Source: Rebecca billardiae RCC1528
Taxonomy: Eukaryota > Protista > Haptophyta
Assembly (NCBI GenBank): GCA_965240325.2
Contig: OZ251223.1
Span: 4,278,001 to 4,342,000 of the forward strand
Length of the DNA: 64,000 nt
Direction of reading: 5' to 3'
The stretch's first letter is position 1, and every line of letters starts with the position of its first letter. Both the position numbers and the translations under genes were made by a program. Shown in pieces: positions 1 through 64,000 of the stretch. Below the pieces are notes generated by a model. It was not told where the DNA came from. It was given only the letters and a program-made list of their open reading frames with translations, and searched no databases.

Positions 1-536
1 TGTGCGGCTGCTATGCGGCCACAGCGCGTCTGTCACGTGCGTGGCGCTCTCCGCAGACGGCCGCTTCTGCGCGTCCGGCTCTGCGGACCGCAGCGTGCGC
101 GTGTGGGACCTGGGCTCGGGGCGCGAGCTCTCGCGGCTCAGCGGGCACGACGGCTGCGTGTGGAGCGTCGCGTTCAGCCACGACACGCCCGGAGTGCTCG
201 CAACCGGCGGGGCGGACTGCACGGTCCGCATCTGGGTGTGTGCGCGCGCGCGCCCAACGAGCGCGCCCCGGAGCCCAGGCTGCGCGCGCGCGCGGCGCGG
301 CGCGTCGAGGCCGAGGACCCGCGCCCGCTGCGCTCGGCGCGCCTGCCGCGCAGGACGTGAACGCGGCGACGAGCGCGAGCGGCGCGCAGCAGCAGGCGTC
401 GAGCACCAAGCGGCCCGGCGCCGAGCCAGCCGCGGTGTGCACGCTGTTCACCAAGGAGACGCCCGTCGTGCGCACGCACTTCACGAGGCGCAACCTGCTG
501 TTTGCCGCCGGCTCCTACAGCCCGGTCGGCAGGTGA
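1..536 (+). CDS. TAF5: TFIID subunit TAF5-like WD40 protein, C-terminal part (5'-truncated by the window edge); exons ..235 and 354..536
   Basis: Two WD40 repeats (GHSASVTCVALSADGRFCASGSADRSVRVWD; GHDGCVWSVAFS...TVRIW|D). A GT-AG intron at 236..353 restores the final WD. The C-terminus TLFTKETPVVRTHFTRRNLLFAAGSYSP matches the TAF5 tail (TKSTPVVHLHFTRRNLVLAAGAYSP). Confidence 0.88.
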   Translation, partial: CGCYAATARLSRAWRSPQTAASARPALRTAACACGTWARGASSRGSAGTTAACGASRSATTRPECSQPAGRTARSASGCVRARAQRARPGAQAARARGAARRGRGPAPAALGAPAAQDVNAATSASGAQQQASSTKRPGAEPAAVCTLFTKETPVVRTHFTRRNLLFAAGSYSPVGR

Positions 537-1091
537 CGGGCGAGCGGACGCAGCCGACGGACGGCCGGGTCGGTGCGAGCCGCGTGGCCGCGATGCTGCG
601 GTCAATGCTGCGGTCAGAGCCGGGCCCCGCCAGGCCGACGCGCGGGAGTGCCTGTGGAGCGTCATACTCATCCTCATACCGTGAGTGCGGCTCTGGCCTC
701 TGGGCGCCGCAGCCCTTGACCGTCATCATGATCGCAAGCAGAAGGCAGGGCGGCGGAGAACTCATCCGCGGACACGCGGTGGCTCGTGCCAGACCTGCCT
801 GATATGCACTCAGTCGGAGTCCGAACGGCCGCCGGCGAGGCACGCTCGAGTCCGGGCCACTCCGAGGGGCGGTCCGGACATCACCGGAGCTGAACGAGTG
901 CGTTCTGATGCGTTGGCGGTGCAAACGGCTGCAGTCATTGTCAGCGTTCACGTTCGTGAGGAACCGGCCGGGGCGGTTGACACGAACGGAAAGCAGTGCC
1001 GCCAGCGCGGCAGGACCCACGTCCCACGCCACCGGTTTTAACGCTTCGCGGTTCGCAGCACGCCCGTCCACCTCGACAAGCCGACGCCGAC

Positions 1092-1901
1092 ATGAGCACG
1101 CTGAGCGACGTTGTGCGCATCGGTGCCGAGTCGAACGTGCTCGGCCGAGTGCAGCAGCCCAAACGACTCCGCGCGAGTGCCAGGCCGACGCCACGCGCCG
1201 TGAGCACGCGCACCGGCTTCTGCTGGGTCCGGCACGAGCGCTTTGCGCCCTTTGCCAGCACGTGGAAGCGGCGGTACCTCGTCCTCGACTTTGACCGGAG
1301 GATCCTGACCATCTACCGCGAGGACAAGACCACCTTCATCAACTTCCTCGACCTACGTCGCTGCAATCTCGCCGCCGTGTCCCGGCCGGGCGCCGAGCGC
1401 CGCGGCGCGTTCACCATCGCTGCGCCACTCTCAACGCGCACAATTGCTGCTGAGGACGAGGAGGTGTCCAAGGCGTGGCTCGCCGAGCTGATGCGCGCGA
1501 CAGCCGGCTCGTCGGTGCAGCCAGCCGAGGCACATACTGCGTCGGCTCGGCGCGCGCGCCGCGACATGTCGCGCGCCCAGCGGCGTGAGCGCGCGGCGCT
1601 GCTCGTGCAGGCGCGGTTCAGGCTGCACATGCGCCGCCGCCGCCAGCGCTTCGCAGCCAAGAACCTGGCTGATGCCAGCGCGGCTGGCCGAGAGCCCGTA
1701 ACGCCGGAACCTCTCGCGCCGGCAGAGGCCAAGCTCGCGGCTCGGCAGGCTCGGCGGCGGCTGGCAGCGCGTGCGGAGCTGGACGACGGGACGACTGCCG
1801 CTGATGCCGTGCGGCGCATGCAGCAAGCTGATGAGCCTGATTATGACGCCGAGGCTGCGCCGCGCCGCCCGCGCAAGGACGTCGTCACGATTGTCGGCTG
1901 A
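1092..1901 (+). CDS. PH-domain protein with an IQ-like motif
   Basis: PH signature RTGFCWVRHE...STWKRRYLVLDFDRRILTIYRED...FTIAAPLSTRTIAAEDEEVSKAWLAEL, and IQ-like ALLVQARFRLHMRRRR. ATG at 1092. Confidence 0.75.
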   Translation: MSTLSDVVRIGAESNVLGRVQQPKRLRASARPTPRAVSTRTGFCWVRHERFAPFASTWKRRYLVLDFDRRILTIYREDKTTFINFLDLRRCNLAAVSRPGAERRGAFTIAAPLSTRTIAAEDEEVSKAWLAELMRATAGSSVQPAEAHTASARRARRDMSRAQRRERAALLVQARFRLHMRRRRQRFAAKNLADASAAGREPVTPEPLAPAEAKLAARQARRRLAARAELDDGTTAADAVRRMQQADEPDYDAEAAPRRPRKDVVTIVG

Positions 1902-2088
1902 GTAGTAGTATGCGTGCCACTGCAATAATCACAGCAACGACTTCTTTTTTAAAGCGGCCGTTAGCGTGTCCAGCGGCCAGATTAATTTTCGAAAAATTAC
2001 TATGCGCTGCGCGCGCGCCCCTAGGGGGCGGCGCGCGCGCGCGGCTGGTCCCCCCTGCATGCCCGCACCGTCAGCTGCCTGATTGCCG

Positions 2089-4806
2089 CTACCCAGCCCC
2101 GCTACCGTCGCGCGCGACATCCGCGCCGTAAATCACCGTCACCGAGCGGTCCGGCGAGCGCGCCGCCATCAATTTGCTCCTGAGTGCCGAAAACTCCTTC
2201 TCCGGAAGCCCAGCCTCCTCGCGCAGGAGCTTGCGCGCCGTCATGCACTCCGCGATCAGGTCGATCGCGTCGGTCTCCGCCCTGCGCTGCCATTCGCGCT
2301 GCCGCTTGGCGTACTTCTTCAGCCAGAGCCGCCGCACCTTGTCGCCGAACTCCTCTGCCCACGTCGCAAGCGACACGCGGCGCACGAGCTGCGCGACCGT
2401 CGAGATGTGCGGCTCCGCCGTCGACTTCTTCCCCTCGGCGTACTCGCGGACGAATGAGTCGAGTGACTTGCGCGCGTGCACGAGCGGCATCGCACGCTTG
2501 GTCACCTGCACGAAATGCCCCTGCACCTGCTCGTCCGCGAGCTGCACGAGGCGCCCCCGCCGCCTGAGGCGAGACGCCGTCTGCGCCCGCCTCCGTGACC
2601 GCCCAGACGTTGAAGCGGAGCGGTGGGACGTTGTGCGAGCCCTGGCCGGCGAGGCTGGCGAGGCTGACGTAAGCGCCGGTGCACGCCACGATGGCCTTCT
2701 GCTCCTCCGCGTAGTCGGCCGCCTCGGCGCCGCCGCCAAAACCGCCGCCGGCCGCGCTGCCGCCTGCCGAGGCAGTGCTGCCACCGAGGCCGCGCTGCTG
2801 CGCGCCGCCGCCGGCCGCGCCGCCGCCGGCCGCGCCGCCACCAGCCGCACCACCACCCGCACTGTCAGCCGCGCGGCTGGCCGCGCCACATGCCGCGCCA
2901 CCGGCCACGCGGACGCCAGCACCGGCTGTGCCGCTAGCCACGCCGCTGCCACTGCCGGCCGCGCCGCCCACGCCGCCGCCCGCGCCCGCGCCCGCGCCCA
3001 CGTTGCCAGCCGCGCCCCCGGCCGCGCCCCCGGCCGCGCCGCCGGCCGCGCCACCGGCCGCGCGGACGCCAGCGCCAGCGGTGCCGCCAGCCACGCAGCT
3101 GCCGCTGCTGCTGCCACCAGTGCTGCTGCTGCCGCCCGCACCGGCCGCGCCGCCGCCGGCCGCGCCACCGCCGGCCGCGCCGCCGCCGGCCGCGCCGCCG
3201 CCGGCCGCGCCGCCGCCGGCCGCGCGATCGCGAGCGCTGTCAGCCGCGCCGCTGTCCGCGCCGCCGGCCGCACCTCCGGCCGCGCCTCCAGCCGCGCGGA
3301 CGCCAACGCCAGCTGTGCCGCCAGCCACGCCACTGCAGCTGCCGCCCGCGCCGCCCGCGCCGCCGCCAGCACCCGCGCCCGCGTTGCCAGCCGCGCCGCC
3401 GGCCGCGTCCGGCCGCGTCGCCGGGCGCACCGCCGCCTGGCGCGCAGTTGTCGGGCGTGCCGCCGTCGGGCGCGCCGCCACCGGGCCCGCCATCGCCCGC
3501 GCTGTCAGCCGCGCCGCCGGCCGCGCCGCAGGCCGCGCCACCGGCCGCGCGGACGCCAACGCCGGCTGTGTCGCCAGTCACGCCGCTGTCGCTGCAGCTG
3601 CCGCCGCTGCTGCCGGCCGCGCCGGCCGCGCGCGGCCGCGCCGCCGGCCGCGCCGCCGCCGGCAGTGCCGCCGCCGGCCGCGCCACCGCCCGCGCTGTCA
3701 GCCGCGCCGCTGGCCGCGCCGCCGGCCGCGCCACCGGCCGCACGGACGCCAGCGCCGACTGTGCCGCCAGCCACGCCGCTGCCGCTGCCGCTCGCGCCGG
3801 CCGCGCCGCCGCCCGTGCCCGCGGACGCGCCCGCGTTGCCAGCCGCGCCGCCCGCCGCGCCGCCGGCCGCGCCGCCGACCGCGCAACCGGCCGCGCGGAC
3901 TCCAGCGCCGGCGGCACCGCCAGCTACGCCGCTACCGCTGCCGCTGCCGCCGCTGCCGCCGGCCGCGCCGCCGGCCGCGTCGCCGGCCGCGCCGCCTGCA
4001 GCGCCGCCAGCCGCGCCGCCCTGCCGCGCTGGCCACGTGCAGCGGCGGCAGCTGGCGGCGCCGGTCGCGGTGGGAGCCGGCCGCTCCGGATCACGTCATT
4101 GATCCCGTCGGCGTCCGCACTCCATAGCTCGGGCATGTCCGAGTCCGGCCGCTCCGAGATGGCGATCGCCTCCGACGACGCGAGCGCAACACCCTCATAG
4201 TTGCGCACGATGGCGATCGTGGCCGCGCGCGAGTGCGCTGCGTTTGGCCCGTGTCCGCCGAGAGGAGGAGGACATGCGGCTGCCCGCGCGGGCGCGCGGA
4301 CTTGCCGTAGTGCTCCAAGCGATCCAGCACGGCGCCCACGGCCTGCGCCCACGGCCGCGCCGCCGACTCGCTGCCGATCATCATCACGCCCGCGCCCGCG
4401 TGCTCGCGATTGCGCAGCGCGCTCTCACGTGAGCCAGCCACCGGCGGCGGGATCGGGTGGCGCATGCCCAGGTTGAGCCACGTCGAGAACTCTCGGGCTG
4501 GCGCGAGCCCACGATGCTCAGTGTGCGGTCCTTCTCGCGCGCCTAGTGCACGACGCCCTCGTCGTCGAGCGAGGTGAAGGCATGCAAGACGAGCGCGTCT
4601 CACGAGAAGAGCCGCAGCTTGGCTACACGCAGCAGGTTGTTCTTCTTCCGCTGGGCCTTGATGGCGACGAGGCTGTTGACGCTGCGCTTGACCTCCGCCA
4701 GGTAGTTCTCGTTCGGCATGATCGAGTGGTCCACCTCGCTCGCGGCCTCGCGCGCGCGCAGCTTGAGCATCTCGTGCGGCTGAGCGCCGCGGCCATGCGC
4801 AGCCAT
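2089..4806 (-). pseudogene. Fragmented or frameshifted ORF inside the TIR element, with a central Gly/Ala-rich repeat expansion
   Basis: Protein-like segments fall in different minus-strand frames (HEMLKLRAREAASEVDHSIMPNENYLAEVKRSV; REFSTWLNLGMRHP; TIAIVRNYEGVAL; EAADYAEEQKAIVACTGAYVSL; KSLDSFVREYAEGKK...LWLKKYAKRQREWQRR). Unrecognised introns could also explain the frame changes. Confidence 0.45.
2740..4030. repeat. GC-rich compound tandem repeat (CCGGCCGCGCCG core; about 7 longer units)
   Basis: Recurring blocks GCTGTCAGCCGCGCC / CGTTGCCAGCCGCGCC ... GCGGACGCCAGCGCC ... GCCAGCCACGCC. Confidence 0.85.
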
Positions 4807-6787
4807 GCAGATGCGGCAGAGACGTGGCGCCCGATGCGTTAGGCACCTTTGCGATGCAGCTTGGGCTTCCTAGGCTTCGCGCAGGAACGCTTGCCCTTGC
4901 CCACGGTGAGCACAGCCGTCGCCATTGCTGCGCGCGGCGAGCGCGGTCCTGCGCGGCCGTGCCGGGCGCAGCCGCAGCAAGTTAGTCTGATGCAAATTCC
5001 CGGTCACCCATGCAAAAGTAAGCGTTCCCGCTGCGCATGTGCGTGCATCACGAGTAACCCGCCGCCTGAATAACAACTCCGCGCCCCTCCATACACTTCC
5101 TGCATCCCCGCGCGCAGCGGCGTGCGGGCGGGCGCGAATTCGCACCGTGTTACGAACAGACCTAGCAAAGTAGATCGGTGTGGCGCGTCGGGACGCGGAG
5201 CGGGTGCGGGGCAGGCGGGGGATAGGTTGGGGAACACCCGCGATTAGAGCACCGGTGGCGCAGCGGCGACGTGGACGCCGCCACACGCGCACGCACGGCG
5301 CGCGCTCGCACCGCGAGTCGAACGTCCGCTCGCCAAGCCCTGCGACGGCGTCCGTGCGACGCCGAGCGACGAACGCTCTCGGGATTTGGCCCGGACCACC
5401 AGATTCAGCCGTTAACGGCCGAAAATTCATTTGTTGGAGTTTCCTTAACGGCCGCTTTAAAAAAGAAATCGTTGCTGTGAATAACCATATTATTGCGCTG
5501 ACATGACATATCAGTCTCTGGCGCATGACGAAGTATCACACGCGGACGGGCTGCGCGCGGGCTCCGAATCAGTCGAGTCCGATAGTATATATAACTAAGG
5601 GCGATATAGAGAATACTGTGCGGCGGCCGCGACTGGCGAGAGTAGTGGCTAGAGTCCCGGCAGACAGACAGTCCAGAGCAGTTCATCTGATGCATATATA
5701 TATGTAATAAGGCGCCGTGATCATCATCCGTCCGTTGTCGTCGTTATCAACAGTATCGTGCTCGGCATGCATCACCGCCGTAGTGACAAACGACGACGAC
5801 CGGACGAGATGACAGTCCGAGAGTGTAATGATGCGCCGACGCAGCGCACTAGCTTATTACTATTACGATCCTGCTGGCTGTCATACAGGCATCAATCGCG
5901 GGCAATAAGGAGCTGTCACGTTAAGAAACTGGGGCTTGCTATCTGCGGATCTGGCGGCCTAGAAACTGACTACTAGTAGTACTAGTACTAGCGATTGGCT
6001 GGTTCGCTACACGCATAGCTTCACACTACTGTAAGAAACCGGGACTACGTCGACGCGGCTGACGAGTGGTCCGCCGAGGCGCAGTGCCCGTGGGACGCGG
6101 CGCGCGGCCCGACTACGAGTACAGGCCAAGTCCCGACTTCTCCTGATGACTGACTCCTGGCCAGTGCACCGCATCATCCATGCAACCTCATGCCAGATTG
6201 GCTCCAAAATGATGGCCCGCCACAATTGTTTTCTTCGGCCTCGCCGGCCGGGCAGCCCTAATAAATAAGACTTACAGCGGGGCGGGCTCTGCCCCCTGCG
6301 CCCCCCGCGCCTGCGCGGCGGGCGGACCTAGCGCGCTAAGAAACGGTACTGATGAGACTCCGTAGGGCTGCGCTCGGGCTCACCGAACGGCTAAGAAACC
6401 GACGAGACTAGCCGCCGTGCTGCTCATGAGTCATGTGAGATCTCTACTGACTTCTTATTGCTGCTGCCCCGTGCCGCCCGCGATTTGCCAATTGGCAATT
6501 GCCTGCTTGCGTGCCTACGTACCGTCTGAGCTGAGTGAGTCACTGAGTCACGACTGACACTGAGCAGTATAGCGTCGTGCGGGCTCGCCTCGGCCGTCAG
6601 ACCGTAGTAGCTATGAGTATGACGACCGACTACTAGTACCGCCTACTAAAGTGACGATCGACATATTCACATCATATATTTAGCCAGCCGTCTTACAGCC
6701 GAGTACGACAAGTCTCATGCTGCCCGCCGCCGGGCCTGTGATGGAAGCACTGCGCGAGCTGGTGAGTCCTGGTCCGAGTGATGCGCA

Positions 6788-7705
6788 TCAACGGTCGGCG
6801 CATGGCCATGCTGTGCCGATAGTTTTCCGAGTCACGATGCCAAGCTGGGCGGAGTGTGTCGGCGCATGTGCCATGTGCAGATCCAGCACATACGCCATGA
6901 AGCGGAGCGCCTCGTCGCGCACGTAGTCGGGCTCCGGCCCGTCCCGCTGGTTGACGATCGGCGCGACGACGGTTTCCTGCCACCAGGACAACTCGCCTGC
7001 GCAGCCGGGACACACAAAGTCGAGCATCTCCCAAAGCTGCTCGGGAGCGTTTGAGCACGGCGTCCCAGAGAGCATCAGCCTGCGGCGTGCTCGGCAACGG
7101 CTGATGCGCTCCCTGCGCAGCGTGCCAAGCCCGGCGCACTCGTGGGCCTCGTCGACGACGAGCAGGTCAATAAACCCGCCGCCCAGGCTGTCCCGCCCCG
7201 CAGCCTCGAAAGAGGGGTACAGACTCACATACGTGTCTGTGGCGATGAAGAGCCACTCTACGACGGCGCCGCCGATGAAGCCCGCGATGAACATCTCGGC
7301 GTGATCGGTGCCGTGACCGATGACAGCCGAGCGCTTCTCCGGAAACCAGCGGTGCGCGCGGTCAAGCCACGTCTCCGCCACGGCCGGCGGCACCACAAAG
7401 AGCGCTTTCCCCCCGACCTTGTAAGCAGCCGCGAGGGCAATGGGCGCCTTCCCGGAGTCCATGAGATCGGCCAGGAGGAAGCCATCGTTCGCGTCGATTG
7501 CTGTCAAGGCGAGCCGGACACCATCAGATTGATGCTCGTCGAGGAAGAGGACCTCCCCGACGAGCTCTCCGTCTCCTATGCGCACGCGGCCAGCGCGGGC
7601 GCGCACGCACAGATAGTCAGTGCGAGCACGACGGGAACGCCGTACAATACGCGAGGCGAGGCGGCGCAATGAACCGCGCGCCGATGGTGGAGGGCTCACC
7701 AGCAT
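6788..7705 (-). CDS. SNF2-family ATPase N-terminal lobe only (degenerate; possibly a pseudogene)
   Basis: LDEHQSDGV (Q-motif-like), GFLLADLMDSGKA (Walker A variant of ADEMGLGKT), LFVVPP, LLVVDEAH, RRLMLSGTPCSNAPEQLWEMLDFVCPG. It stops before any helicase-C domain. Confidence 0.7.
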   Translation of the reverse strand: MLVSPPPSARGSLRRLASRIVRRSRRARTDYLCVRARAGRVRIGDGELVGEVLFLDEHQSDGVRLALTAIDANDGFLLADLMDSGKAPIALAAAYKVGGKALFVVPPAVAETWLDRAHRWFPEKRSAVIGHGTDHAEMFIAGFIGGAVVEWLFIATDTYVSLYPSFEAAGRDSLGGGFIDLLVVDEAHECAGLGTLRRERISRCRARRRLMLSGTPCSNAPEQLWEMLDFVCPGCAGELSWWQETVVAPIVNQRDGPEPDYVRDEALRFMAYVLDLHMAHAPTHSAQLGIVTRKTIGTAWPCADR

Positions 7706-8030
7706 GCTCACAGAGCCCGCCCGCACCCTCAGACATGGCCGCAGGCACGCGTTCGGGACCGTCTCGGGCCTCTGAGGTTCCCGGCCGGCCGTCCGCCATT
7801 GCCCAAGCAAGCCCCCGAGCCCCCACAGGCGACGACAGCCGTGGCTGCCCAGCCGCAAGGGTGGTCCAGCCGGTGCGCGCGGCACTGCGGCCGCCGCCGG
7901 TGATCAAGAGCTGCACCCGGGTTGAACGGGGTGAGCTGGCTCAACGGCCCAGCGCCCATCGTTGGCTGGGAGGCGAGCACGCTGGGCGTACTCCCCACGG
8001 CCTTGTGCCTCGGGAGCGTCACGCGAAAGC

Positions 8031-8357
8031 ATGCGCGAGGGCCTTGCAACGACGATCGTCTTCCTCGTCCTCGTCATCGTCCAGTGGTCATTCGTGCTCC
8101 GCGCAGCCCACGTGATCCCGACGGACTCGGCGCACTGCGAGATGGAGAGGAGATGTCGCCTCAGCGGTGGACAGCGCTCGGCAGAAGCGCAATGCCGACG
8201 AGCGGGGCCCCTGGACGCGAGCCCAAACATCTGCCTCTCGCGCAAAGCCCGCTGGTGTCGCTCCTACCCGCACACGGACGAGTGCCGCGGCTTTGTCCAG
8301 ACTCGGAACAGCACGAATTGGGTGCGCTTCTACGAGCTGCAGGACGAGGGCCTTTGA
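8031..8357 (+). CDS. Small putative secreted or membrane-anchored cysteine-rich protein (108 aa)
   Basis: Hydrophobic N-terminus MREGLATTIVFLVLVIVQWSFVLRAA followed by a region with 6 Cys. Confidence 0.5.
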   Translation: MREGLATTIVFLVLVIVQWSFVLRAAHVIPTDSAHCEMERRCRLSGGQRSAEAQCRRAGPLDASPNICLSRKARWCRSYPHTDECRGFVQTRNSTNWVRFYELQDEGL

Positions 8358-8759
8358 GGGGGCGGGATGCTGGGCGATGCCTCCTGCACGGCGCCGTGCG
8401 TGCGTAGACGGGATGCCGCCGCCCGCTGTCTAGTCCGAGCAGTGAGCGTGGCGCAGTCCCGGCCGGAACCAGAAGGCAGAACAATGCGGTGCCGCGCCCC
8501 GGGCCCGGGATCGCCACGCGGCCGAGTCAGTGTGTGACGAGTTCGCACGCAACAGCATGCAGGCCGACACGGACCGCCGATCTCCGACGCATCTGATCGA
8601 GCACGACTTGATCTGACGATAGGATGCTGAACTGATGAGGATCATGCTGTATGTATGTATACATATTGCAAGCCTGCGCCGGCGCCGCGCACGCAATGTG
8701 AAATGTGAATGGCAGTCGTCCATATGCATACTGTATTCGGCGCGGTCCGAAGGGCTGCG

Positions 8760-11700
8760 CTACTGCTCGTCGCCGCCACCGTGCGCCGGCGTCGCCGCCG
8801 CCTGCCGCTCCTCGCGCCAGCGCTTGCACTCGACCCTGTGCGTCGGCCACGCCGCCTTGAGGCACGCCTGCGAGCAGAAGACGACGCCTGAGCCCCGGCA
8901 CTTGGAGCACGCGGACAGGTTGGCCGTGCCGCCGCAGCCCGCGCACGCCTTGGTGCGCTCGCGCGCGCGCGATGCCTGCTCGCCCGCCGCGCGCCCGCCG
9001 TCGGCGAGCCCGACCATCGTGGGCGCCTGCGAGTGCAGCGTGGCCGGGCTCGTCTGCGTGAACTTGGACGCGTCGAGCGGCGAGGGCGGCGCGCGCAGCG
9101 CGCGCGCCAGCGCCGCGCGCGTGCGCTCCGCGTCGAACGCGAGCGGGTGGTACGCCGCATCGGGCCCGGAGAGGGCGGTCGCGCGGTCGACGCGCTGCCT
9201 GATCTCGTTGTACTTCCCCCACCACGCCGCGCTGCTCGGCGGGTCGCGCTGCGTCTGGAGCAGGTGGATGGGCCGCTCGGCCGGGTCGCCGCCCGCGTGC
9301 TCGGCCTCGGCCGGGCCCTCGGCCGCGCAGTCGGTCTGCGCTCCTGGCCAGAGGCCGTTCAGCTCGGCCGCGATGGCACAGACCGGGCCGCAGTCGACGG
9401 GCAGCGGCGCGCCCGCGCCGTCGAGCAGCCGCACGCCCGCGACGGCCACGCCGCCGCCCGGCGCGTCCTCGCCCGCGCTCGCGCGCTCCCTGAGCGCCGC
9501 GCACTGCACGAGGTGCGTGTGAGCGTCGCCGAGGTCGTAGACCCACTCGAGCGCGTCGGCGGGCGCGCGCAGCAGCTGGCCGACGCGCACCTTGGTGTCG
9601 GGGCAGAGGGCGCCGCCGTACCAGAGGCACTCGTGCATGCCGTCGACGGGGCGGCTGGTGCCGAGCGCGCTCAGCGGGTCCTCGCGCTCGGCTTGCGGCG
9701 CGGCGGGCCCGAAGCACAGCGGCATCGGCTCGACGTCGCCAAGCACCGCGTCGGGCGCAGCGCCCGCGCCCTCGAGCAGCGCGCGCGCGCCGCCCTCGCC
9801 GCAGCGCAGCCGGAACGCCCAGAGCTTGTAGTTGCGCGGCCAGCCGAGCGCGGGCGCGAGCACCTGGTCGGCGAGCTGGCGCAGGCTCATCTCCGCGGGC
9901 ACCTCGAGCTCGCGCCACGGGTGCGGGTGCACGCCGAGCAAGGAGACTCGCAGCACGAGCGCGCGCTCGGCGCGGCCCTCGGCGCGCGCGCCGCTTCCGC
10001 CGCCGCCGAGTGCGGAGATCACGGCGCGGTTGCGCTGTGCCGCGCGCGCGCGGCGCTCGGCCATCCAGTCGGAGACGCGCTGGGCCTCGGCGTGCCGGCC
10101 GCGCGCGCGGTTGGCGTCGAGGCTGCGCCTGTCGTACAGCGCCACGCGCCCGTGGCACTTGTCGCGCGCGCTCAGCGCGCTCATCAGTCGCTCCGCCTCG
10201 GCGCGCGTCGCCTCGCACTCGGAGGCGAGCGCGGCGGCGTCCGGCCACGCCGGCAGCGGCGTGCGGCCGCCGTCGAAGGTGAGGACGGGCACGCCGCACG
10301 CGCCCAGCTGCTGCAGCGCGTGCACGCCGCGCACGCTCAGCGGCCCGTCGTACACGTCGACCGCGCGCACCACGCCGCCGTCCTCGCCGCCCCGCCGCGT
10401 GAGCGTCGTCTGCACCGCGAGCGCGCGCGTGGCGCCACCGAAGCTGACGTCCGCGCGCTCGGCGCCGTGCGGGTGCGTGCGCGAGACGGCGGTGGTGCGC
10501 GGGTACGGCGGCGCGGCGCCGAGGGCGGAGAGCAGCCGCGCGTCGTGCGGGGAGAGCGCCGCCACGTCGACGCCGTCGAGGCGCTCGAGCTGCCGCAGCC
10601 GCACGCGCACGGTCGCGGCCGGCGCGCGCAGCTCGACGGCCGCGCGCGCGTCCGCGCCTTCGTGTGGCCGCGGCGGCCGGACGACGCGGCCGACGCGCGC
10701 GTTGAGCTCGGGGCGCGCGTCGAGGCGCGCGAGCGCGACGCGCGCGCCCGGCGCCCCCTCGCTCCACGGCGCGCCCAGCAGCGGCGCGCACACGCTGAGC
10801 ACGCACTCGTGGCACGCCTCCCACAGCTCGGGCGCCATCTGCCGCGCGCCCTCGTCCAGCTCGGACACGGCGGCAAAGCCGTAGCCGCCGACAACGAGCA
10901 AGCGGAGGGCGGGCGGGCGGGCGGCCCACGCGGGCGGCGGCGCGCGCGCCGAGGGGCGCGGCGGCGGCAGCGGCAGCACCATCGCGAGCGCGAGCGCGGG
11001 CATGCCCTCCTTGCCCGCGTCGCGCTGCCCCGCGTCCTGCGCCGCCGGCAGCCGCAGCCACAGCAGCGAGTCAGCGCAGAGCGCGTAGCAGTGGCGCAGG
11101 TAGCCCTCGCTCGACACGCGCGGGTCAAGCCCGCGCGCGCGCAGCCGCGCGAGCTCCCACGGCGGGCGGCGCTCGGCCGCCTCCGCCTCGCCCATCGCCT
11201 CGGGCACGCCCACCGTGCCGTTGTTGAAGTAGCCCCCGCACACGAGCACGAGCGGGCCCGCGCCCTCGGGGCCGCGCGCGCACGTCGCGCACGCGGCCTC
11301 GGAAAGGTCGCGCGGCCACTCGCCGAGGGCGGGCAGGCGCGTCCAGCGCTCGCGCGCGGCCGGCTCGCCCGGCGCCGCCGCGCCGCCCGGCCCGAGCGGC
11401 GGCCCGAAGCACCAGAAGTCGCCCACCGAGCGCACGCGCTCGCCGCCCAGCCCGAGCAGCTCGCCGCCGTACACGAACACGCGGCCGCGGTGGCTCCACG
11501 CGAGCGCGTGCCGCCGCGCGCTCGGAAGCGCGCCGCCGCCGGCCGAGCCGCGCGCGTCCTCGAGCGGGCGCCACTCGCGCGTGGCGAGGCGGTAGGCCCA
11601 CAGCCGCGGCAGCCCCTCGATCACGCCGCTCGCGCCGCTCCGCGGCCGGTCGCCGAAGCCCACCACCAGCTCGGCGGCCGCGCCCTCGCCGCGCACGCAG

Positions 11701-12638
11701 CCGATGCCGTGCTCGCGCGGCTCGGGCTCGGACGCGGCGAGGGCGCGCGCGCGCGAGCCGCCGCCGCCGCGGCCGGCGCGGGGCGTGGCGGGCGCGGGGC
11801 GGTGGAGGCGCGCCCACTCGAGCGCCTCCAGGTCGAAGCGCCACACCGCGCGGTCGGCCGGCGGCCCGTCCCACTCGCCCACGCGCCCGCCCCACAGCCA
11901 GAGCGCGCCGCCGTGCGCGACGAGCGTGCCGCCCGCGCGCGCCGACGGCGCCGACGTCGTGCCGCCCGCGTGCAGGCAGCGCCAGCACGGGCCGGCGTCG
12001 GTCGGCTCGAGGGCCCAGAGCGAGTTGTCCGCCACGCTGGGCAGCACCAGCCCGGGCGGGCCGAACTTGCTCCCCGAGAAGGCGTACAGCGCGCCGGACG
12101 CCGCGTCCGCCGCCCACGCGCGGTGGAAGAGCGCGCGCAGCCGCGGCGCGCGCGCCGCGCGCGGCGGCGGCGTGCCGTCGACGAGCGGGTGCGAGCTGTC
12201 CCAGAGGCCGCAGCGCGCCTCGATCGGCGCGAGCGACGCCACCGCCGACGCCGCCTGCGCAGCCTCGGCCGACGCGTGCTCGGCGGGCGTCGCGGCGGCG
12301 CGCTGCACCGCCATCGCCGCGAGGTCGCGCACAGAGTCGGGGTGCGCGAGGCCGCACGCGGTGACGCGGCGCTGGCGCAGCTTGAGGCGCAGCGCGGCCG
12401 CGTCGGCCGACGCGTCCTCGCCCAGCGCGTCGAGCGCCTCCGCCACCAGCGCCGCCACCTCGACCGCGCTCGCGCGGTGCACCGCGCACGCCGACAGGTT
12501 GCCAAGCAGCCGCGCGCGCTCGAGCCCCGCGGCGGGCGCGGCGGCGAGGGCGGCCTCGTACGCGGCGCCCGCCTCGACGAAGCTGCCCGAGCGGAACAGC
12601 TCGTTGCCGCGCGCCTTGTGCGCCTCCCAGCCGCCCAT
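8760..12638 (-). CDS. TPR + Kelch repeats + SH3-like module + pRiA4b-ORF3-like domain + MYND zinc finger protein
   Basis: TPR HKARGNELFRSGSFVEAGAAYEAAL. Kelch PSARAGGTLVAHGGALWLWGG and PSARRHALAWSHRGRVFVYGG. pRiA4b-ORF3-like LRVSLLGVHPHPWRELEVPAEMSLRQL...ALGW...LEWVYDLGD...LLDGAGAPLPVDCG. MYND CAGC...CSKC...FCSQACLKAAWPTHRVEC. Confidence 0.8.
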   Translation of the reverse strand: MGGWEAHKARGNELFRSGSFVEAGAAYEAALAAAPAAGLERARLLGNLSACAVHRASAVEVAALVAEALDALGEDASADAAALRLKLRQRRVTACGLAHPDSVRDLAAMAVQRAAATPAEHASAEAAQAASAVASLAPIEARCGLWDSSHPLVDGTPPPRAARAPRLRALFHRAWAADAASGALYAFSGSKFGPPGLVLPSVADNSLWALEPTDAGPCWRCLHAGGTTSAPSARAGGTLVAHGGALWLWGGRVGEWDGPPADRAVWRFDLEALEWARLHRPAPATPRAGRGGGGSRARALAASEPEPREHGIGCVRGEGAAAELVVGFGDRPRSGASGVIEGLPRLWAYRLATREWRPLEDARGSAGGGALPSARRHALAWSHRGRVFVYGGELLGLGGERVRSVGDFWCFGPPLGPGGAAAPGEPAARERWTRLPALGEWPRDLSEAACATCARGPEGAGPLVLVCGGYFNNGTVGVPEAMGEAEAAERRPPWELARLRARGLDPRVSSEGYLRHCYALCADSLLWLRLPAAQDAGQRDAGKEGMPALALAMVLPLPPPRPSARAPPPAWAARPPALRLLVVGGYGFAAVSELDEGARQMAPELWEACHECVLSVCAPLLGAPWSEGAPGARVALARLDARPELNARVGRVVRPPRPHEGADARAAVELRAPAATVRVRLRQLERLDGVDVAALSPHDARLLSALGAAPPYPRTTAVSRTHPHGAERADVSFGGATRALAVQTTLTRRGGEDGGVVRAVDVYDGPLSVRGVHALQQLGACGVPVLTFDGGRTPLPAWPDAAALASECEATRAEAERLMSALSARDKCHGRVALYDRRSLDANRARGRHAEAQRVSDWMAERRARAAQRNRAVISALGGGGSGARAEGRAERALVLRVSLLGVHPHPWRELEVPAEMSLRQLADQVLAPALGWPRNYKLWAFRLRCGEGGARALLEGAGAAPDAVLGDVEPMPLCFGPAAPQAEREDPLSALGTSRPVDGMHECLWYGGALCPDTKVRVGQLLRAPADALEWVYDLGDAHTHLVQCAALRERASAGEDAPGGGVAVAGVRLLDGAGAPLPVDCGPVCAIAAELNGLWPGAQTDCAAEGPAEAEHAGGDPAERPIHLLQTQRDPPSSAAWWGKYNEIRQRVDRATALSGPDAAYHPLAFDAERTRAALARALRAPPSPLDASKFTQTSPATLHSQAPTMVGLADGGRAAGEQASRARERTKACAGCGGTANLSACSKCRGSGVVFCSQACLKAAWPTHRVECKRWREERQAAATPAHGGGDEQ

Positions 12639-12998
12639 CGCCACCGGGCGAGCGCGCGTGCGGGCTGCGCGCGCGGTTTGCGCTCGCTCGCGCGGAGACG
12701 CGGACTCGCCAGCGCAGACTCCGGTCCGGGCGGCTGCTTGCCGCCCCTGCCGCCCTGCGTGCCCAGCACTGCCGGAGTGCCGGCCTGCCGCAGCCCGCCT
12801 GCGCAGCCCGCACGGCTCCTTGTACGGGCTACCCCACCCCTGCCCCGCCACCCGGACCGGCACGGTCGACCGGTCGTTACGACTCGAAGAGGCTGTCATC
12901 ATCGTTCAGCTGAGTAGCGCTCGAAGGCGCGCGCCATCCGTCAGCGCTAATACTATCAGCTGAACGATGACAGTTGAATAAGAAGCGCGCGCCATCCG

Positions 12999-14677
12999 TC
13001 AGCTACCGGCCACAGCCCGCCGGGACGATTCGTCGTCCTGGACCTGGGAGCCTCGGGGCTCAGGCTGCGCCGGCCCGTCCGCCAGCACCGGCACGTGCGC
13101 ACTGCCGCCACCACCGCCGCCGCTGCTGTCGTGGCCGTCCTCTCCGCCGCCGGGGATCAGGCTCTCGTACAGCGCCGCCTGCTCGCGCCGCTGGCGCACG
13201 TGCATGGCGGCGGCCGCCGCGTACCCGAGCACGGCGAGCACGACGTTCACGAGGCACGTCGCGCCCATCGCCAGCGGGCGCGCGCCCGCGTGCGGGATGA
13301 GCGAAGGGAACGCGAAGTAACCGACGGTGCTCGCCAGCCCGCTCTGCATGATCGTGTTGGCGAACGCGCCCTCGCGGTTGTCCGAGAAGAGGTCGGCGAT
13401 CAGCGCGCGGTTCGGCCCCTCCCAGATCGCCCGCCCCACGCCGTGCGCCGCGTACAGCGCCAGCAGCGGGCGCCAGTGCCCGAGGGTGCTCGGTGAGAAG
13501 AGCAGCAGCGCCAACACCTCCGCGCCGAACATCGCCGCGCCGAGCTGGAGCACGGGGCCCTTGCCCACACGCGCGGAGAGCCAGGAGATGGGGAGCGAGC
13601 ACGCCGTCGCCACGCCCGAGATGACGGACGTGAGCACGCCGATCGTCGGAGCGCCTGTGGCCGCCGCCGCCGGCGCCGGCGCGTGACGCGCGCGCGAGGG
13701 CGCGCGGCCGGGCGGTGCGGTGCGCGCTCGTGGGCGCGCGCGCGCGACGCGCCGGCTCTGGGCGGTCGCGCGGCCCTCGGGCGCGGCGGCGCGCTCGGCG
13801 CGCCCCTCGCGCCGCGCGCACCCATCGTCGTCTTGACCAGCACGCCGTTCACGTAGAAGTTCATCAGCGACGCCATGAAGCCGAACGCCGTGTTGATGGG
13901 CGCGAGCAGCAGGATCTTGGGATCCCGCTGCATCAGCGCGAGCGCGAGCAGCAGCTTGGGCGAGCCGGGCTCGGCGCGGGGCGCGGCGCGCGCGGCGGGG
14001 GGCGCGCCCGGCGGCGGCTGCGCCTCGCGCAGCGGGCGCACGAGCAGCATCCCCACCGACGCGCCCAGCGCGACGCACGTGTAGATCACGAACAGCGCGG
14101 TGGGCGCGCGCTCCCAGCCCGGCCGCGAGAGCACAAACGAGCTCACCAGCTTGAGGCCGAGCTCGAGGCCGAGGTAGAGCGTGGCGAAGACGCCGGAGAG
14201 GAAGGCGGTCGCCGTCTCGCGCTCGACCTGCAGCGTGTACGCGTACAGCTCCGCCGCGCGGCCGAAGAAGTCGCCCTGCGCCGTCCAGTTCCAGCCGGCC
14301 GCCAGCCCGCCGAGCGCGGCGCCAAACAGCACCGCCGGCCAGCGCAGGCTCGGGCAGACGAGCGCGACGGCGTAGCTGCCCACGTACGCGCAGTACAGGA
14401 AGAGCCCCCAGTCCAGCGCGCCCTTCGAGCCGAGCCGGCGCACCACGTCGGGCGCGAGCAGCAGCGCGGTGAGCGTGTAGAAGGCGTACAGCACGCCCGA
14501 CGAGTACCCGCCCAGCTTGGGGCCGAGCTGCGCGGAGGCGAGGGCGAGGCACGAGGTGACGCAGCCGTGGTTGAGGGAGAAGCAGAGCGACATCATCACG
14601 AAGTTGAGGAGGATGCCGCCGGCCGTCGGCGGAAGAGACGCGCCTCGGCCGCGCGCGCCCATCGACATCGTCGCCAT
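12999..14677 (-). CDS. UNC-93-like MFS membrane protein (~503 aa); exons 14677..13822 and 13654..12999
   Basis: Multiple TM segments (NFVMMSLCFSLNHGCVT, LGGYSSGVLYAFYTLTALLLAP, LGGLAAGWNWTAQGDFF, FANTIMQSGLASTVGYFAF). A GT-AG intron at 13821..13655 joins the two ORFs in frame. Confidence 0.85.
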
Positions 14678-15014
14678 GGCGGATGGGCGTGTACGGTTGG
14701 CCGCTTGATTCAGACTTCAGACTTTGGCAGCCTCAGGAGGGCGGCTTTTCCGCGACCGCCATTGGTCCCGCCAGGTTGGACCTTGGCGGTGCCTCGGCGC
14801 CAGCACGCTGCGCCTCGCAGCTGCTGGCCCGGGCGATGGCGAGGGACAGGACGTCCCCCCGAGCGGCGAATGGCGGCGAGCCCACGCCCACTCGCAGAGA
14901 CGAGAGTGCGCGCCTGCCGCGCGTGCGCGGCGTGGCTCTTGCCCCGTGCGGCGCCGGCGGCTGACCGGCGGCCTGCGCGCCGCACGCCGCGCAGGGGTGC
15001 TGAGCACGGGCGAG

Positions 15015-18000
15015 ATGAGGATCGAGCTCCCGGGCGAGGACGTGAAGACCGACGAGGCGGGTGCCAGCCCGCCGGACAGGCGCTTCTCCTCCTCCTCGCA
15101 CTCGTCCGCGGGCTGGCGGCCGTCGTGCTCGCGCTCGCAGACCGTGCCGCTGCCGCGCAGGATGAGCGGCCCGGGCTCGGAGGCGGAGGGCGCGCGCGCG
15201 GAGGCCGGCTCGCCCACCTCCTCCCCCACCCTGCCGCCCGCGCCCGCGCCCGCGCCGCGCGCGCCCAGCCCGCCGCCGGGCGTGCAGACCATCCACGAGG
15301 GCAGCAGCCTGCTGAGCGTGAGCATGCGCGCCGACTCGCCGCCGCTCGGCGAGGGGGTGGCGTCCGAGAGCGAGGCGACGGTGCGGCGGCGCTCGCTCTT
15401 CCGCCGCTCCGCCTCGTACGACGCGTCGTACGGCTCGAGCCTCGGCCTCGAGGCGCTGCTCGGCGAGGCCGCGGCCGCCGACTCGTCCGAGCGGCTGCAT
15501 GCGGAGGTGGAGCGCCGCATGAGCCGGCCGCTGCCCGAGCTCGAGCTGGAGGGGCCGCACTCCGCGCCGCCGCTCGGGCGGTCGCGCGCGCGGGTGCGGC
15601 TGCGCGGCGCGCCGAGCGTGCGCCGCTGGCAGCCCGCGCACCGGCGCGACATCACCTTCGACTTCCGCGCCGTGAGCCCGCACGAGTCGGAGGTGCTCGG
15701 CCGCGCGCTGCCGCCCTCGCTCGGCCGCGCGCGCGCCGACTCGCTGTCGGGCGGCTCGGACTACGCGTCGCTCGTGCGGCGCGCGGCGATGCGGCCCGAG
15801 CCCAACGCCGCGCGCTGCTCCGCGCAGTACTGGACCGACGCCGCGCGCGCGCGCGACGTGGGCGACGCGGTGAAGCGCTTCAACGCCAAGCCGCGCGACG
15901 GGCTCGAGCTGCTGCGCGCGCGCGGGCTGCTGGCGGCCGAGCCGCCGCCGGGCGAGGGCGCGGACGCGGCGGGCGGCGTGGACGCGGCGGACGCGCAGGC
16001 GATCGCGACGTTCCTGCACGCGGCGCGCGGGCTGAGCAAGCAGCGCATCGGCGACTTCCTCGGCGAGCCCACCGCGCAGTCGGGCGCGGTGCTCAAGTTC
16101 TACACGCAGGCGCTGGAGCTCGAGGGGCTGCCGTTCGTGGGGGCGCTGCGCGCGTTCCTCACGCCGTTCCGGCTGCCGGGCGAGGCGCAGAAGATCGACC
16201 GGATCATGCAGGCGTTCTCCGCGCACTACCACACCTCCAACCCCGCCGTCTTCTCGTGCGAGGACACGGCGTACGTGTTCGCGTTCTCGCTGATCATGCT
16301 CAACACGGACGCGCACTCGACGCACGTGCAGCGCAAGATGACCGAGGACGAGTTCGTGCGGAACAACCGCGGGATCGACCGCGGGGCGGACCTGCCGGCG
16401 GAGGTGCTGCGCGCGGCGTACGCCGACATCCGGCGCACGGAGATCAAGACGACCACGCAGTTCGAGGAGCTCACGCAGGCCGAGCTGCTCGCGTGGCTCG
16501 CGCAGGGCTCGGTGTTCACAAAGTACACGCACGGCCGCGTGGGCGCGGTCAAGTCGCCGCGGCACGAGATCAAGCTGTGGATCGAGCGGGACACGCTGTG
16601 CTACGTCTCGCTCTCGCGGCGCTCGGGGCTGGAGAAGGCGGTGGGCGGCGCCGCGCCGCGCGAGAAGCGCGTGCCGCTGCACGAGATCCGAGAAGTGCTC
16701 GTCGGCGCCAACTCGGTCGTGCTGCGCCGCCGGCGCTCGCGCGAGGGCCAGCTCCGCGCCGACCTGTTCTTCTCGCTCGTGACGGGCGCGCGCACGCTCG
16801 ACCTGCACGCGGGCAGCCCCGAGCTCGCCGACTTCTGGGTGCGCTACTTCCGGCAGGTGGTGGAGCGCTCGCGCCTCGAGGCGACCGCGCGGCGCATCGC
16901 GCTGCGCGCGCAGCCGCGCGAGGCGTTTGTGGAGATGGCGGAGCGCGTGTGGGCGGCGGAGATCCTGCCCGCGTGGGAGGCGCAGCGCGGGCTGGAGCGC
17001 ACGCGCACGCTGTGGTGGGAGGGGGTGCCGCCCTCGCAGCGCGGGCACGTGTGGCTGCACGCGCTCGGCGCGCACCCGAGCCAGCGCGCGGACGCGGGCG
17101 GCGCGGGCGGCGCGCCCGCCGCCGAGCTCGAGCGACTCCGGCCGTTCGGCGCTTCGCACGGCGCCCCGCCCGCCCCGCCCGAGGGGTCGGCGCTGCACGG
17201 GCTGCTGCAGGGCGCGGGCGCGTGGCTCGACTCCGTGCTGCCGCGCGCCATGGCCGAGCTCTTCAGCCTGTACGGGTGAGGCGCGCCGAGCGCGGCGCGC
17301 GACCGCGCCGACGCGCGACGCGCGACAGCGCCGACGCGCGCCGCGCGCGCGCGCTCACGCGCGCGCGCGCGCGCGCCCGGCCGCGTGCCCCCTGTGCGCC
17401 CTCTGCGCGCGGCGGGCGCGCAGCCAGCCCTCCTCTCCGCTGCGGCGCGACGCGCTGGCCCTGCTCGGCGCGCTGGCCAGCGAGGCGGCCGAGGGCGGCC
17501 GTCCGGAGGAGTGGGTGCGCGAGCTCGCGCCGGACGCGCCGCTGCTGGGCGGCATGCTGCTGATTCACCTCGAGCCAGCGCTCGCGTACCGCGCGCTGCG
17601 CATACTCGTGCTCGAGCGCACGCCCGGCGGCGCGCACGCCGCCGAGCGCGAGTGGCGCAACCGCGGTGCGCGCGCGCGCCGCCGCGCCGCGCCGCGCGCG
17701 CGCGCCCGCGCCGCGCGCGCCCACGCGCGCGCCCGCCCCGCGCGCGCGCCGCGCGCCCGCGTGCCGCGTGCCGCCGCTGCCGCCGCCGCTGCCGCCGCCG
17801 CCGCTGCCGCCGCCGCGCGCACGCAGGCTTCACGCGCGTGCTCACGCAGGAGCTGCCCGCGCTCGAGCACTGCCTCTCCGCGCTCGGCGTGCCGCCCGGC
17901 TCGTACTTCAGCCGCTGGCTGCGCGCCATGTTCGTGCACGTGCTGCCGCTCGAGACGTGCAGCCGGCTGTGGGACTGCTACTTCCGAGACGGGGAGGCGC

Positions 18001-18643
18001 TGCTGTGGCGCGCCGCGCTCGAGCTGCTGCGGCTGCGCGCGCACACCATCATCGGCGAGTGCTCGCGCGACGCGAACGCGGCGGTGCGCCTGCTCAACGC
18101 GCCCGTCGACCCGGAGGAGATCTCGGAGGCGGTGCGCGCACAGGCCGCGCCGCGCGCGCCCGCCGCGCACGCCGCCCCCGCCGCGCACGCCGCGCACGCC
18201 GCGCACGCCGACGGGGCCGCGCACGCTCAACGGCCCGCTGCGCGCGCACGCCCCCGCCCCGCCCTCCGCTCGGCGCGCAGCGCCTCTTCAAGAGCATGCA
18301 CGAGCACGAGGGCGCGATGAGCGAGTGGCTGCCCCTGCTGCAGCAGCGGCTGCCGCTGCCCGAGCTGTGCTTCGACCTGCACGCCAACGCGCACGGCGCG
18401 GGGCAGCGCTCGCGCGGCACCTCCCTGTCTGTCTCGGACGCGGAGGACACCGAGGAGGGCGAGGGGCTCGAGCACTCGAGGCTCTCGACCGCGACCACCG
18501 AGACCGAGCGCACCGTCGACGACGACTTTGCCCGGCAGCAGGCGCACGCGGCACCGATGGTCTCGCCGGGCGCGGCGCCGCCGTGGAAGCCGGCGCTGCT
18601 GTCGCCGCGCGAGAACGGCGGCCGGCCGGCGCGCCCGTCATGA
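15015..18643 (+). CDS. Sec7 (ArfGEF) + PH + TBC (RabGAP-fold) fusion (~1056 aa); exons 15015-17275, 17424-17665, 17827-18131, 18281-18643
   Basis: Sec7 FNAKPRDGL, LSKQRIGDFLGE, FRLPGEAQKIDR, FSLIMLNTDAH. PH LAQGSVFTKY...TLDLHAGSPELADFWVRYF. TBC LWWEGVPPSQRGHVW and SRWLRAMFVHVLPLETCSRLWDCYFRDGE. Three GT-AG introns preserve the frame; the start codon is uncertain. Confidence 0.87.
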
Positions 18644-19189
18644 CTGCGGGCAAGCGCCGCGCCCGGAGAGCGCCGCTCGGATGGGCTCAGGCTGACCAGG
18701 AGCACTGTCGCGCGCGGCGCGCGGGTGGCCCGCGCCGTGTAACCTGAACAGCTGGGACGCTCGGCCTGACCCGAGCCGCGCCAACTGTCAGTGCCCGACC
18801 GTACTCAGCCCGGACTCGGGCGCGGCGGGCCGCGGGCGCGGCGTCGGCGCGTCGCGGCCGCGAGAGAGTGCTGCACGTCGAGCAGTCCTGTCGAGACCTG
18901 TCGGCCGGGTAGGCGTGGAAAGGTGGCCGTGGGTGACAGTGCTCCGAGGCTCTCCCGCCGACAAGCGGCAAAACCACCGTTGCGCGGCAAATGCGTCGGT
19001 CGCTCGTCAGCCGACAACTACGCCAACATCCCCATGTTCGTGATCGTGCCGCGCCGCCATCGTGGCGGTCGTACTTCGACTGCTGTAGTGCTGTGCGAGC
19101 GCTCGCACCGAGCACGCTTGCAACGGCGGGCAAGGGCGGCGCGCCCGACGACGCGCGTGGCAGCGCGGGCGCGGCCCTCTCTCGGCGCC

Positions 19190-21552
19190 ATGCTGATCCC
19201 GGCGTTCAAGCTCGAGATGAAGAACCCCATCCTGCCCGGCCTGGCGGTGGTGGGCAAATGTGCGCGCTCGGCGCGCGCGCGCGTACCGCGGCCGGCGCGC
19301 GTCGCGCGCACACTGCGGGACCGCCCACGCCGCCTGCGCCCGGCGCGCGGTGCGCGCGCCGCGCGCAGACGACGGCGAGAGCCCCAGCCTGACGTGCGGC
19401 ACGAACGGTGGCCGCGTCTTCATCCACAGCCCGCACGAGCGCGACGAGTTCACTAGCGCCGAGGTGCGGCACCTCAACATGAACCGCAAGCTCACGTGCA
19501 TCGCCGCGGGCGCGCTCGACCCAAAGTCGAAGCGCGAGGCGCTGCTCGTGGGCGCGCAGACGACGCTGTTCGCGTACGACATCCGCGACAACGCCGACCT
19601 CTTCTACAAGGACGTGCCCGACGGCGTCAACGCGATGAAGGTCGGGATGATCAACGCGTACGACGCGCCGCTCGCGATCGTCGGCGGCAACTGCTCGATC
19701 CAGGGCTTCGACCACGCGGGCAGCGAGCAGTTCTGGACGGTGACGGGGGACAACGTGGTGAGCCTCGAGTTCTGCGACGTGGACGACGACGGCCGGATGG
19801 AGATGCTCGTCGGCTCGGAGGACTTCGAGATCCGCATCTTCAACGACGAGGAGGTGATCTCGGAGGTGACCGAGACGGCCGCGGTCGTCGGGCTCGCGTC
19901 GCTGCGCCGCACCAAGTACGGGTACGCGCTGTCGAACGGGACGGTGGGCGTGTACGACCGGAACCAGCGCGTGTGGCGCGTCAAGTCGAAGCACACCGTC
20001 TCCGCCATCTGCGGCTTCGACCTCGACGGCGACGGCGAGCCCGAGCTGATCTCGGGCTGGTCGCAGGGCCGGCTCGAGGTGCGCTCCGACCGCACGGGCG
20101 ACGTCATCTTCAAGGACGCGCTCAACCAGCCGGTGAGCGCGATCGTGACGGCGGACTACCGGAAGGACGGGGCGCAGGAGGTGATCGTGTGCGGCGCGAG
20201 CGGCGAGGTGCGCGCCTACCTCCCCGCCGACCAGGAGCTCTCGGGCAACCTGATGGACACGAACGTCGAGCTCGAGCTGCTGCACGAGCTCACGCAGCGC
20301 AAGGCCGAGCTGGGCGCCGAGCTCAAGCACCTGCAGGACAACATGAAGATGGCGGGCTCGGGGCAGACGGAGGCGGGGCTGATCCCGACGTCGACCAAGG
20401 TGACCACCTCGCTCAACGTCGACCGCGCCGCGCGCTGCGTCTACCTCCACGTCGAGTCGTCCACGGCGGACGCGCGCGTGCGCGCCGTCGCCGTGTTTGC
20501 TGACCAGATCTTCGAGGGCGAGTCGCACGCCGCGCACGACCTGAGCGGCGCGCGGAGCGTGCGCGTGCCGCTGCGCCCGCCCAAGGACGTGGCCACGATG
20601 CTCGGCATCGCCGCGCTCGTCGGCGGCCGCGGCTCCACCGCCTTCCACGTCTTCGAGTCGCAGACCAAGCTGCCCAAGTTTGCGATGTACGCGGCCGCGA
20701 CCGACGCGGACGGGCCGGCGCCGCGCTCGTCCGTCTCCTTCAAGGTGCACGAGCGCACGGGGCAGGTGAAGCAGTGGGCGAACGGCGCGTTCGTCGCGGA
20801 CGTGGTGCCCGACTCGGGCTCCGCCCACTTCGCCGCGCTGCACGCCGTCTCCCTCCGCACCGGCGGCCGCCTCTCCATCCTGCTCGACGGCGGCGTCGTG
20901 CGCGTGTGCACAGACTCGATGGAGGTCGCGGCCGACGTCGTGCAGGACCTGTGCGACGCGCTGCAGATCTCCGAGCTGGAGAGCGAGGCGGAGTTCCCGC
21001 AGGAGATGGCGGCGTTCCGCGAGGTGCTGCAGCGCGTCGACGAGTACAACGCCGTCCGCGTCAAGCTCACCGCCGACATGGCCGACTCGTCCAACCTGGT
21101 GAAGCAGCTCGTGATCCGCGCAGAGGACGCGCGCATGCTGCACCAGACGCAGCTGATGCGCAAGACCTACTCGCAGCTGCACTCGCTCAACCAGGAGCTG
21201 ATCGGCGAGTACATGAAGCGCACGAACAACCACGAGCAGCTGCTCGAGGCGCGCGCGCCGCGCCGCGCCGCCGGCCGCGCCGCGCCGCCGGCCGCGCCCG
21301 CCGGCCGCGCCCGCCGGCCGCGCCCGCCGGCCGCGCCCGCCGGCCGCGCCGCCAACGCGCCGCGCGCCCCTCGCGCGCGCGCCTCGCGCGCGCACTGCGC
21401 AGGCGCTCAAGGAGGTGAACAGCATGATCCAGAAGGCGGCGCGGTTACGAGTCGGCGCGGCGAAGGGGCGGGTGGTCACGGCGTGCCGGAACGCGATCAA
21501 GACGAACAACATCCACGCGTTGTTCAAGATCATCCAGTCGGGCAGCGAATGA
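19190..21552 (+). CDS. BBS2: Bardet-Biedl syndrome 2 protein (BBSome subunit, 699 aa); exons 19190-19259, 19369-21248, 21403-21552
   Basis: MLIPAFKL...GK|YDGESPSLTCGTNGGRVFIHSPH, LFYKDVPDGVN, GGNCSIQGFD, FWTVTGDNV, LVGSEDFEIRIF, and C-terminal IQKAARLRVG...VVTACRNAIKTNNI. Intron 1 is GT-AG and intron 2 is GC-AG. Confidence 0.96.
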
Positions 21553-21736
21553 CGACGAGCGCTGCCAGCACAGCCGTCTCACTCTCCGCAGCCGAGGCGC
21601 CGTCACTCGAATCACTCGTCAGCAGCATCAGTGTCCGATTCCGCCGCCCCGCGGACGTTGGCATTCCGGGCGGCCCCATCAGGCTGCTTCGCAAACATAT
21701 CCGCGCGTCACGTAGTCGTCGTGCTGATGAATATCG

Positions 21737-21826
21737 ATATATAATTAATATATATATATATATTGATATATATATATATCAATATATATATATATATTGA
21801 TATATATATCAATATATAGCATATAT
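21737..21826. repeat. Imperfect (TA)n microsatellite
   Basis: About 90 bp of ATATAT runs interrupted by TTG/CAA, in an otherwise very GC-rich window. Confidence 0.9.
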
Positions 21827-22871
21827 CGTGTCAGCGGCGGGATATCATCAGCCGATCGTACTTTAGGCTACGCGCGTCACCGTCCGGACTGGTCCAGCCA
21901 TAAGTCCGTAGTCGTAATTATTCGCGTCGTCATTCGGATCGGAAATATACAGCCGCATACATTATTCGTGCGCGCCTCGCTGTCGTCATGAATCGGTCGG
22001 CCGCGCGTGTGATGTGTCGTGTGACTCTCTCTCTGACTCTCACGTCGAGTGACCGCTGCTGCTATACGACTGGGCGCCGCCGCCTGGCGGCGCCCGTCCC
22101 CTGCTGAATCCTGATCATGATTAGCAGATCATGATGATGACGCGACGAGTGATCGAATTCGATTACTGCTATGTGATATGAAATGTGATGGGCGGTGCCT
22201 GCGGCTGGCCGGCGGCTCGGGCTGACGATCCTGATGTCCGGTCCCGCCCTGACCCGAGCGGCGCCGACCGACCGACTACTGACGACGCCAGACGAGGCAG
22301 ACGCGACTGCGGCGCATGCTTAATATAATAATAGTAGCAGCAGTCGTAATACTACGACTACTGATGCTGCTTTATTTTGCTCGTCGTCTAATCTGCTGAT
22401 GAGTGATGATCCGTCGGACGTCATTGCAGCAGTGCCCTAGCAGTGAGTCGGAGTCGGTGAGCGTTCAGTCAGCAGTGCGCAACGGCTGGCCAGCGACGCC
22501 TGACTGTAGTAGCTGATGTCGTAGTCTACTGCTTGTCGTAGTCAGTAGTAGATCATCGATCGAGCTTTCTGTATATATGTATCGTACATACGACGACTCG
22601 CGACTGCATGCTCAGAGTCAGATCAGTCCTGAGAGGCGGCGCCGGCACCGCGCCGTTATTCGTCGCGTTAATAATAATCGGCGTTATCGTCGTCGTCATA
22701 ATCATATGATGGCCGCTCACTCGGCGCCGGAGACTGAGCCGGCTGAGCATCGGTCTTCATCATCAGCGCATGATGATGATCGCGATGTCGTGATGATGTC
22801 ATCCGATCGTAGTTGAGCGTTGCAGCCGCCATTCATTTGGACGACATCACCGTGCACTGCTAGTTACTCGC

Positions 22872-25800
22872 CTAGCCGTCGCCCGCGTCGTCGTCTGCGC
22901 CGTCGTCGACGTGGGAGGGTAGCTGGCGGCCGCTGAGCGCGTAGAGCCGGCCGAGGAGCGCGGGCAGGCCCAGGCTCGGCCCCGCCGCCCCGCCGATGCC
23001 GCCCGTCAGCCTGCTCAGCAGCGCGCTCGGTCCGCGCGTGAGCCTGCCGAGCAGCCCGGCCTCGGAGCCCTCCTCCTCCTCCTCCTCGTCCGACTCGCCG
23101 TCCGAGTCGACCGCGCGCGGCGGCTCGATGTGCATCGCCTGCATCGCGGCGCGGGCGTTGAGCCGCGCCTCGTGCTTGCGGCCCTTCTCGGTGATCAGCT
23201 CGAAGAGCGGCTGCCCCGCGTCGTCCCGCCAGCGCGCCAGCCCCTTGGGCAGCGCGGGCGACTCCTTGCGCGCCGCGACCATCTTCTCGCTCAGCCGCGC
23301 AAACGCGGCGCGCTGGGTGCGCGCCGTGCCGACGCGCAGCAGCACGAGCACGGTGCGCTGCACGTTGGCGAACTCGCGCTTGCTCACCTCGTGCAGGTCG
23401 GAGCGCTCGGCGTAGTTGGTGTACCGCGTGTACGCTGCAGGCGCGCGCGCGGGGCGGCGCGGGCGGCGCGGGCGGCGCGGGTGGGGCGTCTGAGGCGCGC
23501 GCCCGAGCCGGCGCCGCGCGCGGCGCACGGGCACGCGGGCACGCGGCGGCGTGCGACGGCGCGCCGCGCCGCGCGCCCCGCACCGTTCAGGGCCATCACG
23601 AGCGTGGCGAGCACGCCCGCGATCACGTTGGCGCGCAGGATGAGGAACATCGCCGCGAGCGTGGCGAGCACGAGCGAGTTGAACGCCAGCGACTGCGAGC
23701 GCCGCCTCAGCCTGGACGAGAGCAGCGCGTGTGCGATGCGGTACTCGCCACACAGCCGGTACCAGCGCTGCGGACGTGTGGGAGGGAGGGAGGGGGGGCG
23801 AGGGCGGAGGGTTGGCGCGGCGCGAGGTGGGCGCGCGGGGGCTGGGCGCGGAGGGCGGCCTGCGCCGCGCAGCCCCGCACCTGCAGCTTGAGCTGCCGGT
23901 CCAGCCCGAGCTTGGGCGGCAGGCTCTGTGCCGAGAGCGCGGGCGCGCCTCCGCCGCCGAGCGCGCGCAGCAGCTGTGAGCCCGCCGCGGGCTCGAAGGC
24001 GCGCGTGCCGCCGTCCAGGCCCGCGCGCGCGTCCTCGAGCAAGCCCTCGCCGCGCAGCACCGCCATGCTCGGCCTGCGCGGCGCGCTGTCCGCCTCGCTC
24101 GCGCCCTGCGCCTCCTCGGGGTCGGGCGTCTGGTCGACGTAGTCGAGCGCGTGGTACAGCTTGGTGGCGAGCTTGCCCGCGCGCGCAGACATGCCGTCCG
24201 CGCCGCCGGCGGCGCCCTCGGCGTCGAGCGCGGAGGACTCGGCGTGCAGCGCGACGGTGAGCGCGTCCACCTCCGCGGCGATCGACGCGAACTCGCGCGA
24301 GGCCACCAGGTGCCGGCTCGCCCGCTCCTCGTACCCGGCCAGCTTGGCGAACGTGGCGAGCGCGGCGACGACGGCGGTGCCGAGCGCGCTCACGCCCACC
24401 AGCACGGTGGAGAGCCAGTCGAGCGCGACGTCGACGGACTCGCCCGCGTCGGAGAGGAGCGGCGTGAAGGGCACGTTGGTGGAGTTCGCCGTCTTCGAGA
24501 AGAAGGAGGTGAGCTTCTTCGCGCCGAGCTTGGTGACGGACGAGAGCTTGTCCAACGCCGCGCCCACGCCCGCCTCCTCCGCCTCCGTCTCGTTGCCAGC
24601 CACCCAGCCGGGCGGCGCGGACGGCGGCTCGGGCGGCGCGGGCGGCGGCGCGGGCGGCGCGGGCGGCGGCGAGGGCGGGCTCGGCGGCGGCGGGTGCGGC
24701 GGCGGGTGCGGCGGCGGGCTCGGCGGCGGCGGGTTTGGCGGCGGCGACGGCGGCGGGTGCGGCGGCGACGGCGGCGGCGACGGCGGCGGCGCGCTCGGCG
24801 GCGCGCTCGGCGGCAGCGCCGGCGGCGGCGCGCTCGGCGGCGCGCTCGGCGGCGGCGGCGGCGGCGACGACGGCGGCGTGTGCGGCGGCGACGGCGGCGG
24901 CGTCGGAGGCGGCGCGTGCGGCGGCGGCGGCGTGGGAGGCGGCGGCGCGCGCGGCGGCGGCGGCACGGGCGGCGGCGCGTGCGGCGGCGGCGGCGGCGGC
25001 GGCGCGGGCGGCGGCTGGTGAGGCGGCGGCGGCTCGTGCGGCGGCGGCGGCGCGGGTGGTGGCGCGTGCGGCGGCGGCTTGTGCGGCGGCGGCGGCGCGG
25101 GCGGCGGCGGCGGCGCGGGCGGCGGCGGCGGCGCGGGCGGCGGCGGCGGCGGCGAGGGCGGTGGCTTGCGCGGCGGCGGCGGCGGCGAGGGCGGCGGCGG
25201 CGGCGGCGTGAGCGGCGAGCCCGCCGCCGCCTCCTCCTCCGCCGCGGCCGCGGCCGCGGAGCCGGAGGCGGCGTCGGGCAGCTCGTCGAGGCGGCGTCGG
25301 CGCCAGTCCTCGACGCGCCCCGCGGCCCTCGCCGCCACGCTCGCCACCGCGCCCGCCGCGTGGCCCGCGGCCATCTCGACGAGCGGAGCGAACGCCGCGG
25401 CTGTGCACACGGCCGCCGCCTGCTCGCCGAGCAGCCGCCGAGCGCCCCCGGCGGCGGCGGCGGCGGCGGGTGCGCCGAGGCTGGCGCCGCCGACGTCGAG
25501 GGCGGTGGCGTTGGCGTCCCCCGCGAGCGCGGCCTCGCCCGCGCCCCCGCCCTCGTGCGGCTCCACGATCAGCAGCGTCGAGACGAACGTCGCGACCGCG
25601 AGGCCCAGCATCTGCACGCGCGCCAGCCGAGCCTTGTTCAGCTCGGCGAGGCCGAGGTGCGCGTCGCTCAGCTCGCGCGCGCGGCGCCACCAGCCGAGGA
25701 GCAGCGCGAGGCGGCGCTTGGAGGGGGCGGAGGTGCGCACGATGGGCTCGGTCAGCGGCGCGAGCTCCTTCGCGTCGCGCACCAGCGCGCGCAGCGAGAT

Positions 25801-27585
25801 GTGCTTGTACTGCGCGCGCACCGCGCGCGGCAGCGGCGGCATCGCCTCGTACGCGGACGCGTACCGCACGGAGAGAGTCGCCATCGTCGAGCGGAGGTCG
25901 AGCTTGCGCAGCCGGCTGAGGGCGTCGTCGGACACGCCGGTCGGGCGCGTGGCGGGCGGCGGGTCGGGCTGCGGCCTGTGCCGCCGCCGCCGCCGCTTCG
26001 CCGCCGCCGCCGCCTCGACGTCCTCGGAGGCGGCGCCCGCCTCGGACGGGGCGGCGCCGTCCGCGCCCGCGCCCGCGCCGCGCAGCCGGCGGAGCAGCGC
26101 GAAGCAGCTGGGCGGGCGCGGCAGGCTGGGCAGCGGGAGGCCGAAGCAGCCGCCCCGCCCGCCGTCGTCCTCGCCCACCACGCCGCTGCCGCCCGTCAGG
26201 ATCGGCAGCAGCGCCCGCCCCTTCTCGTCGCGCAGCAGCCGGAGCAGCGGCGCGGGCGGCAGCGCGGGCGCGCCCTCCGCCGCCTGCTCCGAGCGGTTCG
26301 CGAGCGCCTTCGCGCCGACGAGCTGCTCGCGCGCGGTGCCGGTCATGAGCAGCGCGCGCGAGTCGCGCGCGATCGCCGCGTACCGGCGCGACGTGCGCCG
26401 GTGCGCCGTCGCCTTGCTGTCGAACGCCATGAAGCGGCCGAGCGCGCCGAGCGCCGTGACCGCGCACGCGAGCGCGTTGGCGAGGCCGCCAAAGAAGCCG
26501 CCGCCGCCGTTGAAGAGCAGCAGGCCCGCCGCGGTGGAGAGGCAGAGGATGTAGAAGGAGATGGCGTCGTCGCGCGCGCGGTTCGCGTTCCCGCGCGTCG
26601 CGTGCGCGATCTGCAGCTCCACCGCCGTGCGGTGCATCCGCTGCAGCGAGAGGTTGGGGCCCTCGCCCGAGACCGCGCCGTTGTTGCGGTCGGCGCGGTG
26701 CCGCGCGCGCGCGTTCAGCGCGGCGAGCGCCTCGCGCCGCTCGCGGCGCGCGCGCTCGAAGCCCTTCTCGAACGAGACGCACGAGCACGTGCGCACCGCG
26801 CGCACGCCCTTGCGCACGCGCTCGGGCACGTCGCGCGAGACGAAGGTGAGCACGTCCGTGCGCAGGTGCGCGCAGCACTCGTGCAGCTCGAGCGCAGCCT
26901 CGGGCTCGAGCGACGCGAAGATGGCGAGCACGTGCTGCGCGACGTCGTCGAACGCGTCGGCCGCGGCCTGGTGCTCCGTCGTGCGCACCGCGTACCCGGC
27001 GAACGCCATCCACGACGTCATCGCCGCGACGAGCGTCGCGATCACGCCCGTGGCCATGCCGGCGCCGCCGACCGAGCCGTGCGCGCCGGCCTCGCCGCCG
27101 TCGGCGGCGGCCGTGGCCGAGGCGCGCGAGAGCAGCGCGACGATCCCGGCGAGGACGAAGGTGAGGAAGCCGATCAGCCTGGTCCACAGGTAGTTGCGCG
27201 TCATCGAGCGCGTGTGCGCGTGCGCAAACTCGCGCGCCTTGCAGTAGAACAGCTTGAGCAGCTGGAACTGGCGCACCGTCGTGCGCACGGCGGGGCGGAG
27301 GGGCACGAGCGGCGCGACCTCGTCGAGCTCGTCCGCCAGCGCGCCCACCGAGATGTACTCGTACCCGCGCGGCAGCGGCCGCGGCAGCGCGGGCGCCGAC
27401 TCGAGCGCGGCGCCAAAGTTGTCCGACACGCCCGCCAGCACCTCGCCGAGCGACTGCGCGGTGGGCGGCTCGACGGGGGGCAGCTCGGCGAGCGGGTCCT
27501 CGGTTCGAGGGAGCGCGGGGAGGCCGGGGCCGTCGGGCAGCGCGTCGCTCCGCGGCGCGCTCCGCGGGAGCAGGCTCGGCGCCAT
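22872..27585 (-). CDS. 4x SLATT-like (2TM) repeat membrane protein, paralogue A (~1483 aa); exons 27585..23881, 23767..23584, 23434..22872
   Basis: Four modules of the form helix-H...TM1-loop-TM2...(F/Y)...H...(F/Y): KAREFAHAH...AFAGYAVRTTEHQAAADAF; LQIAH...FMAFDSKATAHRRTSRRY; RARELSDAH...KLAGYEERASRHLVASREF; CGEYRIAH...YTNYAERSDLHEVSKREF. Two GT-AG introns. Confidence 0.8.
24620..25215 (-). repeat. Pro/His-rich extensin-like coding repeat inside the loop of module 3 of paralogue A
   Basis: Encodes PPPPPSPPPPP, HAPPP, SAPP and PHPPP runs between TM1 and TM2 of module 3. Confidence 0.85.
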
Positions 27586-27995
27586 CGGCGCGCGCCCGAC
27601 TACGGCACTCGCCAACTTCGCCAGGCGCGCTGGATCAGTGCAGTAGTAGTCGCGCCCCTCACCAGTTCCCGAGAGCGAAAAAGGACGAACGCGCCTTTCA
27701 AACTTGGTTCTTGATCTGCAGCACTTATACGAAAAGTGAGCTTCGCGCGCGGTTCGCCCGCGCCCCGCGGCGGCGGCAGACCCAATAATGCGGATGAAAT
27801 ATGAGTACGGTGTGCAGCCAATCATCAGCATTTGGTGGTCTTCCCGTGCGTGCGCGCCCGCCCGCACGGGTCGCGACGAACGCCTTCGCAGCCGCCGAGG
27901 GGCCGCTGCGTGCTGACCAGTGCCCAGCCCGGCGCCGGGGAGAGGCGCCTCGTGGGACTGGCCGCCGCCTGCGCCACCGTGCGCGCCCGGGCGCC
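27586..27995. promoter_or_regulatory. Putative bidirectional promoter between the two SLATT-like paralogues
   Basis: 410 bp between divergent ATGs, locally more AT-rich, with CCAAT at about 27782 and 27819. Confidence 0.5.
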
Positions 27996-30900
27996 ATGTC
28001 GCTCATGGCGTTCGTCGACCGCTTCCGCGAGAAGCGCGACCCGCTCGCCAAGCTGCCCGAGATGGAGCCGCCGACCGAGGAGTACCTGCGCGAGTACGTC
28101 GCCAACGTCTCGACGATGTTCCAGGGGGTGCTCGAGGCGCGGCCGCACGTGGACAACCCGCTGCCGGGCAACTACCGGTACATCTCCGACGTCGACGTGA
28201 AGCGCGAGGACGCGTGGCTCGCGCCCGTCCTCCCGCGCAAGCCGGTGCTGCCCGTGTCGGTGCGCCGCTGGCAGCTGCTCCGCTCGATGTACGTGAAGAG
28301 CCGCGAGTTCGCGCACCTGCACCAGCGGTACGCGACGTCGAACTTCGTCAAGACGCAGGTGATCGCGGTGCTCACCTCGCTCACCACGGTCGCCGTCGTC
28401 GTGCTGCTGTACGTGCTCCACCTCGACGAGGCGGCCGTGCTGTTCTCGGCGGTCTCGTCGCTGCTCGTGTCGATGGTCAACTCGTGGTCGGCGTTCGCGC
28501 GGTACGACGCGCTGACGGAGGAGCACGAGCAGGCGGCCGATCGGTTCGCCGACATCGCGTCCGACATCCTCGCCTTCGTCGCCTCCGTCGACCGCCCGAG
28601 CGCGCGCGCGCTCGCCTCTTTGTGCGACCACCTGCACCTCGACTTCCTGAGCGCGCTCGTGCGCGGAGTCAAGTGGCTCAAGGCGCACCTGCTGCGGTGC
28701 CCGCCCAAGCTGCCGCGGCTGCGCGCGCCGGGCGTGCACATGCCCGACGGCGTGCACGTGGGCGCGCCGCACCTGCCCGGCGGCGTGCACGTGGGCGCGC
28801 CGGTCGTGCCGGGCGTGCACGCGCCGCACGCGCCGCACCTGCCGAGCGGCGTGCACGCGCCCAGGCTGCGCGCCGTGCACGCGCCCAAGCTGCGCGGGCT
28901 CGGCGCGCTGCGCTCGCCGCTCGAGGGGGTGGAGACGGGCGTGGAGCACCTCTCCGAGGAGGCCAAGCAGCGCCTCATGCAGCACACCAACTTCCGCCTG
29001 CAGCTCCTGCTGCGCAACACGACCGAGCGGCAGCTCGCGCACGGCGCGGTCTCGCGCTTCAACCGGCGCGTGGCGCTCGTCCTCGCCTTCACGATCCTCA
29101 ACGCGACGACGGCGATCGGCCTGCTGCTGCTCGGCGGGCAGGGCTCGGCGTTCGCGCGCCTCCTCGCCTCGGCGATCTCCGCCGCCGTCACCGTGCTCAA
29201 CACCATCGCGATGGCCGGCGGGTTTGCGTCGAAGGCGATCAACCACTCGCGCGCGTCCAAGCGCACCGCGGCGATCGCGCGCAAGGTGCGCACCGTGCTG
29301 AAGACGGTGGGGCGGCGCGAGCAGGAGGCGGCGGTCGACGCGCTCGAGTTCGAGTTCAAGACGGCGACCAAGGAGGCGCCGCGGCTGCCCAGCCGCTTCG
29401 TCCTGCGCAACATCCGCGACGAGGGCCTCCACCCGCTCGTGCCCATCCTCGCGGGCCAGGGCATCTACGGCGCCGCGGTGCGCGACTGCGCGCGCGCGCC
29501 GCGGCTGCACGCGCGGCTGCACGAGGGGCCGAGCGCGGCCGGCGCGAGCGCGCGCGCGCGGCGGCCTGCGCCCGCCCCCACCCTCGCCCGCCCTTTTCCC
29601 CCGCCGCGCCCCGTGCGCAGGACACGGCCTCGCCCCTGGGCAACCTGTGCGGCTGCGCGCAGCTGCTCTTTGGCACGCACGGCTCCCGCGCGACTGCCGA
29701 GGACGTTGAGCGCGCGTGGGCCAACGTGGACGACAGCCTGCCCGCGGAGAAGAAGCCGAGGCCGCCGCAGGGCGTGTCGAGGGAGCTGCTCGAGCTGTGC
29801 GCGGACATGGCGCTGCCTGTCTTTGTGAACGAGGTGCGGCAGGCAGGCGGGCAGCAGCCCAGCAGCGCGAGCCGATGCCACGCGCGGCGCGGCGGCGCGC
29901 GCGGCGGCGCGCGCGCGGCGGCGCGCGCCGCGCGCGCCGCATCACGCCCCGCGCCCCTGTGCGCGCGCGCGCGCGCGCGCGCGTGGTCGCGCAGATGGGC
30001 TCGCGCTTCTCCGCGCAGTGGGAGGTGATGCCCGAGCTGCCCGCGTGGGCGCGTCGCAAGCACGCGCTGCTCTCGTTCGAGGCGCTGTCGGCGGAGGTGC
30101 AGGCGGCCGCGCCGGTGGACACGCCGCTCGACTTCTCGTCGCTCGTGTCCAAGCGGCGCATCGCGCTGCTGCTGCGCTGGTACATGCGCGCGCTCGTGCT
30201 GCAGAGCGCGCACCGCGAGCTGGCCGAGCGGAACAAGCGGCTGCTCATGCGCTGGCAGCTCTTCGCCCTCGGCCTCGCCACGTTCGTCACGGTGATCCTG
30301 CTGCTCGTGCAGCCGAGCACCATCCCGCACTCGGAGCAGGCGGGCTTTGGCGCGCAGGCGGGGGAGAATCTCGGCGAGGCGGCGGAGCACAACGCCGAGG
30401 CGACGCTCGACTGGGCGCTGGAGCACGTGCCGCTCATCTCGGCGGGGATCTCCGCCCTCGTCGGCGCGATCGGCTCGTTCGTCAAGCTCGCCTCCTTCGA
30501 GGCGAAGCACACGGGCCACCTGGTCGCCTCGCGCGAGTTTGGCGCGATCGGCGTCTCGATCGAGCGCGTGGTGATCGAGGTGGCTTCGGTCGCGGCCCGG
30601 ATCGAGGAGCAGCTGGGCAAGGCGGGCGTGGGCAGCGCGGGCGCGAAGCCCAAGGTGGCGATCAACGTGCGCACCTCCGCCACGCTCTTCGCCGCGCTCG
30701 ACTACGCCGCCGCCTTCCCGCTCCTCGAGCGCGACGAGGACGAGGACCTGGGCGAGCACGTGCCCCCACAGCTGGGCGCGGACGGGCAGCTGGACGCGGC
30801 GTTTGAGCAGGTGCTGATGGACAGGGAGGGCGCGGCGGCGCAGGCGGCGGCGGACGAGGCGGCGGGCAAGAAGCGGCGGCGGCGGCGGTGGCACGCCATC

Positions 30901-31636
30901 GAGAACGAGTACCTCCTCGGCGAGCCCGACGAGCCAGCCCTCGGCGCGGAGGGCGAGGCGGGCGGCGCCGACGACGACGGCGGCGCGGGTAGCGTCTCCA
31001 GCTCGTCCGTGTCGGGCGGCGCGGCGGACGAGGAGGAGGGGCTCGGCGGCTCGGTGGCGGGCTCGGCGCGCGGCGGGCGCGGCGGCGGCGCCAAGCCCGG
31101 CGCCAAGCCCGGCGCCAAGCCCGGCGGCGCCGCGCCCGCCGCGCCGCCGCCCGCGGCGCCGTCGAAGGAGGTGCTGGCCGCGCGGCGCAAGCGGCAGCGC
31201 GCGCGGCAGCAGCTCAAGGGCGAGGCGCTCGAGGCGGCGGATCGGCTCAAGGCGGCGCAGCTCGCGATGCTCAAGCAGATGGCGACGACGCACGTGCCGC
31301 TCACCCCCGCGGCGTACGTGCCGCCCTCCGCGCGCCTCGACTACCTGCTCAAGCTGCAGCTGTGGTACCGCAAGGCGGGCGAGTACCGCGTGGCGCACAT
31401 CCGCATGGGCGCCGCGTACCACCGGCGCTCGATGGCCCTCGCCTTCAACGCGCTCGTGCTGTCCACCGCCACGTCCGTGCTGCTGGTGATCCGGCTGCCG
31501 TACCGCGGGCTCGCCTCCGCGCTCTCCGCCCTCGTCATGGCGATCAACGGTGCGCGCCGCGCGCCGCCGCGCGCGGCCCCGCGCTCACGCAAGCGCCGCC
31601 ACGCCTCCCTCCCTCTCTCACACAGCGTGCGCGCGC

Positions 31637-31667
<31 letters not shown>

Positions 31668-32158
31668 CTCGCCCAGCGTACGACCGGTACATGGACTACT
31701 CGGGGCTGTTCTCGCACCACGAGGTGAGCCGGCGCGACTTCATGCGGCTGCAGCGCGAGATGCTGCTGCGCATGCGCACGCACACCAACCAGAAGAACCT
31801 CGAGAACTTCGACCAGCTCGGCATGCGCTTCTCCGACCTGTTCCGCGAGATGCCGATGCTGCCGGCCGAGATCAGCGCGTGGACGGAGGACGACGACCTG
31901 CCGTTTGTGCAGCGCGTCGCGACCAAGCTGTACCGCTGGGTGATGGGCGAGGAGCCGGTGCCGCTCTTCGAGTACATCACCGAGGAGGCGCTCACGCGCG
32001 AGGCGGAGGCGAACATGAACGCGGCGCTGCAGGCGATCGGCGTCGAGGCGCCGCGCCCGCCGATGCCCAAGCAAAAGGGCGCGGGCAGGCTGCGCTCCGC
32101 CGCGCGCAAGTACGGCAGGCGCCTCCTCAGGCTCATTCACGCAGTCGTCGCCAAGTAG
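27996..32158 (+). CDS. 4x SLATT-like (2TM) repeat membrane protein, paralogue B (~1243 aa); exons 27996-29477, 29621-29833, 29995-31549, 31677-32158
   Basis: Same four modules: KSREFAHLH...AFARYDALTEEHEQAADRF; RQLAH...GFASKAINHSRASKR; RALVLQSAH...KLASFEAKHTGHLVASREF; KAGEYRVAH...YMDYSGLFSHHEVSRRDF. The last intron lies at the same position and phase as in paralogue A (MAxN|AY). Confidence 0.8.
31638..31667. repeat. (GT)n microsatellite inside intron 3 of paralogue B
   Basis: TGTGTGCGTGTGTGTGTGTGTGTGTGTGTG. Confidence 0.85.
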
Positions 32159-32747
32159 CGCACGCACGACTCCAGCCCCTGCGTGAGCGTCGGGCGGACT
32201 CGGCAGGTCGCGCGCATCCGCATCGACCGTCGCGCAAGCCGTGCCCGTGGCGCGTTGGCCTGCGAGTCGGGCGGCTCGATCCAGGGATAGGCAGCCGTGC
32301 GGCGTAGCCGCCGCTCATGGCGCTCATCCGTCATCGTCGGCCGACGACTTGCCGGACAAATGCCTCGTTTCCGGGGGACGTTTCAGAAGCTTCTAAAATT
32401 GGATTCGTAACGACGCGAAGGAGATTTTCCTTCTCGGCGGCTAGCCAATGAATATAAGCAGGTGTGTGCCATCACTGCCATGGGTAATATCCTGATGCAA
32501 GTTCGCGCTCCCAGCCGTGTGCCCGTTCTCTTGGACGTCAATGATCATGACGAACGTCATGCCTCCCCTGCCACGCCCGCCAGAGGCTGCTTGCACGTCG
32601 CATCAGAACGGGTGCACGCATGGGTGAATTGATTGCAACCCGGGCTCGGTGCCACACACCCGGTTTTCAGTTCGCCCGAGCCAACCGCGAGCGAGCTGGC
32701 GCGCAGGCCCTGCAGCTGGCTCCGCGTCGCTTGCCGCGGCAGCCGGC

Positions 32748-35700
32748 ATGCCGCTGTCAGCGCGTCGCGGGTCCGAAGCGCGCCGCGTAGGGGCCCTACT
32801 GTTCCTGCTCGGACTGCACGCCACGTCGTCTCAGGCACCCTCGCCACCGCCATCGCCGCCGCCGTCGCCGCCGCCGTCGCCGCCGCCGTCGCCGCCGCCG
32901 TCGCCGCCGCCGTCGCCGCCGCCGTCGCCGCCGCCGCCGTCGCCGCCGCCGTCGCCGCCGCCGTCGCCGCCTCCCAGTCCACCGCCCAGCCCGCCACCAA
33001 GCCCGCCGCCGTCACCGCCGCCGAGCCCGCCACCCAGCCCGCCGCCGCCGAGTCCGCCGCCGTCGCCGCCGCCGAGTCCGCCGCCGTCGCCGCCGCCGAG
33101 CCCGCCGCCCAGCCCACCGCCCAGCCCGCCGCCAAGCCCGCCGCCAAGCCCGCCTCCATCACCACCGCCGAGCCCGCCGCCGAGCCCGCCGCCGCCCAGC
33201 CCACCGCCATCACCGCCGCCGTCGCCGCCGCCGAGCCCTCCGCCATCGCCGCCGCCTAGCCCGCCGCCGAGCCCGCCGCCCAGCCCCCCGCCGTCACCGC
33301 CCCCGAGCCCGCCGCCGTCGCCGCCGCCGAGCCCGCCTCCAAGCCCGCCCCCGCCAAGTCCTCCGCCAAGCCCGCCGCCGAGCCCGCCGCCGAGCCCGCC
33401 GCCGTCACCACCGCCGTCACCACCGCCGTCGCCGCCGCCGAGCCCGCCACCATCGCCGCCGCCAAGCCCACCACCATCGCCACCGCCGAGCCCACCGCCG
33501 AGCCCGCCGCCACCGAGCCCGCCGCCGTCGCCGCCACCGAGCCCGCCACCATCGCCTCCGCCAAGTCCGCCACCGAGCCCGCCACCCTCGCCACCGCCCA
33601 GCCCGCCACCGTCGCCGCCGCCTTCGCCCCCGCCGAGTCCGCCGCCTTCGCCCCCGCCGAGCCCTCCGCCGTCGCCACCGCCGAGCCCGCCGCCCAGCCC
33701 GCCGCCACCCAGTCCGCCGCCCAGCCCGCCGCCATCACCACCGCCGTCGCCGCCGCCGAGCCCGCCGCCGAGCCCGCCGCCGTCGCCGCCACCGAGCCCG
33801 CCGCCGAGCCCGCCGCCGAGCCCGCCGCCGAGCCCGCCACCGAGCCCGCCGCCGAGCCCGCCCCCGCCATCGCCGCCGCCCAGCCCGCCGCCGTCGCCGC
33901 CGCCGAGCCCGCCGCCATCGCCGCCGCCGAGCCCGCCACCGAGCCCGCCACCGTCACCGCCGCCGATCCCGCCTCCATCGCCGCCGCCGAGCCCGCCGCC
34001 TTCGCCCCCACCGAGCCCTCCGCCAAGTCCGCCGCCGAGCCCGCCGCCGAGCCCGCCGCCGCCGAGCCCGCCGCCGTCGCCGCCGCCGAGCCCGCCACCG
34101 AGCCCGCCACCGTCACCGCCGCCGAGCCCGCCCCCATCGCCCCCGCCCAGCCCGCCACCGTCGCCCCCGCCGTCGCCGCCGCCAAGCCCGCCACCATCGC
34201 CGCCGCCGAGCCCGCCACCATCGCCGCCGCCGAGCCCACCGCCGAGCCCGCCGCCGCCGAGCCCGCCGCCGTCGCCGCCACCAAGCCCACCACCATCGCC
34301 GCCGCCAAGTCCGCCGCCGAGCCCGCCGCCCTCGCCGCCGCCCAGCCCGCCACCGTCGCCGCCGCCTTCGCCGCCACCGAGTCCGCCGCCTTCGCCCCCA
34401 CCGAGCCCTCCGCCGTCGCCCCCGCCGAGCCCGCCGCCCAGCCCGCCGCCGCCCAGTCCGCCGCCCAGCCCGCCGCCATCGCCACCGCCGTCGCCGCCGC
34501 CGAGCCCGCCGCCGAGCCCGCCGCCGTCGCCGCCGCCGAGCCCGCCGCCGAGCCCGCCCCCGCCATCGCCCCCGCCGAGTCCGCCGCCGTCGCCGCCGCC
34601 GAGCCCGCCGCCGTCCCCGCCGCCGAGCCCGCCACCGAGCCCGCCACCGTCACCGCCGCCGAGCCCGCCTCCGAGCCCGCCGCCGAGCCCGCCACCATCG
34701 CCGCCGCCGAGCCCGCCACCGTCTCCCCCGCCCAGCCCGCCACCGAGCCCGCCGCCGCCGAGCCCGCCGCCGTCGCCGCCGCCGAGCCCGCCACCGAGCC
34801 CGCCGCCGTCACCGCCGCCGAACCCGCCCCCATCGCCCCCACCGAGCCCGCCACCGTCGCCCCCGCCGTCGCCGCCGCCGAGCCCGCCACCATCGCCGCC
34901 GCCGAGCCCGCCACCATCGCCACCGCCGAGCCCGCCGCCTAGCCCGCCGCCGCCGAGCCCGCCGCCGTCGCCGCCGCCGAGCCCACCACCATCGCCGCCG
35001 CCAAGTCCGCCGCCGAGCCCGCCGCCCTCGCCGCCGCCCAGCCCGCCACCGTCGCCGCCGCCTTCGCCGCCACCGAGTCCGCCGCCTTCGCCCCCACCGA
35101 GCCCTCCGCCGTCGCCCCCGCCGAGCCCGCCGCCCAGCCCGCCGCCGCCCAGTCCGCCGCCCAGCCCGCCGCCATCGCCACCGCCGTCGCCACCGCCGAG
35201 CCCGCCGCCGAGCCCGCCGCCGTCGCCGCCACCGAGCCCGCCGCCGAGCCCGCCCCCGCCATCGCCGCCGCCGAGCCCGCCGCCGTCGCCGCCGCCGAGC
35301 CCGCCGCCGTCCCCGCCACCGAGCCCACCACCGAGCCCGCCGCCGAGCCCGCCACCATCACCACCTCCCAGCCCACCGCCGAGCCCGCCGCCGAGCCCGC
35401 CGCCGAGCCCGCCTCCATCGCCCCCGCCGAGCCCGCCTCCTAGTCCGCCGCCGCCGAGCCCGCCACCCTCGCCCCCACCCAGTCCCCCGCCCAGCCCACC
35501 TCCGAGCCCGCCGCCAAGCCCGCCGCCCTCGCCGCCGCCGAGCCCGCCGCCGAGCCCGCCGCCGTCGCCGCCGCCGTCGCCGCCGCCGAGCCCGCCGCCA
35601 CCCTCGCCGCCTCCCAGCCCTCCACCGTCTCCGCCGCCCAGCCCACCGCCGAGCCCGCCGCCGAGCCCACCGCCGAGCCCGCCGCCGAGCCCGCCGCCGT

Positions 35701-38700
35701 CGCCGCCGCCCAGCCCGCCACCCAGTCCGCCGCCGAGCCCACCGCCGAGCCCGCCACCATCACCACCGCCGAGCCCGCCGCCCAGCCCGCCACCACCGGC
35801 ACCGCCACCGTCACCCCCGCCGAGCCCACCTCCCAGCCCACCGCCGAGCCCGCCGCCGAGCCCGCCGCCGAGCCCGCCGCCGAGCCCGCCGCCGTCGCCA
35901 CCGCCGAGCCCACCGCCGAGTCCGCCACCCTCGCCACCGCCGAGCCCGCCGCCGAGCCCGCCGCCGAGCCCGCCGCCAAGCCCGCCACCACCTTCACCGC
36001 CGCCGAGCCCGCCGCCGAGCCCCCCGCCATCGCCACCACCGTCACCGCCGCCCAGCCCGCCTCCATCACCTCCGCCGAGTCCGCCGCCGAGTCCGCCGCC
36101 ATCCCCACCCCCAAGCCCGCCGCCTTCGCCGCCGCCCAGCCCACCACCGTCGCCGCCACCGAGTCCACCGCCAAGTCCGCCGCCTCCGAGCCCTCCACCG
36201 TCACCGCCGCCGAGCCCGCCGCCGTCGCCACCGCCGAGTCCACCGCCGAGCCCTCCGCCGTCACCACCGCCCAGCCCGCCACCGAGCCCGCCGCCACCGA
36301 GCCCGCCGCCGAGCCCGCCGCCGTCGCCGCCGCCGAGCCCGCCGCCGAGCCCGCCGCCAAGTCCGCCGCCGAGCCCTCCGCCGAGCCCGCCGCCGAGCCC
36401 GCCACCATCACCGCCGCCGAGCCCGCCGCCTTCGCCACCGCCGTCCCCGCCGCCAAGCCCGCCGCCGAGCCCGCCACCGAGCCCGCCGCCGCCATCCCCA
36501 CCGCCGTCGCCGCCGCCGAGCCCGCCGCCGTCGCCGCCGCCGAGCCCGCCGCCGAGCCCGCCGCCATCGCCGCCTCCGAGCCCGCCGCCGAGCCCGCCGC
36601 CAAGCCCTCCGCCCTCGCCGCCGCCATCGCCGCCGCCGAGCCCGCCTCCGTCGCCACCGCCGAGCCCGCCGCCGAGCCCGCCACCGCCCTCGCCGCCGCC
36701 GAGCCCACCGCCGTCTCCACCGCCGAGCCCGCCGCCGAGCCCGCCGCCGAGCCCACCGCCCAGCCCGCCGCCGAGCCCGCCGCCGAGCCCACCGCCCAGC
36801 CCGCCACCCAGTCCGCCGCCCAGCCCACCGCCGAGCCCGCCACCATCACCACCGCCGAGCCCGCCGCCCAGCCCGCCACCACCGGCACCGCCACCGTCAC
36901 CCCCGCCGAGCCCACCTCCCAGCCCACCGCCCAGCCCTCCGCCTTCGCCACCGCCAAGCCCGCCACCCAGCCCGCCGCCGTCGCCGCCGCCGAGCCCACC
37001 GCCAAGCCCGCCGCCCTCGCCACCGCCGAGCCCGCCACCGAGCCCTCCGCCGAGCCCGCCGCCAAGCCCGCCACCACCTTCACCGCCGCCGAGCCCGCCG
37101 CCGAGCCCCCCGCCATCGCCACCACCGTCACCGCCGCCCAGCCCGCCTCCATCACCTCCGCCGAGTCCGCCGCCGAGTCCGCCGCCATCCCCACCCCCAA
37201 GCCCGCCGCCTTCGCCGCCGCCCAGCCCACCACCGTCGCCGCCACCGAGTCCACCGCCAAGTCCGCCGCCTCCGAGCCCTCCACCGTCACCGCCGCCGAG
37301 CCCGCCGCCGTCGCCACCGCCGAGTCCACCGCCGAGCCCTCCGCCGTCACCACCGCCCAGCCCGCCACCGAGCCCGCCGCCACCGAGCCCGCCGCCGAGC
37401 CCGCCGCCGTCGCCGCCGCCGAGCCTGCCGCCGAGCCCGCCGCCAAGTCCGCCGCCGAGCCCGCCGCCAAGCCCGCCGCCGAGCCCGCCACCATCACCGC
37501 CGCCGAGCCCGCCGCCTTCGCCACCGCCGTCCCCGCCGCCAAGCCCGCCGCCTAGCCCGCCACCGAGCCCGCCGCCACCATCCCCACCGCCGTCGCCGCC
37601 GCCGAGCCCGCCGCCGTCGCCGCCGCCGAGCCCGCCGCCGAGCCCGCCGCCATCGCCACCGCCGAGCCCGCCGCCTTCACCGCCACCGTCGCCACCGCCG
37701 AGCCCGCCGCCATCGCCGCCGCCGAGCCCGCCTCCGTCGCCGCCGCCGAGCCCACCGCCGAGCCCGCCACCGCCCTCGCCGCCGCCGAGCCCACCGCCGT
37801 CTCCGCCGCCCAGCCCGCCGCCGTCTCCACCGCCGTCGCCACCGCCGAGCCCGCCGCCATCGCCACCTCCGAGCCCGCCGCCATCACCCCCACCGAGCCC
37901 ACCGCCGAGCCCGCCGCCAAGCCCGCCTCCCAGCCCGCCGCCGAGCCCGCCGCCAAGCCCGCCGCCGCCGAGCCCGCCACCATCACCGCCGCCGAGCCCG
38001 CCGCCTTCGCCACCGCCGAGCCCGCCGCCGAGCCCTCCACCTTCGCCGCCGCCGAGCCCGCCGCCGAGCCCGCCGCCGTCGCCACCGCCGTCGCCACCAC
38101 CTTCGCCACCGCCAAGCCCGCCGCCGTCGCCACCACCCAGCCCACCACCGAGCCCACCGCCGCCGAGCCCACCTCCTAGCCCGCCGCCGAGCCCGCCGCC
38201 GAGCCCCCCGCCAAGCCCGCCCCCGAGCCCGCCGCCCAGCCCGCCGCCCAGCCCGCCGCCCAGCCCGCCGCCGTCCCCGCCGCCGAGCCCGCCGCCGAGC
38301 CCGCCGCCGAGCCCGCCGCCGAGCCCGCCGCCGAGCCCGCCGCCCAGCCCGCCGCCGCCGAGCCCACCGCCGAGCCCGCCGCCGTCGCCGCCGCCCAGCC
38401 CACCGCCATCGCCACCGCCATCGCCACCGCCTTCGCCTCCTCCGAGCCCGCCGCCAAGCCCACCGCCACCGAGCCCACCTCCCAGTCCGCCACCCTCCCC
38501 GCCGCCCAGTCCTCCGCCATCCCCACCGCCCAGCCCGCCTCCCAGTCCGCCGCCGAGCCCGCCGCCGAGCCCGCCGCCTTCACCACCACCAAGCCCGCCC
38601 CCGAGCCCGCCGCCCAGCCCGCCACCGTCGCCGCCGCCGAGCCCTCCGCCGAGCCCGCCGCCGCCGAGCCCTCCGCCGAGCCCGCCGCCGAGCCCTCCGC

Positions 38701-41700
38701 CATCGCCACCACCGAGCCCACCGCCGAGCCCGCCGCCATCGCCACCGCCGAGCCCGCCACCATCACCACCACCGTCGCCGCCGCCGAGCCCGCCGCCATC
38801 GCCGCCGCCGAGCCCGCCACCGAGCCCGCCGCCGAGCCCACCACCGAGCCCGCCGCCGCCGAGCCCGCCGCCGAGCCCGCCACCATCACCACCTCCCAGC
38901 CCGCCGCCATCGCCGCCGCCGAGTCCACCGCCGTCGCCACCGCCGAGTCCTCCGCCAAGCCCACCGCCGTCGCCGCCGCCAAGCCCGCCGCCAAGCCCTC
39001 CGCCGCCAAGCCCGCCGCCATCACCGCCACCGAGCCCGCCGCCATCACCACCGCCGAGCCCACCGCCGAGCCCGCCGCCATCGCCACCGCCGAGCCCGCC
39101 ACCATCACCACCACCGTCGCCGCCGCCGAGCCCGCCGCCATCGCCGCCGCCGAGCCCACCGCCATCGCCGCCGCCAAGCCCGCCGCCGAGCCCGCCACCC
39201 CCGTCTCCGCCGCCCAGCCCACCGCCGTCTCCGCCCCCCAGCCCACCGCCGTCTCCGCCGCCGAGCCCGCCGCCGAGCCCACCGCCGTCTCCGCCGCCGA
39301 GCCCGCCGCCGTCGCCACCGCCGAGCCCGCCGCCGAGCCCGCCACCCAGTCCACCACCATCACCACCGCCGAGCCCGCCGCCCAGCCCGCCTCCGCCCAG
39401 CCCGCCACCGTCGCCGCCACCAAGCCCGCCTCCGTCGCCGCCACCAAGCCCGCCGCCGTCGCCACCTCCGAGCCCGCCGCCGAGCCCACCGCCGTCACCA
39501 CCACCGTCGCCCCCGCCGAGCCCGCCGCCGTCGCCGCCGCCGAGCCCGCCGCCGTCGCCGCCGCCAAGCCCGCCCCCGAGCCCGCCGCCCCCGAGCCCGC
39601 CGCCAAGCCCACCGCCGTCTCCACCGCCCAGCCCACCGCCATCTCCGCCGCCGTCGCCGCCACCCAGCCCGCCGCCGAGCCCGCCACCCAGTCCACCACC
39701 GTCACCACCGCCAAGCCCGCCGCCGAGCCCGCCACCCAGTCCACCACCGTCACCACCGCCGAGCCCGCCGCCCAGCCCGCCTCCGCCCAGCCCGCCACCG
39801 TCGCCGCCACCAAGCCCGCCTCCGTCGCCGCCACCAAGCCCGCCGCCGTCGCCACCTCCAAGCCCGCCGCCGAGCCCACCGCCGTCACCACCACCGTCGC
39901 CCCCGCCGAGCCCGCCGCCGTCGCCGCCGCCGAGCCCGCCGCCGTCGCCGCCGCCAAGCCCGCCCCCGAGCCCGCCGCCCCCGAGCCCGCCGCCAAGCCC
40001 ACCGCCGTCTCCACCGCCCAGCCCACCGCCATCTCCGCCGCCGTCGCCGCCACCCAGCCCGCCGCCGAGCCCGCCACCCAGTCCACCACCGTCACCACCG
40101 CCAAGCCCGCCGCCGAGCCCGCCACCCAGTCCACCACCGTCACCACCGCCAAGCCCGCCGCCGAGCCCGCCGCCACCGAGCCCACCGCCGTCTCCGCCGC
40201 CAAGCCCACCACCATCGCCGCCACCGAGCCCACCGCCGAGCCCACCGCCGTCCCCACCCCCTAGCCCGCCGCCGTCACCACCGCCATCGCCGCCGCCGAG
40301 TCCACCACCGTCACCACCGCCGAGCCCGCCGCCGTCGCCTCCGCCAAGCCCACCACCGAGCCCACCGCCGCCAAGCCCGCCGCCTAGCCCGCCGCCTTCG
40401 CCGCCGCCCAGCCCACCGCCCAGTCCGCCGCCGCCGAGCCCTCCGCCGTCACCGCCGCCGAGCCCGCCACCCTCACCTCCGCCATCGCCGCCGCCGAGCC
40501 CGCCGCCGTCGCCACCACCGAGCCCGCCACCGTCGCCGCCGCCGAGCCCTCCGCCCAGCCCTCCGCCCAGCCCTCCGCCCAGCCCTCCGCCGCCGAGCCC
40601 GCCGCCAAGCCCACCACCGAGCCCACCTCCCAGCCCACCTCCCAGCCCGCCGCCCAGCCCGCCGCCGAGCCCGCCGCCGTCGCCGCCGCCGAGCCCACCG
40701 CCGTCGCCGCCGCCCAGCCCACCGCCCAGCCCACCACCCAGCCCACCGCCGTCACCGCCGCCGAGCCCGCCGCCGAGCCCACCGCCGCCGAGCCCGCCGC
40801 CGTCGCCACCGCCAAGCCCGCCGCCGTCGCCGCCACCGAGCCCTCCGCCGAGCCCACCGCCATCGCCCCCGCCGAGCCCACCGCCATCGCCTCCGCCATC
40901 GCCGCCGCCGAGTCCGCCGCCATCGCCACCGCCAAGCCCGCCGCCATCGCCTCCGCCGAGTCCGCCACCAAGCCCGCCACCGCCAAGCCCACCGCCGAGC
41001 CCGCCACCATCGCCACCACCCAGCCCGCCGCCATCGCCACCGCCTAGCCCGCCGCCATCGCCGCCCCCGAGCCCACCACCAAGCCCACCGCCGTCGCCGC
41101 CACCGAGCCCGCCACCCTCGCCGCCGCCGAGCCCTCCGCCGTCGCCACCGCCCAGCCCGCCACCGAGCCCACCGCCGCCGAGCCCACCACCAAGCCCGCC
41201 GCCGAGCCCACCGCCGAGCCCGCCGCCAAGCCCGCCGCCGAGCCCACCACCGTCGCCTCCGCCGTCGCCGCCACCATCCCCGCCGCCCTCCCCACCGCCA
41301 AGTCCACCGCCCTCGCCGCCGCCAAGCCCGCCGCCATCGCCCCCGCCGAGCCCACCACCAAGCCCGCCGCCTCCAAGTCCGCCGCCCAGCCCGCCGCCGA
41401 GCCCACCACCGAGCCCGCCACCGTCCCCGCCGCCCAGCCCACCTCCAATCCCACCGCCGAGCCCACCACCATCGCCCCCGCCGAGCCCGCCGCCTAGTCC
41501 GCCGCCATCGCCCCCGCCGAGTCCGCCACCGTCGCCACCACCGTCGCCGCCTCCAAGCCCACCGCCGCCGTCGCCGCCGCCGTCGCCGCCGCCCAGTCCT
41601 CCGCCAAGCCCGCCGCCGAGCCCGCCGCCGAGCCCGCCTCCGTCGCCACCGCCGAGCCCGCCACCCAGTCCGCCGCCGTCACCACCGCCCAGCCCGCCAC

Positions 41701-44700
41701 CCTCGCCACCACCCTCGCCACCGCCGTCGCCACCGCCGAGCCCACCGCCAAGCCCACCGCCGCCGAGCCCACCACCCAGTCCGCCGCCGAGCCCACCGCC
41801 ATCGCCACCTCCGTCGCCACCGCCGTCCCCGCCCCCTAGCCCGCCACCCTCGCCACCACCCTCGCCGCCGCCGTCGCCGCCGCCGAGCCCGCCGCCGAGC
41901 CCGCCACCAAGCCCACCGCCGTCACCACCACCATCGCCACCGCCGAGCCCACCGCCGCCGTCGCCGCCGCCGTCGCCGCCGCCCAGTCCTCCGCCGAGCC
42001 CGCCGCCGAGCCCGCCGCCGAGCCCGCCGCCGTCGCCACCGCCGAGCCCGCCACCCAGTCCGCCGCCGTCCCCGCCGCCGAGCCCGCCACCCTCGCCCCC
42101 GCCACGTCCACCACCCAGCCCACCGCCAAGCCCACCGCCAAGCCCACCGCCACCGAGCCCACCACCCAGCCCGCCGCCATCACCGCCGCCGAGCCCGCCA
42201 CCCTCGCCGCCGCCAAGTCCGCCACCAAGCCCGCCACCGAGCCCGCCGCCATCGCCTCCGCCGTCGCCGCCGCCGAGCCCTCCGCCGAGCCCGCCGCCGA
42301 GCCCACCACCGTCGCCACCACCGTCGCCGCCGCCAAGCCCACCCCCGCCCTCGCCGCCGCCGTCACCGCCGCCCAGTCCACCGCCGTCACCGCCGCCAAG
42401 CCCGCCGCCTAGTCCGCCCCCGTCGCCGCCACCGAGCCCGCCACCCAGCCCGCCGCCATCACCGCCGCCGAGCCCGCCACCCTCGCCGCCGCCAAGTCCG
42501 CCACCAAGCCCGCCGCCAAGCCCACCACCGTCGCCACCGCCAGCGCCACCGCCATCGCCACCGCCAAGCCCGCCGCCGAGCCCTCCGCCGCCGAGCCCAC
42601 CGCCAAGCCCGCCGCCGAGCCCGCCGCCATCGCCACCGCCGTCACCGCCGCCGTCTCCGCCACCCAGTCCGCCACCCAGCCCGCCACCGTCGCCACCGCC
42701 GTCGCCGCCACCGAGCCCGCCGCCGAGCCCGCCACCAAGCCCGCCGCCGTCGCCACCACCGTCGCCACCTCCAAGCCCGCCGCCGCCCTCTCCGCCGCCC
42801 TCACCGCCGCCCAGTCCCCCGCCCTCACCACCGCCGAGCCCGCCGCCGAGTCCGCCTCCTTCGCCGCCCCCGAGCCCGCCACCCAGTCCTCCGCCGTCAC
42901 CACCGCCCAGCCCGCCACCCTCGCCGCCGCCGTCGCCACCGCCATCGCCACCGCCGAGCCCGCCGCCAAGCCCACCGCCGCCAAGCCCACCGCCAAGCCC
43001 GCCGCCGAGCCCGCCGCCATCGCCACCGCCGTCACCGCCGCCGTCTCCGCCTCCCAGTCCGCCACCCAGCCCGCCACCGTCGCCACCGCCGTCGCCGCCA
43101 CCGAGCCCGCCGCCGAGCCCGCCACCAAGCCCGCCGCCGTCGCCACCACCATCGCCACCTCCAAGCCCGCCGCCGCCCTCTCCGCCGCCCTCACCGCCGC
43201 CCAGTCCCCCGCCCTCACCACCGCCGAGCCCTCCGCCGAGTCCGCCTCCGTCGCCGCCCCCGAGCCCGCCACCCAGTCCGCCGCCGTCACCACCGCCCAG
43301 CCCGCCACCCTCGCCGCCGCCGTCGCCACCGCCATCGCCACCGCCGAGCCCGCCGCCGAGCCCACCGCCGCCGAGCCCACCGCCTTCCCCGCCGCCGAGC
43401 CCGCCGCCGAGCCCGCCGCCGAGCCCGCCGCCGAGCCCGCCGCCATCGCCTCCGCCGAAGCCACCGCCGAGCCCGCCGCCAAGCCCGCCGCCGTCACCGC
43501 CGCCCAGCCCACCGCCAAGCCCGCCGCCGTCACCGCCGCCAAGCCCACCACCAAGCCCGCCGCCCAGCCCTCCGCCCAGCCCGCCGCCTAGCCCACCCCC
43601 CAGCCCACCGCCCAGCCCGCCTCCGTCGCCGCCGCCGAGTCCGCCTCCAAGCCCGCCGCCACCCAGCCCGCCACCCTCGCCTCCACCGAGCCCACCCCCG
43701 AGCCCGCCTCCCAGTCCACCGCCTTTCCCGCCGCCGAGCCCGCCGCCTTCTCCGCCGCCGAGCCCGCCACCGAGCCCACCGCCCTCACCACCGCCAAGCC
43801 CGCCGCCGAGCCCGCCGCCGTCACCTCCACCCAGCCCGCCGCCCAGCCCGCCGCCCAGCCCGCCGCCGTCGCCGCCGCCATCCCCACCGCCCAGCCCGCC
43901 ACCGAGCCCGCCCCCAAGCCCGCCGCCGAGCCCGCCACCCAGTCCACCGCCGCCGAGCCCACCGCCGTCTCCGCCGCCGTCTCCGCCGCCCAGTCCGCCG
44001 CCGAGCCCGCCGCCGAGCCCGCCGCCATCGCCTCCGCCGAAGCCACCGCCGAGCCCGCCGCCAAGCCCGCCGCCGTCACCGCCGCCCAGCCCACCGCCAA
44101 GCCCGCCGCCGTCACCGCCGCCAAGCCCACCACCAAGCCCGCCGCCCAGCCCTCCGCCCAGCCCGCCGCCTAGCCCACCCCCCAGCCCACCGCCCAGCCC
44201 GCCGCCGTCGCCGCCGCCGAGTCCGCCTCCAAGCCCACCGCCACCCAGCCCGCCACCCTCGCCTCCACCGAGCCCACCCCCGAGCCCGCCTCCCAGTCCA
44301 CCGCCTTTCCCGCCGCCGAGCCCGCCGCCTTCTCCGCCGCCAAGCCCGCCACCGAGCCCACCGCCCTCACCACCGCCAAGCCCGCCGCCGAGCCCGCCGC
44401 CGTCACCTCCACCCAGCCCGCCGCCCAGCCCGCCGCCCAGCCCGCCGCCGTCGCCGCCGCCATCCCCACCGCCCAGCCCGCCACCGAGCCCGCCCCCAAG
44501 CCCGCCGCCGAGCCCGCCACCCAGTCCACCGCCGCCGAGCCCACCGCCGTCTCCGCCGCCAAGCCCGCCGCCGAGCCCGCCGCCGAGCCCGCCGCCGTCA
44601 CCACCACCATCGCCACCGCCGAGCCCGCCTCCCAGTCCACCGCCGTCGCCACCACCTGCACCGCCGCCGAGCCCGCCGCCGAGCCCGCCTCCAAGCCCGC

Positions 44701-47700
44701 CGCCGAGCCCGCCGCCGAGCCCGCCGCCGTCCCCGCCACCAAGCCCGCCTCCAAGCCCGCCGCCCAGCCCGCCGCCCTTTCCGCCCCCTAGCCCGCCGCC
44801 TAGCCCTCCGCCCAGCCCACCGCCATCGCCGCCGCCAAGCCCACCACCCAGCCCACCGCCCAGCCCGCCACCTTCCCCGCCGCCCAGCCCGCCGCCCAGC
44901 CCGCCGCCCAGCCCGCCGCCGTCGCCGCCGCCAAGCCCGCCACCTAGCCCGCCGCCGCCGAGCCCGCCGCCATCACCGCCACCATCACCACCTCCGAGCC
45001 CTCCCCCGAGCCCACCGCCGAGTCCACCGCCCAGCCCGCCGCCCAGCCCGCCGCCCAGCCCGCCGCCGTCGCCGCCGCCATCCCCGCCGCCCAGCCCGCC
45101 ACCGAGCCCGCCGCCGAGCCCGCCGCCATCACCGCCACCCAGTCCCCCGCCGCCGAGCCCACCGCCGTCTCCGCCGCCAAGCCCGCCGCCGAGCCCGCCG
45201 CCAAGCCCGCCGCCATCGCCACCACCATCGCCACCGCCGAGCCCGCCTCCCAGCCCGCCGCCGTCGCCACCACCTGCACCGCCGCCGAGCCCGCCGCCGA
45301 GCCCGCCACCAAGCCCACCGCCGAGCCCGCCGCCGAGCCCGCCGCCGTCCCCGCCACCAAGCCCGCCTCCAAGCCCGCCGCCCAGCCCGCCGCCCTTTCC
45401 GCCCCCTAGCCCGCCGCCTAGCCCTCCGCCCAGCCCGCCGCCATCGCCGCCGCCAAGCCCACCACCCAGCCCACCGCCCAGCCCGCCACCGTCCCCGCCA
45501 CCCAGCCCGCCGCCCAACCCGCCGCCCAGCCCGCCGCCGTCGCCGCCGCCAAGCCCGCCACCTAGCCCGCCGCCGCCGAGCCCGCCGCCATCACCGCCAC
45601 CATCACCACCTCCGAGCCCTCCCCCGAGCCCACCGCCGAGTCCACCGCCCAGCCCGCCGCCCAGCCCGCCACCCAGCCCGCCGCCGTCGCCGCCGCCATC
45701 CCCGCCGCCCAGCCCGCCACCGAGCCCGCCGCCGAGCCCGCCGCCGAGCCCGCCACCCAGTCCCCCGCCGCCGAGCCCACCGCCGTCTCCGCCGCCAAGC
45801 CCGCCGCCGAGCCCGCCGCCGAGCCCGCCGCCATCGCCACCACCATCGCCACCACCGAGCCCGCCTCCCAGCCCGCCGCCGTCGCCACCACCTGCACCGC
45901 CGCCGAGCCCGCCGCCGAGCCCGCCTCCAAGCCCACCGCCGAGCCCTCCGCCGAGCCCGCCGCCGTCCCCACCACCAAGCCCGCCTCCAAGCCCGCCGCC
46001 CAGCCCGCCGCCCTTTCCGCCCCCTAGCCCGCCGCCTAGCCCTCCGCCCAGCCCGCCGCCATCGCCGCCGCCAAGCCCACCACCCAGCCCACCGCCCAGC
46101 CCGCCACCGTCCCCGCCACCCAGCCCGCCGCCCAGCCCGCCGCCCAGCCCGCCGCCGTCGCCGCCACCAAGCCCGCCACCTAGCCCGCCGCCGCCGAGCC
46201 CGCCGCCATCACCGCCACCATCACCACCTCCGAGCCCTCCCCCGAGCCCACCGCCGAGTCCACCGCCCAGCCCGCCGCCCAGCCCGCCACCCAGCCCGCC
46301 GCCGTCGCCGCCGCCATCCCCGCCGCCCAGCCCGCCACCGAGCCCGCCCCCAAGCCCGCCGCCGAGCCCGCCACCCAGTCCCCCGCCGCCGAGCCCACCG
46401 CCGTCTCCGCCGCCAAGCCCGCCGCCGAGCCCGCCGCCAAGCCCGCCGCCATCGCCACCACCATCGCCACCGCCGAGCCCGCCTCCCAGCCTGCCGCCGT
46501 CGCCACCACCTGCACCGCCGCCGAGCCCGCCGCCGAGCCCGCCACCTAGCCCACCGCCAAGCCCGCCGCCCAGCCCGCCGCCGTCCCCGCCGCCAAGCCC
46601 GCCTCCAAGCCCGCCACCAAGCCCGCCGCCGCCGAGCCCGCCGCCATCGCCGCCACCATCACCACCCCCGAGCCCACCCCCGAGCCCACCGCCAAGCCCA
46701 CCGCCAAGCCCGCCACCGTCGCCGCCACCCAGCCCACCGCCATCGCCGCCGCCTTCGCCGCCGCCCAGCCCGCCACCGTTGCCGCCACCGTCGCCCCCGC
46801 CCAGCCCACCGCCGTCTCCGCCGCCTCCGAGAGCTCCGCCATCACCTCCACCGTCACCACCGCCGAGCCCGCCGCCGAGCCCGCCGCCATCGCCACCACC
46901 TGCACCGCCGCCGAGCCCGCCGCCCAGCCCGCCGCCGTCGCCACCACCTGCACCGCCGCCGAGCCCGCCGCCGAGCCCTCCGCCATCTCCGCCGCCGTTC
47001 CCACCACCGAGTCCACCGCCGAGCCCGCCACCAAGCCCACCGCCTAGGCCACCGCCAAGCCCACCGCCCAGCCCGCCGCCCATTCCGCCACCGAGCCCGC
47101 CGCCATCTCCGCCGCCGTCGCAACCACCCAGCCCGCCACCGAGCCCGCCGCCAGCGACGCCATCAAGCCCGCCGCCGAGCCCACCGCCGAGCCCTCCGCC
47201 GAGCGCGCCGCCGAGCTCGCCGCCTAGCCCGCCGCCGGGCCCGCCTCCACCGCCGCCGCCGCCGTCGTCACCGCCGCATCTGCCTCCGCCGCCACGCGCC
47301 GAGCCGTTCCCGCCGCCCAGCCCGCCAGCACCACCGCCGTCGCCGCCGCCATCGCCGCCGCCCTTGCCGTCGCCGCCGCCGCCGCCGCCGCCATCCCCGT
47401 CACCGCCGCCACCGTCGCCGTCACCGCCGCCACTGTCGCCTCCGCCCGCGCCGCCTCCGGCCGCGCCGCCGCCCTCGCCACCGCCCCAGCCGCCGCCGCC
47501 GCCACGCGCGGAGCCGTTCCCGCCGCCGAGCCCGCCGAGCCCGCCGCCCTCGCCGCCGCCGCCATCGGCGCCGCCGCTGCCGCCGCCGTCGCTGCCGCCG
47601 TCGCCACCGCCTCTGCCGCCCTCGGCGCCGCCGCCGTCGCCGCCGCCCAGCCCGCCGCCGCCGTCGCCGCCGCCGTTCGCACCGCCGCCGCCACGGGGTG

Positions 47701-50700
47701 AGCCGTTCCCGCCGCCCAGCCCGCCGGCACCGCCGCCGTCGCCGCCGCCGTTGCCACCGCCGTCGCCACTCCCGCCGCCGCCGCCGCCGCCATCGCCGCT
47801 GCCGCCGCCGCCGTCGCCGCTGCCGCCGCTGCCGTCGCCTCCGCCCGCGCCGCCTCCGGCCGCGCCGCCGCCCTCGCCACCGCCCCAGCTGCCGCCGCCG
47901 CCGCGCACGGAGCCGTTCCCGCCGCCGAGCCCGCCGAGCCCGCCGCCCTCGCCGCCGCCGCCGTCGGCGCCGCCGCTGCCACCGCCGTCGCTGCCGCCGT
48001 CGCCACCGCCTCTGCCGCCCTCGGCGCCGCCGCCGTCGCCGCCGCCCAGCCCGCCGCCGCCGTCGCCGCCGCCGTTCGCTCCGCCGCCGCCACGAGCTGA
48101 GCCGTTCCCGCCGCCCAGCCCGCCGGCACCGCCACCTCAGCTGCCGCCGTCGCCACCGCCGTCGCCACTCCCGCCGCCGCCGCCGCCGCCATCGCCGCTG
48201 CCGCCGCCGCCGTCGCCGCTGCTGCCGCCGCCGTCGCCTCCGCCCGCGCCGCCTCCGGCCCCGCCGCCGCCCTCGCCACCGCCCCAGCTGCCGCCGCCGC
48301 CGCGCACGGAGCCGTTCCCGCCGCCGAGCCCGCCGAGCCCGCCGCCGTCACCGCCGCCACCATCGGCGCCGCCGCTGCCGCCACCGTCGCTGCCGCCGTC
48401 GCCACCGCCTCTGCCGCCCTCGGCGCCGCCGCCGTCGCCGCCGCCCAGCCCGCCGCCGCCGTCGCCGCCGCCGTTCGCTCCGCCGCCGCCACGAGCTGAG
48501 CCGTTCCCGCCGCCCAGCCCGCCGGCACCGCCACCTCAGCTGCCGCCGTCGCCACCGCCGTCGCCACTCCCGCCGCCGCCGCCGCCGCCATCGCCGCTGC
48601 CGCCGCCGCCCTCGCCGCTGCCGCCGCCGCCGTCGCCTCAGCCCGCGCCGCCTCCGGCCCCGCCGCCGCCCTCGCCACCGCCCCAGCTGCCGCCGCCGCC
48701 GCGCACGGAGCCGTTCCCGCCGCCGAGGCCGCCGAGCCCGCCGCCGTCACCGCCGCCACCATCGGCGCCGCCGCTGCCGCCGCCGTCGCTGCCGCCGTCG
48801 CCACCGCCTCTGCCGCCCTCGGCGCCGCCGCCCTCGCCGCCGCCGTCGCCGCCGCCCTCGCCAGTGCCGCCGCCGCCCTCGCCAGTGCCACCGCCCGCGT
48901 CGCCGCCTCCCTTTCCGCCGCCCACGTCTCCGCCGCCCTCGCCGCCACCTCAGCTGCCGCCGCCGCCGCGCACGGAGCCGTTCCCGCCGCCGAGCCCGCC
49001 GAGCCCGCCGCCGTCGCCGCCGCCGCCATCGGCGCCGCCGCTGCCGCCGCCGTCGCTGCCGCCGTCGCCACCGCCTCTGCCGCCCTCGGCGCCGCCGCCG
49101 TCGCCGCCGCCCACCCCACCGCCGCCGTCGCCGCCGCCGTCGCTGCCGCCCTCGCCACCGCCTCTGCCGCCCTCGGCGCCGCCGCCGTCGCCGCCACCCA
49201 GCCCGCCGCCGCCGTCGCCGCCGCCGCTGCCGCCGCCGCCGCCGCGCGTCGAGCCGTTCCCGCCGCCGAGCCCGCCGAGCCCGCCGCCGTCACCGCCGCC
49301 CTCATCGCCGCCGCCCTTGCCGCCGCCGAGCCCGCCGCCGCCGTCGCCGTTCCCGCCGTCGGCGCCGCCCCCATTGCCACCGCCGAGCCCGCCGCCTCCG
49401 CCGCCGCTGCCGCCGCCGCCGCCTCGCGTGCTGCCGCTGCCGCCGCCGAGCCCGCCGTCGGCGCCGCCGAGCGCGCCGCCGCCGAGCGCGCCCCCGTCGC
49501 CGCCGCCCCCGCCGTCACCGTTCGCGCCGCCCGAGCTGCTCGGCGCGTCGCTCGACAGCGAGGCGCGCGCGCTCGTCCTCACCTTCGACCCGCAGCCGAC
49601 CGACCGCGCGCGCATGCTCGGGCTCGAGCCGTGCGCGGCGCTGCTGGACGGCGCGAGCGTGGCGCTCATCAGGGGGCGCGCCGAGGCGGAGCCGCTGTGC
49701 TACTGGCGGGACGACTCGACGCTGGTCGCGCCCCTCGGCTCGCGCACCGCGCTCGCGCCCGGCGCGCGCGTCGGCATCCGCGCGGACGTGCTCCGCCCCG
49801 CCGCGTTTGCGGGCGAGTGCCCCTCGAGCGCTTGCGCGGCCGCCGCGGCGGTCGAGCTGCCCGCTGCCGCCGACGCCGCGCTGTGCGCCGGCGGCTGCCC
49901 GGAGCCGGTGGCGACGATCGACGCGCCGGAGCAGATCTCGGCGTGCGCGGCGGACGGCACGACCCTCGACGGCTCGGGCTCGAGCGGCGGCGGCGCCTTC
50001 GCCCTCTCGTACGCTTGGTCGGTCAACGCGAGCGCGTCGTCGGGCGGCGGCGCGGACGGCGGCGCGAGCGCGGCCGAGGTGGCCGCGCTGCAGAGCCTCG
50101 CGGCGCAGCTGGCCGCGCTGCCGCCGGGCGCGGCGACGGTGTCGCTCGCGGGCTCGCAGCTGCCGGGCTCGACGTACGTGTTCACCCTGCAGGCCTCCTC
50201 GCCCGCGCTCGGCACCACCTCCGCGCCCGCGACGCACACGCTCTCGCGCGCGGGCACGGCCGCGCCTGCGGTCACGCTCAACGTGCCGCGCGCGCTCACA
50301 GCGCGCCCCGGCGACTCGCTCGTGATCCGCGGCTCGGCGGCGGCGGCGAGCTGCTGGGAGGGCTCGTCGGCGCTCGTGCGCTTCGGCTGGCGCGTCGAGG
50401 GCGCGGCCGACGCGCTCTCCGGCGCCGACGCGCCCGCGGCCGCGGCGTCGCTCGGCGCGGCGCTCGGCGGCGCGCAGAGCAGCTCTACGCTCGCGCTGCC
50501 GCCGTACACGCTGCGCGGCGGCATGGAGTACACCCTCGCGCTCACGGCGAGCATGGCGGCGCAGCCGAGCGCGGCGACGACCTCGCGCGTGCGCGTGCGC
50601 GCGCGGCTCGCGCCGCTCGAGGCGGTGCTCGACGGCGGCGACCGCACCGCCTCGTTCGGCGGCGGCTTCTCGGTGGACGCGTCCGCGTCGGTCGACCCAA

Positions 50701-53700
50701 ACGTGGCGCCGGGGGCGCAGGCGCTGGCGTACGCGTGGGCGCTGGCGGAGCTCGGCGCGGCGGGCGGCGCGAGCGCGCGCGCGTGGCCGGACGGCGTGGA
50801 CGCCGCGTCCGCCGTGCTCGCAATCCCGCCCGAGGCCCTCGCCGTCGGCGCGTACCGCCTCACCGTGAGCGTCAGCTCCGCGTCGACGCCGGGCGCGGCC
50901 GCGGCGGCCGCGTCCGTCGACGTGGCCGTGGTGGCGGAGGCGGGCGTGCCCGCGGTGGAGGTGCGCACGGCGGCGGGCACGGCGCTGCCCGGCCGCGTGA
51001 GCGCGAGCTGGTCCGCGCCCGCGCAGCGCCTCGCCGTCCGCGCCACCCTCGACGCCGCCTCGCGCGCCGCGGAGGCCGCGGGCGCCCTCTCGTGGGCGTA
51101 CGCCTGGGAGCTGGGCGCGCGCTCCGCGGCGGGCGCGCTCGTGCCCGCGGCCGCCGAGCTGGGCGACGCGCTCGGCGTGACGACGACGGGCGCGGCGAAG
51201 CCGTCGCTCGGCTTCCGCTCGGGCGCGCTCGAGCCGGGCGTGTCGTACGTGCTCACGCTCTCCGTGAGCGGCGGCGGCGTGAGCGCGCGCGTGTCGGCCG
51301 CGTTTGCGACCAACAGACCGCCGTGGGGCGGCGCGCTCGACGTGCGGCCGGCGCTCGGGCTCGCGGCGGCGACGAGCTTCGAGCTGCGCGCGGCGGGCTG
51401 GACGGATGACGCGGAGGACCTGCCGCTCACGTACGCCTTCGAGCTCGACAGCCCGGTCGACTCGACGCGCGCCGCCATCGACGGCGCGGGCGCCTCCGCG
51501 CTCGTGCGCACCGCCTCGCTCGGCGGCGAGCAGCTCACCAGCGCGCGGCGCGCCGTGCTGCCAGCGGGCAACCACACGGCGCGCGCGCGCGTGCGCGACT
51601 CGTTCGGCGCGGAGGCGGCGGCGGAGGCGGGCGTGGGCGCGCGCGCGCCGGCCCTCGGCTGCGCCGAGCTCGGCTCGCTGCTCGACGCCGCGCGCGACGC
51701 CGTCGACGGCTCGGACGCCGACCTCGCCAACCAGCAGGTCGCCGCCCTCGCGCCGCTCGTGCGGGCGGCGTGCGCGGCGGCGGCGGGCGGCGGCGGCGCC
51801 GAGGCGGAGGCGCGCTCGGCGGTTAGCGCGATGCTCGCGATCACCGTCGCCGCGGCGAACGCGACGGCGGGCTCGACGCCCGGCTCGCGCCGCCAGGCCG
51901 CCGCCGCCGCCGCCTCCGTCCTCGGCGCGCCCGAGCTGCTCGACGGCCCGTCGCAGCTGCAGGGCATGGAGCACCTCGCCTCGCTCGCGCGCGCGTCGGC
52001 GGACGCGGACGGCGCGGACGACGCGACGGTGCTCGACCTGCTCGGCGCGGCGGACGCGGTGCTGCAGGCGAACCGCACGCAGCTGGACGAGGCCCAGCGC
52101 GCGACGTCGGACGCGCTCGTCCAGTCCTTCGCCACCTCGCTCGCGCGCGCGCTGCTCGTGGGCGCGGTCGCGGGCGAGTCGTCGAGCGGCGCGAGCTCTG
52201 CCGCGCTCAACGTGTCGGCGTCGCGCGTGCTCGCGGGCGCGGGCATCGAGATCGGCGTGAGCGGCGGCGGCTCGGGCGGCCTCTCGGTCTCGGAGGGGCT
52301 GCTCGGCGCGTCCCTGCCCGAGGTGGTGGACGCCGTGCTCTACGCCCTCGAGCAGAACCTCTTCGCCGATCCGGCCGAGACGGCGGGCGCGCGCCGCGGC
52401 CGCGCGCTGCAGGGCGCGGGCGGCGCGCCGGGCGCGGGGCTGGGCGCGGGGCTGCGCACCGCGCTCTTCACCGTGAGCCTGCGCGACGCGAGCACCGGCG
52501 CCGAGCTCTCCGTCGCGGCGGACGCGCCCCTCCGCATCGACATCCCGGTGGGCGGCGCGAGCGGCCAGGCGGACGCGGGCCACGTGCTGCAGTGCCGCTG
52601 GTGGGACGAGCAGGGCGCGCGCTGGTCGGCGTCGGGCTGCGTCACGCTCGGCCTGAGTGAGGATGGCGCGGTGCTGCGCTGCGCGTGCACGCACCTGAGC
52701 GCGTTCGCGGGGCTCTCCGTGCCCGCGCCCGAGGCCGCGCCGGGCAGCGGCTCCGCCGCGGCCTCGGCCGTGAGCTCGGCGGACGACGGCTCGCTCGGCG
52801 TGCTCGGCGCGCCGCGCGCGGAGGGGGGCGCGCGCGTGTTGCTCGGCGTCGTGTGCGCGCTCGGCGGCGCGTGCGCGCTCAGCGTCGCCGCGCTGTGCGC
52901 GCTCGACGCGCGCGGGCGGCGGCGGCACGCGCGGCGGCTCGACGCGCTCAGCGGCGGCGGCGGCGCCAAGCCCGCCGCCGCCAAGCCCGCCCACGGCGCG
53001 GCGCCTCCAACCGGCGCGGACAAGGAGTCGGCCGAGCGGTCGCGCGCGGCGCTCGCGCTGCAGCGCACGGCGCGCGGCCGCGCGGCGCGCCGCCGCGTCG
53101 AGTCGGTCGCGCCGAGCGCCGCGCGGCGCCGCCGGGCGCGGCTCGCGCGCGACCGGCCGCGCAGCGCGCTGCGCGGCCTCGGCTGCGCGCTCGCGCAGGG
53201 CCACTCGGTGCTGCGCCTCTTCCTGTCGCGCCCCGACGAGTGCGCGCGCGCGGAGGGCGCGCTGGGCCTGTGGGCGGTGGCGGCGCTCGGTCTGCTGCTC
53301 GCGTGCGCGCTCTTCGACGCGGGCGCGCCGGCGGAGGGCGCGGCGCCGGCCGCGCTGCTCGCGCACGCCGCGCTGAGCGGGCTGCTCTGCGGCGCGCTGC
53401 TGCTGCCCGCGAGCGCGCTGTGCCGGCTGCTCCTCGACTGGGGGCGGCGCGCGGCGCGCGGCGCGCGCTGCACGCGGCTGCACGCCGCGCTGCTGCGGCG
53501 CGAGCTCGCCGAGCGCGCGCGACGCCGCGGCATCTTTGCGCGCGCCGTCGCGCGGCACGCCGCGCGCGGCGGCGCGGGCGGCGCGCCGCCGGGCCGCGCG
53601 ACCGTCACGCCGACCGCCGCGGCGGGCGCGGCGGGCGCGGGCTCGCTCGCCGAGCCGGGGCGCACGCCGCCGCGCGCCGACGGCGGCGGCGGCGGCGCCG

Positions 53701-55261
53701 CCGACGCCGACGCCGCCGCCGCCGAGGAGGAGGAGCGCCCGCCCGCGGAGGACGAGGCGGACACGATCGGCCCGCCCATGTACCGGCTCTCGACGATCTC
53801 GGGCGTGCGCGGCCGCGTCGACCCCGACCTGTGCCGCCCGTCCACCGCGGACACGGACGTGTCGGCGCGGCGCAGCAGCGTGGACTCGCAGCAGCTCGAC
53901 TCGGCGCGGCCGAGCGCGGGCGCGGCGGCGGAGCTGTGGACGCGGCCAGACACCGCCGACTCGGAGCTGGGTCGGCCGGGCACGGCCGACTCGGAGGCGG
54001 ACGGCGCGGCGGCGCAGGCGGCGCTCACGCAGTACAGCGCTGGCGCGCGCGGCCGCGTGCAGCCCAGCTCGCCCGTGCGCGCGGGCAGGGCGGCGCAGAG
54101 GCCCGAGGAGGAGACCGCTGCGCCGCCGCCCGCGCCCGCGCCCGCGCCCGCCGCGCCCGCCGCCGCCGGCTCCTCAGCCGGCGCCGCAGCCGCCGGCGCC
54201 GCGCCGAGCGGAGCGCCTCGTCCCGCGCCGTCGCCGCGCACGCTCGCCGGGCAGCGCGCGGTCTCGGCGGGGCCGACGGGCCCGCGGCCGCCCGCGCCGC
54301 CCGCGCCGCCCGCCGAGCGGCGCGGCTCTGGCTCTGGCCCGCGCATTGGGCGCGCGCTGCCCTCGCGGCTCTACCAGCCTCCCGCCTCGTGCGTGGCGCG
54401 CAGCAGCAGCGGGCCCGTGTGCCCGGGCACGATGCCGAGCGGCTCGGACGCGCCGCCCAGCTCGCCGCAGCAGCAGCCGCCGCCGCCGCCGCAGCCCGCC
54501 GGCGCGGCGCTGCCCGTGCGGCAGAGCTGGCGCGCGTCGCGCTCCGACCCGCTCGGCCTGCTCGACGAGCCGCTCAGCCGAGGGCAGCCGCCGCCGCCGC
54601 CGCCGGCGGCGGCGGCGGCGCGCGGCGCGCCCGGCGCGCGCGTGCTCGCGCTCGCGGACGCGGAGCTCGAGGCGATGCCGCGGCCCAGCTCGGGCGGCGC
54701 CGCGCGCACGCGCGCCTCGTCCGCGCGCGGCTCCGGCACCGTCACGCCCGTGCGGCCGTCCGCGCTCGCGGCCGAGGTCGAGGCGGCGGGATCATTCAGG
54801 TCGCCCGCGCGGCGCGCGTCGAGCGGCGAGCGGAGTAGCGGCGGCGAGCGCGGCGCCGAGCGCGGCGCGGCCGAGCGCGTGGGCAGCGGCGCGGGCGCGA
54901 GCGCGCTCGGCGTGGGCGCGCGCATGTCCACGCGCGTGCCCACGCACCCGGCCAGCGCGGTGGCCAGCGCGGTGCGCACAACCAGCTCAGCGCTGGGCGG
55001 GCGCACGGCCAGCGGCGGGCTCGGTGGCTCGCTGCTCGCCCGCGCGGCGGAGGGCGCGGCGGGCGGCGCGCGGCCGGGCAGCGCGGGCGGCGGCGGCGCC
55101 GCCGACATCATCACCGCCTCGGGCCGCTCGGCGCGCAACTCGGCGCGGCCGCTCTCCGCCGCGAGCCGCGCGTCGCGCGCCGACGCGCAACCGCCGCACG
55201 CCGCCGAGGGCGAGGGGGGGGCGGGCGGCGCGCCGCCGCCGCCGTCGGCGCCGCCGCCCTC

Positions 55262-55293
<32 letters not shown>

Positions 55294-55937
55294 GCCGCCC
55301 GCCGCCGCCCGCCGCGCCGCCGCCGCCCACGCAGCCGCTCGCCTCGCCGCGCCTCGCCGCCGCGCGCTCGGGCGGCGGCGCGCTCGACGCGCAGGCCGCC
55401 CTCGAGCTGCGCGCCGTGTACGAGGAGGAGGCGGCGGCGGCCGCGCGCGGCGCGCCCGCCGGCGTGGCGGCGGCCGAGCGCGTGCTGCTGGGCGCGGGGC
55501 TGCGGCTGCCGCGGCGCCGGATGGCCTCGGCCGTCGCGGAGCTGGGCGGCGGCGCCACCGCCCCGCCCTTCGACGCGGTGGCGGAGTGGGTGGGCCGCGA
55601 GGTCGCGGCCGAGGCCGCGCGCCGCGCCGCGCGCGAGCGGCGGCGCGCGCGCTGGGGCGGCGGCGCGTGCGCGCGCGCGCGCCGCCCGCCGGCGCTCGCG
55701 CGGCTGCTGGTCGCGTGGGCGGCGATGCTCGGCCTCCTCGGCGGCGCGTGCGCGCTCGTCCTCGCGTACGAGCCGCGCCTCGGCCCCGCGCAGACGGCGC
55801 ACGCGCTGTACGCGTGGGCCATCGGCGTGGGCGCGCTGCTGCTGCTCGCGGAGCCGCTGCTGATCGCGCTCGCAGAGGCGCTGCCCGAGAGCTGCGCGCG
55901 CGCGGTGTTTACGCTGAGCAGGGGCGGCGCCGCGTGA
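32748..55937 (+). CDS. Giant polycystin-1-like surface protein (7729 aa): signal peptide, (SPPP)n shaft, Pro-rich repeats, REJ, GAIN/GPS, TM1, IQ-like motif, further TM pairs
   Basis: A single 23-kb ORF. Signal peptide RRVGALLFLLGLHATSS. REJ-like TTLDGSGS...LSYAW, VDASASVDPN...LAYAW, TNRPPWGGALDVRPALGLAAATSFELRAAGWTDDAEDLPLTYAF. GPS CRWWDEQGARWSASGC...CACTHLSAF. PKD1-like HSVLRLF...RAEGAL and C-terminal LLLAEPLLIAL. Confidence 0.88.
32840..47230 (+). repeat. Coding 12-bp (Ser-Pro-Pro-Pro) minisatellite of about 14.4 kb with higher-order periodicity
   Basis: About 1,200 SPPP units punctuated by SPPPP, most often every 16 units (195 nt). Larger duplications of 390, 582, 618 and 1086 nt. Confidence 0.95.
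47230..49525 (+). repeat. Second Pro-rich repeat tier (PPPPR[A/T/G/V]EPFPPPSPP, SAPPLPPPSLPP)
   Basis: About 10 recurrences of the R-x-EPF motif in alternating unit types. Confidence 0.9.
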
Positions 55938-56129
55938 GCGCCATTGGCGGAGTCATATCGTCCTCGTCATGCATGTACGGCGGATCGTCGGCTGCCGCAT
56001 ACAGTCTCAAGTCTACTGGCCCGCATTGTCAGTCGTCACACGGCTGTGTAGTTACTGGGGTACTGCAGCTGATGCGACTATGGCCATGGGGGTAGTGCGG
56101 TCGCCGGTCGGCGGTCGGCGGTCGGCGCG

Positions 56130-58298
56130 ATGGCGGCGGACGCCCGGACCGCCGCCCAGCGCGCGCTCGCGGCGCTGCGCGCGCTCGACCTGTTCCACGA
56201 CACGAAGACGCCCGAGCACATCCGCGAGCGCACGGTGTGCGGCGGCCTCGTCTCCCTCACCTGCCTCGCGGTGATCTGCGTCTCGGCCGGCGCCGAGCTG
56301 CCGATCGTGAGCTCGATGCTGCGCAGCACCGCCTTCTCCGCCTTCACGTCGGGCGAGCGCCGCTCGCTGCTGCACATCAACATCGACGTGCTCTTCCCGT
56401 CGCTGCCGTGCGGCGACATTGTGATCGACGTGTCCGACGCGTCGGGCCTCGAGTCCGTCCACTTCGGCGACTCGCTCAGCAAGCTGCGGCTCGACGCGCG
56501 CGGCGAGCCTGTCGGCGTCGCGCCCGTCCACGGCGGCTTCAAGGCGCGGCTGGGCGCGAGCCTGCGGCTGCGCGCGGCGGCCGAGGCGGTGGGCCGGGCG
56601 CTCGCGAACGCGAGCCGCGTGCACGCCTGCGGCAGCTGCCCGCCCGCCGACGCGCCCGCGTGCCCGACCGACTGGCGGCCGCGCGGCGAGTCGGCGTGCG
56701 AGGCGCCTCGGTGGTACTTTGGCCCGTGCCCTGGCACGATCCGGTTCGCGGCGCGCGAGCCGGACGCGCGGAGCGAGGTGAGCGCGGCGTGCGAGGTGCA
56801 CTGGCCCTGCGCCGAGGCGCCCGCGCGGCCGCCCGCCGGCGCGCCGCCCAACGCCTCCGCCGAGCACGGCGCGCGCGCGGCGGCGCGCGGCGCTGCGCCG
56901 CGGGGCGGCGGCGCGGACGGCGGCGCGCGCTCGCGGCCGGCGCGGCTGCTCGACTCGATCGCCAACGTGCGGCGCGCGCTGCCGGCGCACGACGTGGCGG
57001 CGGCGGGCTCGGGCTCCGAGCCGGGCGGCGCAGAGCCCGGCGCCGACGCCACACCCGCCGCGCTCGAGGGCCTCGTGCGCGGCGTGCGCGAGCTCGAGCG
57101 CGCCGAGCGCGCGCACGGCGGCGGCGCCGGCGCCGGCGCCGCCGGAGCGGCGGGCCCCGAGGGCGGCGGCGGCGGCGCGTGGCGCGGCGCGGAGGCGGTG
57201 GCGCTCGCCGAGCGCGCGCTGGCCGCGTCGCGCGGCGGCGGCGGGCCGGGCTCGGTCGAGGTGCGCGCCGCGCTCGACGAGCTCGAGGCGCACGCGCGCG
57301 CCGCGCTCGGCAGCCACGCCGAGTGCTGGCGCGAGGCGCTGCACGGCGTGCGCGCGCTGCTCGAGGGCGCGCTGCTCGAGGTGGGCGCGGTGCTGGCGGA
57401 GGGGCGGGGCGCGGGGGTGGAGGAGGGCGCGCGCGCGCAGCTGCGCGGCGCGAAGGACGCGCTGCAGCGGCTGGTCGAGCACGCCTCGCTCAACGGGCCG
57501 CTCGCGTCCGCGCTCGCGCACGGCCGCGCGGACAGCGCGCGAGAGCTCGAGGGGCGGCTGGAGGCGTCGGCGCGCGCGGTCGCCGGCTCGCTCGCGGCGC
57601 TGCTGGGCGCCGAGCTGGGCGGGGAGGGGGCGGAGGGGTGCAACGTGTACGGCGTGCTCGAGGTGGCGTTCACGCCCGGACGGCTCAGCATCACGCCCGG
57701 CACGCCGCCCGCGCACGCGGCCGCGCACGGCCGCTCCCTCGCCGGCGGGCCGGTCGGCCACCGGCTGCACAGCGCGCGCGGCCGCTGGGCCAACACCTCG
57801 CACCGCGTGCGCCACCTCTCGTTCGGCGCGTACTTCCCCGGGCAGCACGCGCCGCTCGAGCGCGCGCACTTCCACGCGGACGCGCCGGCGGAGGTGGTGT
57901 ACGCGGTGCACGTCGTGCCGGTCGAGTACGAGGGCGTGCACGCGCCGGGCGAGCTGGCCAGCTCCAACGTGTACGCGGGCACGCGGCACGTGCACCGGCT
58001 GCGCTGGGACTCGGCGGCCGAGCGCATGCCGGGCGTGTACTTGCTGTACGACATCTCGCCGCTCAAGCTCGTGATCCGCGAGGCGTGGGCGCACGGCGTG
58101 CACGAGCTGGCCTGGCGCGTCCTCTCGATCGGCAGCAACCTGTACATCGTCGGCGCCGTGGTCGACCGAGCGCTGCGCGGCGCAGCGCGCGCCCTGCGGC
58201 GCGGCCGCGCGGCCGCTTCGCGCTGGGAGGCCATGACGAGGCTGCCGCCCTCGCGCCGAGGATCGCACCACAGCGACTCTGCCGAGATGGGCCGATAG
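56130..58298 (+). CDS. ERGIC3: ERGIC3/Erv46-like ER-Golgi cargo protein with a long internal insertion
   Basis: LRALDLF...RTVCGGLVSL, LHINIDVLFPSLPC...IDVSDASG, CGSC, EGCNVYGVLEV...GRLSITPG, NTSHRVRHLSFG, MPGVYLLYDISPLKLV. Confidence 0.75.
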   Translation: MAADARTAAQRALAALRALDLFHDTKTPEHIRERTVCGGLVSLTCLAVICVSAGAELPIVSSMLRSTAFSAFTSGERRSLLHINIDVLFPSLPCGDIVIDVSDASGLESVHFGDSLSKLRLDARGEPVGVAPVHGGFKARLGASLRLRAAAEAVGRALANASRVHACGSCPPADAPACPTDWRPRGESACEAPRWYFGPCPGTIRFAAREPDARSEVSAACEVHWPCAEAPARPPAGAPPNASAEHGARAAARGAAPRGGGADGGARSRPARLLDSIANVRRALPAHDVAAAGSGSEPGGAEPGADATPAALEGLVRGVRELERAERAHGGGAGAGAAGAAGPEGGGGGAWRGAEAVALAERALAASRGGGGPGSVEVRAALDELEAHARAALGSHAECWREALHGVRALLEGALLEVGAVLAEGRGAGVEEGARAQLRGAKDALQRLVEHASLNGPLASALAHGRADSARELEGRLEASARAVAGSLAALLGAELGGEGAEGCNVYGVLEVAFTPGRLSITPGTPPAHAAAHGRSLAGGPVGHRLHSARGRWANTSHRVRHLSFGAYFPGQHAPLERAHFHADAPAEVVYAVHVVPVEYEGVHAPGELASSNVYAGTRHVHRLRWDSAAERMPGVYLLYDISPLKLVIREAWAHGVHELAWRVLSIGSNLYIVGAVVDRALRGAARALRRGRAAASRWEAMTRLPPSRRGSHHSDSAEMGR

Positions 58299-59465
58299 CA
58301 GCAGGCGACGACAGCGCTTTCGGCGTCATGACGTCATCATCATCACGCAGCAGGCTGCATGCCCGCCCGATGCCCGGCGGCGCGGATCGTCATCGTCGGC
58401 GGAGTCGGGAGTAGGGCCTGAGTGAGACTGCCATGATGATCGCCAGACTCAGACGTCGACGATCACGCGACGATGACAAACAAATACTACATCAATGCTC
58501 GTCATCAGACGCACCGCGAGCAGCATAGCTGACATAGGCATCAGTATATGCATATGCGCATATATTCATGCCGATGCGGGCCGCCGCAATGAACTATGAA
58601 GCCGGGCCGCCATGCCGGCGGCGGCATGCCCGGGCCCGGCGCTGATGCCCGGGCATAGCGGCCCCCGCCGGGCCGCGCCGCGGCGGGGCCGCGGGGCCGA
58701 GTCCGCTCGGAGTCGGCCAGGACGGCAGGAGCCCCAGCATCGGCTAATGCTATGCATGCCCGCCGTGCGGCGATTTGATATGCGCGGCGCGATTCGGCAG
58801 AGCGCGGCGCGGCAGCGCGCGGGCCGCGTGCGGGCCGCCCGGGGCCCGGGCGGGGCAGCATGAGCATCGTCAGGTAGCGACTGCTTAGATGATGACGCCG
58901 TGGCTGACGTGGGCGTGACAGCGCAGACTGACACTACGACGCGTATATAGTACTACGTTGGAGCCGACGACTGGTGAGACCGGTGGCACGGCAGTGCCAC
59001 TGGCACTCACACTGGCGGCTGGTCGCACACTCATCCGACTCTCGGACGGTCTCGCGGCCTTGGGCTTGGCCGCCTCGCCCTCGGGCTGCCCCGTTCCGCG
59101 GGCGGCGTCGTCCCGGGGGTGAGAGTGCCGCTGATGCTGACCATATACTACGGTAGCCTAGCGTATACGTGATGCAGCCCCTCTGGCGGGATTCGTCACC
59201 GATTCAGTGGCCCCGCAGCTGCAGACTGCTGAGACTGCGCCGCACTCCGACTCCGAGTGCCGCCGCACAATGTCAAACTCTTACTCCGACCCCGCTGCGC
59301 ATAATAACTGGCATGATGGGCCAGTGCGGCCTGCTGTCACCCGACCGCCGCGGGACTGGCAACCGTCGTGCGCATGCTGCTCGGCGCCCACGCCGACACG
59401 GCCTCGGCCTGACGCGCGCCTGCGCACGCGATCGGCCCGAGCGCGGCTGCGCGCGCGCGCGCGTG

Positions 59466-60194
59466 TCAGGTTGGGCGCAAGAAGGTCGGGTAGTTGACGC
59501 TCCGGCTCGAGTTGCGGTAGAACTTGCACGAGATGCAGTCGAGGGGCGTGCCGCCCTGCTGCGCCTTGCGCGCGTCCTTGGCCTCGTACACCTTCATCTG
59601 CAGGATGAACTCGGTCTCGCGGCAGTACCGCTCGTTGCTCAGCAGGTAGGCGACGCGCACGGGCATCTGTATTCTGAAGCCGTCGCCCGTCGGCGTGATG
59701 TCCGACGTGTCCCACAGGCCCTCGCAGACGAAGTCGTTGTTGGTGCGCAGCTGCTTCGTGATCGGGACGTCGAACTCGCCCACGCGCACCGCGAGCAGCG
59801 AGTCGAACGGCACCGTCGCGTTCGCCACCTGGAAGATGAGCGTGTACTTCTGCTTGGACGCGACCTTGACCGTGTTGCGCGAGGGGAACGTGTCGTCGCG
59901 CTCGCATTTGGTGTGCACGGCCACCTGGTGGCCCGCCGAGTCGGTGGCGCAGACTTGCAGCCGGAACTCGAAGAGCTCGAACGGCGTGTCGCCAGACTCG
60001 GCCGCGGGCTCATCGGGCGGCTGCGGCGTAGCCTCGCCCGTCGACGCGGCGGAGGCGGCGGCCGGCCTCTCCGCGCGGCTCGCATCGTCCGCCTGCTGGC
60101 CCGGCGAGGATGCGGCGGGCATCGACGTGTCATCTGTACCCGCACGGCCCGGGCCGGCGCCCACAGCCGCGTCGGGCACGGCCTCTTCGCTCAT
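59466..60194 (-). CDS. CNRIP1: CRIP1a/CNRIP1 (cannabinoid receptor-interacting protein 1) family homologue with an acidic disordered N-terminal extension
   Basis: Co-linear with human CRIP1a as I recall it: [27 protein letters not shown] ~ [42 protein letters not shown] ~ GTYDTEGVTPTKSGER; LQMKVY...QGGTPLDCI...NSSRSV ~ WQVKFY...QWGSPFSVI...NETRSL. Confidence 0.8.
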   Translation of the reverse strand: [242 protein letters not shown]

Positions 60195-60672
60195 CTGCGC
60201 GACGTTCAGCGCTCGGAAAGGCGCTCCGCCAGGAGGGAGCACCCTTGCAGGGCAGGGCGAGCTCGGCGCAGCTCTCAATGAAGTCAGTGCGCCGCAAGAT
60301 GGCGGCGGCGGCGGCGGCGTCCGCGCAAAAAGAAATCATGCTGAAGTATGATGGGGGGGTAGCCCCCATACGGTAGTGGAAAATGCGCCAATTAGCTACT
60401 CAGCAAAACATTGTATGACCTTGCTGATGTACGATGCGCGGCTGTCCATCTCTCGACACTCGTCGGCGACTCAACAGCCGTTGCCAGCCGTGTCCGCCAG
60501 TCGGTACGACGGTGCAGCGCGGCCGATCCCAGGACGATGGAGCCTGAGGCGCGGGCCCGCGTCCGCGGCGTCCGGCCGCCGCGGCCTGAGGCTGAGTTGG
60601 ACGCCCGCGGTGGACGGGTCCCCCACATCCACGGAGGCGCGGCGCGGCCAGCACCTCGAGCGCGCCCACGGC

Positions 60673-61959
60673 TCAGCCACCCTTCGCCGAGGAGAAGACT
60701 GTGGTGCGGCAGTCGGAGCGCTCGGCGGCCCCATCCACTGCCGGCGCGTCTGCGTGGCCTGCCGCCTCAGCCTCAGCCTCAGCTCGGACGCGGAGCGCCG
60801 CGCCCGTCGCGCCGCCCGCCTCGCCGTTGGCCGGCGGCGGCAGGGGTTGGGCGAGCTGCCAGAGCTCCTCCGTGAGCAGGACGCCCTCGCACGAGCCCAT
60901 CGTCGGCGCGTAGTGCACCAGGCTCAGCCCGACCGCCTCCATCACCGCGTACAGCAGGCAGAGCTTGGGCACCGCCATCGCCGCCTCCTCGTGCAGCGGG
61001 TACGCACTCGCCAGCTCCGCGTCGCCCCGGCCCACGACGCGCTCGACGGCGCGCCAGACGTCCTCGCGCGTGAAGGCGCGGCGGCCGGTGATCGCGGCGG
61101 CGACGAAGAAGATCGACGTGCGCTCGCCGATGCCCACCACCACCACGCCCGGCTGCGTCGCCTTGTGCGCGAGCCACGTGGGCGGCGGGGGCAGCTCGAT
61201 CCGCAGCTGGGCGACGAGCGAGCGCGCCTGCGCTGCGCTGACGGGGTTGGGCGAGGAGCTGCCGTCGGGCGCGAAGCTGAGGCCCTGCACGCGCTCGACG
61301 AGCATCTGCGTCACGTCGCTGTCGCCGAGGTGCCCCTCGTGCACTCGCACGCCGCGCCCGTCGGCGCCCTGACCGTCGGCGCGCTCGGCTGCGCCGTGCT
61401 CGTGCTCGCGCGCGGCGGAGAGCTGGAAGCTGCCCGCGCCGGAGTCCCACGCGATGAGCTGCGCGGCGGGGGCGCGCCGTGAGGCGAGGGCGGAGAGGAA
61501 GCCCAGCCGGCCCTCCAGATCCTGCGTGACCACGCGCACCGACACGCCCGGGAACTGCGTGAGCGAGTCGAGAAAGTCGGGCCCATTCTCCGCACGCCTG
61601 AACACGGCGGTCGCCACGCCGACGATGCGGCCGTCGGCGCCGAGCGACTGGGCGACGCTCTTGAAGCGGGCGATGGTCTGCCGTGACGTGCTCAGGATGG
61701 CGTCACTCAGCGCGCCGCTGCCGTTCCCGACCAGGTCGTGCCCGAGCAGCACCTGCACCTGCTCCGCATGCACGATGCGCACGATCTGGCCCGCGCCCCC
61801 GCCGGCGCGCGTGTCCACGTCGGCGACGAGCAGCTTGTGCTGGCCCGACCCAATGTCGAGAGCCGCGCGCCGGAAGACGTGCCTCCGGCGGCGGCCGCGC
61901 AGCACGAGGGCGAGGCACGCCAAGGCCGCCGCCACGCCGAACAAGACCCGTTCGCGCAT
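60673..61959 (-). CDS. Ppx/GppA-family (ASKHA) phosphatase, short form, with an N-terminal hydrophobic anchor
   Basis: AALDIGSGQHKLLVADV, VATAVFRRAENGPDFL, VVTQDLEGRLGFLSA, AWDSGAGSFQLS. N-terminal VLFGVAAALACLALVL followed by RGRRRR. No HD domain. Confidence 0.85.
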   Translation of the reverse strand: MRERVLFGVAAALACLALVLRGRRRRHVFRRAALDIGSGQHKLLVADVDTRAGGGAGQIVRIVHAEQVQVLLGHDLVGNGSGALSDAILSTSRQTIARFKSVAQSLGADGRIVGVATAVFRRAENGPDFLDSLTQFPGVSVRVVTQDLEGRLGFLSALASRRAPAAQLIAWDSGAGSFQLSAAREHEHGAAERADGQGADGRGVRVHEGHLGDSDVTQMLVERVQGLSFAPDGSSSPNPVSAAQARSLVAQLRIELPPPPTWLAHKATQPGVVVVGIGERTSIFFVAAAITGRRAFTREDVWRAVERVVGRGDAELASAYPLHEEAAMAVPKLCLLYAVMEAVGLSLVHYAPTMGSCEGVLLTEELWQLAQPLPPPANGEAGGATGAALRVRAEAEAEAAGHADAPAVDGAAERSDCRTTVFSSAKGG

Positions 61960-62364
61960 CTTCCCTTGCGGCTTCCGCCTTTTGACGGCGGTCGTGGGCA
62001 AGGTGGGACCGCTCCGGGCGAGTTGAAAAGCTCGCGAAAGCTGTTGCGTTTGCGAACGTCAGTCGTCACCGTGGTCGTCAGGCGGTGGTTTCATCCGACA
62101 ACGATACGACATTTCACATTTCCTCGAACCGCTGGAGATCGATTTCCAGGCCGGAAAAAGGGAAAAGCCGAAAATGCGAAAACAAAAAGATCGCTCGTCG
62201 GAAAAACCTTAAAACCCTGCGAGCAGGCGCCCGCCCAGCCGCCCACCGGCGAGGCGGCGGAGCCTTCGTGATATCCGCTTGCCGCGGGCGCGCGCTTGAA
62301 GCGCAGGGGCCGCGCGGCGCGGCGCGAGGCGGATCCGGCGCGGTCGTTGCGGGCGCCGCGCGCG
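61960..62364. promoter_or_regulatory. Putative bidirectional promoter between Ppx/GppA and SPX-MFS
   Basis: 405 bp between divergent ATGs, with an A-tract-rich core at about 62090-62215. Confidence 0.5.
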
Positions 62365-63900
62365 ATGAAGTTTGGCAAGTATCTGAAGGAGCATGTGCAC
62401 GAGCCGTGGAAGGAGCACTACATCGACTACGGCATGCTCAAGAAGTCCGTCTCCTCCACGGCGCGCGTGCAGGACGCAGACCCGATGCTGCTGCCGGCGC
62501 AGAGCAAGCACGCCTCGATCGACCGCGAGATCGCCGAGTTCTTCCGCGTGCTCGACGCGGAGATCGACAGGGTGGGTGCCTTCTACGCGCAGAAGGCCGC
62601 CGAGCTGCGCGTCGAGCTCTCGCAGCTCAACGCCGAGCAGCAGGCGTCGGGCGCGTCGGACGCGATGGTCGAGGCGCTGCGCGACGTCGGGCGCAACGTC
62701 GTGCTGCTCGTGCAGTTCCTCGAGCTGAACCTGACGGGGCTGCGCAAGATCCTGAAGAAGCACGAGAAGCGCGTGAAGGAGCACCCCATCGCCGAGCGCT
62801 ACCTCAAGTCCCGGCGCGACAAGGAGTCTGCGCTGCAGCGGCTGCACAACCACACCGAGCTCGACGAGATCTACGACGGCGTGCGCCAGGCGATCAACGT
62901 GGCGCACACCGACCTGGAGGTGCAGGCGCTGCTGGTGCAGCAGGAGGGCGCCGACGGCGGCGCCGGCTCGCCGCTCGGCTCGCGCTCGAGCCTCGGCTCC
63001 GCGGAGCACGGCGCGCACACGCCGAGGCGCGGCGCGGGCGCGGCCGCGGCCGACGGCACGCCGCCGCCGCGCTCCGCCGCCGCCGCCGCGGGCAGCACGC
63101 CGCGGACGGGCGGGAGCAGCGCGTCGCGCCCGCCGCGCGCGTCGATCTACGTGCACGAGCCCATCATCCGCGAGATGCGCGACCGCCTCCGCGAGCTCGA
63201 CCACGCCTCGCGCTTCGTGTCGACGTTTGTGCTCTCGCTGGCGGAGGAGTCGGGCATCACCTCGGAGGAGGGGCAGGGGATGGAGAAGTCCGGGAGCAAG
63301 CCCTCGCTGTACTTCAACCTGCTCAGCACGTTCCTCTTCATGGTGAACTACTACGTGATCCTGCCCACCAGCGGCGCGTACTGCGCCACGCTCGGCGCCA
63401 CGCCCTCCTTCTCGGGCGTGGTCGTGGGCATCCTGCCGCTCGCCGCGTGCGTGGCCGCCGTGGGCTACTCGTACGCTACTCAGTACTCGTACAGGCTGCC
63501 GCTGCTGCTCTCGGGCGCGCTGTGCGCGGCGGGCAACGTGGCGTACGCGCTCGCGCTGCCGCTCGGCTCGCTGCCGATGGTGCTCGCCGGGCGCATCCTC
63601 GTCGGCATGGGCGGCGCGCGCGTCGTCAACCGCAGGTACATCGCCGACCACGTCGACCTCAACTACCGGACGGAGGCGTCGGCCGCGTTTGTCGCCTTCA
63701 CCGCGCTCGGCATGGCGGTCGGGCCGGGCGTCGCGTCGGTCGCGAGCGCCGTGCCGAGCTTCGAGTGGATGGGGCTGCCGTTCAACACGATGACCACGCC
63801 GGGCTACCTGATGGCGCTCGTCTGGCTGCCCTTCACCTCGGCGGTCGCGCTCTTCTTCGTGGAGCCGCCGAGGCACGTCGACCGCGCGCCGCCCGAACGC

Positions 63901-63952
<52 letters not shown>

Positions 63953-64000
63953 TGTCGGCGCTCAAAGCCGTGGCCACGCCGGACGGCGGCGTCGGCGGCG
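62365..64000 (+). CDS. SPX-MFS (PHT5/VPT-type vacuolar phosphate transporter), 3'-truncated by the window edge and absent from the ORF track
   Basis: Manual translation gives MKFGKYLKEHVHEPWKEHYIDYGMLKK...FFRVLDAEIDRVGAFY...LNLTGLRKILKKHEK (SPX), then MFS SLYFNLLSTFLFMVNYYVILPTS...GRILVGMGGARVVNRRYIAD...ALGMAVGPG. Confidence 0.93.
63904..63951 (+). repeat. (GGC)16 coding poly-Gly tract in the SPX-MFS loop
   Basis: Perfect GGC run. Confidence 0.85.

Follow-up and report, generated by a model that had tools for sequence, protein, structure and literature searches.

The 64,000-nucleotide window analysed here, from contig OZ251223.1 of the haptophyte Rebecca billardiae RCC1528, contains two divergent genes, A and B, and raises the question of what kind of protein they encode and whether it serves in biological conflict. 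A sequence-only reading had described each product as four tandem SLATT-like modules and proposed a pore or effector system. SLATT domains form a superfamily (in Pfam, a clan of SLATT_1 to SLATT_5, SLATT_fungal and DUF4231; in NCBIfam, NF033632 SLATT_4). Elsewhere they are single-copy predicted pore-formers in conflict systems of bacteria and giant viruses, and they are the predicted two-transmembrane (2TM) effectors of prokaryotic nucleotide-signalling, TIR, GAP1 and reverse-transcriptase (DRT10/UG17, DRT3) defence systems. We show that A and B are old paralogues whose small family, present in eukaryotes, consists of polytopic membrane proteins, and conclude that this double-SLATT family represents an apparently new architecture within the known superfamily.

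The gene models are listed in Table 1; both genes lie where the sequence-only reading had placed them. GC content at third codon positions (GC3) is 0.94-1.00 in one frame per exon of both genes, and this frame shifts exactly at the predicted GT-AG introns, all five of which start with GTGCG, end in AG and measure 113-161 nt. The host genome is itself very GC-rich. One intron common to A and B, in phase 1, splits an Ala codon between G and CG after the residues LN or IN, and recurs in paralogues C and D and in one orthologue of another organism, which bears out the earlier claim that the two genes share an intron position and phase. The copy in gene B holds a (GT)n microsatellite. The phase-0 intron of gene A (23768-23880) is absent from gene B, which has two introns more than the linker of gene A and whose units 1 and 2 are joined by predicted splicing. 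Codon periodicity is lost between the two ATGs, and the distance between them is the 410 bp first reported; this stretch is presumed to hold a shared or bidirectional promoter together with 5' UTR sequence. Since the genes are divergent, they can have at most a promoter region in common, rather than being co-transcribed as had been suggested.

Table 1. Predicted features of the head-to-head gene pair (positions in the window; TM, transmembrane)
Feature	Position	Strand	Details
Gene A	22872..27585	-	3 exons, 1483 aa, four SLATT modules, 8 TM segments
Gene A exons	27585-23881, 23767-23584, 23434-22872	-	GC3 periodicity and frame-restoring GT-AG introns
Module A1 (type I)	26905..27282	-	aa 102-227; TM1 27121-27177, TM2 27010-27060
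Module A2 (type II)	26338..26661	-	aa 309-416; PADLOC 2TM effector E 1.4e-6
Module A3 (type I)	24244..25725	-	aa 621-1114; TM5-TM6 loop 386 aa
Pro-rich insert in A3 loop	24595..25218	-	69% Pro, extensin-like
Module A4 (type II)	23328..23904	-	aa 1228-1332; split by introns 23768-23880 (phase 0) and 23435-23583 (phase 1)
Intergenic region between start codons of A and B	27586..27995	.	410 bp; GC down to ~0.5-0.65
Gene B	27996..32158	+	4 exons, 1243 aa, four SLATT modules, 8 TM segments
Gene B exons	27996-29477, 29621-29833, 29995-31549, 31677-32158	+	GC3 periodicity, GT-AG introns
Module B1 (type I)	28254..28592	+	aa 87-199; Pfam SLATT_4 E 7.8e-6 on exon 1
Module B2 (type II)	28980..29309	+	aa 329-438; model 329-481 matches SLATT_4/DUF4231 cluster, TM 0.82
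Module B3 (type I)	30145..30585	+	aa 616-762; acidic 39-aa loop; NCBIfam SLATT_4 E 1.2e-10
Module B4 (type II)	31336..31783	+	aa 1013-1119; split by shared phase-1 intron 31550-31676
Shared phase-1 intron	A 23435-23583; B 31550-31676	A -; B +	

That the modules of A and B are SLATT-superfamily domains, with SLATT_4 the closest, is statistically solid. Residues 1-520 of protein A match NCBIfam NF033632 SLATT_4 at 62.5 bits (cut-off 55; E 3.9e-17), and gene A has two stretches matching this model; exons 1 and 3 of gene B score 50.2 bits (E 2.4e-13) and 41.5 bits (E 1.2e-10), each under the cut-off yet highly significant. Against Pfam SLATT_4, exon 1 of gene B reaches 26.1 bits (gathering score 27). 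The NCBIfam model matches homologue P0002 in three stretches at 106.8 bits, and Pfam SLATT_1/4 matches exceed the gathering score in homologues P0002, P0003, P0008 and P0009. As standalone sequences, 10 of the 18 aligned type I modules and 5 of the 20 aligned type II modules (types defined below) match SLATT models, and modules are also matched by PADLOC '2TM effector' models. The NCBIfam, Pfam and PADLOC matches, together with a fold match at TM 0.82, support the SLATT assignment of the sequence-only reading.

By hydropathy, each protein has eight transmembrane segments arranged as four hairpins, in line with the earlier prediction. All eight modules can be aligned over their full length and follow one layout, in which a long juxtamembrane helix leads into TM1, a short loop, TM2 and a helix with an F/Y-x6-H signature. 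The juxtamembrane helix carries a nearly invariant His, joined in type II modules by nearly invariant Arg and Glu. The four motifs quoted at the outset, KAREFAH/KSREFAH, HLVASREF, GEYRIAH/GEYRVAH and HEVSKREF/HEVSRRDF, are indeed found in both genes. The description of four tandem modules holds for their number per chain but not for their equality: modules 1 and 3 are of one type (I) and modules 2 and 4 of another (II), giving an alternating (I-II)x2 repeat, and the profiles of the two types align with an hhalign probability of 99.3% (E 1.4e-20). The family is built from a 'double-SLATT unit' of ~450 aa, tandemly duplicated in A and B to yield I-II-I-II and eight TM helices. This unit runs from an N-terminal motif (AP.LPRPLP..Y..I) through the type I module, a linker and the type II module to a C-terminal motif (AP.LPP...L..D..G.PLF.LIT), both motifs being alignment consensuses; a module scan of all homologues and a tree of units bear out this arrangement.

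Structure models support this organization at the level of the single unit. An AF2 model of exon 1 of gene B, which covers modules 1-2 (pLDDT 80.2, pTM 0.76), shows two helix/TM/TM/helix modules, with helices at residues 87-140, 145-168 and 170-198 in the first and 331-380, 385-408 and 410-437 in the second. In the Atlas, the model matches a SLATT_4/DUF4231 cluster at TM 0.82 (rmsd 2.3 Å over 149 residues) and SLATT_5 at TM 0.72, and its BFVD matches include annotated viral SLATT proteins (probability 1.00); a search of the PDB brought up no solved SLATT structure. Three-TM membrane subunits align over residues 146-413, which puts the hairpins of the first two modules in contact in this model. 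The packing that is modelled with confidence is that of the I-II pair only, the four-module model being poor (pTM 0.38). The covalently pre-assembled pseudo-tetramer proposed in the sequence-only reading is not supported by these models. Flanks preceding the TM segments contain 2-5 K/R, versus 0-2 in the short loops. Among the four TM1-TM2 loops of gene A, N-glycosylation sequons (NAT, NET and NST) occur only in the long loop of A3, around the Pro-rich insert, and this loop is probably lumenal or extracellular, as its sequons suggest. All codon phases of the insert are GC-rich, and composition alone cannot tell coding sequence from an in-frame intron there. Ala, Gly, Ser and Thr abound in the TM helices, which contain no charged residues and so offer no evident hydrophilic lining.

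The family comprises exactly four genes in this genome, A to D, all with the I-II-I-II order. A and B are about 38% identical and are the most divergent of the paralogues in a tree of units; neither C nor D has another family member close to it. Four-module orthologues are present in at least two other eukaryotic assemblies (L012 and L013), where they are single and unpaired, and that on L012 keeps both intron positions of gene A. A search of 1.84 billion proteins matched 28 cluster representatives. In the unit tree the two halves part earlier than either the paralogues or the species do, so that the unit duplication, as judged from these sequences, predates both, and the internal repeat is older than the A/B duplication, as first claimed. 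The literature searched holds no description of a eukaryotic protein with a four-module SLATT architecture, in agreement with the earlier statement to that effect, but unnamed homologues of the same architecture exist in public assemblies. Four-module SLATT proteins are a real, apparently undescribed eukaryotic family of predicted function.

Genes near A and B encode Kelch, MFS/UNC-93, Sec7, RabGAP, BBS2, ERGIC and REJ/GPS proteins, and paralogue C and a NOV_C/DUF3883 gene are arranged head-to-head. The genes around A/B, C and D bear no relation to each other between loci and are mostly of the housekeeping kind. No SMODS/CD-NTase, SLOG, TIR or reverse transcriptase is fused in A, B or their homologues, and no such signal generator or sensor (SMODS, SLOG, TIR, RT) adjoins A/B, C or D. 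Eukaryotic genes need not cluster, and a partner acting in trans is therefore still allowed.

It is tempting to hypothesize that these duplicated double-SLATT membrane proteins act as regulated permeabilising or ion-conducting elements, a proposal that we consider a serious candidate, if somewhat short of probable. All hairpins would be inserted in the membrane, with the flanks cytosolic and the loops outside or lumenal, and type I and type II modules would pack laterally into a pseudo-heterodimer. Prokaryotic and viral SLATT proteins suggest by analogy that the chain may permeabilise membranes or conduct ions, with its fused repeats taking the place of the oligomers that single-module SLATTs would form; that SLATT domains form pores is itself a prediction (10.64898/2026.04.29.721553, PMC7159879). 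The conserved cytosolic His/Arg/Glu helices and the flanking motifs might form a gating site, and because sensor domains are neither fused nor consistently adjacent, we propose that it is driven by a trans-acting signal. The head-to-head layout of A and B would go back to a local inverted duplication in the distant past, which might provide co-regulation of the two genes but is not required in the family.

Alternatively, membrane proteins with the same anatomy could do constitutive housekeeping work in flagellate protists, for instance as channel subunits, scaffolds or tethers between membrane and cell wall; they would then be descended from the SLATT fold but take no part in conflict or cell death. 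Four old paralogues and intron positions kept across species speak for long vertical inheritance, A and B have genes for trafficking and cilia as neighbours, no partner that senses or generates a signal is seen, and the extensin-like, sequon-bearing loop of A resembles cell-surface glycoproteins such as that of the neighbouring SPPP-REJ-GPS gene. However, so sparse a representation among sequenced proteins is unusual for a core function, all characterised or predicted SLATT contexts are conflict-related (PMC7159879, PMC9503650, PMC12220804), and C faces its NOV_C/DUF3883 gene; moreover, a SLATT-annotated gene of Gephyrocapsa huxleyi, which may or may not belong to this family, responds to virus infection conditions (10.64898/2026.09.30.755861). 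Old paralogues, kept introns and housekeeping neighbours are as compatible with a constitutive role as with an immune one, and on balance we regard a purely constitutive role as rather unlikely, though it is the strongest competitor to a regulated permeabilising element.

A second proposal, made in the sequence-only reading, is that A and B are obligate partners, co-expressed from the 410-bp promoter region and assembled into a heteromeric 16-TM channel. The closeness of their 5' ends in a head-to-head layout is compatible with this idea, as is their standing as the most divergent paralogues, which sub-functionalisation would predict. Such pairing is nonetheless not a family trait, because C and D are unpaired and the orthologues on L012 and L013 are single, and we judge obligate partnership improbable.

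Recent capture of A and B from a giant virus or polinton-like virus, which would make them endogenous viral genes, deserves mention since, outside the family, the proteins most like them in structure and features, the top BFVD matches among them, are single SLATT proteins from Nucleocytoviricota infecting algae and protists, and SLATT genes are common in algal polinton-like viruses (PMC12220804, 10.1101/2025.10.09.676808). Nevertheless, composition and GC3 are identical to those of adjoining host genes, spliceosomal introns are present and kept across species, the neighbours are housekeeping genes of the host with no capsid, polymerase or integrase seen, an IMG/VR search returned no sequence-level relative, and viral SLATT proteins are single-module. 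We conclude that A and B are host genes, set among host-type neighbours, rather than a viral insert, and recent capture is very improbable; an ancient exchange with viruses, in either direction, is possible. Finally, at 75-80% GC chance frames of >1000 codons arise on both strands, but the view that the long ORFs are artefacts of extreme composition or decayed pseudogenes is effectively refuted by homologues of 20-33% identity in unrelated assemblies, including AT-rich ones, and runs counter to the strict confinement of GC3 periodicity to one frame, the conserved modules and motifs and the confidently predicted fold.

Compared with prokaryotic SLATT effectors, each module of A and B has the same helix/TM/TM/helix fold, as the TM score of 0.82 and the PADLOC match attest. 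By contrast, the eukaryotic chain holds four modules in which two subtypes alternate, each I-II unit is bounded by N- and C-terminal motifs specific to the family, the genes are split by spliceosomal introns, the linkers are long and disordered, A adds an external loop of 386 aa, and SMODS, SLOG, TIR or RT is neither fused nor adjacent. The SLATT proteins of Nucleocytoviricota and polinton-like viruses, with examples from Klosneuvirus, Pyramimonas orientalis virus, Aureococcus anophagefferens virus, EsV-1-184, Tetraselmis viridis virus S1 and Heterosigma akashiwo virus, belong to the same sphere of algae and their viruses, but they are single modules of 170-290 aa, whereas A and B are host genes with introns. 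Another comparison, made here by annotation, is with EMIHUDRAFT_256646 of Gephyrocapsa (Emiliania) huxleyi, a nuclear algal SLATT-annotated gene tied to virus infection conditions, which is reported to be regulated in opposite directions during EhV infection depending on whether HHQ is present (10.64898/2026.09.30.755861). As a purely conceptual parallel, without any sequence or fold relationship and with the oligomeric SLATT pore only predicted, the four-module chain recalls four-domain Nav and Cav channels beside tetrameric Kv and bacterial NaV, where the unit of a homo-oligomer has likewise been fused in tandem by duplication.

We show that genes A and B, the head-to-head pair of the window, each encode a chain in which the SLATT fold is repeated four times, with a conserved order of two module types (I-II-I-II) and conserved flanking motifs. 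The sequence-only reading had proposed that these modules are SLATT domains, and profile searches bear this out: NCBIfam SLATT_4 matched residues 1-520 of gene A at 62.5 bits (E 3.9e-17, two matched stretches), above its curated cut-off of 55, and matched exons 1 and 3 of gene B at 50.2 bits (E 2.4e-13) and 41.5 bits (E 1.2e-10) against the same cut-off of 55. The only Pfam match was a borderline one between B exon 1 and SLATT_4 (26.1 bits vs a gathering score of 27), and PADLOC '2TM effector' models matched at about 1e-6. Because BLAST paired module 1 with module 3 and module 2 with module 4, separate alignments were built for type I (alignment A1, 18 sequences) and type II (alignment A2, 20 sequences), drawn from genes A and B, their paralogues and homologues found in databases. 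Individual matches to SLATT_1 or SLATT_4 were obtained for 10 of the 18 type I members and five of the 20 type II members, and the two profiles matched each other end to end in hhalign (probability 99.3%, E 1.4e-20). The helix preceding the membrane hairpin carries a conserved [YW]-x-[KR]-A-x-E-[FY]-x-x-x-H motif with a nearly invariant His, both TM helices are rich in small residues, and the hairpin is followed by [FY]-x6-H and then ..F..I, the His of this second motif being invariant in type I; in B module 1 the invariant His residues are H108 and H177.

Structural models point in the same direction. AlphaFold2 modelled B exon 1 (494 aa, modules 1-2, 23-sequence alignment) with a mean pLDDT of 80.2 and a pTM of 0.76. 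In each module a helix of ~50 residues starts in the presumed cytosolic juxtamembrane segment and continues as TM1; after a tight turn come TM2 and a final helix of ~28 residues. Order extends to the N-terminal motif region and to the residues that follow module 2, and disorder is confined to the linker at residues 241-314. In the ESM Atlas, residues 329-481 of this model matched a bacterial SLATT_4/DUF4231 cluster (TM 0.82, rmsd 2.3 Å, 149 residues), SLATT_5 (TM 0.72) and unnamed Nucleocytoviricota clusters (TM 0.63). The best BFVD matches were annotated SLATT proteins of algal and protist giant viruses, all single-module and of 170-290 aa, among them proteins of Klosneuvirus, Pyramimonas orientalis virus, Aureococcus anophagefferens virus, Tetraselmis viridis virus S1, Heterosigma akashiwo virus and Feldmannia virus, as well as EsV-1-184. 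Searches of the PDB by sequence, by Foldseek and VIA-wide matched nothing beyond generic helical hairpins, all with Z below 8, and found no solved SLATT structure. The hairpins of modules 1 and 2 abut in the B model, since several three-TM membrane subunits align over its residues 146-413; together with the pTM, these alignments imply predicted packing between modules for the I-II pair only. A complex prediction of B unit 1 (aa 20-494) with B exon 3, which holds unit 2 minus its last helix, scored 0.00 with the built alignments unused and the fold of the partner uncertain, and paralogue C (1200 aa, two in-frame introns read through, seven sequences) was modelled with a pLDDT of 54.5 and a pTM of 0.38, too low to speak for or against one bundle of four modules; the complex score likewise weighs neither way.

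The window has a GC content of 70-85%, and G+C at the third codon position reaches 94-100% in its real coding frames, which allowed exons to be read frame by frame from this signal (see table). In both genes every frame jump falls at an intron (GTGCG...AG, 113-161 nt) whose removal brings the exons back into frame, giving models of 1483 aa for gene A and 1243 aa for gene B, and chance open reading frames were rejected as an explanation of the two genes. The gene models agree with the earlier description of the pair in several respects: the start codons lie 410 bp apart, all four proposed motif pairs are found in both genes, hydropathy gives eight TM helices per protein as four hairpins, and the shared intron is in phase 1 in both, splitting an Ala codon between G and CG after ..ALN in A and ..AIN in B, where the eighth TM helix ends. 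The gene B copy of this intron contains a (GT)n / (GTGTGC) microsatellite.

Coordinates of the features discussed (window positions unless a locus is named)
Feature	Position	Strand	Remark
Gene A coding signal	~27550 to 23880, then 23767-23584, then 23434-22872	minus	GC3; three successive frames
Gene A introns of module A4	23768-23880 and 23435-23583	minus	after ..KLQ and inside Ala codon after ..LN
Gap between A and B start codons	27586-27995		
Gene B coding signal	27996-29477, 29621-29833, 29995-31549, 31677-32158	plus	GC3
Gene B shared intron	31550-31676	plus	inside Ala codon
Microsatellite in gene B	31636-31668		
TM5-TM6 loop stretch, module 3 of gene A	24750-25000		equivalents in extracted loci L010 and L011
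Kelch + PRiA4_ORF3-like protein, MFS/UNC-93 transporter, Sec7 ArfGEF, RabGAP-TBC protein, BBS2	9036-21320		upstream host genes
Open frame of 7762 codons	32649-55937	plus	single frame
Paralogue C	1.8 Mb distant		A/B contig
Paralogue D			different contig from A/B
NOV_C gene beside C	L008:6832-8700 (G000:C3 about 2476831-2478699)	minus	L008, extracted locus
Conserved module-4 intron positions	L012:9800-10360		other eukaryotic assembly

The 72-Mb genome holds exactly four detectable members of this family, A to D, each of the form I-II-I-II; canonical single SLATT genes were looked for there and not found. The phase-1 intron is common to all four paralogues, and the other module-4 intron of gene A is also present in C. 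Both positions are kept in an unrelated eukaryotic assembly whose protein is ~33% identical, and these introns are therefore old. C and D remain open in a single frame throughout because their introns are free of stops and in frame. The possibility that each side consists of two separate two-module genes was rejected, as A, C, D and the database homologues P0001 and P0002 span both units in one continuous coding frame.

Beyond this genome, when 1.84 billion cluster representatives were searched exhaustively with HMMER, just 28 proteins reached E ≤ 1e-3. Every one is from a metagenome or a Logan assembly, none has a meaningful name, and nearly all have alternating I and II modules. A separate homologue search came back empty for both queries used, region 1-520 of gene A exon 1 and alignment A3; low-complexity words had probably taken up the list of candidates, and this blank means little beside the 28 HMMER matches. 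P0001 and its downstream exons form a four-module gene of another organism, on an 18-kb contig with eukaryotic TBCC, GT8 and zf-CW genes, in which both gene A intron positions are kept; P0006 and P0002, adjacent on one aquatic-metagenome contig, form a four-module gene of a further organism. A separate clade (P0011, P0013, P0014, P0018 and P0021) appears to consist of genuine two-module proteins, and P0017 is likewise counted among the two-module relatives. The giants P0003, P0004 and P0012 (1600-2600 aa), some of them from AT-rich organisms, have soluble inserts of ~1400 aa between their SLATT modules, within which no Pfam match was found. In a maximum-likelihood tree of concatenated I+II cores from six four-module genes and the single-unit proteins, first and second units occupy separate parts for every one of these genes, with a bootstrap-85 node that unites second units and the single-unit clade apart from first units. 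The duplication of the unit therefore predates both the paralogues and the split of the sampled organisms. The paralogues branch as ((A,C),D),B in both halves of the tree, A and B being the most distant pair.

Lys and Arg are more frequent in the flanks preceding the TM helices (2-5) than in the short TM1-TM2 loops (0-2). Three N-glycosylation sequons lie in the 386-aa loop of module A3, together with a run of 208 aa that is 69% proline and resembles hydroxyproline-rich glycoproteins; by composition this run is indistinguishable from an in-frame intron. We infer that flanks and linkers are probably cytosolic and loops outside or lumenal. Module 3 of A, C and D also shares, in its TM5-TM6 loop, a conserved Ala-rich, moderately hydrophobic stretch followed by WRRR. 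This stretch, which falls below the TM threshold, may be re-entrant or form an additional membrane segment, and the topology of the long loop would then differ.

The other genes of the window are ordinary host genes, encoding Kelch, MFS/UNC-93, Sec7 ArfGEF, RabGAP, BBS2, ERGIC/ERV and an SPPP-array REJ/GPS protein. BBS2 is a subunit of the BBSome, and its presence indicates that the organism is ciliated or flagellated. The 7762-codon frame opens with ~14 kb of SPPP/SPPPP repeats, followed by REJ (E 9e-35) and GPS domains and TM segments, and resembles a polycystin-1-like receptor whose very large ectodomain would be of hydroxyproline-rich-glycoprotein type; its complementary strand reads as a G-rich pseudo-ORF. 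A single-protein query of viral contigs found no relative, and viral insertion of the pair was rejected, a recent event being unlikely because their composition and introns are host-like.

Elsewhere, SLATT domains are predicted to respond to a trigger by altering membrane permeability (PMC7159879, PMC9503650), and the DRT10 defence requires SLATT, although its activation there is termed an 'open question' (10.64898/2026.04.29.721553). By analogy, A/B-type proteins would do likewise, with the fused repeats standing in for oligomerisation and the invariant cytosolic His/Arg/Glu helices possibly providing a gating or ligand site. Two observations count against this mechanism, namely that the TM helices contain no charged residues and that no sensor or signal-generating partner was found. 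A constitutive, non-immune role for the four-module proteins is a serious rival; were they housekeeping proteins, they would still make up a family of unannotated eight-TM proteins, marked by conserved motifs and invariant His residues, that current eukaryotic annotation misses. The sequence-only reading had further suggested that A and B form a heteromer, an idea whose one support is adjacency. The family is not generally paired: a NOV_C (formerly DUF3883) gene (E 6.6e-20) stands head-to-head with C, D is situated between ClpB and a hybrid histidine kinase, and no family partner was found at either locus. Of that earlier interpretation, the family assignment and evolutionary history hold, and the pore, the pseudo-tetramer and the heteromer are not among the supported parts. 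Returning to triggered permeability, its fullest form, which we consider rather improbable, is that flagellate algae and protists carry chromosomal, vertically inherited, pre-oligomerised SLATT channels (four fused hairpins built from a conserved I-II pseudo-heterodimer) as executioners that perforate the membrane, or as switches of ion flux, in a eukaryotic antiviral or cell-death pathway, evolutionarily tied to the single SLATT genes found in giant and polinton-like viruses of the same hosts, with A/B as a co-regulated two-subunit version.

SLATT domains are known in bacteria and giant viruses, and are among the commonest predicted effectors in bacterial immune systems, with a mechanism that is still unsolved. 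They are also known from polinton-like viruses of algae (PMC12220804, 10.1101/2025.10.09.676808), and SLATT has been annotated on at least one haptophyte gene (10.64898/2026.09.30.755861). In the literature searched, no account was found either of SLATT proteins in tandem or four-fold form or of a double-SLATT unit with flanking motifs. The family would add a new domain to the bacteria-to-eukaryote continuity of immune effector modules, and A/B-type genes would be candidates on the host side for membrane events triggered by viruses, or for programmed cell death, in phytoplankton. With four hairpins in a fixed covalent order, these proteins would also be a natural concatemer in which SLATT assemblies could be studied by structure determination and electrophysiology. 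Whereas the matching SLATT proteins of giant viruses are single-module proteins of 170-290 aa, A and B carry four modules per chain, a new architecture within a known superfamily.
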